A stretch of 64,000 nucleotides of DNA from positions 669-64,668 of the forward strand of contig JAGNUG010000005.1 in the NCBI GenBank assembly GCA_017987115.1, given 5' to 3'. This stretch comes from Flavobacteriales bacterium (GTDB lineage Bacteria > Bacteroidota > Bacteroidia > Flavobacteriales_F > PHOS-HE28). The position numbers and the translations under genes were made by a program. This document shows, one piece after another, positions 1 through 64,000 of this stretch (its first letter is position 1; every line of letters begins with the position of its first letter). The notes below the pieces were generated by a model. The model searched no databases. It was not told the origin of the DNA and saw only the letters and a program-made list of their open reading frames with translations.

Positions 1-2
1 TG

Positions 3-104
3 CTACAACAGTACGTTCGAAAAGAATTTCAAAGTGATCAAAATGGATGGTATCCGCTGATCATCTAATTGGGGCCTAAGGGCTGCCAACTACGTGTTTA
101 GCGC
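3..104 (+). repeat. Short attC-like site at the left edge (tentative)
   Basis: CTACAAC at 3-9 and GTTTAGC at 96-102. The flanking arms AAC-A(gt)ACGT and ACGT-GTT can pair. The upstream cassette is outside the window. Confidence 0.35.
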
Positions 105-456
105 ATAGCCGACCATCGGGCAAGGCAACGCGTCCTAGAAAGACCGTGGACGTGTTCATTGAGCTCACCCTGGTGTTGCGGCCCTTCAACTTCAGCACGC
201 TCAGCACCAAAGCCTATGGATATGCTGCGTGATCCCACGTTCCCGGCGTTGCTGATCGTGCTCTATGGGCTATTGCCGGTGTATGTTCTGGACCGGATGA
301 TGGAGCGGAAGGCGCGACCCCGTGCGTTGATACCCAGTTAGCGCTGCTTGAACCAACGGCTCTGTGCTATCTTCAGTTTCTTAACCACCGATAACTATAC
401 ACATGTTAGTACCAAAGCCTTGGGCAAGATCCGCAGCCCATGGGAAGCCTTGGACC

Positions 457-566
457 TGTAAAACGCTATTGGGCTTTACATGCCCCAATAGTGAACTAGA
501 AACCACTCCAAGCACAAACCAAGTCCGGAAATAAACCCTACTGTTGTTACAACCGACTAGTTGTAG
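457..566 (+). repeat. attC-like module equal to the right arm of the class B repeat, standing alone
   Basis: Near-identical to the last ~110 nt of every B copy (aaaacgctattgggctttacatgcccc...ctgttgttacaaccgactaG|TTGTAG). AAC(gc)TATTGGG can pair with CCGACTA-GTT. It lacks the FN3 fragment and the B left arm. Confidence 0.5.
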
Positions 567-589
567 GTAATACAATCGCATAACGACCC

Positions 590-1111
590 ATGAGTTTTCG
601 ATTCGACGAAGACATGCTCACAGTAATGAAGCTTGCGAAGGAACAATCACAAGCAGGAAAGAATTCATACATCGAGAATGAGCACATCCTTTCTGGCATA
701 CTAGGTCTACAAGATTCAAGTGCTAAAACCATCCTGGTTAAGTATGGCTATGCGACTGCTAGCACCGACATCATTAGCTCCGATTCTGCAACAAGGGAGC
801 ACGAAGACCTGGTAATTTTGAGGCATGAAGGAGAGCTAACGCTGCGGGATAGTGCTCTTGAAGCACTGGTATGGGGTGCGGACATAATTTCACCTATTCA
901 TGTATTACTAAGTATACTTCGTCGCCGCCAAAAGAAAGATACTGCATTTCTAAATCTCACCTCTGCAAACCTTTCCTACGAAATAGTAGAGCTTGAATTA
1001 TTATCAGGTATATACTCAACTTCAAAAATCCGCTTTCGCCTGAGTAAATTGTTCCATCATCCTTATTTGCGTACCAGCAAGATTAAAAGGTGTATTGCTC
1101 CATTAGCCTGA
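590..1111 (+). CDS. Clp N-terminal (Clp_N/Clp R) domain-only protein
   Basis: 173-aa ATG ORF starting 29 nt after the cassette junction. 'AGKNSYIENEHILSGILGL' and a second 'ALEALVWGADIISPIHVLLSIL' resemble the two Clp_N repeats. No AAA+ module. Confidence 0.55.
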   Translation: MSFRFDEDMLTVMKLAKEQSQAGKNSYIENEHILSGILGLQDSSAKTILVKYGYATASTDIISSDSATREHEDLVILRHEGELTLRDSALEALVWGADIISPIHVLLSILRRRQKKDTAFLNLTSANLSYEIVELELLSGIYSTSKIRFRLSKLFHHPYLRTSKIKRCIAPLA

Positions 1112-1128
1112 CGAAAAGAAATGAAAAC

Positions 1129-1214
1129 TACCTACAACAACACCTATCAAACAAAGCCGCACAAAGCCACTCGCAAGGCCTTGCTTCGTTTTATAGCTGT
1201 GGCCCGTTGTAGCC
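1129..1214 (+). repeat. Short attC-like site
   Basis: R'' TACCTACAAC (1129-1138) and R' GTTGTAG (1206-1212) are exact complements. R'' also matches the cassette start at 561-569. Confidence 0.7.
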
Positions 1215-1221
1215 AATTAGA

Positions 1222-1665
1222 ATGAAATACCTGTCCGTCTTACTTGTGCTCGTCATGATCACTTCTTGCTGCAACTGTGAGGATAAGAAGTACAATCCAA
1301 CCGGTATTGATCCATCCTCCATGTCTGAGAAAGAACTTTATTTGACCTATGGGCTTGAAGTTCCTGATGATTTTTACCTTATGCTCCAATCCCAGATTGA
1401 GAAGAAGGAAATTGGTATTGAGCTATACTGCGCACAACTTCAAATTGAAAATCAAGTCTCTCATCTGGTTAATGTTGCCATCCAAGTGGACTCTCTTGAA
1501 ATATTAACTGCATCCGTAACACGAAGTGATTACTCGAATAAGGTGAACAAATTGATTGAAAATATAGTTATCGGGCGTGAATGGACTTATGAGACCGAGA
1601 AACACAGTTCAGGAGATTTCGATTTTCGTTTGGACTTGCAGAAACTTTGCGTAATGAAAAGATAA
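1222..1665 (+). CDS. Hypothetical lipoprotein
   Basis: 147 aa with signal peptide and lipobox-like 'LVLVMITSCC'. AT-rich cassette ORF. Confidence 0.6.
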   Translation: MKYLSVLLVLVMITSCCNCEDKKYNPTGIDPSSMSEKELYLTYGLEVPDDFYLMLQSQIEKKEIGIELYCAQLQIENQVSHLVNVAIQVDSLEILTASVTRSDYSNKVNKLIENIVIGREWTYETEKHSSGDFDFRLDLQKLCVMKR

Positions 1666-1666
1666 C

Positions 1667-1792
1667 TGGTTACAACATGCTCTTGCCGCAAACAGCCCTC
1701 GTCCCGGTGCCAACTCCCGTTGAAGCATGATAACTTCGTCCAGGAACAAGATCACGAAAGGCGGCCTGCGGCAAGCGCAGGCCCGCTAGGGG
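1667..1792 (+). repeat. Class A attC-like site, copy 1 (~125 bp)
   Basis: TGGTTACAAC...GCCGCAAACAGCCC...GGCGGCCTGCGGCAAGCGCAGGCCC-GCTAGGG. R' is degenerate (GCT instead of GTT). R'' is complementary to the cassette start at 1207-1215 in 8 of 9 positions. Confidence 0.7.
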
Positions 1793-1810
1793 CAATTAAA
1801 AAAGACACAC

Positions 1811-2884
1811 ATGAGAAGAATAACAATTATACTACTGACCATGCTGACTATGACAGCATACGGACAGACCAACAAAGAAAAAGCCTACGACCTTGGCATG
1901 AAAGCCATAAAAGAAATGGATGCTGGCAAAATCAGGGACGCAATAAAATTATTGGAGCAATCCAAAGAACTCGACCCTGACAATATTGACTACCCATACG
2001 AAATAGCCTATGCCCACTACCTTGACAAAAGCTACACAGACGCTATCAAAATCCTAAAAGGATTGACTAAGCACGATAAAGTAAATGATCGAATCTACCA
2101 AATGCTTGGAAACTGTTACGACATGGAAAAAAATCCGGACAAGGCCATAGAGACTTATGAAACTGGACTAAAATTCTATCCAAATTCTGGCATACTCTAC
2201 TTGGAAAGGGGAAACATGGAGTTTGTCAAAGAGGACTATAACAAAGCCCTTGGTTATTACGAGCAAGGCATTGAAGTGCAGCCAAAATTTTCTTCCAACT
2301 ACTATTGGGCAGCCAAAATCTTCATGAGTTCAACAGAGGAAGTTTGGGGACTATTATATGGAGAAATTTTCATGAACCTTGAACGTAACAGCAACAGGAC
2401 TGCAGAAATCAGCGAGCTACTATACAACACCTATAAAAGCCAAATAACTTTTACATCGGATACTTCAATGACCGTTAGTTTTTGCCAGCAAATGACAATG
2501 AACATTAACGAAATCTCGGAGGACAGGGAAATGAAACTTCCCTTCTGCATGATTTACGAGCCTACTTTACTATTGTCTGTAGCTTTTGCCAAATCAATTG
2601 ACATCAAATCGTTAGACGATATTAGAACAAGTTTTGTAGAGAACTATTACAAGATGGGGCACAACAAAACTCATCCAAACGCTCTATTTGATTATCAAAA
2701 GCAAATCATGGACAATGGACATTTAGAAGCATATAATCACTGGATTCTGATGAAAGGAGACGAAGACGCTTTTTCTACTTGGAATGACAGTAACAAGGAC
2801 AAATGGGACAGCTTTGTAGCTTGGTTTTCTGAAAATCCCATTGAAATATCCGACACTAACAGATTTTACAGTGGACAGTATTAA
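1811..2884 (+). CDS. Secreted TPR-repeat protein
   Basis: 357 aa with N-terminal signal peptide 'ILLTMLTMTAYGQ'. Several 34-aa TPR-like units in the first ~170 aa (e.g. 'AIKLLEQSKELDPDN', 'AIETYETGLKFYPNS', 'ALGYYEQGIEVQPKF'). Confidence 0.75.
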   Translation: MRRITIILLTMLTMTAYGQTNKEKAYDLGMKAIKEMDAGKIRDAIKLLEQSKELDPDNIDYPYEIAYAHYLDKSYTDAIKILKGLTKHDKVNDRIYQMLGNCYDMEKNPDKAIETYETGLKFYPNSGILYLERGNMEFVKEDYNKALGYYEQGIEVQPKFSSNYYWAAKIFMSSTEEVWGLLYGEIFMNLERNSNRTAEISELLYNTYKSQITFTSDTSMTVSFCQQMTMNINEISEDREMKLPFCMIYEPTLLLSVAFAKSIDIKSLDDIRTSFVENYYKMGHNKTHPNALFDYQKQIMDNGHLEAYNHWILMKGDEDAFSTWNDSNKDKWDSFVAWFSENPIEISDTNRFYSGQY

Positions 2885-2900
2885 AAGAATGAAAAAACTG

Positions 2901-2963
2901 GCGCTAACAAAACCTATACGCAATACCCTTCGGGACACTGCTCTTAGCCAAATCGTTAGCAGC
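2901..2963 (+). repeat. Short attC-like site (~63 bp)
   Basis: GCGCTAAC (2901-2908) ... GTTAGCA (2955-2961). The same right arm recurs in the hybrid site at 9657-9710. Confidence 0.65.
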
Positions 2964-3011
2964 AATGTAAAACGAGAGGATTTTTGTACCTAGGAGATAA
3001 CACGAACTAAA

Positions 3012-3338
3012 TTGAACGAAAAGGAAAACACAAACTGGTTTGACGAACTGACTGAGATTTTCGGTTGGATTCAAATCATGTTTTCCCCTACTCTAGTTGG
3101 ACTTGCCCTCGGTGGACTTTACTACTTGTACTCGCCAGACACTATCGGCAAGATCTTAGGGTCTACGATTGCCATTATCGGACTTATCATTGGAATAATT
3201 TGGGCGACTAAAGTCAAGAAGAAATACGGTACAATTTGGTTCATTTCAAGAAACATGGCGACACCAGAATTAGACACCAGAAACGACTCTACCGAAAACA
3301 AGAAAGCAACTAAAAACACTGCTGCCAACAAAGGCTAA
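3012..3338 (+). CDS. Small membrane protein (2 predicted TM helices)
   Basis: 108 aa from a TTG start. An ATG at 3078 would cut into the first hydrophobic helix. Helices 'FSPTLVGLALGGLYYLY' and 'STIAIIGLIIGIIWA'. Confidence 0.5.
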   Translation: MNEKENTNWFDELTEIFGWIQIMFSPTLVGLALGGLYYLYSPDTIGKILGSTIAIIGLIIGIIWATKVKKKYGTIWFISRNMATPELDTRNDSTENKKATKNTAANKG

Positions 3339-3388
3339 ACCACATGCCTCCAACCGTTGCGCGTTGCTTTAGCCAGACCGTTGTATCC
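3333..3388 (+). repeat. Short attC-like site
   Basis: GGCTAAAC (3333-3340) overlaps the stop codon. Internal inverted repeat GGCTAAA/TTTAGCC. R' GTTGTAT at 3380-3386. Confidence 0.5.
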
Positions 3389-3431
3389 AATAACATCAAG
3401 CGGCCCCCCACCCCCTACTCCACCACCACCA

Positions 3432-4103
3432 TCACTGCCCCATTGCAGAGCGTAGCGTGTAAATGTTCATCGGGTACGGGCCACCAATTGCCGGTGGCAA
3501 AAGGCCGGTGGCGTCGGGTACGGGGGCAGTAGTGCGGTTCGCAGAGGTATACGGCCACTTTATCCAAGAGACGTAAGCACGGCGTAACGGGCCAAATGAC
3601 ACGAGCCTTACGTGGCAAGCAGTTAAGTGCGCAGCACTGGCCAGTGGCTGTTCGGTTGGTGGTTGAGGCTTCTTGGTTCTTGGCTTTTTGGCTTGTGGTA
3701 GTAGGGCCAAGGGTTCTGGGTAGCATTGGCGCAAGAGCTGGCAGCGCAGTGCATTGGGCAATGCAAAGGCCTGGAACTGTTCGGTAGGCAATAGGCGCAG
3801 GTAATGAGGTGTCAGGTAGTTGTCCTCCACATGCTTTTTCCAGCTTTTGAACGCTTTCACCAATTCATCCGCACGGGATTGCTGCCCCTTAGGCAAGGCG
3901 GTTAGTTGTGTACGCACCTTAGTTTCTTCCTGCAAGAGGATACGCCGCAATGCCTTGGCCAATGCACGGGGTGGCACCAGCCGGCCGGCGCGGGGTTCGC
4001 AATAGCACAGGAATACTTCGTTGAGGGTGACCGTGACCTGCACAGTTGCAACAGCTCGCTTGCGGCATGGCACTTCAATGCCTATGCTCGCGCTCCTACT
4101 CAT
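3432..4103 (-). CDS. Hypothetical protein (candidate iteron-binding initiator or regulator)
   Basis: 223-aa ORF in the high-GC cassette, divergent from the FN3 gene, with the iteron array immediately upstream. The first ~130 aa look protein-like. The C-terminal part is Pro/Lys-rich, so the true 3' extent is uncertain. No family recognised. Confidence 0.45.
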   Translation of the reverse strand: MSRSASIGIEVPCRKRAVATVQVTVTLNEVFLCYCEPRAGRLVPPRALAKALRRILLQEETKVRTQLTALPKGQQSRADELVKAFKSWKKHVEDNYLTPHYLRLLPTEQFQAFALPNALRCQLLRQCYPEPLALLPQAKKPRTKKPQPPTEQPLASAAHLTACHVRLVSFGPLRRAYVSWIKWPYTSANRTTAPVPDATGLLPPAIGGPYPMNIYTLRSAMGQ

Positions 4104-4269
4104 GGGTAGGGTCGTATTTGTTCAGGTATGTGCCTAAACCCAGTACCATGGGCAGATGCGCTCTACCGGTTGCTTCTGCTTCCTTGCGCGTGCGTACCAT
4201 ACACGCTCTGTTGTGCGTGGTATGGAACACACATTCGAAGATCTGGCTGCTATCTGGATCGGGTCTGCT

Positions 4270-4540
4270 TGGAACATGCGCGTGTTACCGGTCATCGTGC
4301 GCATGTTGCATCCTATCACGGGCATTTCTCCCGCTATCATGCGCATGTTAGCACCTAACACGGGCATTTCTCCGCCTATCATGCGCATGTTACATCTTGT
4401 CACGAGCAGTTCTCGGGCTATCATGCGCATGTTGGATCCTAACTCGGGCATTTCTCCGCCTATCACGCGCATGTTAGCGGCTATAACGGGCATATCTTGG
4501 GCTATTATGCGCATGATGGAATGTATAACGCGCATGTATT
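4270..4540. repeat. Iteron-like tandem array: about 6.5 units of 42 bp
   Basis: The palindrome ATGCGCAT (or ACGCGCAT/GTGCGCAT) sits at 4298, 4339, 4381, 4423, 4465 and 4507, exactly 42 bp apart, with half-period copies near 4276 and 4528. Each unit also carries CACGGGCATTTCTCC, and a further copy of that motif lies at 4604-4618. Confidence 0.85.
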
Positions 4541-4660
4541 GATATTTCTTGTGGGTGCCATTTGTTAAGACTTTGGTAGAACCCGAAAAAATAAACGTCC
4601 TGTTCACGGGCATTTCATGGGTTTATTAACAATATTCGTTTTTTTCACATGTCACGGCCA
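4541..4660. promoter_or_regulatory. AT-rich tract next to the iterons (candidate unwinding element or promoter region)
   Basis: gatatttcttg...gaaaaaataaacg...gtttattaacaatattcgtttttttcac is clearly AT-rich inside an otherwise ~58% GC cassette. Confidence 0.3.
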
Positions 4661-4757
4661 TACTCTTTGCGGTTAAAGTCCTTGGCCAGCAACACAGCCG
4701 AGGCCAGAGACAAACGGACGCACTCGAAGTCGAACGGAACCTAAACAACGAACAACC

Positions 4758-5375
4758 ATGAAACTGATCAAAGCAGGAACAAGCGGCTTAAATGCCGTGA
4801 GCCTCATCGCAAAGGCGGAGTACGTGGAAGGCAAGATGAAGACCAATCTGAACTTCGCCACCCCGAACCCGGCTATCACTGAGGTTACCGCTGCACGGGA
4901 AGCATTGGTAACGGCCGTAGCGCAAGCTGAAAGCCGTTCCTTCGCCGACCTCGCAGTACGCAACGCCCAGACCGTGGTCCTTCGCACCTTACTGGTGAAC
5001 CTTGCACGCTATGTGAATAACGTAGCCCTGGGTGATGTGGACAAGGCCGTGAGTAGCGGTTTTGAGCCGGCCAAAAAGCCGGAGCCCAGCACCCACTTGG
5101 ACCCACCGGTAAAACTAGAGGCGCGCGTAAGCGACTTCGAGGGTAGCGTGGACCTCTTGTGGAAGCGCGTGGAGGATGCCCGCATGTACCAGGTGTACAT
5201 CAACGACGGCGACCCATCGGATGCCACCAAGTGGTCGATGGTAGCTGTTAGCAGTCGCACGCGTACCCGCATTACGGATCTGGTACCGGGTAAGTTCTAC
5301 TCGTTCCGCGTAACCGCCCTCGGTCGTATCGGGGAAGGTCCCGCGAGCGATGTGGTAAGTGGCCGCGCCGCGTAA
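4758..5375 (+). CDS. Fibronectin type III domain protein (helical N-terminal half + C-terminal FN3)
   Basis: 205 aa. The C-terminus 'LLWKRVEDARMYQVYIND...TRITDLVPGKFYSFRVTALGRIGEGPAS' matches the FN3 pattern (W, Y-x-V, L-x-PG-x-Y-x-F-R-V-x-A). High GC. Its last ~110 nt and the 230 nt downstream are the master copy of the class B repeat core. Confidence 0.7.
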   Translation: MKLIKAGTSGLNAVSLIAKAEYVEGKMKTNLNFATPNPAITEVTAAREALVTAVAQAESRSFADLAVRNAQTVVLRTLLVNLARYVNNVALGDVDKAVSSGFEPAKKPEPSTHLDPPVKLEARVSDFEGSVDLLWKRVEDARMYQVYINDGDPSDATKWSMVAVSSRTRTRITDLVPGKFYSFRVTALGRIGEGPASDVVSGRAA

Positions 5376-5603
5376 GCGACCCCACAACTTCTTCTTCACT
5401 AGCATCCGCCCCGGTCCCGCAAAGGCCGGGGCGGGGTGCGTTAAGGGGTGCGTATGAACCGGTGAAGTATCTATCTTGGTGGGCCGGTTGTAATAAAACG
5501 CTATTGGGCTTTACATGCCCCACTAGTGAACTAGTAACCACTCCAAGCACGAACCAAGTCGGGAGATGAACGCTGCTGTTGTTACAACCGACTAGTTAGA
5601 ACA
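5262..5603 (+). repeat. Master copy of the class B repeat core (FN3 3' end + terminator + attC-like right arm)
   Basis: Near-identical to the right-hand ~340 bp of the full-length B copies (B3 shares only the first ~220 bp). Ends ...caaccgactaG|TTAGAAC (R' at 5595-5601). Confidence 0.85.
5406..5434 (+). terminator. GC-rich hairpin downstream of the FN3 gene (also present in every B copy)
   Basis: CCGCCCCGG (5406-5414) pairs with CCGGGGCGG (5426-5434): a perfect 9-bp stem with an 11-nt loop. No U-tract, so intrinsic-terminator function is inferred only. Confidence 0.5.
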
Positions 5604-5612
5604 AATTTTACA

Positions 5613-6263
5613 ATGGAGCAGAAAGTGAAAGAAGCAGTCGAGCTATTGCTGAATCCAAAATCAGCGAAACGTGAGTCGGGAGCAAAAAGACTTAGGAAGC
5701 TTGAATCGATTGAATCAGGTCCTTACCTGGTTCAAGCATTAGAAAAAGAGATTGCGGATGTTCGAACTTGGTCTACCCAATATCATCTTATCCTTGCTAT
5801 TGGTCATTCACAGTATGAAGCAGCTCTGCCATTTCTCATGAAACTTGCCAAAGAGAATTTTGAAGCAACAATTTTGTATTCTGGACTGGGTGATTCAATT
5901 TTTCGACTTCTAAGTATTAGTCATACTGTAGATGATTCGTTAGAACAAGTCTATGCCTTTGATAATTATATTTTGACGAAGGGGGCTTTTAGAGCCCTTG
6001 CTCTTCTACATATTGTCCCTGATGATAGTACTATTTCGGAACTATTAAACAAAGCTAGTGACCCAAGAGCTATTGAGGCTGTAAAAGGTTATCCCAATGA
6101 CCAAACTGGATTGAGGCTCTGGGTAGCGGCGGCAAGTGCTGGCTGGAGAGAGGAGTTAAAATCGAAATTCTTGGATGACTGCAGTACGATTCAGGACGGT
6201 CGATTGACGTTAGCCGTAGAAAATTCCAGAAAAGGAAAATATGTAAAGTGGGGACCATATTAA
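5613..6263 (+). CDS. HEAT/ARM-like repeat protein
   Basis: 216 aa. 'NPKSAKRESGAKRLRKLESIESGPYLVQALE' and later helical pairs resemble HEAT_2-type repeats. AT-rich cassette ORF. Confidence 0.55.
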   Translation: MEQKVKEAVELLLNPKSAKRESGAKRLRKLESIESGPYLVQALEKEIADVRTWSTQYHLILAIGHSQYEAALPFLMKLAKENFEATILYSGLGDSIFRLLSISHTVDDSLEQVYAFDNYILTKGAFRALALLHIVPDDSTISELLNKASDPRAIEAVKGYPNDQTGLRLWVAAASAGWREELKSKFLDDCSTIQDGRLTLAVENSRKGKYVKWGPY

Positions 6264-6270
6264 ATGTAAC

Positions 6271-6398
6271 TTGCTCTAACATACGTTTGCCACAAGCCAC
6301 CCTCGTCCCGGTGACAACTCCCGTTGAAGCGTTGAACACTTCGTTCAGGAACAAGATCACGAAAGGCGGCCTGCGGCAAGCGCAGGCCCGTTAGCGGC
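6271..6398 (+). repeat. Class A attC-like site, copy 2
   Basis: TTGCTCTAAC...GCCACAAGCCACCC...GGCGGCCTGCGGCAAGCGCAGGCCC-GTTAGCG. R'' is complementary to the cassette start at 5596-5604 in 8 of 9 positions. Confidence 0.8.
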
Positions 6399-6423
6399 AC
6401 GCTAAAAACGACAACATACAATC

Positions 6424-6870
6424 ATGGAACTATTTGAATTTCCACAAAAAACAACTTGGGAAAAAAGAAATGCTTGGATTGAAAATGAAATCGAACAGAG
6501 TATGACAGGTGGAAGTTATTTGGTAAGTGACCATTCAACGGCATTATTTGCAGACTTACAAGCTTGCTATTGCATAGGCGCTTGGATTTCAGTAATTGTC
6601 CTTTCAATATCAATTATTGATTCGCATTTACGCGAAACTGAAGCTTTAAATGTGAAAGTCGGAACAGCCAAATTATTGGATGATTATTACTTCGGTAAGG
6701 ATGATATTAATTGGCTCAGGAAACTCAGAAATCGGTATGTTCATGTTGACATTGATAATCCAGCTCTAGAAATGAACCACCAATACTTAAATAGAAAACA
6801 GTTAGAAAGTGATGCGACTAGAGCTGTGAAAATGATAATTCAAGCTTTCTTTCAAAGCCCAGGAACATAA
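6424..6870 (+). CDS. Hypothetical protein with a HEPN-like Rx4H motif
   Basis: 148 aa. 'NWLRKLRNRYVHVD' contains R-N-x-x-x-H, the signature of several HEPN families, in a predicted helical context. Motif-level evidence only. Confidence 0.5.
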   Translation: MELFEFPQKTTWEKRNAWIENEIEQSMTGGSYLVSDHSTALFADLQACYCIGAWISVIVLSISIIDSHLRETEALNVKVGTAKLLDDYYFGKDDINWLRKLRNRYVHVDIDNPALEMNHQYLNRKQLESDATRAVKMIIQAFFQSPGT

Positions 6871-6881
6871 AACATTAAAAA

Positions 6882-7094
6882 ATGAAATATAGAATTGACG
6901 AGATAAATATTGGAGATGAAGTGATTTTTGAATCGACCTCTATCCAGAGCAATTATGACTTATATTGGAAAGTTATCGGAAAGAATAAAACTCAATTGAT
7001 GATAGAACTTAAAGAAATGGGACACGATGAAAATTGGACAATCGAAATATTTGAAGTCAAAGGAGTTCTACCGACAGGAAGAAGTGAAAAATGA
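6882..7094 (+). CDS. Small hypothetical protein (second gene of a two-gene cassette)
   Basis: 70 aa. Starts 11 nt after the preceding stop and lies in the same cassette. Confidence 0.45.
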   Translation: MKYRIDEINIGDEVIFESTSIQSNYDLYWKVIGKNKTQLMIELKEMGHDENWTIEIFEVKGVLPTGRSEK

Positions 7095-7100
7095 AAGCCA

Positions 7101-7600
7101 GCCGCTAATCGAGTAGGCGGCCCCGCCGCTGAATAGCGACGGGGTGCGCCTCGCACACCACTGTACCCTTCGGCTTCGCTCTGGGTAAACCAAGCGGGTT
7201 TCGCAGACAGTGGTTCGTTGAGGTCTGGAGCTACGTTCTGGCAGTGATCTTACATGGCTTCGTACCCGCATTACGGATCTGGTACCGGGCAAGTTCTACT
7301 CGTTCCGCGTAACCGCCCTCGGCCGTATCGGGGAAGGTCCCGCGAGCGATGTGGTAAGTGGCCGCGCCGCGTAAGCGACCCCGCAACTTCTTCTTCACTA
7401 GCATCCGCCCCGGTCCCGCAAAGGCCGGGGCGGGGTGCGTTCAGGGGGTGCGTATGAACCGGTGAAGTATCTATCTTGGTGGGCCGGTTGTTATAAAGTG
7501 CTATTGGGCTTTACATGCCCCACTAGTGAAATACAAACAACCCCAAGCACGAATCAAGTCCGGAAATAAACCCTACTGTTGTTACAACTGACTACCTTTG
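7101..7600 (+). repeat. Class B composite attC-like repeat, copy B1 (~500 bp)
   Basis: Starts GCCGCTAAT-CGAGTAGG, with R'' complementary to the cassette start at 6391-6398. Hairpins at 7116-7150 and 7164-7187, FN3 fragment at 7222-7374, hairpin at 7405-7433, then the right arm. R' is degenerate (actaCCTTTGG). Confidence 0.85.
7222..7374 (+). pseudogene. Start-less FN3 C-terminal gene fragment inside B1
   Basis: 50 sense codons plus TAA, directly after a conserved in-frame TGA. The last 36 codons differ from the FN3 gene (5265-5375) only by two synonymous GGT>GGC changes. Confidence 0.7.
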
Positions 7601-7668
7601 GGACTAATATCACTGATAAAAAAATGAAAGAACAAAATCAATAACATCTTACCTAAACAGTAAACATT

Positions 7669-7839
7669 ATGAACAAAAGAAAAATATTATTGATAATTTT
7701 AATTATCCTAAATTCATTAGTGCTAATGGGACAAATTTATCCCGAAGGAGCTCCTCCATTTGCAAGAATTGTGAACATAGTTTTCCTAGTTTCAAGTTTG
7801 GCGTTTTTTATTGCAATGACAATACAAAAACGTACTTAG
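7669..7839 (+). CDS. Small membrane protein (56 aa, below the ORF-track cutoff)
   Basis: ATG at 7669, MNKRKILLIILIILNSLVLMGQ...VNIVFLVSSLAFFIAMTIQKRT, with two hydrophobic helices. It is the only plausible ORF in the cassette between B1 and B2. Confidence 0.35.
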   Translation: MNKRKILLIILIILNSLVLMGQIYPEGAPPFARIVNIVFLVSSLAFFIAMTIQKRT

Positions 7840-7854
7840 ACAACAAGCCAGAAA

Positions 7855-8358
7855 TGCCAATCGAGTAGGCGGCCCCGCCGCTGAATAGCGAAGGGGTGCG
7901 CCTTTCACACCACTGTACCCTTCGGCTTCGCTCTGGGTAAACCAAGCGGGTCTCGTATACAGCGGTTCGTTAAGGTGTGGAGCTATTTTCTGGTAGTGAT
8001 CGAGCATGGCTTCGTAGCTGCATAACGGATCTGGTACCGGGCAAGTTCTACTCGTTCCGCGTAACCGCCCTCGGTCGTATCGGGGAAGCTTACACTGCGA
8101 GCGATGTGGTAAGTGGCCGCGCCGCGTAAGCGACCCCACAACTTCTTCTTCACTAGCATCCGCCCCGGTCCCGCAAAGGCCGGGGCGGGGTGCGTTAAGG
8201 GGCTGCGTGCGAACCAGTGAAGTATCTATCTTGGTGGGCCGGTTGTAATAAAGTGCTATTGGGCTTTACATACCCCAATAGTGAAATAGTAACCACTCCA
8301 AGCACACACCAAGTCCGGAAATAAACCCTACTGTTGTTACAACCGACTAGTTAGCGGC
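7855..8358 (+). repeat. Class B composite repeat, copy B2
   Basis: Starts TGCCAAT-CGAGTAGG and ends actaG|TTAGCGG (8350-8356). Variant with a TAA stop and a 3-nt in-frame insertion in the FN3 fragment. Confidence 0.85.
7974..8129 (+). pseudogene. Start-less FN3 C-terminal fragment inside B2
   Basis: 51 codons plus TAA. GP>AYT in-frame insertion, T>S, R>C, and synonymous changes. Confidence 0.65.
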
Positions 8359-8359
8359 A

Positions 8360-9268
8360 ATGCAAATGAGGACAAGCGTAGCCATATTGATACAGTTCCT
8401 GACGGTAGGCCTCGCCACTTCGCAGAACGACAAGACCAGTGAGCGAGAAACGCAGATCTTGAAAGACAATCGAGTAGCCATTAAGAGGACGTGGTCAACG
8501 ATCTACCAAGACAACGACAACGAGATTCAGATAGATAGAAATCTCCAGTTGTATGAACAGTTCGATAGGAATGGAAACATCATTCTTCGACTTCGATTCA
8601 ATAACGTCGGCGACACTTTAGAAAAGAACACGTTTGTCCGTAATGACAAAGGACAAGTATTCCGTGAGTATCGAGACTGCCTTGACACTTGCCTAGTTTG
8701 GTATTGGGAAAGCTCGTATGATCAAGGTAAACTTGACAATGCGACTGCATTCTCGAGAGACAGTTCTGTTGTCGCTTCTTCAAAATATTTCTACAATGAA
8801 CAGGGCCTTGTTTCGAAATATTACTCGAGCAGACGAGAGGAGACTGTGGTTTCGACTAGCCTTGACGATGGCCGTAGCGGAGATCCAATCACAAATTATC
8901 ACACCATATACGAGACAGATTACGATACTACAATTGTTGAATATTCAGGAGACACAATACGACACTCGTCAAATCATGAGTCACAATCTTCGCTTTATAC
9001 TGAGAAGTACAACGAGGATGGCTTCATGTTGGAAGAGTCAGCGCTGTATAATTCGAAACTTTTGAATTATACGGAACGTTATGAGTATGATAGCTTTGGG
9101 AACAGGGTAATTAGGCTTATAACCAGTAGCAATATGAATGAGCCATACTTAATGGAAAAGTATATCTACGATGCGCGTCATCTTATGGTGAAAATGGAAT
9201 ACTATCACACCAAATTGGATATACCTCAGGTGATTTCAGAATTCGAATATGAACTTTTGGACGAATAG
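8360..9268 (+). CDS. Secreted protein with YD/MORN-like short repeats
   Basis: 302 aa with signal peptide 'AILIQFLTVGLATSQ'. Recurrent 'Y-x-Y-D/N-x-x-G' units ('YFYNEQGLV', 'YEYDSFGNRV', 'EKYNEDGFM'). Confidence 0.6.
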   Translation: MQMRTSVAILIQFLTVGLATSQNDKTSERETQILKDNRVAIKRTWSTIYQDNDNEIQIDRNLQLYEQFDRNGNIILRLRFNNVGDTLEKNTFVRNDKGQVFREYRDCLDTCLVWYWESSYDQGKLDNATAFSRDSSVVASSKYFYNEQGLVSKYYSSRREETVVSTSLDDGRSGDPITNYHTIYETDYDTTIVEYSGDTIRHSSNHESQSSLYTEKYNEDGFMLEESALYNSKLLNYTERYEYDSFGNRVIRLITSSNMNEPYLMEKYIYDARHLMVKMEYYHTKLDIPQVISEFEYELLDE

Positions 9269-9276
9269 AACGCACT

Positions 9277-9710
9277 GCCGCTAATCGAGTAGGCGGCCCC
9301 GCCACTGAATAGCGACGGGGTGCGCCTCTCACACCACTGTACCCTTCGGCTTCGCTCTGGGTAAACCAAGCGGGTCTCTTATACAGCGGTTCGTTGAGGT
9401 GTTGAGCTGCTTTTAGGTAGTGATCGAGCATGGCTTCGTACCCGCGTCACGGATCTGGTACCGGGCAAGTTCTACTCGTTCCGCGTAACCGCCCTCGGTC
9501 GTATCGGGGAAGGTCCCGCGAGCGATGTGGTAAGTGGCCGTGCCGCGTAAGCGACCACGCAACTTCTTCTTCACTAGCATCCGCCCCGGCCCCCCAAAGG
9601 CCGGGGCGGGGTGCGTTTAGGGGCTGCGTGTGAACCGCTGAAGTATCTATCTTGGTGAACCTATACGCAATGCCCTTGGGGACACTGCGCATAGCCGAAA
9701 CGTTAGCGTG
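9277..9710 (+). repeat. Hybrid site B3: class B left part joined to the right arm of a short attC
   Basis: B-type sequence up to ...gaagtatctatcttggtg (9656), then aacctatacgcaatgcccttggggacactgcgc...cGTTAGCG, which is homologous to 2910-2961. R'' GCCGCTAA (9277-9284) is complementary to the cassette start at 8351-8358. Confidence 0.8.
9398..9550 (+). pseudogene. Start-less FN3 C-terminal fragment inside B3
   Basis: 50 codons plus TAA. I>V plus two synonymous changes in the conserved part. Confidence 0.65.
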
Positions 9711-9719
9711 CATGGCAAA

Positions 9720-10250
9720 ATGACGACAAGTGATTACAATATGTCTGACACCGACAACCAATTAGTCCTGACAATCAAGAGAAAACCAAACTGGCTCATT
9801 CTCTCTATTACTGGTTTGTGGACACTTGGCTGGCTCGGTATTACTGGGACAATTATTTACGGACTTGCGACCGACCCTGACAAACTTGACGGTGAAATTG
9901 CTCTTTTTATGACTTTCTTTTTTCTCGCTGGACTATTTGTACTCAAAATTTTCCTTTGGCATTTAAGAGGACAAGAAAAAATTACAATTGACGACAAAGA
10001 ATTTCGCATAGACAAAGTTGGGACTATCCTGACAATTCCGAGAAAATATGAAGTTGACCAAATCGACTACATTTCAAATACAGAAAGACCAACAACACCG
10101 AAATGGATAAAATTTTGGGGGCTTGGAGGCGGACAAATTGAATTTGTATACCTAGGACAGACTAAGTATTTCGGACAGACATTAAAAGTTAAGGAGGCGA
10201 CTAAAATAATTGATGAAATGAAAGAAAAATTAAAAGCCACGACACGCTGA
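9720..10250 (+). CDS. Membrane protein (2 TM helices)
   Basis: 176 aa from the first ATG (the ORF opens at GTG 9708). Helices 'WLILSITGLWTLGWLGITGTIIYGL' and 'IALFMTFFFLAGLFVLKIFLW'. Confidence 0.55.
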   Translation: MTTSDYNMSDTDNQLVLTIKRKPNWLILSITGLWTLGWLGITGTIIYGLATDPDKLDGEIALFMTFFFLAGLFVLKIFLWHLRGQEKITIDDKEFRIDKVGTILTIPRKYEVDQIDYISNTERPTTPKWIKFWGLGGGQIEFVYLGQTKYFGQTLKVKEATKIIDEMKEKLKATTR

Positions 10251-10745
10251 TCGAGTAGGCGGCCCCGCCGCTGAATAGCGACGGGGTGCGCCTCTCACAC
10301 CACTGTACCCTTCGGCTTCGCTCTGGGTAAACCAAGCGGGTCCCGCATACAACGGTTCGTTGAGGTCTGGAGCTACTTTCTGGTAGTGAATGCACACGGC
10401 TTCGTACCCGCATTACGGATCTGGTACCGGGCAAGTTCTACTCGTTCCGCGTAACCGCCCTCGGCCGTATCGGGGAAGGTCCCGCGAGTGATGTGGTGAG
10501 TGGCCGCGCCGCGTAAGCGACCACGCAACTTCTTCTTCACCAGCATCCGACCCGGTCCCACAAAGGCCGGGGCGGGGTGTGTTCAGGGGCTGCGTATGAA
10601 CCGGTGAAGTTTCTATCTTGGTGAGCCGGTTGATATAAAACGCTATTGGGCTTTACATGCCCCATTAGTGAACTAGAAACCACCCCAAGCACCAACCAAG
10701 TCCGGAAATAAACTCTACTGTTGTTACAACCGACTAGTTAGTGGT
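10243..10745 (+). repeat. Class B composite repeat, copy B4
   Basis: Starts CACGCTGAT-CGAGTAGG, complementary to the cassette start 9703-9710 (TTAGCGTG) in 7 of 8 positions. R'' overlaps the stop codon. Ends actaG|TTAGTGG. Confidence 0.85.
10364..10516 (+). pseudogene. Start-less FN3 C-terminal fragment inside B4
   Basis: 50 codons plus TAA. All four differences in the conserved 36 codons are synonymous (GGC, GGC, AGT, GTG). Confidence 0.65.
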
Positions 10746-10763
10746 AAGCGGATAACGAGCTAA

Positions 10764-11204
10764 ATGAAAAGACTATTCGAAATACTTCTATTTACTGTTA
10801 CCCTAGTTTCTTGTTCGGACAATGGAAAGGAAAATGGAGAATCAGGTACTTCTAAATATTACATGGACGATCCTGTAGAAATGATTAAAATCAGTGAACA
10901 TAAAGACCTTATTGGGTCAGAAGTTAGAATGGTCGGTGATATGTCGTCAGATAACGTAGAGCAGCTTCAGGACTCGTGTTCTAAAATTTTCATTAGTAGA
11001 AAGACAAGCGACGAAGTATTGAGTATCATAAGCTACTTCGGCCGAAGTGGTTGCACTAACTATCAAGCAAATATTGACATTCGTGGAGATTCGTTAGTTC
11101 TTCTCTTAGAAAACACAACTAACCTTGTATGCGCAGAGCGAGAATACTATAGGGTCACCTACCATGTAAATACGTCTGGTAAGAATTATATAATAACAAA
11201 ATAA
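10764..11204 (+). CDS. Hypothetical lipoprotein
   Basis: 146 aa with lipobox 'FTVTLVSCSDNG'. Confidence 0.6.
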   Translation: MKRLFEILLFTVTLVSCSDNGKENGESGTSKYYMDDPVEMIKISEHKDLIGSEVRMVGDMSSDNVEQLQDSCSKIFISRKTSDEVLSIISYFGRSGCTNYQANIDIRGDSLVLLLENTTNLVCAEREYYRVTYHVNTSGKNYIITK

Positions 11205-11209
11205 AGCCT

Positions 11210-11336
11210 ACCACTAACATGCTCCTGCCGCAAGCCGCCCTCGTCCCATTGACAACTCCCGTTGAAGCGATGAACACTTCGTCCAGGAACAAGATCACGA
11301 AAGGCGGCTTGCGGCAAGCGCAGGCCCGTTGTAGCG
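11210..11336 (+). repeat. Class A attC-like site, copy 3
   Basis: ACCACTAAC-atgctcct-GCCGCAAGCCGCC...GGCGGCTTGCGGC-aagcgcaggccc-GTTGTAG, with a 13-bp perfect inner stem. R'' is exactly complementary to the cassette start at 10738-10745. Confidence 0.85.
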
Positions 11337-11368
11337 CATGCAAACACTTATAGATCCGCTCCGAAGGA

Positions 11369-11629
11369 ATGTTCTTGATTGAAGATAATTTTCACGCTGC
11401 CCCACAGGGCAAGTTCTCGAGCTTTGAAGAAGCGCTGAAAGAACTAAGTATCAGAGCAAAAATTCCATTTGGAGAAGGTGTCAACAAATGCCCATGCACG
11501 AACTGGAGAAACTGCCAGCGAGAATATCACATTATTGAGTATGATGACTCAAAGCTCCCGTGGAAAGAGCTTACCCGCCAAGCGATTCTGACCATTACAC
11601 AAGACGGAGTAGAATGGAAAATGAATTAA
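11369..11629 (+). CDS. Hypothetical protein
   Basis: 86-aa ATG ORF, sole ORF of its cassette. Confidence 0.5.
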   Translation: MFLIEDNFHAAPQGKFSSFEEALKELSIRAKIPFGEGVNKCPCTNWRNCQREYHIIEYDDSKLPWKELTRQAILTITQDGVEWKMN

Positions 11630-11634
11630 GCACG

Positions 11635-11722
11635 TGCTATAACAACGGCTACACGCAACGGCCTCCCCTCACACCAAGACCAGCGCACAATAGGCGCTGC
11701 GCGTAGCCCAACCGTTAGCGGC
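11635..11722 (+). repeat. Short attC-like site
   Basis: TGCTATAAC (11635-11643) ... GTTAGCG (11714-11720). Only partial complementarity to the cassette start at 11329-11338. Confidence 0.55.
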
Positions 11723-11735
11723 AATTGAATAAATT

Positions 11736-12062
11736 ATGAGACATACCATATTCACATTTCTAATTACACTGATCCCACTATCAGTAACTGCCCAGTCTGG
11801 AAAAAGCATTGATTGGAAAATGGTTCAAGTCTATGAATTCACGGCCCGTGAATCATACCCTGATTCATTGAAAACATGTGGTGGTGAATGGCTTGTAAAG
11901 GGAAGCGCCAATAGCCTCAGCGAACTAGGCACAATTGAATTGAGAAGAATAAAGAAGAAGGTTGCTAAGTATGGGTGTAAGATAGTTTATGTTGACACAA
12001 GGAAGGTTTACCCACTTAGAAATGGAAAACTATATATTCTTGGGTTAAAGGCAAAGGATTAA
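11736..12062 (+). CDS. Secreted hypothetical protein
   Basis: 108 aa with signal peptide 'IFTFLITLIPLSVTAQ'. Confidence 0.55.
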   Translation: MRHTIFTFLITLIPLSVTAQSGKSIDWKMVQVYEFTARESYPDSLKTCGGEWLVKGSANSLSELGTIELRRIKKKVAKYGCKIVYVDTRKVYPLRNGKLYILGLKAKD

Positions 12063-12083
12063 ACATTGAGACGGTTTACAACT

Positions 12084-12210
12084 ACCGCCAACATGCTCTT
12101 GCCGCAAGCCGCACTCGGCCCATTGCCAACTCCCGTTGAAGCGATGATAACTTCGTCCAGGAACAAGGTCAAGAAAGGCGGACTGCGGCACGCGCAGGAC
12201 CGTTCTAAGC
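12084..12210 (+). repeat. Class A attC-like site, copy 4
   Basis: ACCGCCAAC-atgctctt-GCCGCAAGCCGCAC...GGCGGACTGCGGCACGCGCAGGACC-GTTCTAA. Confidence 0.75.
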
Positions 12211-12217
12211 AAGCAAA

Positions 12218-12841
12218 ATGAACCAAGTCGTAATAAAATTCATTTCCGAAATAGTAAAACCTTGGGAGACGTTGAACCAAGAATTGAGCAGACCTTTTTC
12301 AATGAATCCAGAGGTAAATGATTATGTGACTAAGGCAATTGCTATTGCGGTTGCACTTAAGCATTTTCCCGAGTCAACAAAAAAAATAAAACCAGAGACT
12401 TTAGTTCCCGATTCTTTGGACTATTCAATTATTTCTGACTTAGCTGATTCCGCGAAACATGGTGAATTAAGAAAACCTGAAAGAGAATGCAAACTGACAG
12501 TATCATGTATGTTTGAAAAAAATCAGGATCCGAAAGTGCGATTTCTAAGAAGTAGAATATCAATAACGCATAACACTCACGGGAAAATAGACTTTATGCA
12601 ATGTGCAATGAATAGCGCACTTTTTGTAATGCAAAAAACTGATATAAGAACTGATTGGTCACCCAAATTAATAAACAACCAAGGCGAGTTCTCAGATGAA
12701 ATTAAAGTACATGCGAGTAAAAGCAACCAAATAGTTTGGACTGGAATGTCACTTGAAATTGTGCAACTGAACGACAAGAATGAATACGAGAATGTTGACT
12801 TAAACGGGACTGTGAGGTTTACTTTGACATCGGAATTCTAA
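12218..12841 (+). CDS. Hypothetical protein
   Basis: 207-aa ATG ORF. No recognisable motif and no signal peptide. Confidence 0.55.
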   Translation: MNQVVIKFISEIVKPWETLNQELSRPFSMNPEVNDYVTKAIAIAVALKHFPESTKKIKPETLVPDSLDYSIISDLADSAKHGELRKPERECKLTVSCMFEKNQDPKVRFLRSRISITHNTHGKIDFMQCAMNSALFVMQKTDIRTDWSPKLINNQGEFSDEIKVHASKSNQIVWTGMSLEIVQLNDKNEYENVDLNGTVRFTLTSEF

Positions 12842-12846
12842 TGCCT

Positions 12847-13350
12847 GCTTATAATCGAGTAGGCGGCCCCACCGCTAAAATTTCAACGGGGTGCGCCTCG
12901 CACACCACTGTACCCCGCGTCTTCGCTCGGGGCAGGCCAAGCGGGTCCCGCAGACAGCGGTTCGTTGATGTGTGGAGCTACGTTCTGGTAGTGATCGTGC
13001 CTGGCTTCACACCCGCATTACGGATCTGGTACCGGGCAAGTTCTACTCGTTCCGCGTAACCGCCCTCGGTCGTATCGGGGAAGGTCCCGCGAGCGATGTG
13101 GTAAGTGGCCGTGCCGCGTAAGCGACCACGCAACTTCTTCTTCACTAGCATCCGCCCCGGTCCCATAAAGGCCGGGGCGGGGTGCGTTAAGGGGGTGCGT
13201 GTGAACCAGTGAAGTATCTATCTTGGTGGGCCGGTTGTAATAAAACGCTATTGGGCTTTACATGCCCCACTAGTGAACTAGTAACCACTCCAAGCACGAA
13301 CCAAGTCGGGAGATGAATGCTACTGTTGTTACAACCGACTGGTTGGCGCT
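12847..13350 (+). repeat. Class B composite repeat, copy B5
   Basis: Starts GCTTATAAT-CGAGTAGG, complementary to the cassette start 12203-12210 (TTCTAAGC) in 7 of 8 positions. Hairpin-2 variant TACCCCG...CGGGGCA (12911-12934). Ends actgG|TTGGCGC. Confidence 0.85.
12969..13121 (+). pseudogene. Start-less FN3 C-terminal fragment inside B5
   Basis: 50 codons plus TAA. The conserved part differs only by synonymous GGC and CGT. Confidence 0.65.
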
Positions 13351-13363
13351 AATTTGAAATAAT

Positions 13364-14197
13364 ATGAAAGCATTTGTGATAATGCCCTTCTCTGAAGAAT
13401 TCGATGACGTATTTCGAATTGGAATAAAAGAGACTGCGGAAAAAGAAGATGTTAAAGCCTATCGACTTGATGAAGAACTATTTGACGAAGGAATGCTCGA
13501 CAAAATTTATTCTGAAATTGAATCAGCGGACTTTATCATAGCAGATCTATCAAACCGAAACTCAAATGTTTTTTATGAACTCGGCTATGCACATGCAATG
13601 GGTAAACTTTGCATACTAATTACTGAATCTGCAGAGAATATTCCTTTTGACCTTAAGCACAGACGGCACATAGTTTATGGAGGTAAACTCACATATTTAC
13701 AGGAACAACTCCAATCAAACATTAAATGGGCAAAAAATGAAATTGAAGCTCAAAAGCACAATCCGTTTCAAATCGAATTGAAATCTGACGGCAACCTAGA
13801 ATCAACTGATGAATATGCACAAGCAAACATTGATTTCCTGATTGATATTGAGAATAAATCCAATCGAGTCTCACCGGAGATTCAAGGAATCTACATTCAT
13901 TCAGCGAAGCAGTGGAAAATCAAGCAACATGGGAAAAACGTTCCTTCAAAAAAATCTGATTTGAAACCATATAGCTATAAGTACAGTCTTTCATTTGAGA
14001 CGGCAAAAATTCCCAGAAAAGGTTTTACCCAACTAGAATTGACAACTTCTCGAGTTTTAGCATATGCCTTTGATGGGGGTGAAATAAAGGATAGTTATAC
14101 AATACAAGGCAGTCTCTTTATCGAAGTAGTTACTGATAAAGGATCGTATTCAAATAAATTTCCAATTTCAGTATATATGGATACACTTCCATTCTAA
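13364..14197 (+). CDS. TIR-like / nucleoside 2-deoxyribosyltransferase-like Rossmannoid domain protein with an unknown C-terminal domain
   Basis: 277 aa. The N-terminal ~110 aa read 'FVIMPFSEEFDDVF...SADFIIADLSNRNSNVFYELGYAHAMGKLCILI...IPFDLKHRRHIVY', a pattern I recognise from bacterial TIR-like/NDT-like domains with a conserved Glu in YELG. The C-terminal ~150 aa are unassigned. Confidence 0.55.
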   Translation: MKAFVIMPFSEEFDDVFRIGIKETAEKEDVKAYRLDEELFDEGMLDKIYSEIESADFIIADLSNRNSNVFYELGYAHAMGKLCILITESAENIPFDLKHRRHIVYGGKLTYLQEQLQSNIKWAKNEIEAQKHNPFQIELKSDGNLESTDEYAQANIDFLIDIENKSNRVSPEIQGIYIHSAKQWKIKQHGKNVPSKKSDLKPYSYKYSLSFETAKIPRKGFTQLELTTSRVLAYAFDGGEIKDSYTIQGSLFIEVVTDKGSYSNKFPISVYMDTLPF

Positions 14198-14208
14198 AAT
14201 AAAAAACT

Positions 14209-14710
14209 AGCGCTAATCGAGTAGGCGGCCCCGCCGCTGAATAGCGACGGGGTGCGCCTCTCACACCACTGTACCCCGCGTCTCCGCTCGGGGCAGGCCA
14301 AGCGGGTGGCGCATACAACGGTTCGTTGAGGTCTGGAGCTACGTTCTGGTAGTGAATGCATTCGGCTTCACACCCGCATTACGGATCTGGTACCGGGCAA
14401 GTTCTACTCGTTCCGCGTAACCGCCCTCGGCCGTATCGGGGAAGGTCCCGCGAGCGATGTGGTAAGTGGCCGCGCCGCGTAAGCGAAGACGCAACTTCTT
14501 CTTCACTAGCATTCGCCCCGGTCCCACAAAGGCCGGGGCGGGGTGCGTTAAGGGGGTGCGTGCGAACCACTGAAGTTTCTATCTTGGTGGGCCGGTTGTT
14601 ATAAAACGCTATTGGGCTTTACATGCCCCACTAGTGAACTAGAAACCACTCCAAGCACACACCAAGTCCGGAAATAAACCCTACTGTTGTTACAACCGAC
14701 TATTTATGCA
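14209..14710 (+). repeat. Class B composite repeat, copy B6
   Basis: Starts AGCGCTAAT-CGAGTAGG, complementary to the cassette start 13343-13350 in 7 of 8 positions. Shares the hairpin-2 variant with B5. R' reads t|TTATGCA (14703-14710). Confidence 0.85.
14330..14482 (+). pseudogene. Start-less FN3 C-terminal fragment inside B6
   Basis: 50 codons plus TAA. Two synonymous GGC changes in the conserved part. Confidence 0.65.
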
Positions 14711-14731
14711 CCACCTAAAAGACAACCCACT

Positions 14732-15355
14732 ATGACACTTAAGCAAACTGTCCTATCCCTTGCGTTTGGCTTAATTACGGTGCATGTGAGTGGGCAAGCG
14801 CTAATGGACTACTTTCTGCCAGACTCGACAAAAAATAAGGCCAGCTTTTATACACCGGATAAAAATGGTTTGCGGTCAAGCATTACTAGAACAATTTATT
14901 ACATAAACAAAGGCGGAGAATACGAAATAATAGACTCTCAATCGCTTAAGGGGCAGCCTTCTGCAATTCAAACCACCACTGTTAAGTTTGTAGATAACGA
15001 AGTACGAATGATTAAGGCCGTTTCTACAACTATGCTTGAAAAGAATAAGAAGTCGGACTTTAATCCACATCGGGTGATTTTTAAAATGCCGCCTTCAGGT
15101 AAGACGGTTTCTTGGACTTTCGTGAACGTCTCGGGGGACAACATTACATGCACTGCCAGTTGGACTACGGTGTCGATAGACGGCTCGCCGCAACCTGCAA
15201 TTCAAGTGGTAAAGCAATACGAAGGATTTTCATCAAAAATCATTGAGTACTACGTAAAAGGTTTTGGACTTTGGAAAACTGACATGGAAGAAGCCGCAGG
15301 CCGGGCACAACCGTCAGAAATATTTGACGGCTTGAGCTACGAAGCAGATAGATAA
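14732..15355 (+). CDS. Secreted hypothetical protein
   Basis: 207 aa from ATG 14732. The track ORF starts inside the repeat at 14687. Signal peptide 'LSLAFGLITVHVSGQA'. Confidence 0.55.
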   Translation: MTLKQTVLSLAFGLITVHVSGQALMDYFLPDSTKNKASFYTPDKNGLRSSITRTIYYINKGGEYEIIDSQSLKGQPSAIQTTTVKFVDNEVRMIKAVSTTMLEKNKKSDFNPHRVIFKMPPSGKTVSWTFVNVSGDNITCTASWTTVSIDGSPQPAIQVVKQYEGFSSKIIEYYVKGFGLWKTDMEEAAGRAQPSEIFDGLSYEADR

Positions 15356-15366
15356 ATTGCCCCCTC

Positions 15367-15594
15367 ATGAAACGGACGAAGAGTGAAATTATTAAGGAGC
15401 TGAATCAGACCCAAAACGTCTTGGACAGATTGACTATGGAAATCGGTCAGAGCTATGCAAGAGCCTCCTTGTCCCATAGCAACGAGCAGATTGCAGCTAT
15501 CAATCAGAAAGTCGCCACCTTTAAGAAAGCAGAAGCGCAACTTAGAGTTCTTGAAGAGGAACTAGCCAATACTTTGGATGACGGCGGTGCATAA
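15367..15594 (+). CDS. Small coiled-coil protein (second gene of a two-gene cassette)
   Basis: 75 aa with heptad-like helical sequence. Starts 11 nt after the preceding stop. Its own stop lies inside the R'' of the next site. Confidence 0.45.
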   Translation: MKRTKSEIIKELNQTQNVLDRLTMEIGQSYARASLSHSNEQIAAINQKVATFKKAEAQLRVLEEELANTLDDGGA

Positions 15595-15712
15595 CATGCA
15601 CTTGCCGGAAACCGCCCTCGTCCCTGTGCCAACTCCCGTTGAAGCATGATAACTTCTTCCAGGAACAAGATCACGAACGGCTGCCTGCGGCAAGCGCAGG
15701 CCCGTTTTGTGT
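15588..15712 (+). repeat. Class A attC-like site, copy 5
   Basis: TGCATAAC-atgcactt-GCCGGAAACCGCC...CGGCTGCCTGCGGCAAGCGCAGGCCC-GTTTTGT. R'' TGCATAA is exactly complementary to the cassette start at 14704-14710. Confidence 0.8.
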
Positions 15713-15721
15713 AATTGAAAA

Positions 15722-16237
15722 ATGCAAGAGCTGAGCAAATTGACATATAAGATTGCAGGTTTTCCAGAACTTCACATGCTCAACTCAGATGAGTTCGTGG
15801 ACTGGGCGCTTGAGATGCTTGAACTTGGCTATGAGTCCGAATCATTATACATGCTTGCAGGAGTGTCAAAGCCAACAGATTATTACGAATCAAGCCCGTT
15901 GGTCAGAAGTGCGTTTGACGAACTCGGACTAAAAACTCGTAGTGGTCGAGATGCAATATTGAGTTATTGCTATGTCTCTGTCAGCGAATTGGCAAATGAA
16001 ATAGAGACGAAGAAAAATTTAAGTTTCTTAACTAAGTTCTGTATTGCAATGAACTATCAACAGGACATCTATCCTTTCTATCTCTTGCACTTTGAACTCG
16101 AAAACATCGATGAAGGAATCGTAAGCGGTTGTTACTGGGAAACAGCGACACCCGAAAATATTAAGGAAACGATAAAGAAGGTCGCTTCTGAGTGGTTAGT
16201 AACGAATAAGGAACACTACACGCAACAAAGTATATAG
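15722..16237 (+). CDS. Hypothetical protein
   Basis: 171-aa ATG ORF, cytoplasmic by composition. Confidence 0.55.
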   Translation: MQELSKLTYKIAGFPELHMLNSDEFVDWALEMLELGYESESLYMLAGVSKPTDYYESSPLVRSAFDELGLKTRSGRDAILSYCYVSVSELANEIETKKNLSFLTKFCIAMNYQQDIYPFYLLHFELENIDEGIVSGCYWETATPENIKETIKKVASEWLVTNKEHYTQQSI

Positions 16238-16272
16238 CGCATGAAAAGCGCCATACACAGACCGTTAGCGGT
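16221..16272 (+). repeat. Very short attC-like site overlapping the CDS 3' end
   Basis: CGCAAC (16221-16226) ... small hairpin gcgc-atgaaaa-gcgc ... GTTAGCG (16264-16270). Confidence 0.45.
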
Positions 16273-16280
16273 CATTGACA

Positions 16281-16793
16281 ATGCGATTACCCTACGCCAT
16301 AATGATGATAGCCTTGATATATGGCTATTCATGTACAACACATGATGGTGCGAACATCACGGATCAGTTGACCGATATGAGTGGCATGGATACAGCTGTC
16401 ACGATGATAAGAAAGGCGGATACATTGACCGACTCCGACCTGATCAGAAAATGGACATGGAATGATCCGCCAATGAATGTTCCCGAAAAGAGCTCGATTT
16501 CAAATGAGAACTTTTCAAAGGACTTGCTCTTCCGAACTTGGACTTGGAGCGATAGACATTTGAATGAAGCGGTTTTGACTTTCACAATCGATTCGCTTGA
16601 GATACACAACGAAGCGAAGTATGTTTATTCTATCAACTTTGATTCTCTACGCGTCTTTACCTCATATGACAAGCCAGGGGATAGCTACTCGAGAGGTATG
16701 ATCAAGAAGCTAACGGAAGATACTCTGGTGATTAAATGGAGCACCGATGACGTGAATGGGTATGTACCACTGAAAAAAGTAGACGACCATTAA
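16281..16793 (+). CDS. Hypothetical lipoprotein
   Basis: 170 aa from ATG 16281 with lipobox-like 'ALIYGYSCTT'. Confidence 0.55.
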   Translation: MRLPYAIMMIALIYGYSCTTHDGANITDQLTDMSGMDTAVTMIRKADTLTDSDLIRKWTWNDPPMNVPEKSSISNENFSKDLLFRTWTWSDRHLNEAVLTFTIDSLEIHNEAKYVYSINFDSLRVFTSYDKPGDSYSRGMIKKLTEDTLVIKWSTDDVNGYVPLKKVDDH

Positions 16794-16904
16794 CATGCGC
16801 AAGCCGCCCTCGTCCCGGTGCCAACTCCCGTTGAAGCGATGATAACTTCGTCCAAGAACAAGATCACGAAATCGGCCTGCGGCAAGAGCAGGCCCGTTGT
16901 GCGC
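16785..16904 (+). repeat. Class A attC-like site, copy 6 (shortened left arm)
   Basis: GACCATTAAC-atgc-GCAAGCCGCC...CGGCCTGCGGCAAGAGCAGGCCC-GTTGTGC. R'' is complementary to the cassette start at 16265-16273 in 7 of 9 positions. Confidence 0.75.
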
Positions 16905-16907
16905 AAT

Positions 16908-18296
16908 ATGAAAAAAATGAAACTGACACTTTGGACACTGACAATTATCGGACTGACCAATATTCTGATAACAAGCTGTGGGACTGACCAAGGAGACACA
17001 GAAAGAACTCCCGAAAAAATTGAATTCCCGACTGTTGACTACGCGATCAGTCCAACGGCTGACACGACATTATTCGGTCCCCAAGGGACGAGAATATTTA
17101 TCGGTTCTGGGTCATTCCGATTTGCTGACGGCAGTTCCGCAACGGACTCAATCAAAATTGAATTAAAAGAGTTTTACAATAAGTCCGACATTATCCTATC
17201 AAACCTTTCGACAAGCTCAGGGGACAGACTACTTGAAACAGCAGGCATGATTCAGATAGACGCATCGTCCAGTGGACAAAAACTCGAAATCCAAGAGGAT
17301 AAGAGAATTGTTATCCACTTCCCAAAGAAGAGAAACGACTACAGAAAAATGAACCTCTTCCATGCGGACGATAACGCAACAGATTCATCAGTAACAAGTT
17401 GGGAAGTGGACACTACAAAACTTACCAAGAAAACGCTTGAATTAGGTTCTTACGGATGGTATTGGCCTTCCCAAGATGATTCAACGGATTATTCCTTCAT
17501 ACCTAAAAACTACGTTGATACAGGCTACTACTGGAATCCCATTGACTTGTATGTAAATGCATACGATTTCTCGGAACAAGCGAAAAGGGAAATTGAATCG
17601 AATGTGTATCAGGAGGGTGTTGAGGTTCAAACTGATAACAATAGAATCGGTGTAGAATGCCTAATGCACATTACGAAAAACGGCAGGATCACCAAAGCAA
17701 CGGTTAATTCAAATGTTTCAAATAATGTCAAGGAGGAATTGCTCAGTTTTCTTAAAAACCTTCCCCTCTTGGAGCCCGGCAAAAACAAACATGGTGACAT
17801 CATTGAAAGGAGAGGATTTCTTCACATCACCGGAGGGAATGTGGTCCCTCTTTACAATACAGATGCAGAGTATATTCAATCATTTGACAGCAAATACTCG
17901 CAATTTGAGAGAACCCCAATTAGAAACATGGATGACGCAGAACTCAATTATTATATTTTCAGCGTTTCCAAACTCGGTTGGATAAATTGTGACCGATTCA
18001 TTGACACAGAAGAAAATATTAACATGTTGGTCCAAACACCCGTTGATGCTAACACCAAAATAAAAATGGCATTCAGCGACATTGACGGTGTACTCATGGC
18101 TGACATAATTGATGGCAAGTATGTTTTTTCCAATGTTCCCAAAGGACGAGAAGTGACAATCATAGGTATCAGAAACGACAACGGTCTGTTCTCGACCGCT
18201 TTCAAAGAAACAACTATAACAGACAGACCTCTGGACTACCTGTCATTTACCGAGATAACTTTAGCGCACTTAAGAGAAAAACTTGAAAAAATATAA
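16908..18296 (+). CDS. Large hypothetical lipoprotein
   Basis: 462 aa from ATG 16908. The upstream part of the track ORF runs through the attC site. Lipobox 'GLTNILITSCG'. Confidence 0.65.
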   Translation: MKKMKLTLWTLTIIGLTNILITSCGTDQGDTERTPEKIEFPTVDYAISPTADTTLFGPQGTRIFIGSGSFRFADGSSATDSIKIELKEFYNKSDIILSNLSTSSGDRLLETAGMIQIDASSSGQKLEIQEDKRIVIHFPKKRNDYRKMNLFHADDNATDSSVTSWEVDTTKLTKKTLELGSYGWYWPSQDDSTDYSFIPKNYVDTGYYWNPIDLYVNAYDFSEQAKREIESNVYQEGVEVQTDNNRIGVECLMHITKNGRITKATVNSNVSNNVKEELLSFLKNLPLLEPGKNKHGDIIERRGFLHITGGNVVPLYNTDAEYIQSFDSKYSQFERTPIRNMDDAELNYYIFSVSKLGWINCDRFIDTEENINMLVQTPVDANTKIKMAFSDIDGVLMADIIDGKYVFSNVPKGREVTIIGIRNDNGLFSTAFKETTITDRPLDYLSFTEITLAHLREKLEKI

Positions 18297-18306
18297 TTAG
18301 AAATAC

Positions 18307-18813
18307 TGCGCACGATCGAGTAGGCGGCCCCGCCGCTAATTAGCGACGGGGTGCGCCGCTCACACCACTGTACCCTTCGGCTTCGCTCTGGGTAAACCAA
18401 GCGGGTCTCGTATACAGCGGTTCGTTAAGGTGTGGAGCTTCGATGTGGTAGTGAATGCACACGGCTTCGTAGCCGCATAACGGATCTGGTACCGGGCAAG
18501 TTCTACTCGTTCCGCGTAACCGCCCTCGGTCGTATCGGGGAAGCTTACACTGCGAGCGATGTGGTAAGTGGCCGTGCCGCGTAAGCGACCACGCAACTTC
18601 TTCTTCACTAGCATCCGCCCCGGTCCCGCAAAGGCCGGGGCGGGGTGCGTTAAGGGGGTGCGTATGAACCGGTGAAGTTTCTATCTTGGTGGGCCGGTTG
18701 TTATCAAACGCTATTGGGCTTTACATGCCCCACTAGTGAACTAGAAACCACCCCAAGCACGAATCAAGTCCGGAAATGAATGCTACCGTTGTTACAACCG
18801 ACTAGTTGTCAGT
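18307..18813 (+). repeat. Class B composite repeat, copy B7
   Basis: Starts TGCGCACGAT-CGAGTAGG, complementary to the cassette start at 16897-16905 in 8 of 9 positions. Mosaic of B2-like features (TAA stop, AYT insertion) and a B4-like patch (gaatgcacacgg). Ends actaG|TTGTCAG. Confidence 0.85.
18429..18584 (+). pseudogene. Start-less FN3 C-terminal fragment inside B7
   Basis: 51 codons plus TAA. Same GP>AYT in-frame insertion as B2. Confidence 0.65.
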
Positions 18814-18819
18814 AATTAA

Positions 18820-19320
18820 ATGAGATTAATATTTAAAATATTAAAGCGGGTGTTGTTTGTAATAACCTTACAAGTGGTGACATTTAATTTAATTGGCAAA
18901 AATGTTCTTAACTATCTTGATTTGGAGATAAACCAAAATGCAATTGATCGAGATAGGACTATACAAATAAGAGATGGGCATTATTCGGCATGGCACTGTC
19001 TTGGTACAGATCCATTTCAATACACAAAGCTAGGTTTAGAGAGATTTAAATTAGCTCAAATATTGCAAGCTGATACAAGTAAAATCCAACTTTTCACATG
19101 TGACTCATCTTGCTTCATTGATGACATACCAAGACCGGATGGTAACTTACTTGATTACAACGTGCATGTTGGATCGTGGGAGGACTATTATAATTGTTTC
19201 ACAATATCAATATTCAAGATGCAAATAAGTCCAAATTATACCCATTGCAAAAGTACAAAGTACGTATGGCTCCTTTTTGGATGGATTAAATATAAGACAA
19301 TTGATTATACAGATAAATAA
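18820..19320 (+). CDS. Hypothetical protein with an N-terminal hydrophobic segment
   Basis: 166 aa. 'VLFVITLQVVTFNLIG' is a signal-anchor-like helix. Confidence 0.5.
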   Translation: MRLIFKILKRVLFVITLQVVTFNLIGKNVLNYLDLEINQNAIDRDRTIQIRDGHYSAWHCLGTDPFQYTKLGLERFKLAQILQADTSKIQLFTCDSSCFIDDIPRPDGNLLDYNVHVGSWEDYYNCFTISIFKMQISPNYTHCKSTKYVWLLFGWIKYKTIDYTDK

Positions 19321-19325
19321 ATAAC

Positions 19326-19399
19326 TACTGACAACGTGATGTATACATCAAATGACCGCGAAGCGGAATCATTCGCTGCATACATGCAGCGTTACCTGC
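19326..19399 (+). repeat. Short attC-like site (~74 bp)
   Basis: TACTGACAAC-gtgATGTATaCA ... tgcATGTATgCAgc-GTTACCT. R'' is exactly complementary to the cassette start at 18806-18814. Confidence 0.75.
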
Positions 19400-19416
19400 A
19401 AGCTCAAACAACGAGA

Positions 19417-19872
19417 ATGAAACAAACCAAGACGATAACACTAATAGCTTTATTATGGGGTTGTGAATACCAACCAAAGCCAGTTGAGAAAAGTGATAAT
19501 GGGCCATTAGTAGACCACACAAACAAAGGACAAACTGATAAGTTCAAAACACACGAAAAACTTATTGAGTGCAACACGCAATACGTTATGGAGGACGGAG
19601 AGGAAGCCTCTGGGTATCACGAAGACTATGAAAATTTTATCAAAGACTATTTTCAAGAAAGACAAAAGGGTGACACTCTAATTATTTCAACTTTAATTGA
19701 AGTCAATGCATGTGGTGAGACAATTGGAGATATTGAGTATTTGGGAGACACTTTGTATTTAAAATCAAGACAGATAGCAGACGAGGTTTGCGCCTCGACA
19801 ATGTTTGAAACATTTACTTACAAAATTCATAATCCAGACAAGAAAAAGTATGAAATACAAAGCGAGAGATAG
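19417..19872 (+). CDS. Hypothetical lipoprotein
   Basis: 151 aa from ATG 19417. The track ORF start at 19336 lies inside the attC site. Lipobox 'LIALLWGCEY'. Confidence 0.55.
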   Translation: MKQTKTITLIALLWGCEYQPKPVEKSDNGPLVDHTNKGQTDKFKTHEKLIECNTQYVMEDGEEASGYHEDYENFIKDYFQERQKGDTLIISTLIEVNACGETIGDIEYLGDTLYLKSRQIADEVCASTMFETFTYKIHNPDKKKYEIQSER

Positions 19873-19879
19873 AAAGCCA

Positions 19880-20003
19880 GCAGGTAACTTGCGTTTCGCA
19901 AACTGCCCTCGTCCCGCTGACAACTCCCGTTGAAGTGATGAACACTTCGTCCAAGAACAAGATCACGAAATCGGCCTGCGGCACGCGCAGGCCCGTTAGC
20001 AGC
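19880..20003 (+). repeat. Class A attC-like site, copy 7
   Basis: GCAGGTAAC-ttgcgtttcgcaaactgccc...CGGCCTGCGGCACGCGCAGGCCC-GTTAGCA. R'' is exactly complementary to the cassette start at 19392-19399. Confidence 0.8.
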
Positions 20004-20019
20004 AATCAAATTTTAACCC

Positions 20020-21303
20020 ATGACACGAGTATTTTTCTTTTTGATATTTCTTGGACTACTAACCCAATGCAAGACAAAGGAGGAAGCCATGACTATGCCT
20101 GCCGAGTGGGAAAAACAAGACGCCGTTCTGCTAACATATACAGAAGACCCAAACGACTCACTTACGTCCTTTGGAGTTCGCTCGACCTGCGACGAATTAA
20201 TTGATGTAATTGCGAAAAGAATGAAAATCTACGTATTGATCAACGAAGACTGGAATTCAGACTCTTTAACCAGCATTTTTAATGATCGAGGCTTTAACAC
20301 TAATAATATTGAGTTGATCAAAGTAAATGAATTGTTCTCAATGGGGGTAGCTCGTGACTATGGGCCACTCGTGATTAGAAATCAAAGTGGACAAAGAAAG
20401 CTTCTTAAATTCAACTGGGACTACGTCGGGGCGGATATGCTTGATCCTGATACAAGCTGGACAAATTGGAAAAACGAAGTCCGCAGAAAATATTTTGAGC
20501 AGATAAGTAAACTACTTAAAATGGACATTGTTGAGTCGGAGTTAACTATTGAAGGAGGAGAGATTGAACTCAATGGACAAGGCACAGCGCTTTTGGTAGA
20601 ATCATTTACAAAACCAAGACATCCAAAAATGGACATTGGTAAGTTTGGAAGTTCATTAGAACTTTCACTAGGAGTGTCAAACATTATCTGGCTAAAAGAA
20701 GGCATTGCTGAAGACCCTTCTAGTCTTCAATCATACGTCATAAGCAAAAACATCTATGGTTTTGGCGTAGGCGGCCATGTTGACGAGTTCGCAAGATTTG
20801 CCGACTCAAACACGATTTTACTGACTGTTCCCGACTCTGTCGAAGCTACCATGGATCCGGTAAAAAAAATCAACTATGAGAGAATGAATAGAAACTTTGA
20901 TATTCTTTCAAACTCAAAAGATCAAAATGGAGATACCTTCAAGATAATCAAAGTCCCAATGCCTGACATCTTAGCGGATACATTCGTTATTGACACTACA
21001 AGAAATCAAAGACTGCAAATTAGGAGTATAATGAGAAAGAACCCACACTTGGAACAAGGGGACACCATACATTTTCTTCCCGCAGTTAGTTATTTGAACT
21101 ATATCGTTCTGAATGACATAGTAATCATTCCAAAATACTGGGTACAAGGGTTTCCGGAAAGTACAAAAAGGAAAGATGATGAAGTTAAAGAACTGTTTCA
21201 AAGTCTTTATCCCAAAAAAGATATTGTGCAACTTAATCCTTTAGGACTTAACTATGCAGGAGGTGGATTTCATTGTTGGACACAGCAGATATCATATAAC
21301 TAA
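20020..21303 (+). CDS. Agmatine deiminase / Porphyromonas-type peptidyl-arginine deiminase family lipoprotein
   Basis: 427 aa. N-terminal 'PAEWEKQDAVLLTY' and C-terminal 'GGGFHCWTQQ' (catalytic Cys) match the family signature. Lipobox 'LGLLTQCK'. Last cassette of the array. Confidence 0.8.
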   Translation: MTRVFFFLIFLGLLTQCKTKEEAMTMPAEWEKQDAVLLTYTEDPNDSLTSFGVRSTCDELIDVIAKRMKIYVLINEDWNSDSLTSIFNDRGFNTNNIELIKVNELFSMGVARDYGPLVIRNQSGQRKLLKFNWDYVGADMLDPDTSWTNWKNEVRRKYFEQISKLLKMDIVESELTIEGGEIELNGQGTALLVESFTKPRHPKMDIGKFGSSLELSLGVSNIIWLKEGIAEDPSSLQSYVISKNIYGFGVGGHVDEFARFADSNTILLTVPDSVEATMDPVKKINYERMNRNFDILSNSKDQNGDTFKIIKVPMPDILADTFVIDTTRNQRLQIRSIMRKNPHLEQGDTIHFLPAVSYLNYIVLNDIVIIPKYWVQGFPESTKRKDDEVKELFQSLYPKKDIVQLNPLGLNYAGGGFHCWTQQISYN

Positions 21304-21305
21304 CT

Positions 21306-21328
21306 GCCGCTAACATTATGTTGTAGTA
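21306..21328 (+). repeat. Minimal R''-R' junction closing the array
   Basis: GCCGCTAAC-attat-GTTGTAG: both boxes are only 5 nt apart, with no L boxes or stem. R'' is complementary to the cassette start at 19996-20003 in 7 of 8 positions. Core genes follow immediately. Confidence 0.6.
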
Positions 21329-21340
21329 AGTCCATTTGCG

Positions 21341-21652
21341 TTAAACGTCCTCGAAGAGTATAAGCTCTACCGCGCCATCAGACCCTACGGTCACTTTATG
21401 CGCTTCGCCCTTTTCTATCCAGAGCCCATCGCCTTGCCGATAATCTTTCAGCTCGCCATTGAAATCGATGTGCATCTTACCACTGACCACAAAGCCAACA
21501 TGCCCCTTGGTGCACCAAACATGCTCGGTGAAACCGGCGGAGAACCGGATCAGGCGTAATCTTCTTTGACCGTTGCTATGGATCTTTTGAGCAACACCCT
21601 CCATGGGGTGCTCCCAGTCCATTTGGTGGAAATGTATCAGGTGGTTCTTCAT
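21341..21652 (-). CDS. Cupin domain protein
   Basis: 103 aa. 'HVWCTKGHVGFVVSGKMHIDF...GDGLWIEKGEAHKV' fits the two cupin motifs. Confidence 0.7.
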   Translation of the reverse strand: MKNHLIHFHQMDWEHPMEGVAQKIHSNGQRRLRLIRFSAGFTEHVWCTKGHVGFVVSGKMHIDFNGELKDYRQGDGLWIEKGEAHKVTVGSDGAVELILFEDV

Positions 21653-21662
21653 AGTACAGTGT

Positions 21663-22550
21663 TCACTCCTTCGCAGCTTTCAGCGTATTCAACAGCAAAC
21701 TGGTGATGGTCATGGGCCCAACACCACCCGGTACCGGACTGATCCATGAACATTTGGGAGCGACTTCATCGAACTTAACGTCGCCCACCAGGCGGAACCC
21801 GCTTTTGCGGGAGCTATCGGGGATCCGGTGTATGCCCACATCAACCACCACAGCGCCTTCCTTGACCATATCGGCCGTAATGAATTCCGGACGACCGATC
21901 GCAGGTATCAGGATGTCTGCTTCGCGCGTTAGTGCTGCTAGGTCCTTGGTACGACTATGTGTAAGCGTTACCGTGCAATTCCCGGGATAGGCGTTGCGGC
22001 TCATTAAAATGCTCATCGGTGTGCCCACGATATTGCTACGACCGACCACCACGCAATGCTTGCCAGCGGTCTCGATGCGGTAGTGCTTCAGTAGTTCCAA
22101 TATGCCGCTGGGTGTAGCGGGCAGGAACCCAGGCAACCCCAATGTCATGTTCCCCACATTCTGCGGGTGGAACCCGTCCACATCCTTACGCGGGTCTATC
22201 GCCATGATCACATGATCAGGGTCAATGTGTGCAGGCAAGGGCAGCTGAACTATGAAACCGTCGAGCTGTTTGTCCTTATTGAGTTCTTTGATCCGCGCCA
22301 ACAATTCATACTCGTTGGTGCTGGCCGGCAGCCGGATCAAGGAACTCCGGAATCCAACACTTTCACAGGCCTTTACTTTTGCATTTACGTAAGTGGCACT
22401 GGCTCCATCATTGCCAACAAGTACGGCTGCCAAATGTGGCGCTCTCCCCCGCTTTTCATTCACTGCTCTCGCTTCTTTGGCGATCTCCTCTCGTATGGCT
22501 TTGGATGCGCGTTTTCCATCCAACAGCTGGTATGTGGCCACTTCCATCAT
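21663..22550 (-). CDS. folD: Bifunctional methylenetetrahydrofolate dehydrogenase/cyclohydrolase
   Basis: 295 aa. '[29 protein letters not shown]', '[13 protein letters not shown]' and '[11 protein letters not shown]' are hallmark FolD segments. Confidence 0.95.
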
Positions 22551-22622
22551 CTGGGGATGAAGATAAGAATGAAGGCCACAGTGTTAGGTGACGCATGAAA
22601 AGACCGCTGAGCTCAAGATCAA

Positions 22623-23168
22623 CTACCACCCGGACCGTTCCTTTAGCCCGGTAATGTGTGCCAAATGATGGTTGCTATGCCACACGTATAGCTCCAAAGC
22701 CTCGCTCAACGCGATCTCGCGGTGCTGTTCCGGGTGCACAAAGACGTTATTGAACTCTGAAGGGGTCATGTGCTCCAGCAATACGACCCAACGCGCATGC
22801 GTGCCGGCAATGATCTGCAATGACGGTTCAACTGGCATCGTGCGCGCATCGATGTGCTCTGCCCACAAGGCTTCCAGGTATGGCTTTATCACTGGCTTTT
22901 CTTCGGTCAATGCCAATTTGAACCGGTGCATGCTCTGTCCATGGCTATCCGCGATATGGTGCACGAGTTGGCGTACGGTCCAGCCTTCAGGACGGTAGCG
23001 CGTGTCCAGTTGTGCATTGGTCAACTGACCGACTTCATCTCGCAGCAATTCCGGAAAGGTTCTTATCACCTCAATGCAAGCGGCTTTGCGTTCTGCCGAT
23101 TCCGCTTTGGTGCCACGGATGAATTTGCCGATCGGGTATTTTAAAAGTTCGAGTTGGTCGGTGGTCAT
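22623..23168 (-). CDS. DinB/YfiT-family metal-dependent protein
   Basis: 181 aa four-helix DinB_2-like protein with conserved His residues ('LVHHIADSH', 'WHSNHHLAHI'). Confidence 0.75.
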   Translation of the reverse strand: MTTDQLELLKYPIGKFIRGTKAESAERKAACIEVIRTFPELLRDEVGQLTNAQLDTRYRPEGWTVRQLVHHIADSHGQSMHRFKLALTEEKPVIKPYLEALWAEHIDARTMPVEPSLQIIAGTHARWVVLLEHMTPSEFNNVFVHPEQHREIALSEALELYVWHSNHHLAHITGLKERSGW

Positions 23169-23345
23169 GTTATCCCAAAGCTACACCCAACTTTTCTACT
23201 TCTTCACCACATGCTGCAACAGGAACTGCTCAGCATCCAACACTTCGATCTCCGAAAAATGATAGTCGTTGCGGTCGTATGTAATAATGCATTTGCACTT
23301 GGCATCCAGTGCGGAGTAATACTCCAAGCCGCATCAGCTGATCAC

Positions 23346-23582
23346 CACATCAGCAAATCAGCTAATCCTCTCTCCCCCTACCACTGCATCCCCTGATCTT
23401 GTTGCATACGCTGCATCATCGCTTGCATCTTACCCTTGTCGCCCATCCACATCAGCTGATCAACACATCAGCTAATCAACACATCAGCAAATCAGCTAAT
23501 CCACTCTCCCCCTACCGCCGCATCCCCTGCGCCTGCTGCATACGCTGCATCATCGCTTGCATCTTGCTCTTATCACCCATCA
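23346..23582. repeat. Tandem duplication (~103 bp x2, period 134 bp) of the ffh 3' end plus downstream sequence
   Basis: 23346-23448 and 23480-23582 align (cacatcagcaaatcagctaatcc.ctctccccctacc.c.gcatcccctg...ctgcatacgctgcatcatcgcttgcatctt...). Copy 2 is the real ffh stop region. Copy 1 would encode ...MQAMMQRMQQDQGMQW*. Confidence 0.8.
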
Positions 23583-24852
23583 TCTTCATCATCTTGCGGG
23601 TCTCTTCGAACTGCTTCATGAGCTTGTTCACCTCGGGTACGTTGGTACCACTGCCGGTCGCGATCCGTTGCCTGCGAGAGCCATTAATGATCGATGGATT
23701 CTTGCGCTCGTCCGGCGTCATGCTGTTGATGATCGCTTCGATCCCTTTGAACGCATCGTCGGGTATGTCCATGTTCTTCATGGCCTTGCCCACACCGGGG
23801 ATCATGCCCATCAGGTCCTTCATGTTACCCATCTTCTTGATCTGCCCGATCTGGTCCAGGAAGTCATCGAAACCGAACTGATCCTTTGCGATCTTCTTGT
23901 TCAGTTCACGGGCTGCCTTTTCATCGAACTGGTCCTGCGCACGCTCTACCAAGGATACCACGTCGCCCATGCCCAGGATCCTGCCGGCCATACGGTCCGG
24001 GTGGAACTCGTCGATGGCTTCCATCTTTTCACCGGTACCGATGAATTTGATCGGTTTATCCACCACACTGCGTATGCTCAAAGCGGCACCACCGCGCGCA
24101 TCGCCATCCAATTTGGTGAGCACCACGCCGTCGATGTTCAAGCGCTCGTTAAAGGCTTTTGCTGTGTTCACCGCGTCCTGCCCGGTCATGGCATCCACCA
24201 CGAACAAGGTTTCTTGTGGATTGATGGCTTTTTTCACACGCGCGATCTCATCCATCATGGCCTCATCGATCGCCAAACGACCGGCGGTATCAATGATCAC
24301 CAAGGTGTGCCCGTGTGTTTTGGCGTAGGCAATACCCTTCTCCGCAATGCTTACTGGGTTCTTGTTCTCGCGATCGCTGAATACTTCGATCTCCAGTTGC
24401 TTGCCCAGCGTTTCCAACTGGTCAATAGCCGCAGGACGGTAAACGTCGCACGCCACCATCAACGGCTTGCGACCTTTTTTCTTCAGGTGGTTCGCAAGCT
24501 TACCGGTAAAGGTGGTCTTACCCGATCCTTGCAGACCGCTCATAAGTATCACCGTTGGGTTACCGCTCAGGTTGATGCCAGCGCTTTGGCCGCCCATCAA
24601 CTCAGCCAATTCATCCTGTGCCAGTTTTATCAGTAGCTGTCCAGGGCTAATACTGGTCAACACATTCTGGCCCAAAGCCCTTTCCTTTAGTCGATCGGAA
24701 AATTCCTTGGCGGTCTTGAAGTTCACGTCGGCATCCAGAAGCGCACGTCGCACTTCCTTCATGGTCTCGGCAACGTTGATCTCCGTTACTTTCCCTTGGC
24801 CTTTTAATACTTTGAACGCTCTTTCGAGCTTGTCACTGAGGTTATCGAACAT
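23512..24852 (-). CDS. ffh: Signal recognition particle protein
   Basis: 446 aa. SRP54 GTPase motifs 'GLQGSGKTT', 'DTAGR' and 'TKLDG', with a Met-rich M-domain tail. Confidence 0.95.
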   Translation of the reverse strand: MFDNLSDKLERAFKVLKGQGKVTEINVAETMKEVRRALLDADVNFKTAKEFSDRLKERALGQNVLTSISPGQLLIKLAQDELAELMGGQSAGINLSGNPTVILMSGLQGSGKTTFTGKLANHLKKKGRKPLMVACDVYRPAAIDQLETLGKQLEIEVFSDRENKNPVSIAEKGIAYAKTHGHTLVIIDTAGRLAIDEAMMDEIARVKKAINPQETLFVVDAMTGQDAVNTAKAFNERLNIDGVVLTKLDGDARGGAALSIRSVVDKPIKFIGTGEKMEAIDEFHPDRMAGRILGMGDVVSLVERAQDQFDEKAARELNKKIAKDQFGFDDFLDQIGQIKKMGNMKDLMGMIPGVGKAMKNMDIPDDAFKGIEAIINSMTPDERKNPSIINGSRRQRIATGSGTNVPEVNKLMKQFEETRKMMKMMGDKSKMQAMMQRMQQAQGMRR

Positions 24853-24939
24853 GTGCTTGCTGTGCTGAAGATCGCGAAGGTACGGAGCGGAATAGGTGTT
24901 GACCCATACGTTCGATACGAGATTGAACGTTCTACCTAC

Positions 24940-25062
24940 ATGAAACGCCTCGCGATCCTATTCACCCTTTTACTCTTCTTGGCTTCGTGCGCATCTACCC
25001 GGACCACTGCGCGCAAATGCAATGGCAAACGTGGTGTACGCACTCCGATGGGGTTGATGTGA
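24940..25062 (+). CDS. Small lipoprotein (40 aa)
   Basis: MKRLAILFTLLLFLASC... lipobox. Its last 72 nt are repeated perfectly at 26522-26593. Confidence 0.4.
   Translation: MKRLAILFTLLLFLASCASTRTTARKCNGKRGVRTPMGLM
24991..25062 (+). repeat. 72-bp perfect direct repeat, copy 1
   Basis: gcatctacccggaccactgcgcgcaaatgcaatggcaaacgtggtgtacgcactccgatggggttgatgtga is identical to 26522-26593. Confidence 0.9.
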
Positions 25063-25102
25063 GCATGCTTGTCTATCCGGAACATCCCTATATATTTGAT
25101 GC

Positions 25103-26515
25103 ATGGCTAGGGTATATATCCTCTTTGTTGTTTTCTTCGGTTCGGCTTTTTTATTGAACGGTCAGATAATGTTCGAACGCACCTACGGCGGACCTTCTGC
25201 CGATATAGGGTTTTGCGTTCAACAAACTCTGGATGACGGTTACGCGCTTTTCGGTATAACTCAAAATAACACAAGTGGTTTCCAGGATATGTACTTGATC
25301 AAGACGGACGAATACGGTGACACCTTATGGTCGCATACATACGGCACTGTGAACATGGATATGGGATATAGCGCCGATGAAACAAGCGACGGTGGATTCA
25401 TCCTGGCCGGCATGTTCGGTGGATTCGGTACCGACACGCTTACTTTGATACGTGTGGACCAGAACGGTGATCCTATTTGGACGGGTCAATTCCCGGGTAC
25501 GCTTGGCCGTGATATTGGTTTTTCCGTACTGGAGACAAGTGACGGTGGTTTTGCGGTTTGCGGTTTTACACAAGGCATTTCAGGTGAAGATGTCTATTTG
25601 GTTCGTACAGATGCCAATGGGAACGAACTTTGGAGCCACACCGTTGATCTGGGGGGTAGTGAAGTTGGCTGGGCAATGGAACAGACCCAAGATGATGGAT
25701 TCATTGTGTTGGCGAACAGTTATCTCTTCGCAGACTCGACAGGTGATGTGCATCTGATCCGGTTCGCAGCCAATGGTGACAGCCTTTGGACGAAGACATT
25801 TTTTGTACCCGGACCAGATGAATCGCATGGTCTTACAATGACCGCTGATGGTGGATTTGTCATTGTTGGCGGTAACGGATACCCATCTCGTGACCTGTTG
25901 ATCATAAAGGCCGATCAGGACGGAAACGAGCTTTGGCGCCATGTGGATGCAACGCAAGAAGACGATCTCGGTATGGATGTGAAGGAAATGGTAAATGGAG
26001 ACCTGATCATTGCTGGTAGGAGGGAGAATATCACCACTACAGCAATAGAAACGTATTTGGTGTGTACTGATGGGACCGGTGCTGGGCTTTGGAACCGATC
26101 CTATTCGCATGGTATTTTTAGTGAGTGTAACTCTTTGGATGTTACTAGCGACGGTGGGTTTGTACTATTTGGATCTACATCTGATACGCTGAACGGATCG
26201 TTACTGATCGACATGTTACTTATAAAAACGGATGGGGCAGGATACACGTATGTTGAACGGATCGCAGATGCTGCAGAGCCGATCGTTTTGTATCCCAATC
26301 CGGCTAATAGCACGGTGTGGATCGAACCGGGAACATTGCACCCCGGGCAGGTTTCAGTAGTTGATGCCAGTGGTAAACAATTACTACATCAATATCTGAA
26401 CGGTGTTTCACCTTCGTCATTGGATCTGGGCTCGTTGACGAGCGGCAGTTATTGGGCTGTATTCACATTGGAGAATGGAGGTTCTATTGGCCAGGCTTTC
26501 GTGATCGCGAAATAA
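25103..26515 (+). CDS. T9SS-sorted secreted protein with beta-propeller-like 'DGGF' repeats
   Basis: 470 aa with a signal peptide. About 7 repeats of 'T.DGGF...G......D..L.k.D..G...W'. The C-terminal 'LYPNPANSTVWIE...' is a type A T9SS sorting domain. Confidence 0.75.
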   Translation: MARVYILFVVFFGSAFLLNGQIMFERTYGGPSADIGFCVQQTLDDGYALFGITQNNTSGFQDMYLIKTDEYGDTLWSHTYGTVNMDMGYSADETSDGGFILAGMFGGFGTDTLTLIRVDQNGDPIWTGQFPGTLGRDIGFSVLETSDGGFAVCGFTQGISGEDVYLVRTDANGNELWSHTVDLGGSEVGWAMEQTQDDGFIVLANSYLFADSTGDVHLIRFAANGDSLWTKTFFVPGPDESHGLTMTADGGFVIVGGNGYPSRDLLIIKADQDGNELWRHVDATQEDDLGMDVKEMVNGDLIIAGRRENITTTAIETYLVCTDGTGAGLWNRSYSHGIFSECNSLDVTSDGGFVLFGSTSDTLNGSLLIDMLLIKTDGAGYTYVERIADAAEPIVLYPNPANSTVWIEPGTLHPGQVSVVDASGKQLLHQYLNGVSPSSLDLGSLTSGSYWAVFTLENGGSIGQAFVIAK

Positions 26516-26521
26516 CGGATC

Positions 26522-26593
26522 GCATCTACCCGGACCACTGCGCGCAAATGCAATGGCAAACGTGGTGTACGCACTCCGATGGGGTTGATGTGA
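26522..26593 (+). repeat. 72-bp perfect direct repeat, copy 2
   Basis: Identical to 24991-25062. Starts 6 nt after the stop of the 470-aa gene and lies in its reading frame. Confidence 0.9.
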
Positions 26594-26654
26594 TAGTGTG
26601 TGCGGATCAAGTTCCCATTCGAGAGATCTATGTTTGTGGTTAATTCAAGCATGG

Positions 26655-27902
26655 ATGAAACGTCTACTTTTCTTTGTTCTGGTTGCTCTGGTCGGCTCCG
26701 TTCAGGCCCAACAGACCCGGGTTCTCTTTCTAGGCAACAGCTATACCGCATTCAACAGCTTGCCGAGCCTAACACGTCTATTGGCGCTCTCATTAGGCGA
26801 TACAATGGTGGTAAGTAGTAGCATGCCGGGTGGTTACACCTTCAATGATCACACTACGAATGCCGTTTCGATGGCAGCGATCCAGGAAGGGAACTGGGAT
26901 TTTGTGGTGCTACAGGAGCAAAGCCAGCTCCCCTCCTTTCCTCCTTCCCAAGTTGATGTGGAATCACGGCCATATGCGCAAGCACTGGTCGATAGCATAC
27001 GCGCCTATTCACCATGTGCTGAACCTGTTTTTTACATGACCTGGGGGCGGCAGAATGGTGATGCTGCCAATTGTGCGTCCTGGCCTCCTGTCTGCACGTA
27101 TGAGGGTATGCAGGATAGATTGCGCCAAACGTATTTGAGCTATGCAGAGGAGAACCAAGCTTGGTGCGCACCAGTTGGGGCTGCTTGGGCACAGGTCAGA
27201 GAGCAGTATCCGTTGATCAATTTATATAACGCCGATGGCAGTCACCCGAGTGTCGAGGGATCATACCTCGCTGCCTGCACCATATACAGCACGATATACG
27301 GAGCGTCTTCACTTGGCGCCTCTTATTATGTGTCGGTGGATACGAATACAGCTGGCATTTTACAAGAGATCGCAAGCACATTAGTACTTGATAGCGCAGC
27401 TACGTGGAATATTGGAGCAAGTGACCCAACAGCGATCGGGTCGGCCATGACCAACAATGGGCTGGATGTACAGTTCTCAAATGCTTCGACGAACGCGGAC
27501 AGTCATTTTTGGGATCTAGGCGATGGTTCAACTTCCACCGAAAGTGCGTTCACACATTCCTACGCTGCAACTGGGCCCTATTCGGTGGTCTATACGGTCA
27601 TGGATCCCTGCGGCCGCACCGATACGGATACATTGCAGGTGAACGTGGTCGTTTCTGCGATCGAGGAGAACCTTGCCGGTCAACTGTCCATTACCTCGAA
27701 TGGATCGGCGCTGATCGTAAAGAGCAATGGAGAAGCAGGTATTTTCCAGGTCTTCGATACCTCCGGTAAGCTGATGAATTCGATCAACGTATTAGCTGGT
27801 GGAACGATGACCGTTCCATTGAGGAATTCCGGGAATTATTTGTGGAAGTTCACGTCTATGAATGGCGATTGCTCCGGAGGGAAAGTGGCGTCGTCTCACT
27901 AG
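26655..27902 (+). CDS. Secreted SGNH/GDSL-like hydrolase-fold protein with PKD domain and T9SS C-terminal domain
   Basis: 415 aa from ATG 26655. Signal peptide, then 'RVLFLGNSYT' (GDS-like block), 'DGSHPS', a PKD-like 'FWDLGDGSTS...YTVMDPCG', and a C-terminal sorting-like domain. Confidence 0.7.
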   Translation: MKRLLFFVLVALVGSVQAQQTRVLFLGNSYTAFNSLPSLTRLLALSLGDTMVVSSSMPGGYTFNDHTTNAVSMAAIQEGNWDFVVLQEQSQLPSFPPSQVDVESRPYAQALVDSIRAYSPCAEPVFYMTWGRQNGDAANCASWPPVCTYEGMQDRLRQTYLSYAEENQAWCAPVGAAWAQVREQYPLINLYNADGSHPSVEGSYLAACTIYSTIYGASSLGASYYVSVDTNTAGILQEIASTLVLDSAATWNIGASDPTAIGSAMTNNGLDVQFSNASTNADSHFWDLGDGSTSTESAFTHSYAATGPYSVVYTVMDPCGRTDTDTLQVNVVVSAIEENLAGQLSITSNGSALIVKSNGEAGIFQVFDTSGKLMNSINVLAGGTMTVPLRNSGNYLWKFTSMNGDCSGGKVASSH

Positions 27903-27986
27903 TGGTCCGCGTCGAATACTATACCCCCATTCACATAAGTGCGGCACAGGTGCACGTCATTGACCAGTTACGATAATGTTACGTGA

Positions 27987-28778
27987 TCACTTCACGTCGT
28001 TCAGCTTCCAATCATAGTCCAAATACGTCACCTTGGCATTTTGATCGATCTTGGTGGTGCTGTATTTATTCAGATATTGAACAAGCGTCCCTTCCTTCGT
28101 AAAGTCTCCACCGAACCAATCGAAGATGGCACTTAGGTCAGCAGCGGAGGCTGTGATCTTATTGTACCGATCGGAATTGATGAAGGTCTTGGCCTGGTCG
28201 GCAAGCTGCTGCTCAAGCTTGTCAGCAGTATAGGCTTCATTCCTCAAAGGTGGGCAAGAAATGCTGGCACAATTGATGGCAAAATGGATGCGCGGGTCAC
28301 CCATTTTACGCAAGATCTCATGCTCAACATCATTCAAGCTTAGCTCCTTATCGCCTACCATGAATTTTGTAGCATGCCATACCGAATTTACTCCGGGGAT
28401 GCTGACCTTAGGTTCTAGGTCGCGGATGCTTTCGACCGGGTAGTTATCCACGATCAATTTTACTGTTTGGGCATTGTACAGATTGATGTAATACGCCAGC
28501 TTCTCTTGTTTGGTCCATTCGTCCCTAGGGGCCATATTCTTGAGCAACACACAATAAAGATCGATCTTGGCCTTGTCCTTCAACATACCCTTGTAATCGA
28601 CCACCGGCCCTTTAACATGGGCTCTTAACAACAGGTCCCATGTCTCATGCACACCAGCCGGAGCTGATGCTGCGGATACGATCGTTCCTTGCTCGTCCGT
28701 ATAGTTCGTGGTTGATGTGGCAGGTTGTTGGCAGCTCAATAACCCTGCTGTAAGTAAAGCTGAAACTAGGTAGATCAT
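27987..28778 (-). CDS. DUF547 domain lipoprotein
   Basis: 263 aa. 'YINLYNAQTV', 'HFAINCASISCPPL' and 'FDWFGGDF' are typical DUF547 blocks. Lipobox 'TAGLLSC'. Confidence 0.8.
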   Translation of the reverse strand: MIYLVSALLTAGLLSCQQPATSTTNYTDEQGTIVSAASAPAGVHETWDLLLRAHVKGPVVDYKGMLKDKAKIDLYCVLLKNMAPRDEWTKQEKLAYYINLYNAQTVKLIVDNYPVESIRDLEPKVSIPGVNSVWHATKFMVGDKELSLNDVEHEILRKMGDPRIHFAINCASISCPPLRNEAYTADKLEQQLADQAKTFINSDRYNKITASAADLSAIFDWFGGDFTKEGTLVQYLNKYSTTKIDQNAKVTYLDYDWKLNDVK

Positions 28779-28919
28779 TTTATGATTTTGACGAGTCTGA
28801 TGGAACTTTTGTGTTCAAGTATGGACATTGCAAAGGTCGTTCCGTTGTCATAACCTGACGTTCATTGCAGTGATCCATGGTGCTTATGTTCAATTCGAAC
28901 AGTTCAATATTTTCCGTTG

Positions 28920-29258
28920 ATGCTTACCTTTATGGTCATGGGCCGAACACATACGTATGACACGCTGGTCGGAGCTGTAAATGACCTACAAAGGCGAGGG
29001 TATTCCGATGATATTCAACCTGTTGAGAACTGTCTCTTTTGTGCTCCTAAAGATGTAAGGATGGATCTGAAGGACCTTCGGATCGATGAATTCCATCGGT
29101 TCGAGGGCGAAACAAACCCGAGTGATGAAAGCATTGTTTATGCCATCAGTTCAGCAAAGCACGGGGTCAAAGGGATCCTGATCAGTGCTTTCGGGCCCGA
29201 TGCGTCTGCAGCAGTGCAGAAATTGGTCGCTAAGTTGGATACGCATCCTGACCAATAA
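28920..29258 (+). CDS. Conserved hypothetical protein
   Basis: 112 aa. '...LQRRGYSDDI...EFHRFEGETNPSDESIVYAI' resembles a small family common in Bacteroidota. Confidence 0.6.
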   Translation: MLTFMVMGRTHTYDTLVGAVNDLQRRGYSDDIQPVENCLFCAPKDVRMDLKDLRIDEFHRFEGETNPSDESIVYAISSAKHGVKGILISAFGPDASAAVQKLVAKLDTHPDQ

Positions 29259-29542
29259 CGAAAGTATACCTCGGAGGAACTTTGCCATGATCCATGGGCA
29301 AATTGATTTCAACTACCTTTGCGCCGTTCTAGAATACTAGGACATACCCCAAGCGCCCTGCTTTCATTGTTGGCAAAACCAACTACAGATCTGTCCAAGG
29401 CGCCATCCCCAGCGGATCATTGCACGCCGGACAAGAAGTAAAAGGGGCATTTATCAACCACACTTTCAACGGTGTTGAACAGGGACAATGACCTGTAAAC
29501 ACCAATTTATTCCCGCGCTGGGATTCCTTTGCGCATGTACAT

Positions 29543-31300
29543 ATGGAACGTACTTCGTTCAACGACCTTGGGCTTATAGAGCCCATCCTCAAAGCTCTTC
29601 AAGAAGAAGGCTACACACACCCTACTCCGATCCAGGAACAAGCAATACCGCACCTAACGAAAGGTCGTGATCTGCTGGGTTGTGCCCAAACAGGCACTGG
29701 GAAAACGGCTGCTTTTGCTATTCCCATCCTGCAAGAGATGCATGAGAAAGGCACCTCTGACAACAAGCGGCATATCCGCACGCTTATCCTAACACCTACA
29801 CGCGAGCTGGCCATTCAGATCGGGGAAAGCTTCTCAGCTTACGGTAGACACTTGAAACTGAAACACACTGTGATCTTCGGTGGTGTAGGCCAAAAGCCAC
29901 AGACCGATGCTCTGCACCGTGGTGTGGATACGGTGATTGCCACTCCAGGACGATTGCTCGATCTGATGACCCAAGGCTTTATCCATCTGGAGAAGCTGGA
30001 AATATTCGTACTCGATGAAGCAGATCGCATGTTGGACATGGGCTTTATTCATGATGTGAAGAAGGTTATCGCCAAATTGCCGAAGAAGCGCCAAACCTTG
30101 TTCTTCAGTGCCACAATGCCCACCGAGATCGCCAAACTGGCGAACAGTATTCTCACCGATCCGATCAAAGTTGAAGTCGCTCCTGTAAGTAGCACTGCGG
30201 AGACCATTGATCAATCACTTTTCTATGTTGACCGCACGGACAAGAACAAATTGCTTGTTCACTTATTGGAGGGTGATACGATCAAAGAGGCATTGATCTT
30301 TACACGTACAAAGCATGGTGCGAACAAGGTGGCAAAGGTCCTGATCGCCGCCGGGCACGGAGCCGAGGCCATTCACGGTAATAAGAGCCAGACCGCAAGA
30401 CAGAATGCGCTGAAGAATTTCAAAGAAGGGAAGATCCGAGCGTTGGTAGCAACTGATATTGCGGCGCGCGGGATCGATATAGATGGATTAAGCCATGTGA
30501 TCAATTTCGACATTCCGAACATTCCAGAGACATACGTACACCGAATTGGACGTACCGGACGTGCCGGAGCATCGGGCAAGGCACTCTCCTTCTGTGATCA
30601 TGAAGAAAAGGCGTATCTCCGCGATATTACCCGTTTGATCAAACGGGATATTCCTGAAGCCAAGGAGCATCCATTTCCGATGATCGGCGGACCGAAGAAG
30701 GCGGAGAAAGAAGTGCGTGAACCTCGCCAACCACGTGGACCGGGCAGATCCGGAGGGCCTAAGCCTCAAGGCCAGCGGAATGACCGCAATGAGCGCAACC
30801 CGAGACCCGAGCGACCTGCAACTGGCGAAAGCAGACCAGCACGCAACCCTCGCGGTCGTAGACCAGAGCGAAATGGACAAGATCGACCACAGGGTGAACG
30901 TTCAATTGAGCGCGCATCACGGCCAGAAGGCAAACGCAGGCCGCAACACCAGCGCGGACCTCGCCCGGAACGTGCCCCGCATAACGAAGGCGAGCGCGAC
31001 AAGCGTCCGGAACATGCACCACGCAACGCAGGTGACCGACCCGAAAGAGCAGCGATAGCGCGTCCTGGAAGAAACGACCGAGGACCCCAAAGAGATGGGG
31101 GTCGCGGACCGCGACCAGAGCGTAATGATAACAGCAACGCTCCTGTGAAGGAGCAAAATGCACCTGTGGCTCCTATCCTGACTAAACCGGATTACGGTCA
31201 ACTTAGCAAGGATCTGTTCGGTGAGGACATTACCAAACCCATGAAAAAGAGGGATGATAAGAAAGGCGGACTGCGCAGTTGGTTCGGTAAGAAGAAGTAA
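29543..31300 (+). CDS. rhlE: DEAD-box ATP-dependent RNA helicase with a ~200-aa Arg/Pro/Glu-rich tail
   Basis: 585 aa. Motifs 'AQTGTGKT', 'PTRELA', 'DEAD', 'SAT' and 'HRIGRTGR'. Low-complexity C-terminus. 284-nt upstream untranslated region. Confidence 0.9.
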
Positions 31301-31324
31301 GGGAATTTAGGCTTTATTGAGCTT

Positions 31325-31349
31325 GAAAGCCCGGTAGACCCGGGCTTTC
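31325..31349. terminator. Bidirectional hairpin between convergent genes
   Basis: GAAAGCCCGG-tagac-CCGGGCTTTC: a perfect 10-bp stem. Confidence 0.7.
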
Positions 31350-31375
31350 AAGTTATTCAATGCTGATCCTATACA

Positions 31376-32356
31376 CTAGGCCGCAACTGGTTGCGCCTTC
31401 ACTGCAGCTTCGCGCTCAGCCTTCAACTCTGCTTGTAATTGTTTACTCGTCTTGCCTGTGCCATCATGCCTCCATCCCGGTGGGCCGAAGATGTACATGA
31501 AACGCGCTTTCCATGTAGGGGCTTGTTTCACATCCCGCCATATCTCCTGGAACTCGAACAGATTGTGCGTTAATGCGCTGTAGCTGTCCGGGTCATGACT
31601 GATTCCGAATTTGGCTTTTACTCCCTTGATCGGTTCCTGCCAAGTTCCATAAAGCTTATCCCAGATCACCAGCATGCCACCGTGGTTGCGATCCAGGTAT
31701 TCCGTATTGCTGCTATGGTGCACTACGTGTACGTATGGAGTGTTGAATATCTTCTCATACCAGCCCAAGCTTGGTACCAATTGGGAGTGTAGGAAGAACT
31801 GGTAGAATGAATTGATGATCAATGCCGTAGCGATCATGATCGGCTCGAAGCCGACCAATGGCATCCACATCCAATAGATCGGCTTTACGAAGGTGATGAA
31901 CCACCCGTTCCGGATGCTTATCGTAAGGTTGAACTGACGACCGCTATGATGTGGCAAGTGCGCTGCCCATAATACGCGAACGTTATGCGCAAGCCGATGG
32001 TGCCAATAGAAATTATGGTCATCAGCTACCATGCATGCTATCCAAGCCAGCGCACCGAACCCAAGTGTGGTGTATCCCAAATATTCTTCGCGCAGCGGAG
32101 CAGCCCACCAGAACAAGAACATGTATATTGTTATCTCGAACACATTCGTGATCAAACGAATGATCGTGGCGATCACGCCCATTACGAAACCCGCCCAGCT
32201 CTCGCGTAGGTCGAACAGGTCCTTCGCTCGAAAATACTCGATCAATATCAACGCAATAAAGATCGGATATACATAATACGCACCGATATGTTCGATATCC
32301 AGCACAGGTAGCTGCGCCTTCATATCCATCCACGCTTGTATTGGATTGAATGTCAT
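31376..32356 (-). CDS. Sterol desaturase / fatty-acid hydroxylase family membrane protein
   Basis: 326 aa, multi-TM. His boxes 'HHRLAH', 'HLPHH' and 'HVVHH'. Confidence 0.85.
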   Translation of the reverse strand: MTFNPIQAWMDMKAQLPVLDIEHIGAYYVYPIFIALILIEYFRAKDLFDLRESWAGFVMGVIATIIRLITNVFEITIYMFLFWWAAPLREEYLGYTTLGFGALAWIACMVADDHNFYWHHRLAHNVRVLWAAHLPHHSGRQFNLTISIRNGWFITFVKPIYWMWMPLVGFEPIMIATALIINSFYQFFLHSQLVPSLGWYEKIFNTPYVHVVHHSSNTEYLDRNHGGMLVIWDKLYGTWQEPIKGVKAKFGISHDPDSYSALTHNLFEFQEIWRDVKQAPTWKARFMYIFGPPGWRHDGTGKTSKQLQAELKAEREAAVKAQPVAA

Positions 32357-32471
32357 GTCTTTCTTTTGGGATACGGATATTTTCCGGTCGGCAAAGGTAC
32401 TTTCTATTGAGAAATGAATTGGTCAGGAATATTTTGACCGGGATCACATGTAAACTTCAGAGATTTGCGTC

Positions 32472-33770
32472 ATGCGTAAGTTCATCATCTCCTATGCACT
32501 TCTTGCTTCTCCGCTGGTCGCCCAAGTACCGATCAATGGCCCTATGCCCGGCTATTCGGACATGTTCGAGGTCACGATCTGGATGCAATGCCACGGACCG
32601 TGCAATGCACGTTTGGAGTATTGGAAATTGGAACGGCCTGACAGCATCCTTACAACGGACGAACAAGGCTCACTCTCGTCAAACGCGCATTCCATCGACT
32701 TTGTGGTGGGCCCACTCCTACCCGGTACAACGTATGGCTACAGGGTGCTCTTGGAAGGCAAGCCGATCGATGTAGGGCAGCCGCTTACCTTCAAGACCCA
32801 GCCGCTATGGAAGTTCAGGACCGGCCCACCGGACGTTTCCATCGCTTTGGGGAGCTGCGTGTATATCAATGAACCGATGTATGATAGGCCAGGAAAGCCC
32901 TACGGAAGCGGCTACGAGATCTTCGATGCAATAGCCGCAATGAAACCCGACATGATGCTCTGGCTTGGTGATAACATTTACCTAAGGGAACCTGATTGGG
33001 GCACTCGCACCGGATACTTGCACCGCTACACACATACGCGAAGTACTCCCGAAATGCAGCGTCTACTGCGAAGCACGCAGCACTATGCCATTTGGGATGA
33101 CCATGACTTCGGACCAAATGATGCGGATGGAAGTTTCGTGAACAGTGCACTGGCCAGGGATATGTTCGACCTCTTCTGGCCTAACCCGACCTGTGGTGTT
33201 CCAGGTGTGGAGGGGACGACAACGATGTTCACCTATGCCGATGTGGATCTATTCCTAATGGATGATCGAACATTCCGCCTACCTGGCGATCTGAAGACCT
33301 CTACCCCGGCGATGCTCGGCCGAGCACAGTTGGATTGGCTTATCCATGCTTTGAAATACAGCGATGCCACATTCAAATTAGTGGCCGTTGGTAGCTCGGT
33401 CCTGAATCCGATCACTATGTATGAGAATTACGCTACCATCGCTGAGGAACGCACGGAATTGTTGCGAAGAATAGAGGTCGAAGGGATCAAAGGCGTCATA
33501 TTCCTAACAGGTGATCATCACTTTACGGATCTATCCGAACTAGATCTTTCTAATGGTCGTAAGATCTATGATCTTACCTGCTCGCCGCTTACATCCGGAG
33601 TCTATACACCTGCTGCTAAAAATGATCTGCAAGTTGAAGGAACCTTGTTCACGGAACGCAACTTTGCGACGATCTCGGTTACCGGAAAAACGAAGGAACG
33701 GATATTGACCATGCGCGTATTTGATGCGACAGGCAAAGAACAGTGGACCTACCCTATCCCGCAGGAATAA
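32472..33770 (+). CDS. phoD: PhoD-like alkaline phosphatase (metallophosphatase)
   Basis: 432 aa with a signal peptide. 'MLWLGDNIY', 'AIWDDHDFGPND' and 'VIFLTGDHHF' are metallophosphatase/PhoD blocks. Confidence 0.8.
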   Translation: MRKFIISYALLASPLVAQVPINGPMPGYSDMFEVTIWMQCHGPCNARLEYWKLERPDSILTTDEQGSLSSNAHSIDFVVGPLLPGTTYGYRVLLEGKPIDVGQPLTFKTQPLWKFRTGPPDVSIALGSCVYINEPMYDRPGKPYGSGYEIFDAIAAMKPDMMLWLGDNIYLREPDWGTRTGYLHRYTHTRSTPEMQRLLRSTQHYAIWDDHDFGPNDADGSFVNSALARDMFDLFWPNPTCGVPGVEGTTTMFTYADVDLFLMDDRTFRLPGDLKTSTPAMLGRAQLDWLIHALKYSDATFKLVAVGSSVLNPITMYENYATIAEERTELLRRIEVEGIKGVIFLTGDHHFTDLSELDLSNGRKIYDLTCSPLTSGVYTPAAKNDLQVEGTLFTERNFATISVTGKTKERILTMRVFDATGKEQWTYPIPQE

Positions 33771-33783
33771 CCTGCAATTTGAA

Positions 33784-34395
33784 CTATTTGTAACGGCCCA
33801 TAAAGACCAATTCGCTCAGTGGCCTCCTCTGGCTTCGCTTCAATTCTCGTCCCCGATAAGGTTCCTCCAGCACGTCTGCATTTCCAGGGAAACCAAGCGC
33901 CAATACACTTACAACATCCAAGGCTTCGGGTATTTGAAATGCCTGACGTGCTTGATCCGCATGGAACCCGGCAAGTTGATGCAGACCCATACCCATTGAC
34001 GTGGCCTGTGCGGTAAGTTGCGCTAAAGCACCTCCCAGATCATGTCGCGCGAAGTAGTTCTCCTCGTTATTGTACGCGAAGTTGCGCTGTACCATATTCA
34101 GTATCAAGATCGGTGCTTTATCCGCCCAAGATCGGTTCATGCTCCACAATGAATCCAACATGGCCGCGTGACCATCTTGATCTTTTCGAGTGACCAGAAA
34201 ACGCCATGGTTGTTCATTGTGGCTGCTGCTGGCCCAGCGTGCAGCCTCGAGAACCAGTTCAAGCTCTGCATCCGTAACGTCGCGATCGCTGAAAGCACGT
34301 GGACTGTAACGAGCATTCAGCAGTTGATGGATCCCCAGGTCACTTCGACCGTTGAACTTCATATCCACATCCTTCTTGTCCATCAACCTCTCCAT
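33784..34395 (-). CDS. Nitroreductase family protein
   Basis: 203 aa. 'RYSPRAF' and 'ARWASSSHNEQPWRF' are typical nitroreductase N-terminal motifs. Confidence 0.8.
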   Translation of the reverse strand: MERLMDKKDVDMKFNGRSDLGIHQLLNARYSPRAFSDRDVTDAELELVLEAARWASSSHNEQPWRFLVTRKDQDGHAAMLDSLWSMNRSWADKAPILILNMVQRNFAYNNEENYFARHDLGGALAQLTAQATSMGMGLHQLAGFHADQARQAFQIPEALDVVSVLALGFPGNADVLEEPYRGRELKRSQRRPLSELVFMGRYK

Positions 34396-34862
34396 TTATC
34401 AAGAATACCATTCAACAGCACTGCTTCTTTGTTGCTCAATCGTTCCTGCTCGGATCGAGCATCCGCTTTCATGACAAGATCTATCTCTTCCAACAATTCA
34501 AGCCCGACCTTCGTGATCTTCACAAAAACTACACGACGATCAGTCTCACAACGCTCCCGATGAACTAAGCTCTTGATCACCAACTTGTCCGTTAACCGAG
34601 TAGTATTCGGAGCTCTATCGATCATACGGTCCCGAACGTCGTGCATCTTCATTTGCCCTTTGGAACCGCGCAGGATCCTAAGTATGTTGTACTGCTCCGG
34701 ACTTAGACCGAACGACCTGAAACGTTCTACCGCTTTGCTTCGGAGCCAATTCGCCGTGAACATTGTGTTGAGCATCGCTTTTTGCTGCTCACTATCAAAT
34801 TTGCTTCTTAATTCGTCTGCGATCTTGGGCATGGCAATTGTTTCCGACGCGCTGTGTTTCAA
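34383..34862 (-). CDS. MarR family transcriptional regulator
   Basis: 159 aa with a winged-HTH core ('LSPEQYNILRIL...MKMHDVRDRMIDRAPNTTRLTDKLVIKSLVHRERCETDRRVV'). Overlaps the nitroreductase start by 13 nt. Confidence 0.85.
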   Translation of the reverse strand: MKHSASETIAMPKIADELRSKFDSEQQKAMLNTMFTANWLRSKAVERFRSFGLSPEQYNILRILRGSKGQMKMHDVRDRMIDRAPNTTRLTDKLVIKSLVHRERCETDRRVVFVKITKVGLELLEEIDLVMKADARSEQERLSNKEAVLLNGILDKWRG

Positions 34863-35009
34863 TGTGACAAAGATACGTTTACATTAAATTCCATGGAATG
34901 CAAATTTTCGCAGATCACAGATCTACATGAGGCACCCGGCAACTGACTATTCAAGCCAATTTGAAGGTTCGCCTTACCTTGCCGATCGTAAGAAAACCTA
35001 TTCCAGTAA

Positions 35010-35720
35010 ATGAAATTGAATGCCATTATCAGCTTAAGTTCAGCTGTAGCTATTCTGTTCTCGGGGTGCAATGCGCCTTCGGATAATTCCAAGGATGATG
35101 TGTCCGCGCGAACGGAACGTTCGGTGCAGGATGCGGAGCCTCCAGTTCCAGTGCAACGATCTGCTTCAACTCCATTGGATCGCGACGAATGGCAACGGCC
35201 GGAAGTCATTATCGGAATGGCGAATAGCGACCTCACCGGTATGGTCTTCGGCGACCTTTTTGCCGGTGATGGCTATTTCACATGGAAACTGATCGATGCT
35301 GGCGCAAATGTGATCTCAGTCGATAATGACCCTAAGAATATTGAAGCCCTGCAAGCCGAGAAAAAGGCACGTGGTCTAAGTGATGAACGACTTAAGATCC
35401 GAGCTGTTCCTGTAGGTGACCCAGGACTCAATTCAGATGAAGTGGATGTGGCATTGCTCGTTCACAAATACTATGGCATTCTGGATAAACCAGCATACTT
35501 CGAACGACTGCGTAAGGGTATGCGCTACCCCAAATACCTAATGGTCGTTGATTGGCAGTATCGTGAAACTCCCATTGGGCCTGCGATGAGTGAACGGACC
35601 CCTACGAATGACCTGATGGAGGCATTGTTGAAATATGGATGGTCCGATGTTGGCGCCCATTCCGACAAGATCCCGTTCCAAGTGGTGTTCTTCGCGAACG
35701 ATCCGATGGATGATATGTGA
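35010..35720 (+). CDS. Class I SAM-dependent methyltransferase-like lipoprotein
   Basis: 236 aa. Lipobox 'ILFSGC' and motif-I-like 'VFGDLFAGDGYFTWKL'. Confidence 0.6.
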   Translation: MKLNAIISLSSAVAILFSGCNAPSDNSKDDVSARTERSVQDAEPPVPVQRSASTPLDRDEWQRPEVIIGMANSDLTGMVFGDLFAGDGYFTWKLIDAGANVISVDNDPKNIEALQAEKKARGLSDERLKIRAVPVGDPGLNSDEVDVALLVHKYYGILDKPAYFERLRKGMRYPKYLMVVDWQYRETPIGPAMSERTPTNDLMEALLKYGWSDVGAHSDKIPFQVVFFANDPMDDM

Positions 35721-35728
35721 TCTTCCGT

Positions 35729-36157
35729 TCAAGCCTGAACGTGTGCTCTCCGCTCTTGCTCAGCAAGTTCCTTCTTTGTTGGTTCAACCCCAACATAATC
35801 CATGAACATCGTTGCCCATAGGATCTTTGACAAAGCGTACATGATCGGGCCGCACAGGAATAATGTTGAAAGTATCGCGACGATCCTGGTCCATATTGCA
35901 GCATTCGGAAAAAGGACGATACAAGCGACATAGACTGTAACACAAAGCGCTACGGCCAAGGCATAAGAGACGTACATGGCACCGTAATAGAACCCTGGCT
36001 CTCGCTCGAATTTTCTTCCACATACCGAGCATTCCTTATGAAGGTCTCCAGCTTTTGTCAGATCATACGGATTGCTTGAGATGAAAAAATTGCCTTCGTG
36101 GCAATATGGGCATTTGAAATTGACTATGCTGTACAGCTTAGTTCCTTTCGAAAACAT
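35729..36157 (-). CDS. DUF983-like zinc-ribbon membrane protein
   Basis: 142 aa. 'CPYCHEG...CSVCG' followed by two TM helices. Confidence 0.65.
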   Translation of the reverse strand: MFSKGTKLYSIVNFKCPYCHEGNFFISSNPYDLTKAGDLHKECSVCGRKFEREPGFYYGAMYVSYALAVALCVTVYVACIVLFPNAAIWTRIVAILSTLFLCGPIMYALSKILWATMFMDYVGVEPTKKELAEQERRAHVQA

Positions 36158-36262
36158 TTTGATGATCTATTAGCTGTTGTACGAGCCACGAAGGTAGGTT
36201 CAAGTGTTGCTGGTCGTAAGCGATAAATGTCACGTGGTGATCCTTCTCGTTGATCAAAAAGA

Positions 36263-36293
36263 AACGGCCGCCCTGTATGATCGAGCGGCCGTT
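36263..36293 (-). terminator. Rho-independent terminator of the ompA-like gene
   Basis: AACGGCCGC/GCGGCCGTT 9-bp stem. On the - strand it is followed by TTTTT (36257-36261). Confidence 0.7.
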
Positions 36294-36315
36294 GCCAAAA
36301 AAGGATCGATGGTGA

Positions 36316-37680
36316 TCACTCCCAGAACATCACTTTGAATTCAACGCGACGGTTCTGCGCGCGACCAGCGGACGTCTTGTTATCACCAACTGGCTCGGTT
36401 TCACCGTGGCCAAAAGACTTTAAACGAGCAGCACTTACTGCTTTACCCTCCAAATAGCTCTTCACGGAAGCGGCACGCTGCTCGCTAAGGGTGAAATTCT
36501 TGGCATCATCGCCTTGATCATCGGTATGGCCATGGATCTCCAAGTTATAGGACGGATTATCGCTCATGACTTCAACGACCTGGTCGAGTATGCTATAGCT
36601 CGTCTTCTTGATCATGGCCTTTCCTGTTTCGAATTGTATACCAGTAAGTGCCTTTGCGAATAGCTTCTTCACATCCTCATTGATCTCAGGGCAGCCCTTC
36701 ATGCTTGCAACACCTGCTACTGTCGGGCACTTATCCTGATGATCCGCAATACCGTCTCCATCGCTGTCCGGGCAACCTTGCTTGTCCGCAGGGCCTGCCT
36801 TATCCGGACATGCATCCATTTTGTCCGCAACACCATCGCCATCCTTATCCGGGCAGCCATTGGTTGCTACAACTCCAGCTTCGTCCGGGCAAGCATCTTC
36901 TTTATCGATAATGCCATCTTTGTCCCGGTCGTCTTCAGGATGAAGATTGATACTTATCCCATCGATGTAATAATACGCACGCTGATTATCGGGCCCCTCG
37001 ATCATTTTGGTCTTTTCCATTCCGGAAGCAGGGAATGCTCCGATCACCAGGAACTTCTCGTCACCATCAGCAACAAAAGTTCCCTTAACATCCACCCAAT
37101 TCGCTTTGTCACCCAACACCGTGGCGCTGGAAACGTCTGCTGCTTCGGTCAGGAAATGACGATGGTTGTATTTCAGTTCAGTAGGTGATGCAAATGCTCC
37201 GATACCGCTAACTGCGCGATCGCTATTTCCTGCCAATTTTACTTTGAATGCGATATCGTATTTCTGACCTGCAGCCAACGGACCAGCAAGTGCTGTCTCC
37301 AAATACTCACTGTACTGGTTCCATGCAGGTTTCAATGGATCTTCATCACGACCATTCAACATGCGCTTCCAATTCGGGCGCATATCATCTTTCCATGCAA
37401 CGAAACCAGCATAGTATTCACCTTCTTGAGCAGCAGTGCTACCCAATTCGTTGTCAGGGATGCCTGTAGTGGTCTTGCAACTTTCCTTGCTGAAAATGTC
37501 CACGGAGCCAAGATTCGCGTTGGACCATCCTGTAGCGCGATCCAATTGATCCCAAGCAGTAACATTGGAACTGAGACCTTCAAAACCACCATTGCTGATC
37601 AGGTTGGGGCCTTTGTCTTGGGCCATAAGGCCTACCGAGCATAACATCCCGGTCATTGTAAGCGTAATTATTCTGTTCAT
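36316..37680 (-). CDS. OmpA-family protein with thrombospondin type 3 repeats
   Basis: 454 aa from the second ATG. Signal peptide, Asp-rich 'DKDGIIDKEDACPDEAG', 'DKDGDGVADKMDACPD' and 'DSDGDGIADHQDKCP' repeats, and a C-terminal OmpA domain ('NRRVEF'). Confidence 0.85.
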   Translation of the reverse strand: MNRIITLTMTGMLCSVGLMAQDKGPNLISNGGFEGLSSNVTAWDQLDRATGWSNANLGSVDIFSKESCKTTTGIPDNELGSTAAQEGEYYAGFVAWKDDMRPNWKRMLNGRDEDPLKPAWNQYSEYLETALAGPLAAGQKYDIAFKVKLAGNSDRAVSGIGAFASPTELKYNHRHFLTEAADVSSATVLGDKANWVDVKGTFVADGDEKFLVIGAFPASGMEKTKMIEGPDNQRAYYYIDGISINLHPEDDRDKDGIIDKEDACPDEAGVVATNGCPDKDGDGVADKMDACPDKAGPADKQGCPDSDGDGIADHQDKCPTVAGVASMKGCPEINEDVKKLFAKALTGIQFETGKAMIKKTSYSILDQVVEVMSDNPSYNLEIHGHTDDQGDDAKNFTLSEQRAASVKSYLEGKAVSAARLKSFGHGETEPVGDNKTSAGRAQNRRVEFKVMFWE

Positions 37681-37790
37681 CGGAATTTGTAATTGAGGGT
37701 TGATCACAATACCTGAGACGACCGCTTCTACGGTCCGTCACTTCTCAATTCCGAAATTTCTCGAGAACTACCTATTTCCGCCAACACGAA

Positions 37791-38546
37791 CTATTCGGTT
37801 CCGACTTTCTCACGTACCGAAATGGCATCCAAATAAAAGAACGCGTACCGATTATCGTAGCCTTCTATCAAATTCACGGATTCACCACCAACGTAAGGAT
37901 ACGTGCCAATTACAAGAAACGATTCCCCACCATCAGCGACGAATTCACCACGGATCTCCTTCCACGCCCCTTTTTCTTTGATGATCTCCTCCATATAGAC
38001 CTGCGGAACGACCTCAACGAATTTCCGATGTTGATGATCCATGCGCTCGACACAGAAATGTGCCCCGATCCCCATGATGCTTCTATCGCTATTACCAGCC
38101 AAAGCCACATGAAACACCACTTCGTAGGTCACATTCTCCTTGAGCGGCTGGTTCAGTTGGCACTGTAGGTATTCGGAATATTCATTCCAGCCAGGCACGA
38201 AGACATCGTCAGGATCATTCGCATCAAAATTGCGGCGAACATCATCCTTCCAAGCAAAGAAGCCCGCATAATTAGCTCCATCCACGGACTTTATGGACCC
38301 GTAGTCGTTTTCAGGCACACCAACCGTCTTCGCCTGAGCATCGGGAACGAAAACATCACACAACCCAAGCGTTGCATTTGACCAGCCCTCGGCATTAGGC
38401 AACTGATCGAATGTTTTCACTGGCTTTTCAAGCTGTTCAAAGGATCCGTTAGGAACCAGCTCAACGGGGGATTGAGCGCTCGCTGCCGAAAACGATAAGA
38501 TCGAAACGTAACAGATGATGGTATTCTTGGTTATCATGCTTCTCAA
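37791..38546 (-). CDS. Secreted protein paralogous to the N-terminal domain of the adjacent OmpA-like protein
   Basis: 251 aa. 'PNGSFEQL...EGWSNATLG..DVF...YAGFFAWKDD' aligns with 'SNGGFEGL...TGWSNANLGSVDIF...YAGFVAWKDD' of 36316-37680. Confidence 0.7.
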   Translation of the reverse strand: MRSMITKNTIICYVSILSFSAASAQSPVELVPNGSFEQLEKPVKTFDQLPNAEGWSNATLGLCDVFVPDAQAKTVGVPENDYGSIKSVDGANYAGFFAWKDDVRRNFDANDPDDVFVPGWNEYSEYLQCQLNQPLKENVTYEVVFHVALAGNSDRSIMGIGAHFCVERMDHQHRKFVEVVPQVYMEEIIKEKGAWKEIRGEFVADGGESFLVIGTYPYVGGESVNLIEGYDNRYAFFYLDAISVREKVGTE

Positions 38547-38558
38547 TTTCTTGTGTCT

Positions 38559-39092
38559 TTACTTGATCCGATCAGCGAAAACTTTGCGGAACTTATCCAT
38601 TTTGGGTCGGATCACCATTTGGCAATATCCCTGCTCACCATTCAATTCAAAGTAGTCCTTATGATAGTTTTCGGCAGCATAGAACTCAGCAACAGGAGCG
38701 ATCTCTGTTACTAACGGTTCCGCATAGGCACCACTTTCATCCAATTTCTTCATATATGCGTCTGCGGTCCGTTGTTGTTCATCCGTGTGATAAAAAATAA
38801 CACTGCGGTACTGCGAACCCACATCCGCCCCTTGGCGGTCTTTGGTCGTCGGATCATGGGTTCCCCAGAACACTTCCAACAATTGGTCCAAAGACAGGAT
38901 CGTTGGATCGTACACCACTTGTGCGACCTCGGCATGACCTGTATTTCCTGTACACACTTCCTTGTACGTTGGGTTAATTGTTCGGCCGCCCATGTATCCC
39001 GAAGTAACTGAGATCACTCCTTTGAGTTCCTTCAATACCGCCTCGACACACCAGAAGCAACCTGCACCCAGCGTAATGGTATCACGTAACAT
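38559..39092 (-). CDS. msrA: Peptide-methionine (S)-S-oxide reductase
   Basis: 177 aa. 'GAGCFWCVEA' catalytic motif and 'GHAEVAQVVYDP'. Confidence 0.9.
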   Translation of the reverse strand: MLRDTITLGAGCFWCVEAVLKELKGVISVTSGYMGGRTINPTYKEVCTGNTGHAEVAQVVYDPTILSLDQLLEVFWGTHDPTTKDRQGADVGSQYRSVIFYHTDEQQRTADAYMKKLDESGAYAEPLVTEIAPVAEFYAAENYHKDYFELNGEQGYCQMVIRPKMDKFRKVFADRIK

Positions 39093-39259
39093 ATTGATCT
39101 GTGGTTGACTTTAACAAAAACTCGAATGTATCCATGTCCGAATTCAATGGAATTGAATAACTCGCGCAAAAGTAACCGTTCGGGATATGTAATTCGCTCA
39201 GTCACCACCGGCCCGTGTTGGATCTAAAAGGCGCGTTCGTGAACAAGGATGTCCAGGAG

Positions 39260-40525
39260 TTAAGATCTATTGATCTTCTTCAATAGTGCTTTTCCGATCC
39301 GTTCAACGACACCAACAACAAGTGCATTCCCCATGAAGAATGCTCTCCATGCAGCACTCGGCCCTTCCGTATGGTTGTCCGGGAACATGTTGATGCGTTC
39401 CAATTCGATCGGCGTAAGGCGGCGATAACGCTTGCCGTCTTGGCAGACCACATGCTTGAAACGCGAAGCAGCATTGCCGCCCTCGCCGGTTATGATGGTA
39501 CGTGCGGGTTTATCCAATGGATCTGGAAATGCCATTGCCCCTTCCGAATATGTGTACTCGTGCCCATTTATCGCCGAGATACGCGCTGCACTTTTGGCCC
39601 CTTTTTGATATTTCCATGCTTTCAGGTCCTTTCGAGCTATGTAGAAATTGGCAGGCACTTCCTTTTCTGGTTGAAGAAGATCTCCCAGAACCATAGGTTC
39701 ATCATTGCTCAAACTGGAAACCTTGCACGTGTAAACCTTGGCTCCGATCATCACGCCAGCATTCTTGAATGGCGATAATCCTTTGAATGCACCGAAATCA
39801 TTGGATAGAAGCAATAGACTTTGATCAATGTCCAGTGTATCTACTTTGCTTTCTTCTTTGCATGGAAACGCTTCCGCGAGAACGCCCTTTTTCCGCAGCC
39901 AAACAGCAGGATCCGAATGCTTAAGTGTTTCGAAGAGTGGTGTACTGCGGTGATAACCGACAAGGAATACCCTTCGCCGGCGTTGCGGCATCCCATAATC
40001 CGCTGCATTGATCACTCGCCACTCGATGGCATAACCCAGAAGGTCCAATGAACGCAACATGATGGCGAGATCCCTACCCCGCTGCCCTGTAGGTGATCCC
40101 AATAGGCGATCCACGTTCTCAAGGATCAAATAGGCCGGTGGTGTTTTCTTATCGCTGAGAATTCTATGGATCTGCCACCAAAGCACACCTTTCTTGCCTA
40201 CCAATCCTTTGGAGCGATGTAACGTACTTGCAACCGAGTAGTCCTGGCAAGGAAATCCACCTACAAGCACATCATGATCCGGAATATCCTCAATACCGAT
40301 CTCACCGATGTCCTTATTCGTATGATGCTCTTCACCAAAACGAGCGGCATATACCTCAGAGGCGTGTTGCTTACGCTTACCTGGTTCCCATTGATTGCTG
40401 AAGATCACGCTGAAACCATACGTGTTGCTGCTCGCACGCTCCAGCCCAAGCCGGAATCCACCAACACCGGCGAAGAGCTCTGCTACGCGTAAATACTGTT
40501 TCGAAGAATTTTTTTTTCGGGCCAC
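39260..40525 (-). CDS. dcm: DNA (cytosine-5)-methyltransferase
   Basis: 421 aa. Motif I 'ELFAGVGGF', IV 'GGFPCQDYS', VI 'LILENV', VIII 'QRRRRVFLVG', IX 'RLTPIELERINMFPD', X 'GNALVV'. No endonuclease or vsr next to it. Confidence 0.9.
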   Translation of the reverse strand: MARKKNSSKQYLRVAELFAGVGGFRLGLERASSNTYGFSVIFSNQWEPGKRKQHASEVYAARFGEEHHTNKDIGEIGIEDIPDHDVLVGGFPCQDYSVASTLHRSKGLVGKKGVLWWQIHRILSDKKTPPAYLILENVDRLLGSPTGQRGRDLAIMLRSLDLLGYAIEWRVINAADYGMPQRRRRVFLVGYHRSTPLFETLKHSDPAVWLRKKGVLAEAFPCKEESKVDTLDIDQSLLLLSNDFGAFKGLSPFKNAGVMIGAKVYTCKVSSLSNDEPMVLGDLLQPEKEVPANFYIARKDLKAWKYQKGAKSAARISAINGHEYTYSEGAMAFPDPLDKPARTIITGEGGNAASRFKHVVCQDGKRYRRLTPIELERINMFPDNHTEGPSAAWRAFFMGNALVVGVVERIGKALLKKINRS

Positions 40526-40787
40526 GGCGGGCCGAACTTAGCAATATGTGGCCCTTTCGATCAAGTTTTTATTCCGGGTTACATTAACGTAACCTTGTGA
40601 ATACTATCCACTGATCCAGCACCGGATCCATGTTCGGCTATGATAATTGTGCACTTATTGAGATCAGATCCGACCGAACCTGGATGACTGCTTAACATAC
40701 ATTTGACGCGGGTTTAACAGTGGTACGAAATGACTTGCCGACCTTTGCCGTGTTATTGTACTTTATGGTTCCGAAATAATTGAAGAT

Positions 40788-41465
40788 ATGGCCCAGAAGG
40801 TTTTATTAGTGGATGATGAGGCAGACGTCTTGGAACTGCTGAAATACAACCTGGAGCGGGAAGGGTTTCAGGTGTTGACGGCGTTGAACGGTAAGGATGC
40901 GATCAAAGCAGCTAAAGCGGAGAAGCCGGATCTTATAGTCTTGGACATTATGATGCCTGGCATGGACGGCGTTGAGGTATGCACCCTGCTCAGACAACTT
41001 CCGGAATTCAAGCATACGGTGATCACCTTCCTGACTGCCCGTGGAGAGGATTACTCTCAAATAGCTGGTTTTGAGGCAGGTGCGGACGACTATATAACCA
41101 AACCTGTGCGACCAAAACTTTTCGTAAGTAAGGTGAAAGCCTTGTTGAAACGCACTGGTTCCAGTGAGGTCCTGGATCATGAAATGCTGGAAAGCAACGG
41201 AGTGCGCGTTGATCTGGAAAAAGTGATGGTCTACACGGATGGAAAGGAGCTTCAATTGCCAAAAAAGGAATTCGAACTGCTCATATTATTGATGAGCAAG
41301 CCCGGCAAGGTTTTTAAGCGGGATGAGATCTACAATAGGATATGGGGAAATGAACTCTTTGTTGGGGACCGAACGATCGATGTCCATATCCGCAAATTGC
41401 GGGAAAAATTAGGCGATGACCGGATCGGTACCGTAAAAGGTGTGGGCTACAAATTCGACGCTTAG
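40788..41465 (+). CDS. OmpR/PhoB-family response regulator
   Basis: 225 aa. Receiver domain 'VLLVDDE...DLIVLDIMMPGMDG' plus a winged-helix C-terminus 'VHIRKLREKL...VKGVGYKF'. No adjacent histidine kinase. Confidence 0.9.
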   Translation: MAQKVLLVDDEADVLELLKYNLEREGFQVLTALNGKDAIKAAKAEKPDLIVLDIMMPGMDGVEVCTLLRQLPEFKHTVITFLTARGEDYSQIAGFEAGADDYITKPVRPKLFVSKVKALLKRTGSSEVLDHEMLESNGVRVDLEKVMVYTDGKELQLPKKEFELLILLMSKPGKVFKRDEIYNRIWGNELFVGDRTIDVHIRKLREKLGDDRIGTVKGVGYKFDA

Positions 41466-41596
41466 TGGATCTTAGGCGCTTTATCTGGATTTAAGTGCCG
41501 TTCGCACTACGATTTCGACCTTTCCTCTAGTTCAGCTATTTTTTTGTCCCTTAGAGGCATCCTTCTGTATGGTACACGCGTCTACTATACGATACA

Positions 41597-41788
41597 ATGT
41601 CACGCTCCTACAAAATATCGCTGATACTCAAAAGCAAGAGTAGCCTACCCGTATACCGGGATCTGGAGAAATTGAGCGACCGTGAATTGGATGAACATGT
41701 GCTTGAAATGGTCCGTAGAATGAAGGCCAATGAAAGTGCGGTAATAGCCCGGATGGTGCTTCGCCAACCAACGTTCAGCCTTAACTGA
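41597..41788 (+). CDS. Hypothetical small protein
   Basis: 63-aa ATG ORF in an intergenic stretch. No motif. Confidence 0.3.
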   Translation: MSRSYKISLILKSKSSLPVYRDLEKLSDRELDEHVLEMVRRMKANESAVIARMVLRQPTFSLN

Positions 41789-41889
41789 GATCAGGATCAC
41801 AAGATCCCGGATCTTTGTTGCTCAATTCTTTTCTTCCAGAATTTGGATCGTATGGGTTCACGGTTATATTTGTCGCAGAACCCTTCCTC

Positions 41890-42015
41890 ATGAGCGACCA
41901 ACATTTCGACGACCATTTCCCAGCTGAAGCTGAACAAAATGAGATCGGTGGGCCTGTATTGCTGGCCCTGATGACCTTGGGTATGATCGTGCTGCTTATT
42001 TGGGCACTCGGATAA
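41890..42015 (+). CDS. Hypothetical small membrane-anchored protein
   Basis: 41 aa from an internal ATG with C-terminal TM 'GGPVLLALMTLGMIVLLIWAL'. Confidence 0.25.
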   Translation: MSDQHFDDHFPAEAEQNEIGGPVLLALMTLGMIVLLIWALG

Positions 42016-42127
42016 GCCAAAGGATCGATCGCCCTTCTTCGTGGTGAATTTGTTTTGCTGAATGGCGTTCTAAAAATAACCGCGCGCCGTTCCTATTTGC
42101 TTTTGTAGCCAAATAGCTGGTAGAGCG

Positions 42128-42535
42128 TTATTTGGAATTCTTTTGAGGGTCGCCAGCCCTATCCAGGTACTCATCCCTGCGCACGAGCATGAACCAATTC
42201 TCGGTCAGTTCCAAATAGCCTTGCTCAAAACAGAATACATAATTGTTCCCTGCTTTGGTTACGTGGGTATTGGTATGGTACATGAAACTGAACCCATGCT
42301 CCAACAACTTCTCTCTGTGCACCTTCGTTTTTCCTTCAAGACCTGTATTCAATTCAGATAGGATCCTGCGGTTCCGTTTCAATGTATTGACTACGTTGCG
42401 CACATAATTTATGCTGCTATTGTTCGCGTGATAGTGGAAGAGATTTCGGCACGCATCTGAACAAAATCGTTTGTCGGTGCGACCAACGATCTTCTCACCA
42501 CACTCTAAACAGACCTTTTCGGTAACGGCTGGCAT
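42128..42535 (-). CDS. Zinc-ribbon hypothetical protein
   Basis: 135 aa. 'CLECGEKIVGRTDKRFCSDACRN' N-terminal Cys4 motif. Confidence 0.6.
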   Translation of the reverse strand: MPAVTEKVCLECGEKIVGRTDKRFCSDACRNLFHYHANNSSINYVRNVVNTLKRNRRILSELNTGLEGKTKVHREKLLEHGFSFMYHTNTHVTKAGNNYVFCFEQGYLELTENWFMLVRRDEYLDRAGDPQKNSK

Positions 42536-42682
42536 GATCCGAATGTAATAGGATCTTTATGAATTGATCTTCTCGAACGACCAATAAGATCCGTGACACA
42601 TGAAAACATTGTTCCGGACGTCTCTCAAAAAGGAACCCCATCGATGCAACGCACCAATGGGGTTCCAAGATCGATCGGTTCA

Positions 42683-42886
42683 CTATTTCTTTGCTGCTGC
42701 TTTCTTTTTTGGCGCTGCCTTCTTTGCTGTAGCTGCCGGTTTCGCCGCGGCTTTCAATTGTACTGCAGCCGCAGTCAATTTTCGTGCAGTTTCGGCTTTC
42801 CGCTTGGCGCGTGTATCGCTTCTCTTGGCAACCGTCTTTCCGGTGCCGCTGTTCCCCTTGCGGAGTTTGGCTCTTTTTGTAGTCAT
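42683..42886 (-). CDS. Histone H1-like Lys/Ala-rich DNA-binding protein
   Basis: 67 aa from ATG 42886, ending ...KAAAKPAATAKKAAPKKKAAAKK. Confidence 0.55.
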   Translation of the reverse strand: MTTKRAKLRKGNSGTGKTVAKRSDTRAKRKAETARKLTAAAVQLKAAAKPAATAKKAAPKKKAAAKK

Positions 42887-43120
42887 TTTCTTCCTTGTAG
42901 GGCGGAAAGTTAGGGATAACGGAACTTGCCATGGGCCTTGTTCCGATTTTGGTATTATTTGATGGTTGTGGAACATTGGAGATGATCATGATAAATACAG
43001 AAACCAACGTTATTCCATTGAAATCGGAAGACAGACAAGGGCTTATCGAATTTTCCCAACCTTTGTGGTGGATCTTCCGTTCAATGCTTCCTCAATAAAT
43101 CATACTCTTGAGCACATACC

Positions 43121-45598
43121 ATGTCCAAAGAACCTTACTTGAAGTGGCTACACGAAGTTGAACTAAGTGATATCGAAACCGTTGGAGGCAAGAATGCCAG
43201 CCTCGGTGAGATGATCCAGAACCTTGGGCCACTCGGTGTGGAAGTGCCAGGAGGATACGTAGTTACGGTAGCTGCGTACAAGGCATTCATAGAACATAAC
43301 GTCCTGGACCAAAAGATCCGGGACATCGTTGCAGGCTTGGATGTGGATGATGTTGAGAACATACGTCGCACTGGCCTCGCTGTACGGACCTTGGTGAAGA
43401 ATGGGAAATTCCCCGAAGAGGTGTGGAAGGGGATCATGCAGCGGTACGATGAAATGTCCCAGAAATATGGGCAGGAAGCAACCGATGTAGCAGTGCGCAG
43501 TAGCGCGACGGCAGAGGATCTACCCGATGCATCCTTCGCCGGACAACAGGAGACATTCTTGAACATTCGTGGGCATCAGGACTTGATAAGCGCAGTGCGT
43601 AACTGCTTTGCATCGTTGTTCACCGATCGCGCTATCGTATACCGGGAGAGTTTGGGCTACGATCATTTCCAAGTTGGACTTTCCGTTGGTATCCAGAAAA
43701 TGGTACGCTCTGATCTTGGTGCGAGCGGTGTTGCCTTCAGCCTAGATACCGAAAGCGGTTTCAAGGATGTTGTACTGATAAATGGCAGTTACGGTCTTGG
43801 TGAAATGGTAGTACAAGGTGCCGTTAGCCCCGATGAATGGCTTGTATTCAAACCCACATTGGCCGAGGGATACACGAGCATCATCGAAAAGAAATTGGGC
43901 AGCAAAGACCGCAAAATGGTCTACGGAGTTGAGCCGGGTAAGCCTACGTCGACCATCCCGATCGAGCGCGCTCAACGGAACCGTTTCTGCGTGACCGACG
44001 ATCAAGCACTGGAGATCGCACGTAGTGTTGCGGCCATTGAAAAATATTACAGTGATAAAAAAGGCCATTGGTGTCCGATGGATGTGGAATGGGCGATCGA
44101 TGGATTGACCGGACACCTGTTCATCGTACAGGCCCGCCCGGAGACCATCCACAGTCGCAAGTCCACGGACCGGGTAGTTGAGTATAAATTGATCAATCCT
44201 GATAATGAAACACCATATGCCGATAAGAAACACCCTGTGATCACGACGGGTATAGCGATCGGGGATCGCGCAGGTGCCGGCAAAGTGCGCATTCTCTTCA
44301 GTTTGGATGGACGCGGTGGCGGTGGCGATGGAAAAGACTTTCAGCAAGGAGATGTGCTCGTTACCGATATGACCGATCCAGACTGGGAGCCGATCATGAA
44401 AAAGGCCAGTGCGATCATTACCAATAAAGGAGGACGCACCTGCCATGCAGCCATTGTTGCCCGTGAAATGGGCGTACCGGCCATTGTGGGATGTGGAAAC
44501 GTTACGGACCTCCTCGATACAGGTATGGAGGTTACTGCAAGCTGCTGCGAGGGAGATACTGGCATCATCTACAGTGGCATTATTCCGTTCCACAAAGAAG
44601 AGACCATGCTGGCCGATATGCCAGAGACCAAGACCCCGATCATGCTCAATGTAGCAAGTCCGGATCTGGCCTTTAAATTCAGCAGTTTACCGAATGCCGG
44701 CGTTGGTCTGGCTCGTGAAGAATTCATCATCAACAACTACATACAAGCGCATCCGCTGGCGTTGTTGCAGCACAAGGAATTGGGTGATGTGGCCTTGAGC
44801 GGAAAGATCAGCTACCTGATCCACGGATATGAAGATGAAGAGACCTTCTTCGTGAAAAAGCTGAGCTATGGTATTGCCAAGATCGCGAGTGCTTTCTATC
44901 CGAACAAAGTGATCGTGCGTTTCAGCGATTTCAAGAGCAATGAGTACAAGAACCTCCTAGGCGGCGAGCATTTCGAGCCGGATGAGGAGAACCCGATGAT
45001 CGGTTGGCGTGGTGCAAGTCGCTACTACAGCGAAGTATACAAGGAGGCCTTTGGTCTTGAATGCAAAGCCATTCGGCGCGTGCGCGAGAAAATGGGTTTG
45101 AAGAATGTGGTGGTGATGGTTCCTTTCTGCCGTACGGTCGAAGAACTCATATTGGTGAAAGGCGTGATGAAGGAATATGGTCTGGAACGTGGCAAAGAAG
45201 GGTTGGAACTGTTCTTAATGGCCGAGCTACCGAGCAACATCATCATGGCCGAGGAATTCAGCCAGTACATTGATGGTTTCTCGATCGGCAGCAATGACCT
45301 AACGCAGTTGACCCTTGGTCTGGACCGTGATAGTGCTTTGGTGAGCCATATCTACGATGAACGCAATCCAGCCGTAAAGCGCATGTTGAAGATGCTCATC
45401 GAAACCGCCAAACGAACTGGCACCAAAGTGGGCATTTGTGGCCAAGGCCCTTCTGACTTCCCGGATTTCGCACAGTTCCTGGTTGAGCTGGGTATCGATT
45501 CCATCAGCGTTACTCCGGATTCGTTGTTGAAGACGAAGCGTGCAATTGCTGAGGTGGAGAAGAAGATCGGGGCAAATGGGGTAAAGGTCGGAGTTTAA
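43121..45598 (+). CDS. ppsA: Phosphoenolpyruvate synthase
   Basis: 825 aa. ATP-grasp N-terminus, phosphohistidine swivel 'GGRTCHAAIVAREMGVPAIVG', and a PEP-utilising C-terminal TIM domain. Confidence 0.95.
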   Translation: MSKEPYLKWLHEVELSDIETVGGKNASLGEMIQNLGPLGVEVPGGYVVTVAAYKAFIEHNVLDQKIRDIVAGLDVDDVENIRRTGLAVRTLVKNGKFPEEVWKGIMQRYDEMSQKYGQEATDVAVRSSATAEDLPDASFAGQQETFLNIRGHQDLISAVRNCFASLFTDRAIVYRESLGYDHFQVGLSVGIQKMVRSDLGASGVAFSLDTESGFKDVVLINGSYGLGEMVVQGAVSPDEWLVFKPTLAEGYTSIIEKKLGSKDRKMVYGVEPGKPTSTIPIERAQRNRFCVTDDQALEIARSVAAIEKYYSDKKGHWCPMDVEWAIDGLTGHLFIVQARPETIHSRKSTDRVVEYKLINPDNETPYADKKHPVITTGIAIGDRAGAGKVRILFSLDGRGGGGDGKDFQQGDVLVTDMTDPDWEPIMKKASAIITNKGGRTCHAAIVAREMGVPAIVGCGNVTDLLDTGMEVTASCCEGDTGIIYSGIIPFHKEETMLADMPETKTPIMLNVASPDLAFKFSSLPNAGVGLAREEFIINNYIQAHPLALLQHKELGDVALSGKISYLIHGYEDEETFFVKKLSYGIAKIASAFYPNKVIVRFSDFKSNEYKNLLGGEHFEPDEENPMIGWRGASRYYSEVYKEAFGLECKAIRRVREKMGLKNVVVMVPFCRTVEELILVKGVMKEYGLERGKEGLELFLMAELPSNIIMAEEFSQYIDGFSIGSNDLTQLTLGLDRDSALVSHIYDERNPAVKRMLKMLIETAKRTGTKVGICGQGPSDFPDFAQFLVELGIDSISVTPDSLLKTKRAIAEVEKKIGANGVKVGV

Positions 45599-47269
45599 CT
45601 ATCCAACCACCCCAGCACGACTCCGTTTCAATTCCATCTTACGCTTGATCGTTTCAGGTAAGCCGCTCGGATCTTCCGCATCGTAGGTTCGCACCTTCTG
45701 GGTACCATCGGCTTTCAGTAACTCCTCCGGACGACATTCAAGGATAGCTGCTGCAGTGTTTACGCCGGAATATCCAGCACCGGCAACACCGTGTGACAAG
45801 ATGCTAGCACCACATAGGTAGAGGTTCTCAATCTCGCTTTTTGCTTTGTATGCAAAGGGACCGATCTGCTTGAAGATCTTCTCCGTTCCGTACACCGAAC
45901 CGTTCGTGGAGTTGATGTAATATGAGTTGGTCAACGGTGTGCCGAGTTCTTTGTGGACCACGTGCTCGCTAATGCCGGGAATTGCACGCTCCAAGGTCAT
46001 CATCATTTTCTTCATCAATGTTTCCTTGAATCGGATGTACTCCGCGGAACGTTCGATGTTTTCCCCTTTGAAATACTCGAACGATCGATGATCAATGAAG
46101 GTGATGGCCTCTATACAATGATGTTTCCCATCGAAACTGGAAGGGTCTTTCAGCGTGGTACAACTAATGAACATACCGGGAAACTCATTGCCTGTTGATA
46201 TATCCGGGCGCATCAGTTCATCATATAATTCATCCGCGTCCCTTTCATCCGTAGCGAACCAAATATTTCCTGAATCTAGGCCTGCCTTGCGCACGTCCAT
46301 ATCCACCGTTAGAAAGAGCATTAGCGACGTACATGAGTAGGTGGTCTTATCCAGCTTCTTGATCATTTTCGAGCTTAGGTTCTCGGCTCCTATCAATTTG
46401 CGGTACGTTATATCCGGATCTGCATTGCTGATCACACGTTCAGAGAACAGTTGCTCACCGGACTCCAACTCCACCCCCACCGCACGTTTCTGCTTGTCAC
46501 CTTCCAACATGATCCGCTTTACTCGTTGGCTTGTGCGCACCTCACCTCCATTGCGCTTAAGGGCATTGGTCATGGCCTTCACGATAGCACCTCCACCGCC
46601 CATAGGATAATAACCACCCCTGAAATAATGTGACATAACAGCAGCATGCAACGGAAAACTAGCTCGACCGGGAGGTAACCCATGATCACCGCATTGCACG
46701 TTCAACACATTCTTCAGCAAAGGGTCCTTGATGGATCGATCAATAACTGACTTCAGCGTGAATAGACCGTATTTTCCCAAATACCTAGTGCGCCATGGGA
46801 TGGTGATATGATCCCAGAAGCCGTTCATTTTCGGGATCAACATCAGTTGCGCGCTTACATCCCGCACGGTGTTAAGGTATTTCTTGATGTTCTTCCGCTC
46901 CTTCGGGAATCGTATCGAAAGTGACTCGACCAATTCGTCAAAACCTGCGGGAAAGTCGATGCGCTCTTTTCCTACCCAGCAATGCTCATACCCCTTCGGG
47001 TTCATGCGAAAAAAGGTCAGTTCGTTAGCAATACCCAGTCCTTCATACAATTCACTGGTCGACTCCCCTTCTCCTAGCAATCCTACATAATGCACACCAG
47101 GTGTGAACCGATGCCCGTTCAAATAGAAACTGTGGCACCAACCTCCAGGAACGTCATGCTGTTCCAACACCAATACACGTTGGCCTGCTCTGGACAAGCA
47201 AATAGCCGCTGACAACCCACCAGCACCGGAGCCGACAATTATCGTATCAAATTCAGATCGTTGTTGCAT
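45599..47269 (-). CDS. Phytoene desaturase-family NAD(P)/FAD-dependent oxidoreductase
   Basis: 556 aa from ATG 47269. 'DTIIVGSGAGGLSAA' dinucleotide-binding motif and CrtI-like length. Its stop abuts the ppsA stop. Confidence 0.8.
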   Translation of the reverse strand: MQQRSEFDTIIVGSGAGGLSAAICLSRAGQRVLVLEQHDVPGGWCHSFYLNGHRFTPGVHYVGLLGEGESTSELYEGLGIANELTFFRMNPKGYEHCWVGKERIDFPAGFDELVESLSIRFPKERKNIKKYLNTVRDVSAQLMLIPKMNGFWDHITIPWRTRYLGKYGLFTLKSVIDRSIKDPLLKNVLNVQCGDHGLPPGRASFPLHAAVMSHYFRGGYYPMGGGGAIVKAMTNALKRNGGEVRTSQRVKRIMLEGDKQKRAVGVELESGEQLFSERVISNADPDITYRKLIGAENLSSKMIKKLDKTTYSCTSLMLFLTVDMDVRKAGLDSGNIWFATDERDADELYDELMRPDISTGNEFPGMFISCTTLKDPSSFDGKHHCIEAITFIDHRSFEYFKGENIERSAEYIRFKETLMKKMMMTLERAIPGISEHVVHKELGTPLTNSYYINSTNGSVYGTEKIFKQIGPFAYKAKSEIENLYLCGASILSHGVAGAGYSGVNTAAAILECRPEELLKADGTQKVRTYDAEDPSGLPETIKRKMELKRSRAGVVG

Positions 47270-47425
47270 TCTTCGAAGCCACAAAAGACCTCGTAATGCA
47301 ACAAATGTTGCGATGCCTTTATTGGGTTATGGGTAAAGATCGGGGTTATTGACCAAATTGGGCAATTCTTGTTGCTACGTGCTGAACAGGTCAAACCTTT
47401 TCTTTGTAGCATTCCATTCGCACTT

Positions 47426-47953
47426 ATGATCAAGCTCCCCGTCCCATCCCTGAACAAACTAACCACTGAACGGTTGGTATTCCGAACTCCTACAATGGAG
47501 GATCGTTCATGGTGGATGGAATTCATCAATAGCAAGAAGGCGCTGCAGTTCCTGGGTTTGAAGGTCGGTGACCCTGCATCATGCACATTCTTTATTCAAA
47601 AGAGCCTGGATCGTATACCACGCGATGGTACGTGCTTGAATGCTGTGATCGAACACGCCACAGGAAAGCCTGTTGGTATGGTCGGGTTACTCACACAAGA
47701 AGTAGAGGGAGTATTGGAATTGGAGATCGGGTACCACATGCTACCATCCGCTTGGGGAATGGGCTACGCGAAGGAAGCGGCTGTGGCTTGTAAAGTTTTT
47801 GCTGCTGAGAACAAGCTGGCTTCATCTGTCATCTCACTGATCGATCCAACCAATTTCGCAAGCCAAGCTGTGGCCAAGCACAATGGGATGGTGTACGAAC
47901 GCAAGGTGATCTTTCGGAATGAAGAACTGTTCCTTTTCAGAACGAAGATCTAA
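47426..47953 (+). CDS. GNAT family N-acetyltransferase (RimJ/RimL-like)
   Basis: 175 aa from ATG 47426. 'LTTERLVFR' start and 'WGMGYAKEA' motif A region. Confidence 0.7.
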   Translation: MIKLPVPSLNKLTTERLVFRTPTMEDRSWWMEFINSKKALQFLGLKVGDPASCTFFIQKSLDRIPRDGTCLNAVIEHATGKPVGMVGLLTQEVEGVLELEIGYHMLPSAWGMGYAKEAAVACKVFAAENKLASSVISLIDPTNFASQAVAKHNGMVYERKVIFRNEELFLFRTKI

Positions 47954-48048
47954 GTCTTAGGCTGCCGACCTTACTAAAAAGCATGTAGTCAGGCATGCAC
48001 CGATAATCCGACCACGTACTGATCAACTTAACTTGTGCCTCTTGAACC

Positions 48049-48387
48049 ATGAGCAAAACCTATTACGACCCAGCCGATCTCAAGAAGTTCGGCAATATCA
48101 CGGAGTTCCAGAAGGAGCTTGGTGAGAAGTTCTTCGACTATTACGGCGATGTGTTCAAGGAAGGAGCACTTACAGCGCGCGAGAAATCGTTGATCGCATT
48201 GGCTGTATCCCATACCGTTCAATGTCCGTATTGTATCGATGCATACACGACCGATACCATAGAAAAGGGATGTAGTGAAGCCCAAATGATGGAGGCCGTA
48301 CACGTGGCAGCTGCCATTCGTGGAGGAGCGTCTTTGGTACACGGTGTTCAAATGATGAACAAAGCAAAAGCCATGGTAGGTGGATGA
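48049..48387 (+). CDS. AhpD-like / carboxymuconolactone decarboxylase family protein (rSAM/selenodomain- or arsenosugar-associated type)
   Basis: 112 aa. 'ALAVSHTVQCPYCIDAY' CxxC motif of the AhpD fold. Overlaps the next gene by 4 nt. Confidence 0.8.
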   Translation: MSKTYYDPADLKKFGNITEFQKELGEKFFDYYGDVFKEGALTAREKSLIALAVSHTVQCPYCIDAYTTDTIEKGCSEAQMMEAVHVAAAIRGGASLVHGVQMMNKAKAMVGG

Positions 48388-49424
48388 AGAGCCTATTGGC
48401 AACACATCATCCGCTTAGTGCGACGGTACAGCAACGAAAGGTCTTGGAGGACGGCTCTCTGGGTCTTCCCTATTTCGCTCCTAACCTGAAAGATGCTGGG
48501 CTTCCTGTTCTGGATGCCAATGGGCTGGATGTGCTCCAAGTGAATCTTGGGCGTATGTGCAACCAAACATGCACGCATTGCCATGTGGATGCTGGACCGG
48601 ACAGAAAGGAGAAGATCTCTCGTGCGATCCTGGAAGATTGTCTAACGGCTATCAAAGCACATAACATCAGCACGGTTGACCTTACCGGTGGTGCGCCGGA
48701 AATGCATCCTGATTTCCGATGGTTCGTTGAGCAATGTTCGGAGCTTGGCAAACATGTTATGGTCCGGTGTAATCTTACGATCATCCTGGCCAACAAGAAA
48801 TATCACGACCTTCCGGAATTCTACAAGAAACATAAGGTTGAAGTGGTAAGTTCCCTACCCTTTTTCACAGCGGATCGCACCGATCGCCAACGTGGAAAAG
48901 GGGTCTTCGAGCATTCCATTGAGGCATTGAAGATGCTGAACTCCGTAGGCTACGGCATGGAAAGGAGTGGACTGAAACTGGACCTTGTGTACAATCCAGC
49001 TGGTGCATTCCTACCGGGATCACAAACCGAATTGAAGGCTCAATTCAAACGCTCATTGATGAACGATCATGGCATTGTTTTCAATGATCTGTTCGCGATC
49101 ACCAACTTGCCGATCAGTCGTTTCTTGGAGCACTTGGTGCGAACGGATCAGTATCAGGAATACATGGAAAAACTGGTGAATGCCTTCAACCCACAAGCGG
49201 TAGACGGGGTGATGTGCCGGAACATGATCTCTGTCAGTCATGATGGAAATATCTACGACTGTGACTTCAATCAGATGTTGGACCTACCCTTAACAGCCGG
49301 AATGCCGAAGCACATTTCGGATCTGGCTTCTGCCAACGTGATCGGTCGACAGATCGCTACAGGTCGGCATTGTTTCGGATGCACTGCTGGCGCGGGCAGT
49401 AGCTGCGGCGGTGCCACTGTGTGA
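48384..49424 (+). CDS. arsS: Radical SAM/Cys-rich domain protein (ArsS-type)
   Basis: 346 aa. 'CNQTCTHCH' CxxxCxxC cluster and a C-terminal Cys-rich 'HCFGCTAGAGSSCGG' tail. Confidence 0.8.
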   Translation: MKSLLATHHPLSATVQQRKVLEDGSLGLPYFAPNLKDAGLPVLDANGLDVLQVNLGRMCNQTCTHCHVDAGPDRKEKISRAILEDCLTAIKAHNISTVDLTGGAPEMHPDFRWFVEQCSELGKHVMVRCNLTIILANKKYHDLPEFYKKHKVEVVSSLPFFTADRTDRQRGKGVFEHSIEALKMLNSVGYGMERSGLKLDLVYNPAGAFLPGSQTELKAQFKRSLMNDHGIVFNDLFAITNLPISRFLEHLVRTDQYQEYMEKLVNAFNPQAVDGVMCRNMISVSHDGNIYDCDFNQMLDLPLTAGMPKHISDLASANVIGRQIATGRHCFGCTAGAGSSCGGATV

Positions 49425-50032
49425 TGGGACCGTTATTGATCGTATTCTTTCGGAAACCTGAGCTTGGGAAGGTCAAAACCCGTCTGGCTGCTACCGTGGG
49501 TGCAGGAAAAGCGTTGGAAGTTTACGATAGTCTTCTTAGCCATACTCTTGGTGTCACAGGATCATTGCGCTGTATAAAGCAAGCATGGTATACCGGTGAA
49601 GACACGGTTGACGATATCGTTGCGCCTTATGGATTTACGACTCACATGCAACGCGGTGTCGATCTTGGTGAGCGTATGTTGAACGCATTTGCAAACGGAT
49701 TCAGGGCTGGCCATTCTCCTGTGGTTATCATTGGTACGGACTGCCCTGGAATATCAACGGAGATCATCTCTGAAGCATTTGATTCGTTGACCACGAACGA
49801 CGCGGTAATAGGTCCCGCTCGCGATGGTGGCTACTATTTGTTCGGTCTGAACGCACAATTGGACCAGGTCTTCCAGACCAAGACATGGAGTACAGCCTGT
49901 GTTGCTCGTGAAACGCTGGATGACCTTGAGCACCACAACAAGCGTGTACACTTACTTCAAGAGCTGATCGATGTGGATACAGAAAAGGACTTGATCGACA
50001 CAAATTGGGACTGCAGGACCGATATCAAATGA
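49421..50032 (+). CDS. DUF2064-type transferase (rSAM/selenodomain-associated transferase 1-like)
   Basis: 203 aa. 'FFRKPELGKVKTRLA', 'VIIGTDCPG' and 'GPARDGGYYLFG' blocks. 4-nt overlap with the upstream gene. Confidence 0.75.
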   Translation: MMGPLLIVFFRKPELGKVKTRLAATVGAGKALEVYDSLLSHTLGVTGSLRCIKQAWYTGEDTVDDIVAPYGFTTHMQRGVDLGERMLNAFANGFRAGHSPVVIIGTDCPGISTEIISEAFDSLTTNDAVIGPARDGGYYLFGLNAQLDQVFQTKTWSTACVARETLDDLEHHNKRVHLLQELIDVDTEKDLIDTNWDCRTDIK

Positions 50033-50136
50033 CCAGGTCATCCTGACCGTAAGAAACGTTTATCCAAAATGCACGTATTTTGTTAAGACGATGGTTGCGT
50101 TATGATCGCGTGGACATCGGTGATATCGAACTATTC

Positions 50137-51609
50137 ATGCATAGACTTGGCCTACTGATATGCGCATTGTGTTTGGCGACAAGTGCATCTGCACAGGACT
50201 ATACAACACCTGAGCAATACCAATTCAGCGTAGATAGCAACTTGGTATATGGTATCGCGACCAATTATACCGGTGTCTTGGACACGCTGGAACTTGACCT
50301 GTACAAACCCTTAGGTAATACCGACAATGAGCGTCCTCTTCTTGTTCTTGTGCATGGAGGCGCTTGGGTAGGTGGTTGTAAGAATGCACCAGGATCCGGT
50401 GTAGTTGCGCTTGCGCGCGAATTTGTAGGACGGGGATATGTAGTTGCGAGCGTCAATTATCGGTTGGGCTGGCACAAGGATGACTTTGTTCAGAACCCGG
50501 CGGGACCTCCTACTTGGCCTGTTGAATATGGTGCACTCTATGCCCCGGATTCGTTGGAGCTGAAGCGCGCGTTATACCGCGGGCAACAAGATGTAAAAGG
50601 CGCCATCCGGTGGTTAAAGCAACGTGCATCGCTGGACAGCGTTTGTGTGGACAAGGTATTCCTGGGGGGTGAAAGCGCTGGCGGATTTACTGCGTTGGCA
50701 GCGGCATTCATGGATCGGGATGAAGAAAAACCAATTAGCTGTTACGCCATTCCAGATGCCCCTGATCCAGATCCGAACTTGTTGAACGGCACTACTTTTC
50801 AGTGCATCCTTCGTACGTATGCCACTCCCCCGTCCGCTTTGCTACGACCAGATCTTGGCCCAGTGCAAGGAACCTTGAATCAGAATGGCTACGATGCACG
50901 TGTGTGTGGTGTTGCGAATTTGTTCGGAGGTGTTCCATATGATGCTTTCGATCTCGATTGGTGGCAAGGTGTCGATACCCCTATCGTTTATATGTATCAT
51001 CAGACCTGCGATGGAATTGTGCTCTTCAACAAAGGGCGGCCGTTCCAGACCATTTCCAGTCAATGCAACTTGGGTAATACGCCATGGCATTCCAACCAAC
51101 CCATCATGTACGGTAGCAACGCGATCAAGAATGCCTTCGACGCCATGGATGATCCACCGGAACACATCACCGAATTCGCTTTTTGCGATCCATTCTTGAC
51201 CGACCTTGCGTTGTTCGAGTGTATTCGATATGGGAACAATGGTTCTTATCACTTTTTAGGCAACCCTGCATTACGAGCTGTGAATATTGCGTCTTATTTC
51301 GATCCGGTCGCAAGTGGGCCGACGTCGTGTGTGAATACAAGTAATAACGAAATCGTTTCCCAAATTGGACCAATTATCTATCCACAACCTGCCCAAGATC
51401 ATCTCCACGTTCAACATCCGGATCTAGTCGGGAATGTTACCATCAGATTGATCACGTTGGACGGGCGTACCGTTCTTGTAACGGATCCAAAAACAGCTAT
51501 AGGGAGCATTGATCTGGAGCTTCCGGAGCAGATCATGAACGGAAACTACATCCTACTCCTTAGCTCCACAGTAACTACACAAGTTTTACGTGTTCTGATC
51601 GCACGGTAA
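50137..51609 (+). CDS. Secreted alpha/beta-hydrolase (esterase) with T9SS C-terminal domain
   Basis: 490 aa from ATG 50137. Signal peptide, 'LVLVHGGAW' oxyanion block, 'GGESAGG' nucleophile elbow, and a C-terminal sorting domain. Confidence 0.75.
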   Translation: MHRLGLLICALCLATSASAQDYTTPEQYQFSVDSNLVYGIATNYTGVLDTLELDLYKPLGNTDNERPLLVLVHGGAWVGGCKNAPGSGVVALAREFVGRGYVVASVNYRLGWHKDDFVQNPAGPPTWPVEYGALYAPDSLELKRALYRGQQDVKGAIRWLKQRASLDSVCVDKVFLGGESAGGFTALAAAFMDRDEEKPISCYAIPDAPDPDPNLLNGTTFQCILRTYATPPSALLRPDLGPVQGTLNQNGYDARVCGVANLFGGVPYDAFDLDWWQGVDTPIVYMYHQTCDGIVLFNKGRPFQTISSQCNLGNTPWHSNQPIMYGSNAIKNAFDAMDDPPEHITEFAFCDPFLTDLALFECIRYGNNGSYHFLGNPALRAVNIASYFDPVASGPTSCVNTSNNEIVSQIGPIIYPQPAQDHLHVQHPDLVGNVTIRLITLDGRTVLVTDPKTAIGSIDLELPEQIMNGNYILLLSSTVTTQVLRVLIAR

Positions 51610-52275
51610 GAACATAGCTCATCATTCGGCATTCATCCCGATCCAATGCTCACGAACACTTACCTATCGTGGTGAAGGAGATCGCAGACTGCTTTACGCC
51701 GATACCATTATCGCCTCCATCAACGGATCAGCTGCGTTCGGCTCTTACAGCCACTCGAATATAAAATTCGCTCCACTTACACCCTATTATCGATAAACCT
51801 GTTGTGTTTCCATCGGTCGAATAAGAACCGTTCTAGAGAATTAAGTTCGGATAAGTACCCCTTCAGTATTGTAATAATTGGCCGTCATCAGGTACATCGA
51901 TCGTCAACATTGGGGTTATGGCTACTGGCTGTTGCGGTGAAGGAACGAACCTCCGCCTAATGACACACATGGATCTCTGAATGGATGAAAAGAAATGGTT
52001 GGCCCTTTTCAATGCGGCTTCTATCGATCTGCGGAACAGTATGACCCTTCCATATTTCTGGGTCGATCGAAATCATTTTCCGATAGGGACGGCAAGAATT
52101 GGCTAGTTCTGCAATGCTGCAAACCAACAATATTCCGTAAAGGACGTGTTTTGAACTCCTGCCTAACAGATGCTTTTCGGATCAGTTCTAAGGGTATTCA
52201 GCACGATATATGGAGATGGTAAAAGTTGATCGTACCAATCGCCCAAGCAATTAGGCAAAAATCGGCGTAATACCT

Positions 52276-53313
52276 TTGCATGTGCCCGAAAAGCTATCCA
52301 TAAAGGATTTCATTGCGACCAAGTCGCGGATCATCGATGTTCGATCCCCTGCTGAATTTTCACAAGGACATATTCCAGGTGCGCACAATATGCCCCTTTT
52401 CTCCAATGAAGAACGCGCAATAATTGGTACACTCTACAAACAGAAAAGTCGGGATGCGGCCATGCTGGAAGGATTGCGGATCGTTGGTCCGAAAATGGCA
52501 CCTATGGTTGAAGAGGCCCGTGATCTTGCGATCGATGGACGTGTTGCCGTGCATTGTTGGCGCGGTGGAGAGCGGAGCGCTAGTGTAGCATGGCTCATGG
52601 AAAAAGCTGGGTTTGCGGATGTGGTGACACTTACCGGAGGCTATAAAGCTTTCAGGAACCATGTACTCAGGTCGTTCGAGAACAGATATGACCTGCGCAT
52701 TCTAAGTGGATACACCGGCACTGGAAAAACCGAACTGCTCGGACACTTGAAAGAACTTGGTCAACAAATAGTGGATCTTGAAGACTTGGCTAATCACAAG
52801 GGCAGCAGCTACGGTGCAATTGGAGAAGATCCGCAGCCAAGTACTGAGCAATTCGAGAATTTACTTTGGTCCGCGTTGCAGGAGGTCGACATGAAAAGAC
52901 CGCTCTGGGTAGAGGATGAAAGCCAAATGATCGGAACGGTTAAGATCCCGGATCCATTCTTCGCACAGGTCCGCAACGCATTCTGCTACTTTGCCGATAT
53001 GCCGCGCGAAGAACGTGCAGCTAGATTGGTCGGATCATATGGCAAGTACCCTAAGGCAGAATTGGCAGCTGCGACCAAGCGGATCGAAAAAAGGCTTGGT
53101 CCACAACATTGCAGGACGGCTTTGGAAGCTCTGGAAAATGGCGATCTACATAGCGTTGCCATGATCACACTGACATACTATGACAAGACCTATCTCCACG
53201 GATTACGTAAACGAGATGCATCCCGAATTGTGCGAGAAACAGCCTCATTCGTGAACATGAAGGCAATAGCTGAGCAAGCCATAAAAGCACATGGAGAACC
53301 GATCAATAACTGA
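52276..53313 (+). CDS. selU: tRNA 2-selenouridine synthase
   Basis: 345 aa (TTG start; GTG at 52282 is an alternative). Rhodanese 'IIDVRSPAEFSQGHIPGAHNMPL', 'HCWRGGERS' and P-loop 'GYTGTGKT'. Confidence 0.85.
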   Translation: MHVPEKLSIKDFIATKSRIIDVRSPAEFSQGHIPGAHNMPLFSNEERAIIGTLYKQKSRDAAMLEGLRIVGPKMAPMVEEARDLAIDGRVAVHCWRGGERSASVAWLMEKAGFADVVTLTGGYKAFRNHVLRSFENRYDLRILSGYTGTGKTELLGHLKELGQQIVDLEDLANHKGSSYGAIGEDPQPSTEQFENLLWSALQEVDMKRPLWVEDESQMIGTVKIPDPFFAQVRNAFCYFADMPREERAARLVGSYGKYPKAELAAATKRIEKRLGPQHCRTALEALENGDLHSVAMITLTYYDKTYLHGLRKRDASRIVRETASFVNMKAIAEQAIKAHGEPINN

Positions 53314-54343
53314 ACCAGTTCGTCTGACGCAATACAGTCATGGCGCGGGATGTGGCTGTAAGATCGCTCCTGCGGTCCTGGAGACCATCCTTAAAAGCGA
53401 ACTGGGCACATTGAATGAACCGAGGCTGCTTGTAGGGTACGGAAGCCGAGATGATGCAGCAGTTTATGACATTGGAAATGGCCGGGCGATCATCAGTACA
53501 ACTGACTTCTTTTCACCTATTGTCGATGATGCGTTCGACTTTGGTCGTATCGCAGCCACCAATGCATTGAGCGACATTTATGCAATGGGCGGCAAACCTC
53601 TGTTGGCAGTCGCGATCCTAGGTTGGCCTATTGAAAAACTTGGACCAGAGCTAGCGCAACGTGTGGTGGAGGGCGGGCGTAAGGCTTGTCATGATGCTGG
53701 GATCCCACTGGCCGGTGGGCATAGCATTGATGCGCCGGAACCTTTCTTTGGACTAGCGGTTACCGGTGAAGTTGAGATAGCGAACATTAAACGTAACGAT
53801 ACAGCGAAAGAAGGCGATGTGATCTATTTGACCAAGCCACTCGGTGTTGGCATTCTCAGCACTGCGCAGAAACGAGGGAAGCTTCGAACTGAACACGAAC
53901 GTATTGGACCTGACCTTATGTCTCAATTGAATCGGGTCGGCTATGAACTGGGTCAGAACAAGGTTATTTCGGCCATGACGGACGTTACCGGGTTCGGACT
54001 GGGAGGGCATTTACTGGAGATCTGTAACGGAAGTGGACTCAGCGCAGAGATCCAATTCGAAAAGCTCCCAGTGATACCTGAAGCATTGACCTATATTGCT
54101 GAAGGGTGCTATCCGGACGGAGCATTCAGGAATTGGAAAAGCTATGGTGAGCATATCAGTGGTGCCAGTGAAATGAAAAGAATGCTGCTGTTAAGTGATC
54201 CTCAAACAAGCGGAGGGTTGATGTTCACTATGGCCTCGGATCAGAACCTATCAGATCTTTCAAGCACATCAGGTGATCTTGCTTCCATTGTGCAGATCGG
54301 CAAAATGGTATCAAAAGCAGCGAAAACCATTTTTGTTACTTGA
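53291..54343 (+). CDS. selD: Selenide, water dikinase (selenophosphate synthetase)
   Basis: 350 aa. N-terminal 'SHGAGCGCKI' (Cys-type) and PurM-like AIRS domains. Overlaps selU by 23 nt. Confidence 0.9.
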   Translation: MENRSITEPVRLTQYSHGAGCGCKIAPAVLETILKSELGTLNEPRLLVGYGSRDDAAVYDIGNGRAIISTTDFFSPIVDDAFDFGRIAATNALSDIYAMGGKPLLAVAILGWPIEKLGPELAQRVVEGGRKACHDAGIPLAGGHSIDAPEPFFGLAVTGEVEIANIKRNDTAKEGDVIYLTKPLGVGILSTAQKRGKLRTEHERIGPDLMSQLNRVGYELGQNKVISAMTDVTGFGLGGHLLEICNGSGLSAEIQFEKLPVIPEALTYIAEGCYPDGAFRNWKSYGEHISGASEMKRMLLLSDPQTSGGLMFTMASDQNLSDLSSTSGDLASIVQIGKMVSKAAKTIFVT

Positions 54344-54582
54344 ATTCCATACGTCCGGAATGATCGATGTTATATGCCTAAGACTAACGATCGAGTTTAG
54401 TATCCAAGCCAATGACCGATCGATCGAACAGATCCACCGGAGGTTCGCAGTTAGTTGTCTGCAGTGACATTGTCCGTCGTGCCAATTCCAACTGTCTTTA
54501 AGGTTCGTATATTTACGGATCCGTACGAACAATGAACATTTGATAGTTCAGATAGGGATAACTCAATACGAATTTTATTACC

Positions 54583-55170
54583 ATGGCAACCAGAAGACTG
54601 ACCCCGAAGGACGCAGAGCAACTTCTCGCCCAATATAGAAGCGAACGTCGAAGATTGAATTTTCAACTGGAAAAGGTACGCGCTGCAATAGCAGAGATCA
54701 AGGGCTCCGTTGTTCCCGTTGAGCCCGGAGATGGTGTTGTCCGCTTGAAACGCGGCCCGGGTAGACCAAGAAAAGATCCGTCCCAATTGAAATCGGCAAA
54801 ACGTATTTCGGGAAAGCGGAAGAAACGCGAAATAAAGGATGGCGGATACCGCTTGAGTTCTTGGGACCAATTGGTAATAGATACAATTACCAAGGCTGAC
54901 CAGCTCATAACAAAAGGGCGACTCTTAAAAGCTGCCATCGTTTGGGCAAAGAAGAACGAGCCGAGCATGACAGCAAAAGACGTTGAAGACAAGCTTACTC
55001 GGGTGCTTCAGAAACTCAGTGGAAAGCGTCAGATCCTTGGTACGCACCGCACTGGCATGATCCGTGGATACCACTATGGTATCATGAAATGGTTCTTCGC
55101 AAGTAGCGGAAAATTGCGGAAACAGCATTTTGAGCGCATCGACTACAAGTTGGACCCTAACGAATCGTAG
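54583..55170 (+). CDS. Basic hypothetical protein with an AT-hook-like motif
   Basis: 195 aa. N-terminal coiled coil and 'KRGPGRPRK'. Confidence 0.5.
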   Translation: MATRRLTPKDAEQLLAQYRSERRRLNFQLEKVRAAIAEIKGSVVPVEPGDGVVRLKRGPGRPRKDPSQLKSAKRISGKRKKREIKDGGYRLSSWDQLVIDTITKADQLITKGRLLKAAIVWAKKNEPSMTAKDVEDKLTRVLQKLSGKRQILGTHRTGMIRGYHYGIMKWFFASSGKLRKQHFERIDYKLDPNES

Positions 55171-55258
55171 CTATTGCCTTGAAGGAATAAGATGGGTGAT
55201 CATAGGGTCACCCATTTTTTTTACACCATACCTTAGTGGGATAAATCACTATGCAGAA

Positions 55259-55696
55259 ATGAAGAATATTCTTGTACCGTTGGATCTTTCGGCGATCAGT
55301 GGTCGTGTGTTGGATGTGGCGACAGAGCTTGCTCAACGTATGAACGTAAAGCTCTGGCTCGTGCATGTCGCAGCTCCTGAACCGGATTTCGTTGGGTTTG
55401 ATGTTGGCCCTGGTTCCGTTCGCGAAATGCGTGCTAATGAATTGCGCAAAGAGCACGTCGACCTCCAACGTTTAGCAGCGGACCTCATGGACAGATCGAT
55501 CCAATGTGAGGCATTGTTGGTCCAAGGACCTACTTCTGACACACTGCTATCAATGGTCACCAGGCTTAAAGCAGATATGGTGGTAATGGGGTCTCACGGA
55601 CACGGTGCGTTGTTCAAGACCTTTGTCGGCAGCATCAGCGAACAAGTGCTTGCCAAAAGCCCTGTTCCGGTCGTGATCGTCCCCAAGGTGATGTGA
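55259..55696 (+). CDS. Universal stress protein
   Basis: 145 aa from ATG 55259. 'ILVPLDLS' and 'VVMGSHGHGALFKTFVGSISEQV'. Confidence 0.8.
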   Translation: MKNILVPLDLSAISGRVLDVATELAQRMNVKLWLVHVAAPEPDFVGFDVGPGSVREMRANELRKEHVDLQRLAADLMDRSIQCEALLVQGPTSDTLLSMVTRLKADMVVMGSHGHGALFKTFVGSISEQVLAKSPVPVVIVPKVM

Positions 55697-55697
55697 A

Positions 55698-56828
55698 TTG
55701 ATGTCATCTTCATTCAAGTATTTGTTAATTGTATTGGTGGCATTCTCGCTATCAGGTTCTGTCTGTGTCCCTACCATGGTAGGTGGCAAACCCAAACTGA
55801 ACGATATCCAGCTTCCGCTGGGATTCGAATTGAGCATATTTGCGGAGAACATTACAAATGCGCGCGCAATGTGTTGGGGAGATAATGGGACCTTGTTCGT
55901 TGGATCCCGAAGCGCCGGAAATGTCTATGCCTTGCGAGATAAGGATGGCGATGGACAAGCTGAGGTGATGTATACCATCGCCAGCGGATTGTCCATGCCG
56001 GTCGGTGTGGCGTTCAAGGATGGTGATCTGTACATCAGTGTAGTGAATGGTGTAGTGAAACTCATCGATATAGAAGAACATCTGGATGATCCACCAGCTC
56101 CAGTCGTTGTTACGGATGCCTACCCTTCCGAAAAACATCATGGCTGGAAATTCATTGCTTTCGGACCCGATGGAAAATTGTATATCCCCGTTGGCGCTCC
56201 ATGCAATATTTGCGAGAGTCCGGACTCGATATTCGCTTCAATAACGAGGATCAATAGCGATGGTTCGGGTCGTGAGATAATTGCGCATGGTGTTCGGAAT
56301 TCGGTTGGATTCGATTGGGATCCAAATACGGGTAAGCTTTGGTTCACGGAGAATGGCCGGGACAATATGGGTGACGATGTTCCGAATTGCGAATTGAACG
56401 TCCTCAACACTGAAGGAGAACATTTCGGTTACCCGTATTGCCATGAAGGATCCATACCCGACCCGGAATTCGGAGAAATACTGTCATGCCATGAGTTCGT
56501 ACCACCGGCTGCGAAACTAGGACCCCATGTTGCACCCCTTGGCATGCGGTTCTACCGAGGCGATCAATTTCCAGCAAAGTACAAGCACGCGATCTTTATT
56601 GCAGAACATGGTTCGTGGAACCGGACCACACCGATCGGATATCGCGTAGCGGTTGCCTTTCCGCAAGCTGATGGATCAGTTAATACCGAAATATTCGCCG
56701 AAGGTTGGTTGAAAGGATCCAGTGCGACCGGTCGGCCTGTAGATGTATTGGAAGCGCCTGATGGCAGCTTATTGGTCAGTGACGACGATGCAGACATGAT
56801 CTATCGCATCACTTACACAGCACCTTGA
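55698..56828 (+). CDS. PQQ-dependent sugar (sorbosone/aldose) dehydrogenase family protein
   Basis: 376 aa with a signal peptide. 'WFTENGRDNMGDDVP.CELN' and 'GEHFGYPYCH' blocks. Confidence 0.8.
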   Translation: MMSSSFKYLLIVLVAFSLSGSVCVPTMVGGKPKLNDIQLPLGFELSIFAENITNARAMCWGDNGTLFVGSRSAGNVYALRDKDGDGQAEVMYTIASGLSMPVGVAFKDGDLYISVVNGVVKLIDIEEHLDDPPAPVVVTDAYPSEKHHGWKFIAFGPDGKLYIPVGAPCNICESPDSIFASITRINSDGSGREIIAHGVRNSVGFDWDPNTGKLWFTENGRDNMGDDVPNCELNVLNTEGEHFGYPYCHEGSIPDPEFGEILSCHEFVPPAAKLGPHVAPLGMRFYRGDQFPAKYKHAIFIAEHGSWNRTTPIGYRVAVAFPQADGSVNTEIFAEGWLKGSSATGRPVDVLEAPDGSLLVSDDDADMIYRITYTAP

Positions 56829-56853
56829 ATCGATCTTTCGACCTGGCTCTCAA

Positions 56854-57510
56854 CTATCTCGGACCTTTTCGCATAAGGCCTCGGTCGAGCCCCTCCCGAT
56901 GAGCCCATTTGCCTCTGTACAACGCGTAGTAAACGATCAAGCTCGATACGATACCTACAATAGCACCAGCAAATACATCCTGTGTGAAATGTTGGGACAA
57001 ATAGACGCGTGAAAAGCCAAGAACAACTGCGACCATGGCCAGTATCGCAGCCCATCCTTGTTTGCCAACGATCACAGCTAATGCTAGGCACATACTGAAA
57101 GCCGCTGTGGAATGGCCGCTTGGAAAGCTGAAATGTGAATGGAGTACTACGCCTTGCACCCAATGAATATCGGGCCATTGATCCCTGAACATACTTGGTC
57201 TGTCATTCTCAGGAAAAACCGACCGTTTCAGGAACTGTGTGATCGTTGCGCTTAGTATGGTGCTGATCGCCAACATGAGAAATGATCGCCACGTGTGGAT
57301 CATAAGCACAATAATGCAGACGATCACAACGGTCCATCCATCAGCAATGTGAGTGGAATACTTGAAAAAAACATCGGCCCACGGCCAATTGTATTCATTC
57401 ACCGCTGCATGCAGCGCAATTCTACCAAGCCGCAAATGAGCCCAGAAAGCAGGAATGGCAACCACTAGGGAAACAAAAAGAAATACCGCGACCGCACGGA
57501 TCCGTTGCAT
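56854..57510 (-). CDS. PAP2-family phosphatase
   Basis: 218 aa membrane protein with 'KR...P', 'SFPSGHS' and 'SRVYLSQHFTQD' acid-phosphatase motifs. Confidence 0.85.
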   Translation of the reverse strand: MQRIRAVAVFLFVSLVVAIPAFWAHLRLGRIALHAAVNEYNWPWADVFFKYSTHIADGWTVVIVCIIVLMIHTWRSFLMLAISTILSATITQFLKRSVFPENDRPSMFRDQWPDIHWVQGVVLHSHFSFPSGHSTAAFSMCLALAVIVGKQGWAAILAMVAVVLGFSRVYLSQHFTQDVFAGAIVGIVSSLIVYYALYRGKWAHREGLDRGLMRKGPR

Positions 57511-57550
57511 ACGGCGAAACTAATCCACAGGACAGCGATATATTAGAGCC

Positions 57551-58717
57551 ATGAAAAGGTTCAATGGATATACGATCCGTATCGCCTTCTGTGCTGCTTT
57601 CATTTGTTTTTTCTGGCGCGCGTCAATAGGTCAATCATTTACTGTGGTTTATGGTGGGATCTTAGCGGAGCATGGCACAGGAGTAGTGTTGAATGACACT
57701 GCATTCCTAATTGGTACCCGAACGTTCGGATCCGGAAAATACCGTGCAAGGCTTGATCTGCGCGACCAGGATGGATCTGCGCTTGCTGAATCTGAACTGG
57801 ACCTTGTGGGAACGCTTTTTCTCCAAGGTATGACGCCGATACCGGGTGGAGGTGCGTTTCTCGTAGGTAGTCATATCGAACCCGATGCACATGAACATGA
57901 TGGCCTCTTGATCAGAGTGGGTTCCGATAATTCAATTTCCTGGATAACTCATTTGGATGTTCCCGGCGATCAACAGTATTACGGTGTTACTGCTTTGGAA
58001 GATGGTGGTGCTGTGGTTTGCGGCGTTACTGATATCGGTAATGGTCATGATATTCTTGTTGCAAGGTTCGATCTGACAGGAGCGTTACAATGGAGTATGT
58101 CCGAAGACGGAGGGTTGGATGATGAAGCCTATGCCATCGCTAGTGATGCCACTGGCGTTGTTATAACAGGTAGACAATTGAACTTCGGTGGAACTTCCGA
58201 TGTTGTATTCATGCGTTTTGGATTGGACGGCTCGTTGGAATGGGCTTCGGGATGGGGTGGCGCGGGTAATGAAATAGGTAGAGCACTTGTGCGCACTTCG
58301 AACGGAAATTTCCTCATGGCAGGCACCACAGAGAGCTACGGCACGTTCGATCAAACTGAACAACGATTCAAGAAACATGTCTATTTGCATGCGTTCAACC
58401 CCGCTGGTGATACGCTCTGGACCCGTGATATAGGTGACACCTTGTTTGAACGCAACGTTTACTGCATGGATCTCGCGATGAACGGAGATCTACTTATTGG
58501 AGGAGAACGCCATGTCACTACTGGAACAAGCGACGCTATGATCCAACGGCTTTCCAGCCAAGGTGCTCTGATCTGGGAACACGCGATCGATGAAGGCAAG
58601 GAAGAGAAACTGCTTGGTATCCATGCGTTGATGAACGGTCTTGTAGCAACCGGTTGGTCTTTCGATGATGGTGGTTGTAAAGTGCTCCTCCTAAGGCGAG
58701 ACGAACAGGGTCAGTAG
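57551..58717 (+). CDS. Secreted beta-propeller-like repeat protein (paralog type of 25103-26515, no T9SS domain)
   Basis: 388 aa with a signal peptide and repeats 'DGG..V.G......D.L..R.D..G...W'. Confidence 0.65.
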   Translation: MKRFNGYTIRIAFCAAFICFFWRASIGQSFTVVYGGILAEHGTGVVLNDTAFLIGTRTFGSGKYRARLDLRDQDGSALAESELDLVGTLFLQGMTPIPGGGAFLVGSHIEPDAHEHDGLLIRVGSDNSISWITHLDVPGDQQYYGVTALEDGGAVVCGVTDIGNGHDILVARFDLTGALQWSMSEDGGLDDEAYAIASDATGVVITGRQLNFGGTSDVVFMRFGLDGSLEWASGWGGAGNEIGRALVRTSNGNFLMAGTTESYGTFDQTEQRFKKHVYLHAFNPAGDTLWTRDIGDTLFERNVYCMDLAMNGDLLIGGERHVTTGTSDAMIQRLSSQGALIWEHAIDEGKEEKLLGIHALMNGLVATGWSFDDGGCKVLLLRRDEQGQ

Positions 58718-59033
58718 ATCCATTGCACAACGATCAACGTTGGATCGTTGATCATTTGCTTGTCGGATACTATGATCATGGTATTGCCAAGTGCTTTGTT
58801 GAAATGGACTTTTACCGTCACGTTAAACGAACAAAGCCATGACCATAGGTAAGAAATATGCCAAGCGCACCAAGGATACCAAAGCAGAACGCATTATCGA
58901 TGAACGCACACGCAGCCTCTTGAATGCGATCCTTACAACACCCAAGGGAAACGCTTTAAGTGCCTACCTAAGAACAAGATCGAGATCCTGAAAAAAGCAG
59001 TCTGACAAGGATCAGCTAAAACAACACCTTGGC

Positions 59034-62000
59034 TCAAGGCAGTTGCTCCAACTTGACCGATGTTGGTACAATACCGCCAATGTTCAAAAGGATCAGATCT
59101 CGATCATTATTACTGCCCGTGTAACGGACACTACCGTTCATGTTGACATCCTCCCGATAATAGCCAGATACGGTGCTGGTAGGAATAACCCCGCCGATAG
59201 CGGAAAGGATCAGATCCCTATCATTCAAACTCCCAGTATACATTACCCGGTTATCGCTGTTCACATTGCCGCACCACAGTCCGCGCTTTCCGTTGGTAAA
59301 GATCTTTTGCGGGTCCGTACCATATGTGGCTTGCGAAGTAGAGGTCATATCGATCACAGCCAGCGCATTGTTCAAAGAGACGGAAGCACCTGTCATTACA
59401 CTCAAATGATTCCTATGCCTGACTGCTACGTAATAGTTGTTGGGCGTCACATTAAAGATCAAACGGGTATATCCATCTGTGCCGACCACATCTCCGTCGC
59501 GCTGTAACAATGCCGTTCGTGTGCTTAAAATGACCGAAGGATCTGCTGCACTTCTCAGTTCGACAAGCACCCAATCCACAACAGCATTTATTCCTGTAAC
59601 AGCCAATGTTGCAGGGGAAACCGTGTTCCCACTACCCCCGTTCATTTGATATCCAAGCGCGGTATATGGCTCAAGCGCTGGAATGGATCCAGCGGAGCGC
59701 AGATCATCCTTCATCAGACCTGTATTTCCGTCGTACGGTCCTTGTAGCACCATCCGTACACGTACGCTAGGACCACAATCCTGATACCGCACTAAAGCAC
59801 TTCCTGGCACAACTGCCCGCGTAGAGTTGCTCGGTGTTTGCCAATGCAATGCCATATGATCTCCTCCACCACCCTCTTTTTGCAGCATCTCCACATAGTA
59901 GTATCTACCCGCTACAAGCTGGATCGGTGTGCTGGTCTGGGAAGCGTATTTCGTATATTCCGTTTCACCGGTATAGCCAAGAATTGAACATATGGTTTGC
60001 TTGAATTGTGGATCTGCATTCGGGCTCAGGTAAACCACTGACTGGTCATCACTTGTGCTTGTGAACGTATACATGCCCGATACGGGCGGCACGATATAAC
60101 CACGCAGTCGAGTACCGAAATTGCTCTGGGTTGATGGTGATACCTTGAAACTCGTCGGATAGCTTACCGTCGTTGGATCTGCAGGATAATTCGGACTATT
60201 CACGAGATCACTGATGTTATTACCGGCAATATTCGCATAATACTCACGCATAATGCTTCCCGCAGCGCCAACGCATTGTGGTGGTAGGGATGAGATAACA
60301 CTAATGACTTTGGTCGCTTGTCCGGTCAAACCATCATCATCCGTAACCGTAAGGGTTACAACGTAGTCTCCTTCCTCAGTGAAGGTCTTCGTCGGCGCAT
60401 CGGATGTCGAAAACGTTCCGTCACCAAAAGCCCAAGAATAGCCTACTATCGTCCCAGGATCAAAGGACATTGTCCCATCCAATTGCACCTGCAGAGGCCC
60501 AGGACCAAAGCTGGTTGAGGCAGAGATCATTGCAGTAGGTGCGATCGCATAACAGCGCGGTTGAATCTGTCTGGTCTGTGTTGTAGCAAGACCACCCGCA
60601 TCGGTAACAGTAAGACTTACCTCGTAATAGAACGTTTCCACCTGCCCGCAACCCACACCGGAGATCAATGTAGAGGAAACGATCGCTGGATCCGTAGGTT
60701 CCACGTGATCATGCGTATTGTGATGCAGCGTTGTGACCCAGCCATATGTCAATTGAGCAGGTCCATGTTCTGTATCTGAAACATCTGCCTCTAGTGTCCA
60801 GGTCGAATCAATACCAACCGGATAGAACGCATTCACAGGTATGCTTGTAATGTTCACTGTCGGCGGCGTATTGTTCACGGATACGATCAATTGAACACTT
60901 GTACTTTGGTTAATATTATCAGTAACTGTCAGCGTAACGGTCCTAGTGGTCACAACCCCAGCAGGTGATGTAAAGACGTGAGAAGGATCCGCAGCGCTAC
61001 TTGTCTGGCCATCACCGAAGTTCCAGAGGTACGTTAGAACACCATTCTCTGGATCACTACTACCACTGCCGTTGAATTGAACGGTAAGCGGACCTGGACC
61101 ATAGGAGATGTTCTGTGTGGCGACAGCAACTGGTGGCAGATTTACCGCTAACGTGTAACAGATCCTGCGTAATTCGTTCTGATCGTACTTGATGTACCAA
61201 ACACAACCATCCGTACCGGCACCGATCCAGGTTATGCCCCCAAGTCCGGATGCAAAGTTGTGAACGCTTAGCAATTCATCATTCTCATCGAACATGAACC
61301 GACGGATCCAGCCTCCAGGAAAATCGCCATGGAACGTGCTGTTCTGATACCCCGTTGGCATATTCAGGCCAGACATGAAAGGTCCTGCCAGTGCAGCATT
61401 ACCACCAAATCTTGGGCCTGGCACAGGACTTTGAGGATCATCCAGATCATACGCTACGGATGTGTTACCGACGTAACCCGGAACACGGGATCGATCGCCA
61501 TGTATCCAATCAACCGCTGGCCGTGAATGAAAATAATGCGGCACGGTAGCAGGGATCTGCAAGGCAGGATTGCACGGGTCCGGATGACCACCTACGTGTT
61601 GTTGCGTCGCTTGTTTTATCAGATCCTGAAATGAATAGAATTCCTCCGTACACGTTACACCATCGTAATTCGGGTTCGGTGCATCCAAATTGCGTGTTAC
61701 CGCATCCGTATAAGGCACATTCGCATCAATTCCTTCGAATAACGGCCATCCGAAATTCATTCCGGGCTCATTGCACACATTCAGGTCCTCCCAGGTATAC
61801 CAACCAACATCACCTATGTACAATGTACCAGGATCCCCATCGGCAGGGTCGGTACTTCCGCTGTTCGGCTTAATTGTCATTCTGTAAGGATTGCGGAGAC
61901 CCAGTGCCCATACTCGGGATTGTGCTGCACGTGGCTGGCCGGGCAAATACCAGGGATTGCTTGGTACGCCATCACCGGTATTCGGGTCCAGGCGCAAGAC

Positions 62001-62762
62001 CTTACCATTAAGAGATGTAACCATCTGCGCACGCATTGCGCCAACGTTCTCCTGTGGACGTAGGATCGAATCCACCAGGCATTGAGCGTAGTAGGTGCCT
62101 TCGTCACTACCAACATCCACATTATTGTAACTGGCAGCATCACCGACCGTGGCGATCAAAGTGCCATCACTTCCAAAAACCAACGAGCCGGTACTATGCG
62201 ATTCGTGCGTTAGCGCAATTCCGGTCTTGCGCGTTTCGCCAACGAGAACTAAACGACTATTGTAGTTGACCGTGTTGAACGTAGGACCGGTAGCCGTATA
62301 CCGCGTGATCCGCATGATCGAAGCAGCATAGTACTCATTGGTTGCAGCATTATAGGCTGGTGTACCAAAATTCATCAAGTGATGGCGGTCCACCAAGTAC
62401 ATCAAATAAATGTGACCGTTTGTGAGGAAATCAGGATCCAGAACAAAACCCAAACATCCATGATCACGCCAATTTCCTACTTCCTCACTAATGTCGATCA
62501 ATGGTGTTGCCAATCGTACGCCGTTCTGCACTATCCAGACTTTCCCGCTCTTCTCCCACAGATACAAGCGACCATTCGCATCGAAGGTAGCGCCGACCGG
62601 CTGGTTCCAGCTACCCATTACAAGAACATCACTGAAGTTCGGTTCAAGTGTCTGAGCTCGGCTTGTGAAGTTCAATGCAAAGAATGCGCTCAAAACCAAT
62701 AATGCGCATTTCAAACCAATGGATGAACTTATCTTTTTTGGACGGGAGGATCCGATGAACAT
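59034..62762 (-). CDS. Giant secreted multidomain protein (PQQ-dehydrogenase-like propeller, PKD domains, PA14-like domain, dockerin-like C-terminal pair)
   Basis: 1242 aa from ATG 62762. Signal peptide, then a propeller similar to 55698-56828. PKD-like 'YLWNFGDGQTS' and 'YSWAFGDGTFS'. PA14-like 'REYYANI...GYIVPPVSGMYTFTSTSDD'. C-terminal duplicated 'D/NVN..N.V.YTGS.NDRDLIL..IGG'. Confidence 0.85.
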   Translation of the reverse strand: MFIGSSRPKKISSSIGLKCALLVLSAFFALNFTSRAQTLEPNFSDVLVMGSWNQPVGATFDANGRLYLWEKSGKVWIVQNGVRLATPLIDISEEVGNWRDHGCLGFVLDPDFLTNGHIYLMYLVDRHHLMNFGTPAYNAATNEYYAASIMRITRYTATGPTFNTVNYNSRLVLVGETRKTGIALTHESHSTGSLVFGSDGTLIATVGDAASYNNVDVGSDEGTYYAQCLVDSILRPQENVGAMRAQMVTSLNGKVLRLDPNTGDGVPSNPWYLPGQPRAAQSRVWALGLRNPYRMTIKPNSGSTDPADGDPGTLYIGDVGWYTWEDLNVCNEPGMNFGWPLFEGIDANVPYTDAVTRNLDAPNPNYDGVTCTEEFYSFQDLIKQATQQHVGGHPDPCNPALQIPATVPHYFHSRPAVDWIHGDRSRVPGYVGNTSVAYDLDDPQSPVPGPRFGGNAALAGPFMSGLNMPTGYQNSTFHGDFPGGWIRRFMFDENDELLSVHNFASGLGGITWIGAGTDGCVWYIKYDQNELRRICYTLAVNLPPVAVATQNISYGPGPLTVQFNGSGSSDPENGVLTYLWNFGDGQTSSAADPSHVFTSPAGVVTTRTVTLTVTDNINQSTSVQLIVSVNNTPPTVNITSIPVNAFYPVGIDSTWTLEADVSDTEHGPAQLTYGWVTTLHHNTHDHVEPTDPAIVSSTLISGVGCGQVETFYYEVSLTVTDAGGLATTQTRQIQPRCYAIAPTAMISASTSFGPGPLQVQLDGTMSFDPGTIVGYSWAFGDGTFSTSDAPTKTFTEEGDYVVTLTVTDDDGLTGQATKVISVISSLPPQCVGAAGSIMREYYANIAGNNISDLVNSPNYPADPTTVSYPTSFKVSPSTQSNFGTRLRGYIVPPVSGMYTFTSTSDDQSVVYLSPNADPQFKQTICSILGYTGETEYTKYASQTSTPIQLVAGRYYYVEMLQKEGGGGDHMALHWQTPSNSTRAVVPGSALVRYQDCGPSVRVRMVLQGPYDGNTGLMKDDLRSAGSIPALEPYTALGYQMNGGSGNTVSPATLAVTGINAVVDWVLVELRSAADPSVILSTRTALLQRDGDVVGTDGYTRLIFNVTPNNYYVAVRHRNHLSVMTGASVSLNNALAVIDMTSTSQATYGTDPQKIFTNGKRGLWCGNVNSDNRVMYTGSLNDRDLILSAIGGVIPTSTVSGYYREDVNMNGSVRYTGSNNDRDLILLNIGGIVPTSVKLEQLP

Positions 62763-62862
62763 GACACTTTCTTCGATAGATGGATCAAGAGCAACGACGA
62801 ATGTAGCCATTCCATAATACAGAGTCAAATTCGACTTTTGCACTACTACCTTCGGTGCCCCA

Positions 62863-63135
62863 ATGAAAAAGCATCTTACGATAATTGTAACAGGAAAGGT
62901 TCAAGGTGTTGGTTTCAGACGCTCTGCGATGTCGCAAGCTGCGACAATGAAAGTCAACGGTACCGTGAGGAATACCTCAGGAGGTGCAGTAGTAATGGAG
63001 GTTGAGGGAACAGAAAAAGCTCTGGATCGCTTCGTGGAATGGTGTAGGAATGGTCCTGTAATGGCGAAGGTGGATAACGTACAAGTGACGGATGGCGTGA
63101 TAATAGGCCATACAGGCTTTAATGTTACGGAATGA
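62863..63135 (+). CDS. acyP: Acylphosphatase
   Basis: 90 aa with the 'VTGKVQGVGFR' signature. Confidence 0.85.
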   Translation: MKKHLTIIVTGKVQGVGFRRSAMSQAATMKVNGTVRNTSGGAVVMEVEGTEKALDRFVEWCRNGPVMAKVDNVQVTDGVIIGHTGFNVTE

Positions 63136-63667
63136 GCGCTTGAGACTTTTCGTTGGTACTGCGTTACCAGCGGAGCTAGCACATGATCTTCGCGAACGCA
63201 TTTCCAATTTGTTACCTGATTCTTCCGACTGTCGAATAGCTCCGACTGAACAATTGCACGTTACAGCAATGTTCATTGGTAACCGGGATGCTACCCTACT
63301 CCCCTCGATACAGGAACGCATAGCTCGCGTTGCATCTATCACAGATCCTATCACCATTACACACGGAAGGATCGTTAGCATGCCAAAAAGAGGTCCCTAT
63401 ATGGCTTGGGTCCGTTTCCGGCCGAACAAAGCACTCACTTCATTGCATCATGCATTAGCGACTGCATTGGGGGCGCCGCCTTCCGTCTATGTGCCCTATT
63501 GGCCCCACATTACGCTGGTACGTTGCAAAGGAGCATTTGCGCTCACTTCATCAAACGAGGTGATCGTAGAACAATTCCATATTGATCATCTTACACTTTT
63601 CCGATCAGATCTTGGTCCAACAGGCTCACAACATAGCGTTATTGAACAATGGACATTAACTGAATAG
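63122..63667 (+). CDS. thpR: RNA 2',3'-cyclic phosphodiesterase / 2'-5' RNA ligase family
   Basis: 181 aa with two HxT motifs ('LHVTAMF', 'PHITLVR'). Confidence 0.8.
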   Translation: MLRNERLRLFVGTALPAELAHDLRERISNLLPDSSDCRIAPTEQLHVTAMFIGNRDATLLPSIQERIARVASITDPITITHGRIVSMPKRGPYMAWVRFRPNKALTSLHHALATALGAPPSVYVPYWPHITLVRCKGAFALTSSNEVIVEQFHIDHLTLFRSDLGPTGSQHSVIEQWTLTE

Positions 63668-64000
63668 ATCCAACTGTCCATTAGCTGGGACCTTGAACAG
63701 GCTTCTATCATGAACCGGCATTGTATTGTCTCCAAAATAACGCTTACGCATTACATTGAAGACAGAACGAATGTTCTCAGATAATGGACCTTCTCCGCGC
63801 ATGCGTCTACCCAACTTGCTATCGTTCATTCCACCACCATGCAATTCGGAGATCTGTGCGATCACTTTGGCTGCACGGTCCGGAAAGTGATGCTCCAACC
63901 AGTTTCGGAATACATCTTCTACCGGCCCATTGGTACGTACGACCGTATAACTCGCAGTGCGTGCGCCAGCATCAGCAGCAGACCGCAACAGATCCGGTAC
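63656..64000 (-). CDS. C-terminal part of a radical SAM/DNA-photolyase-like (SplB-type) protein, truncated by the window edge
   Basis: The ORF is open to the window end. The assignment is tentative, from the tail 'NWLEHHFPDRAAKVIAQISELHGG...'. Confidence 0.45.
   Translation of the reverse strand, partial: VPDLLRSAADAGARTASYTVVRTNGPVEDVFRNWLEHHFPDRAAKVIAQISELHGGGMNDSKLGRRMRGEGPLSENIRSVFNVMRKRYFGDNTMPVHDRSLFKVPANGQLDLFS

Follow-up and report, generated by a model that had tools for sequence, protein, structure and literature searches.

The window analysed here, a stretch of 64,000 nucleotides from a Flavobacteriales genome, raises the question of how fragments of a gene that have no consistent start come to vary among themselves as coding sequence does. 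The fragments recur in every copy of a long repeat (B) and correspond to the 3' end of an intact upstream gene with an FN3 domain, the master. The original prediction offered three explanations, namely that they were copied from several functional FN3 alleles, that they serve as silent donors in the manner of pilS, or that they are expressed in some unexpected way. Its observation is partly confirmed, and its interpretation partly supported, by the analysis of the repeat, its substitutions and its relation to the master.

Anatomy of the array and of its composite repeats

The master FN3 gene (4758..5375, on the forward strand like all features below) encodes a protein of 205 aa in which a three-helix domain at the N-terminus is followed by an FN3 domain at the C-terminus (Pfam fn3 match at 1.2e-07). 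Its AlphaFold model has a pLDDT of 94 and matches to FN3 folds, and its 72 homologues range from 41 to 100% in identity. The last 37 codons, 169-205 (5262-5375), show a dN/dS of 0-0.12 against orthologues, and are the source and the partner of the B-borne tails. Downstream lie a 3'UTR with a GC hairpin (5376-5493), recognized from alignments with the B copies, and an attI-like module, Z (5494-5595), which ends GACTAG|TT; the hairpin was not called in a terminator scan and has no T-run.

Each B repeat is about 505 nt long and consists, in order, of an R'' half-site, an intron stump (X), the FN3 tail, the 3'UTR hairpin, an attI-like Z and R', with the crossover site GACTAG|TT (R') at the end of Z. 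The tail, UTR and Z together form a block of 345 nt (block H) common to the intact FN3 gene and every B copy. Seven copies lie in the window and an eighth outside it (contig C51:4944-5436). B1 (7100..7595) comprises the R'' half (7100-7107), X (7108-7260), the FN3 tail (7261-7374), the UTR with hairpin (7375-7493), Z (7494-7595) and a degenerate R'. B2 (7852..8350) has X at 7860-8012, a tail at 8013-8129 with T>S, R>C and GP>AYT, the UTR at 8130-8248 and Z at 8249-8350, after which G|TTAGCGGCA follows. In B3 (9276..9702), X (9284-9436) is followed by a tail with I>V (9437-9550) and a UTR from 9551, and Z is replaced from ~9657 by the right arm of a short attC resembling the site at 2911-2960. 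B4 (10242..10737) contains X at 10250-10402, the tail at 10403-10516, the UTR at 10517-10635 and Z at 10636-10737. B5 (12846..13342; X 12854-13007, UTR 13122-13240) and B6 (14208..14703; X 14216-14368, UTR 14483-14601) both have R>H in their tails (13008-13121 and 14369-14482), and the Z variant of B5 (13241-13342) is that of the master, while the Z of B6 spans 14602-14703. Finally, B7 (18307..18805) has X at 18315-18467, a tail with T>S and GP>AYT at 18468-18584, the UTR at 18585-18703 and Z at 18704-18805, followed by G|TTGTCAGTA.

Module X is, as judged from its sequence, a group IIC-attC-type intron remnant: the last ~153-165 nt of a 5'-truncated group II intron of predicted IIC-attC type, in which some of domain IV with the RT C-terminus and the downstream ribozyme end survive. 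In reverse complement, the left part of B aligns nucleotide by nucleotide to the 3' termini of full-length group II introns from relatives (L036, L037, L038), which encode RVT_1 and GIIM proteins and score 115-120 bits against Rfam RF02001. In tblastn searches, reverse-transcriptase residues 412-456 are matched at 70-82% in all eight B copies, and the genome yields no intact RT or intron. Rfam gave no family match in the window at the gathering threshold and none for 7000-11000 at E<=1, so X is too short or too diverged for the domain V/VI model. The left boundary of X (...CTCGAT|) is the exact intron 3' end and adjoins eight different R'' half-sites. X is thus inserted on the bottom strand, exactly at R'' and opposite to cassette transcription, as it is on contig L057 of a related strain; bottom-strand insertion between a gene and its attC is known for group IIC-attC introns (PMC3001079, PMC7923331). 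Both the truncation point and the intron/FN3 junction are identical in all eight copies. The joint lies at a 9-nt microhomology, CGTA(C/G)CCGC, and falls within the reading frame of the RT and within FN3 codon 169, not at the intron boundary or the hairpin.

The repeats belong to an integron-type cassette array (459..21330) of low-GC single ORFs with three types of site: short, A (~130 nt) and B (~505 nt). Cassettes begin with the remainder of R' (G|TTnnnnnnn) and end with its reverse complement (R''), the mean complementarity of R' and R'' over 17 cassettes being 8.35 of 10 positions against a null of 5.5 +/- 0.2 (maximum 6.3 in 2000 trials). On contigs L049 and L051, GACTAG|TT is followed by different first cassettes. 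GC content is mostly 0.33-0.45 in the cassette stretches, compared with 0.49-0.63 for the B repeats and ~0.45-0.57 for the chromosome on either side. A Pfam match is lacking for most cassette proteins. Orthologues of two cassette proteins were absent from 60 relatives, apart from one distant N-terminal match (36% over 109 residues, in G058). Many cassette products are small lipoprotein-like or repeat proteins.

Ahead of the array lies the C-terminal stump of an integrase (354-458), detected by tblastn with a relative's integrase and ending in YTHVSTKALGKIRSPWEALDL and a stop, with a Z module directly after it (459-570) as the head of the upstream array. The integrase stumps before Z in this genome are 22-35 aa long. 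No intact array integrase was found, a PF00589 search of the genome returning only two Xer-like genes on other contigs; the array integrase is lost from this genome, which makes the array CALIN-like. In relatives, Z directly follows a co-directional recombinase gene and precedes the cassettes. This recombinase scores 231.6 against NF040815 (cut-off 220) and 212 against TIGR02249 (cut-off 265), with profile positions 180-237 of the latter replaced by ~18 residues; among the 60 relatives no classical integron integrase (TIGR02249) reaches the cut-off.

Typically, attC sites are ~60-140 nt long and fold as imperfect single-strand hairpins. The short site at 1128-1220 does form a hairpin (z=-4.5) and the A sites form an inner stem; the bottom strand of B (519 nt) has a z of -1.4 and no end-to-end hairpin. 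On balance, the FN3 fragment in B appears to be neither a gene nor a dedicated donor cassette, but a module of a composite attC-like site. This composite recombination site, with the fragment as one of its modules, had been missed in the original prediction.

The start-less frame and its substitution pattern

As had been claimed, all seven window copies contain a frame that stays open for 50 codons (51 in B2 and B7) up to a TAA; in B1 it spans 7222..7374. It is directly preceded by an in-frame stop (TGA in B1, B3, B4, B5 and B6; TAA in B2 and B7), which lies in intron-derived sequence. A consistent start is likewise absent, as reported: there is no ATG, and codon 2 is GTG in B2, B5 and B7, CTG in B1, B4 and B6, and GTT in B3, whose first candidate start is a CTG at codon 4. 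The claim that the whole frame is homologous to FN3 holds for 7261-7374 (37 codons and the stop, corresponding to master 5262-5375) but fails for the 13 codons at 7222-7260, which correspond in reverse complement to a group II intron 3' end. Within the interior of the repeat, variation is indeed highest in these upstream codons (pairwise 0.18 vs 0.03-0.09 in the tail), but they derive from the intron and are not FN3 sequence.

The reported list of synonymous and replacement differences shows the right pattern with a corrected count: the seven window copies and the master differ by eight synonymous changes and four replacements (T>S, R>C, I>V and R>H, the last having been overlooked), together with GP>AYT, a single complex in-frame change (GGTCCC>GCTTACACT) in B2 and B7. 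The asserted absence of stops is true of the window but not of the genome, since the C51 copy has an in-frame AAG>TAG, which cuts the frame to 23 residues, and additionally V>L at the invariant residue V185. With this copy included, the eight B copies and the master differ by 10 synonymous, 5 replacement and 1 nonsense point changes.

Although the sample is small (15-16 point changes in total), the claim that the tails evolve like coding sequence is borne out by a synonymous excess at P=0.005-0.016 when mutations are placed randomly by class (transition, transversion, CpG). Seven of nine core changes fall at third positions (P=0.008; P=0.004 for the window alone). Relative to the flank rate, a neutral reference that recombination with divergent intron or attI copies may have raised, replacement sites are depleted 3-12 fold (6 observed, 17-28 expected; P=0.002 to 7e-7) and synonymous sites change as expected (9 observed vs 6.5-10.6). 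Correspondingly, pS (0.106) equals the neutral divergence of the flanks, pN is 0.014 and pN/pS is ~0.13. Four of the five replacements are clustered within the first four codons of the tail, at the edge of the homology with the master, where the chance of exchange is lowest; outside these codons, the peptides of the window copies are identical to the master's, except for GP>AYT. When only changes absent from the present master are counted, the ratio is 5 synonymous to 2 replacement (roughly P=0.04, a hand estimate). The antisense frame, as had also been argued, is codon-aligned and open, yet the changes read there are mostly replacements (12 N, 3 S). The RT relic provides an internal control in the same repeat: ~100 nt from the FN3 tail it has no coding-like pattern (10 S, 41 N, 1 stop; P=0.86) and has evolved neutrally. 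The absence of a synonymous bias in its frame also led us to reject import from functional introns as the source of the variation in X. A diversity-generating retroelement was rejected as well, since the genome lacks an intact RT, the relic belongs to the group II type and adenine bias is absent. The tail differences are mostly C/T and A/G at wobble sites and are not A-specific.

These numbers bear on the view that the tails are inert relics, i.e., dead passengers whose third-position pattern is a small-sample accident and whose limited divergence stems from a function in the recombination site or in the processing of transcripts (e.g., protein binding or folding near the hairpin). Sequence with no coding function is also conserved nearby, as diversity is 0.072 in the UTR with its hairpin beside the tail and 0.056-0.073 in the 60 nt of X closest to R'', compared with 0.11 for X and Z. 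Further, the phase signal comes from only nine core changes and six frames could have been tested, and three events struck positions that are fixed or seldom altered in the protein family (G194/P195, V185 and K>stop). Nonetheless, we regard this reading as unlikely: the depletion is confined to replacement sites, with synonymous sites at the flank rate, the phase test is significant with and without the copy outside the window, the RT relic 100 nt away lacks the pattern, and the whole B strand folds no better than its shuffles. Part of the conservation could still reflect a role at the level of DNA.

Translation of the frame as a mini-protein, starting from GTG or CTG at codon 2 and selected as a peptide, might equally be thought to explain a pN/pS of this order, a frame that stays open in seven copies and a GTG or CTG at codon 2 in seven of the eight copies (the C51 copy counted). 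However, no start is common to all copies, the GTT of B3 and the poor initiation at CTG speaking against it; the first 13 residues would be encoded by the most variable part of the repeat, which is intron antisense; and in the AlphaFold model the tail-encoded part makes up only strands E-F-G of the seven-strand FN3 fold. The stop upstream is intron-derived and one copy is cut to 23 residues. Among 5.8 billion proteins there were no homologous small ORFs, a 50-aa query matching only C-terminal pieces of true FN3 genes. Expression of the fragment, one of the three explanations first offered, is thus highly improbable.

Origin of the repeat and exchange with the intact gene

The distribution of variants across the 345-nt block points to recombination as the source of the gene-like pattern. 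In a four-gamete test, 250 of 435 informative site pairs across tail, UTR and Z are incompatible (PHI-like P=0.005), and the resulting mosaic includes the master. The master has minor alleles in common with B1 and B2 in the UTR and with B2 and B5 in Z, and at tail site 62 it and five B copies have a derived T where the orthologues have C. Both the nonsense change and the change at V185 are on the C51 copy, off the master's contig.

Of the explanations first proposed, an origin from several functional FN3 alleles comes closest to the data, given the shared block, its mosaic with the master and its silent divergence at the neutral rate. Its literal form, in which each tail was copied independently from a different allele, was rejected since all eight copies have one junction and one truncation point; any exchange must postdate a single founding fusion. 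This fusion would have made the B unit, probably from a precursor with the order FN3, hairpin, Z, cassette and R''|intron. Such an order persists in a related strain, on contig L057, where the first cassette ends TGGCTATA|ATCGAGTAGG, corresponding to R''|X, and L049, L051, L052 and L057 alike have FN3, hairpin and Z followed by different cassettes after GACTAG|TT. From there, B would have spread onto eight different cassettes by a route that we can only infer.

The 345-nt block also forms the end of the intact FN3 gene, so that gene and B copies act as a single recombining family. We therefore lean towards the view that the tails are not translated and serve as homology arms or are mere passengers, their gene-like character being maintained through homologous exchange with functional FN3 alleles. 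This exchange could proceed by gene conversion, by unequal crossing-over or by RecA-driven excision and integration of cassettes via the homology of the block. A sequence which spent part of its ancestry as the 3' end of an expressed gene, here or in close strains, would have been subject to purifying selection during that time, and this ancestry would leave tails with silent divergence at the neutral rate and very few replacements. As conversion from the resident master alone cannot yield a synonymous bias, the model needs either other functional alleles as donors or selection via B-to-master transfers, neither of which was directly observed. B-type junctions were absent from the other genomes and metagenome contigs searched, and exact-pattern scans of metagenome and genome contig collections with the tail core gave 0 matches; exchange across strains is accordingly proposed rather than seen.

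The same mosaicism might be taken to favour programmed silent donors of the pilS kind, with the B tails as alternative FN3 C-termini that vary strands E-F-G and the FG loop. Eight start-less partial copies in direct orientation share 345 nt with an expressed gene upstream, recombination takes in the master, and the in-frame GP>AYT lies after strand F, in a loop region that often mediates binding by FN3 domains; second-order selection via B-to-master transfer could, moreover, keep tails translatable in very large populations. Mechanically, the comparison is apt to a weak degree, in that incomplete silent copies undergo recombination with an expressed gene, but it fails for a store of diversity. 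Nearly all variation among the donors is synonymous, and the one larger change replaces a glycine (G194) that is invariant in 35 homologues and a proline (P195) kept in at least 90% of them, so that GP>AYT looks like damage and not a usable allele. Fragments of the B type are also lacking beside orthologous FN3 genes elsewhere, and a single fusion with an intron stump accounts for the tail as its by-product. We consider a programmed donor role very unlikely.

Scarcely more probable is an extension of the exchange model in which the lineage, after the loss of its integrase, shuffles and captures cassettes by RecA-type recombination, with the 345-nt block as a portable landing pad. Each integration or excision at the master would then exchange its expressed C-terminus for the copy carried by a cassette; the silent tails would stay translatable under second-order selection, and variants like the GP>AYT loop would occasionally be tried.

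Relation to known systems and significance

The repeat is best compared with several known arrangements, each of which it resembles in part. Like group IIC-attC introns, X is on the bottom strand at R'', between the cassette ORF and the rest of the site, and as in the truncated introns of CALINs (PMC3001079, PMC7923331) only the 3' end survives. As with these introns, the 3' end of a gene and a hairpin are physically joined to site sequence near the intron; unlike them, the joint in B is an illegitimate fusion in the RT frame and FN3 codon 169, and the stump, gene tail and attI-like module went on to recur as a site on eight cassettes. The sedentary chromosomal integrons and the CALINs, with their homogeneous families of VCR-like sites, share the co-directional, low-GC, single-gene cassettes, the inverse-core/core complementarity that shows circular cassette intermediates, species-specific families of near-identical sites and arrays left behind by integrase loss. 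They differ in that the relatives' recombinase here has the same direction as the cassettes and no IntI-specific insert, and in that B is ~505 nt long with no single-hairpin fold. The inverse R''/R' with crossover at G|TT of the classical integron is found, but an IntI with its additional domain beside attI is not.

As described (Ross et al., bioRxiv 10.1101/471110), the rAID-1 arrays of Bacteroidales resemble the present system, as seen in its relatives, in the 5' co-directional XerD-like recombinase, the at least two low-GC co-directional genes downstream and the repetitive intergenic sequences, whereas the host here is an environmental Flavobacteriales lineage. The rAID-1 recombinases are delimited by at least 44% identity to B. 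fragilis BF9343_RS08045 and their cassettes are immunity genes, and the passages considered make no mention of gene-tail or intron modules in rAID repeats. The B copies and the pilS loci both are promoter-less, start-less partial copies of an expressed gene with evidence of recombination, but the former carry almost no amino-acid diversity and are parts of the recombination sites of mobile cassettes. Conversion between pseudogenes and genes similarly gives non-expressed fragments a dN/dS <1 through exchange with a selected copy, and orphan Rhs/CDI toxin modules use short conserved stretches as recombination arms. Unlike in these cases of concerted evolution and Rhs-CDI arms, the arm in B is a 3' end instead of a conserved 5' core and lies within a site of site-specific recombination.

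As it stands, the B repeat is a neat variant of known processes and not a new kind of system. It counsels caution over a dN/dS far below 1 in untranslatable fragments, as recombination with a selected gene can make dead DNA look coding. There is no agreement on the origin of integron cassettes and of their attC sites, and group IIC-attC introns are the main proposed matchmaker between gene and site; in B, an intron stump, 37 codons with a hairpin and an attI-like sequence are welded into one site on eight cassettes. If the landing-pad view were true, B would be a natural fossil of an intron welding the 3' end and terminator of a gene to an integron site, and would bear on the unsolved origin of cassettes. 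Likewise, were the exchange with the master frequent and directional, it would amount to homology-driven movement of cassettes without an integrase.

Cassette array and loss of the integrase

The genome is of Flavobacteriales type (3.7 Mb, 202 contigs), and from ~459 to 21330 the window (C17:669-64668) carries co-directional small low-GC ORFs with higher-GC repeats in between. The 5' ends of these cassettes are core-site remainders (e.g., G|TTAGCGGCA and G|TTGTCAGTA) and their 3' ends are the reverse complement of the same cassette's 5' remainder (e.g., TGCCGCTAA and TACTGACAAC), with a mean match of 8.35/10 for 17 cassettes versus 5.5 +/- 0.2 for random 10-mers scanned at the same places. This complementarity is the trace left by circular cassettes that recombined at G|TT, and the array is of integron type. 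Its sites comprise short hairpins (that at 1128-1220 folds with z=-4.5), an A family of ~130 nt and a B family of ~505 nt, the latter with seven copies in the window (B1-B7). The B3 copy lacks the attI-like module Z; in its place, from ~9657, stands a right arm taken from a different short site, with 88% identity to 2911-2960. Such a right end (9657-9707) records recombination between site types. The array closes with a minimal site (21305-21330, TGCCGCTAAC-ATTAT-GTTGTAG), in which the R''/R' spacing is only 5 nt, directly 3' of a PAD_porph cassette (20020-21303; 427 aa, agmatine/peptidyl-arginine deiminase-like), and a second minimal site is found at 16254-16273. The product of the cassette at 13364-14197 has a weak N-terminal nucleoside 2-deoxyribosyltransferase/TIR-like match (PF05014, 2.3e-05, below cut-off) and an unknown C-terminal half; the one relative that matches it aligns over 109 N-terminal residues at 36% identity.

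No integrase adjoins the arrays of this genome, the only two Xer-like genes lie on other contigs, and no intact integrase of the family represented by the stumps is left in it. What persists are C-terminal stumps of 22-35 residues, starting near the catalytic Tyr (..YTHVSTKALGKIRSP..), each directly 5' of a ~110-nt Z; such stumps with Z lie at 354-570 in the window (stump 354-458, Z 459-570), C51:11717-11903 and C195:20829-21001, whereas a weak stump-like match (C30:4143-4211, E=0.14) has no Z alongside. In relatives, a co-directional 392-aa recombinase of a very large family is followed at once by Z and then by cassettes. It exceeds the cut-off of NF040815 ('site-specific tyrosine recombinase/integron integrase'; 231.6 versus 220) and falls below that of TIGR02249 (212 versus 265) because it lacks the IntI-specific insert. 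In these features the system is similar both to CALINs and to the rAID-1 arrays known from Bacteroidales (10.1101/471110). In the related-strain contig L049, the stump runs into a Z-like end, the joint being GACTAG|GTAGCACC; this looks like removal of the recombinase gene by its own product via a core-like site (caT GTT AGT Acc) within the gene's 3' end.

Modular anatomy of the B repeat

The B repeat is modular, its positions 6-170, 159-274 and 399-495 matching separately in searches of relatives. Positions 1-170 (X) are the reverse complement of a group II intron 3' end and align base for base to full-length introns of relatives, which have Rfam D1-D4 matches of 115-120 bits and proteins with RVT_1 and GIIM. 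X, which in the intron sense ends ...CCTACTCGAT, adjoins eight different R'' half-sites, a placement exactly like that of group IIC-attC introns, which lie in attC sites on the bottom strand, between a gene and its site (PMC3001079, PMC7923331). The truncation point, RT residue ~412, is common to all eight stumps, and the genome contains no intact intron or RT. At the junction, intron CGTAGCCGC meets FN3 CGTACCCGC; past it, B consists of the last 37 codons and stop of FN3 (the tail), the FN3 3'UTR with a GC hairpin, and Z, ending in GACTAG|TT. The intact FN3 gene (4758-5375; the master) has the same UTR and Z downstream, and therefore shares a 345-nt block with B. Just left of the junction, a hypervariable patch of 6-10 nt (TGATCGAGCA / TGAATGCACA / TGATCTTACA / TGAATGCATT ...), within 7190-7260 and equivalents (alignment columns 141-170), far exceeds the remaining X in variability. 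Further, B5 and B6 carry clustered X changes, partly matching another intron lineage (L038-type), which may be compensatory.

The start-less frame originally predicted at 7222-7374 in B1 indeed recurs in the six other window copies, with 50 codons (51 in B2 and B7) and a TAA end, after a TGA in five copies and a TAA in two; none of the seven frames has an ATG, and codon 2 is GTG in B2, B5 and B7, CTG in B1, B4 and B6, and neither in B3. Its homology to FN3 was confirmed for the last 37 codons and stop, but the junction position means that, upstream of these, both the variable codons and the conserved in-frame stop come from the antisense of the intron, not from FN3. Likewise, the frame is free of stops in the window copies but not in an eighth B copy, recovered on contig C51 by whole-genome search, where AAG>TAG cuts it. 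An AlphaFold model of the FN3 protein (pLDDT 94) has a three-helix domain and a seven-strand FN3 domain, of which the fragment is predicted to supply only strands E, F and G. Given such a partial fold, the absence of a start common to all copies, and first 13 residues more variable than any other part of the repeat, the earlier suggestion that the fragment is expressed as a peptide is highly improbable.

Coding-like evolution and exchange with the intact gene

Across the tails of the eight B copies and the master (111 sense bases), 16 point changes comprise ten synonymous, five replacement and one nonsense, in addition to a complex in-frame change common to B2 and B7. When CpG transitions, other transitions and transversions were distributed at random in their observed numbers, a synonymous count equal to or above the real one had a probability of 0.012 for all copies, 0.016 for the window only and 0.005-0.008 for codons 5-37; the only other frame scoring equally is an antisense one with the same wobble positions, which contains a stop. 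Pooled pairwise pS and pN are 0.106 and 0.014 (ratio 0.13), true orthologues giving 0-0.12 over the same codons. Additionally, at the minimum mutations per site of X (0.35), UTR (0.21) and Z (0.31), 17-28 replacement and 6.5-10.6 synonymous changes are expected in the tail, against 6 and 9 observed; codons 5-37 hold two replacement-type changes, one being the nonsense and both belonging to the C51 copy, versus 15-25 expected (P=3e-5 to 5e-9). The internal control, a 44-codon RT relic in X, has 10 synonymous and 41 nonsynonymous changes and one stop (P=0.86). Hence, the signal is real and specific to the FN3 frame rather than a property of the whole repeat, and the coding-like evolution is quantitatively stronger than the original prediction could show. 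Constraint at the DNA level, or chance, is a rather unlikely source of this pattern. The proposed alternative of programmed donors, a pilS-like store of useful variants, is distinctly doubtful: beyond the first four codons, translation of each of the seven window copies would give the peptide of the master, save for GP>AYT, which replaces G194, a residue shared by all 35 homologues, and P195, present in at least 90% of them.

The data do show recombination within the tail-UTR-Z block, the master included. Of the 435 informative site pairs, 250 fail the four-gamete test, and compatibility is higher between nearby sites than between sites far apart (P=0.005). As part of the mosaic, the master has UTR alleles that recur in B1/B2 and Z alleles that recur in B2/B5, and at tail site 62 it carries, with five B copies, a derived T where orthologues have C. 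We therefore lean towards viewing the coding-like evolution as a side effect of sequence exchange with intact FN3: on this simplest account, the block and the functional gene would form one recombining family across this strain and closely related ones, and surviving tail variation would thus have been screened during service as the gene's 3' end. Four of the five tail replacements lie within 12 nt of the homology boundary, which fits such a family since transfer there needs absent homology, as does the location of the decayed copy on a different contig (C51). The bias among tail changes specific to B (5 synonymous to 2 nonsynonymous; P~0.04, hand estimate) cannot be accounted for with the present master as the sole source of conversion; it would need other functional alleles as donors, or B-to-master transfers exposing tails to selection.

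Origin of the composite site

A related strain with 84% nucleotide identity (L057:934-1733, a Logan contig) has the order FN3 - hairpin - Z - G|TTATAGCCA - cassette ORF - TGGCTATA|ATCGAGTAGG..., with R''|X at the contig end and the break inside X. The FN3-Z adjacency is kept across this divergence of about 16%, and the arrangement probably represents the precursor of the B unit before fusion. In this order, the two 9-mers of the junction form direct repeats flanking the segment tail-UTR-Z-ORF-R''-X. We infer that a single event between these microhomologous repeats, either unequal exchange or excision, could have produced a cassette that ends in B without disrupting FN3, and that B would later have spread by recombination of X with intron copies resident in other sites. 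No further B-type copy was detected in the scanned collections (genome and metagenome contigs, proteins). Three other related contigs (L049, L051, L052) have FN3 - hairpin - Z-like - integrase stump - Z, with differing first cassettes.

Two FN3 paralogues of the same length (29-30% identity) are present in this genome, at C144:84551-85171 and C195:17014-17631, the latter 3.2 kb from another integrase stump and Z. Upstream of FN3 are a divergent ORF of ~200 aa (3432-4103, minus strand) and a 42-nt unit repeated in tandem five to six times (4294-4521). The ORF and FN3 are kept as a pair in relatives (L040-L052), flanked by variable genes with HamA, PemK, GIY-YIG and HNH matches; no family matches beyond fn3 were found in either protein.

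Thus the pattern originally observed stands in part, but not its attribution: the fragment belongs, as a module, to a composite site of integron type that combines an intron stump, a gene tail with its hairpin, and attI-like sequence. The kinds of element and process behind B are already known, namely group IIC-attC introns in attC sites, CALINs and concerted evolution, and the finding bears mainly on the origin and spread of cassette sites.
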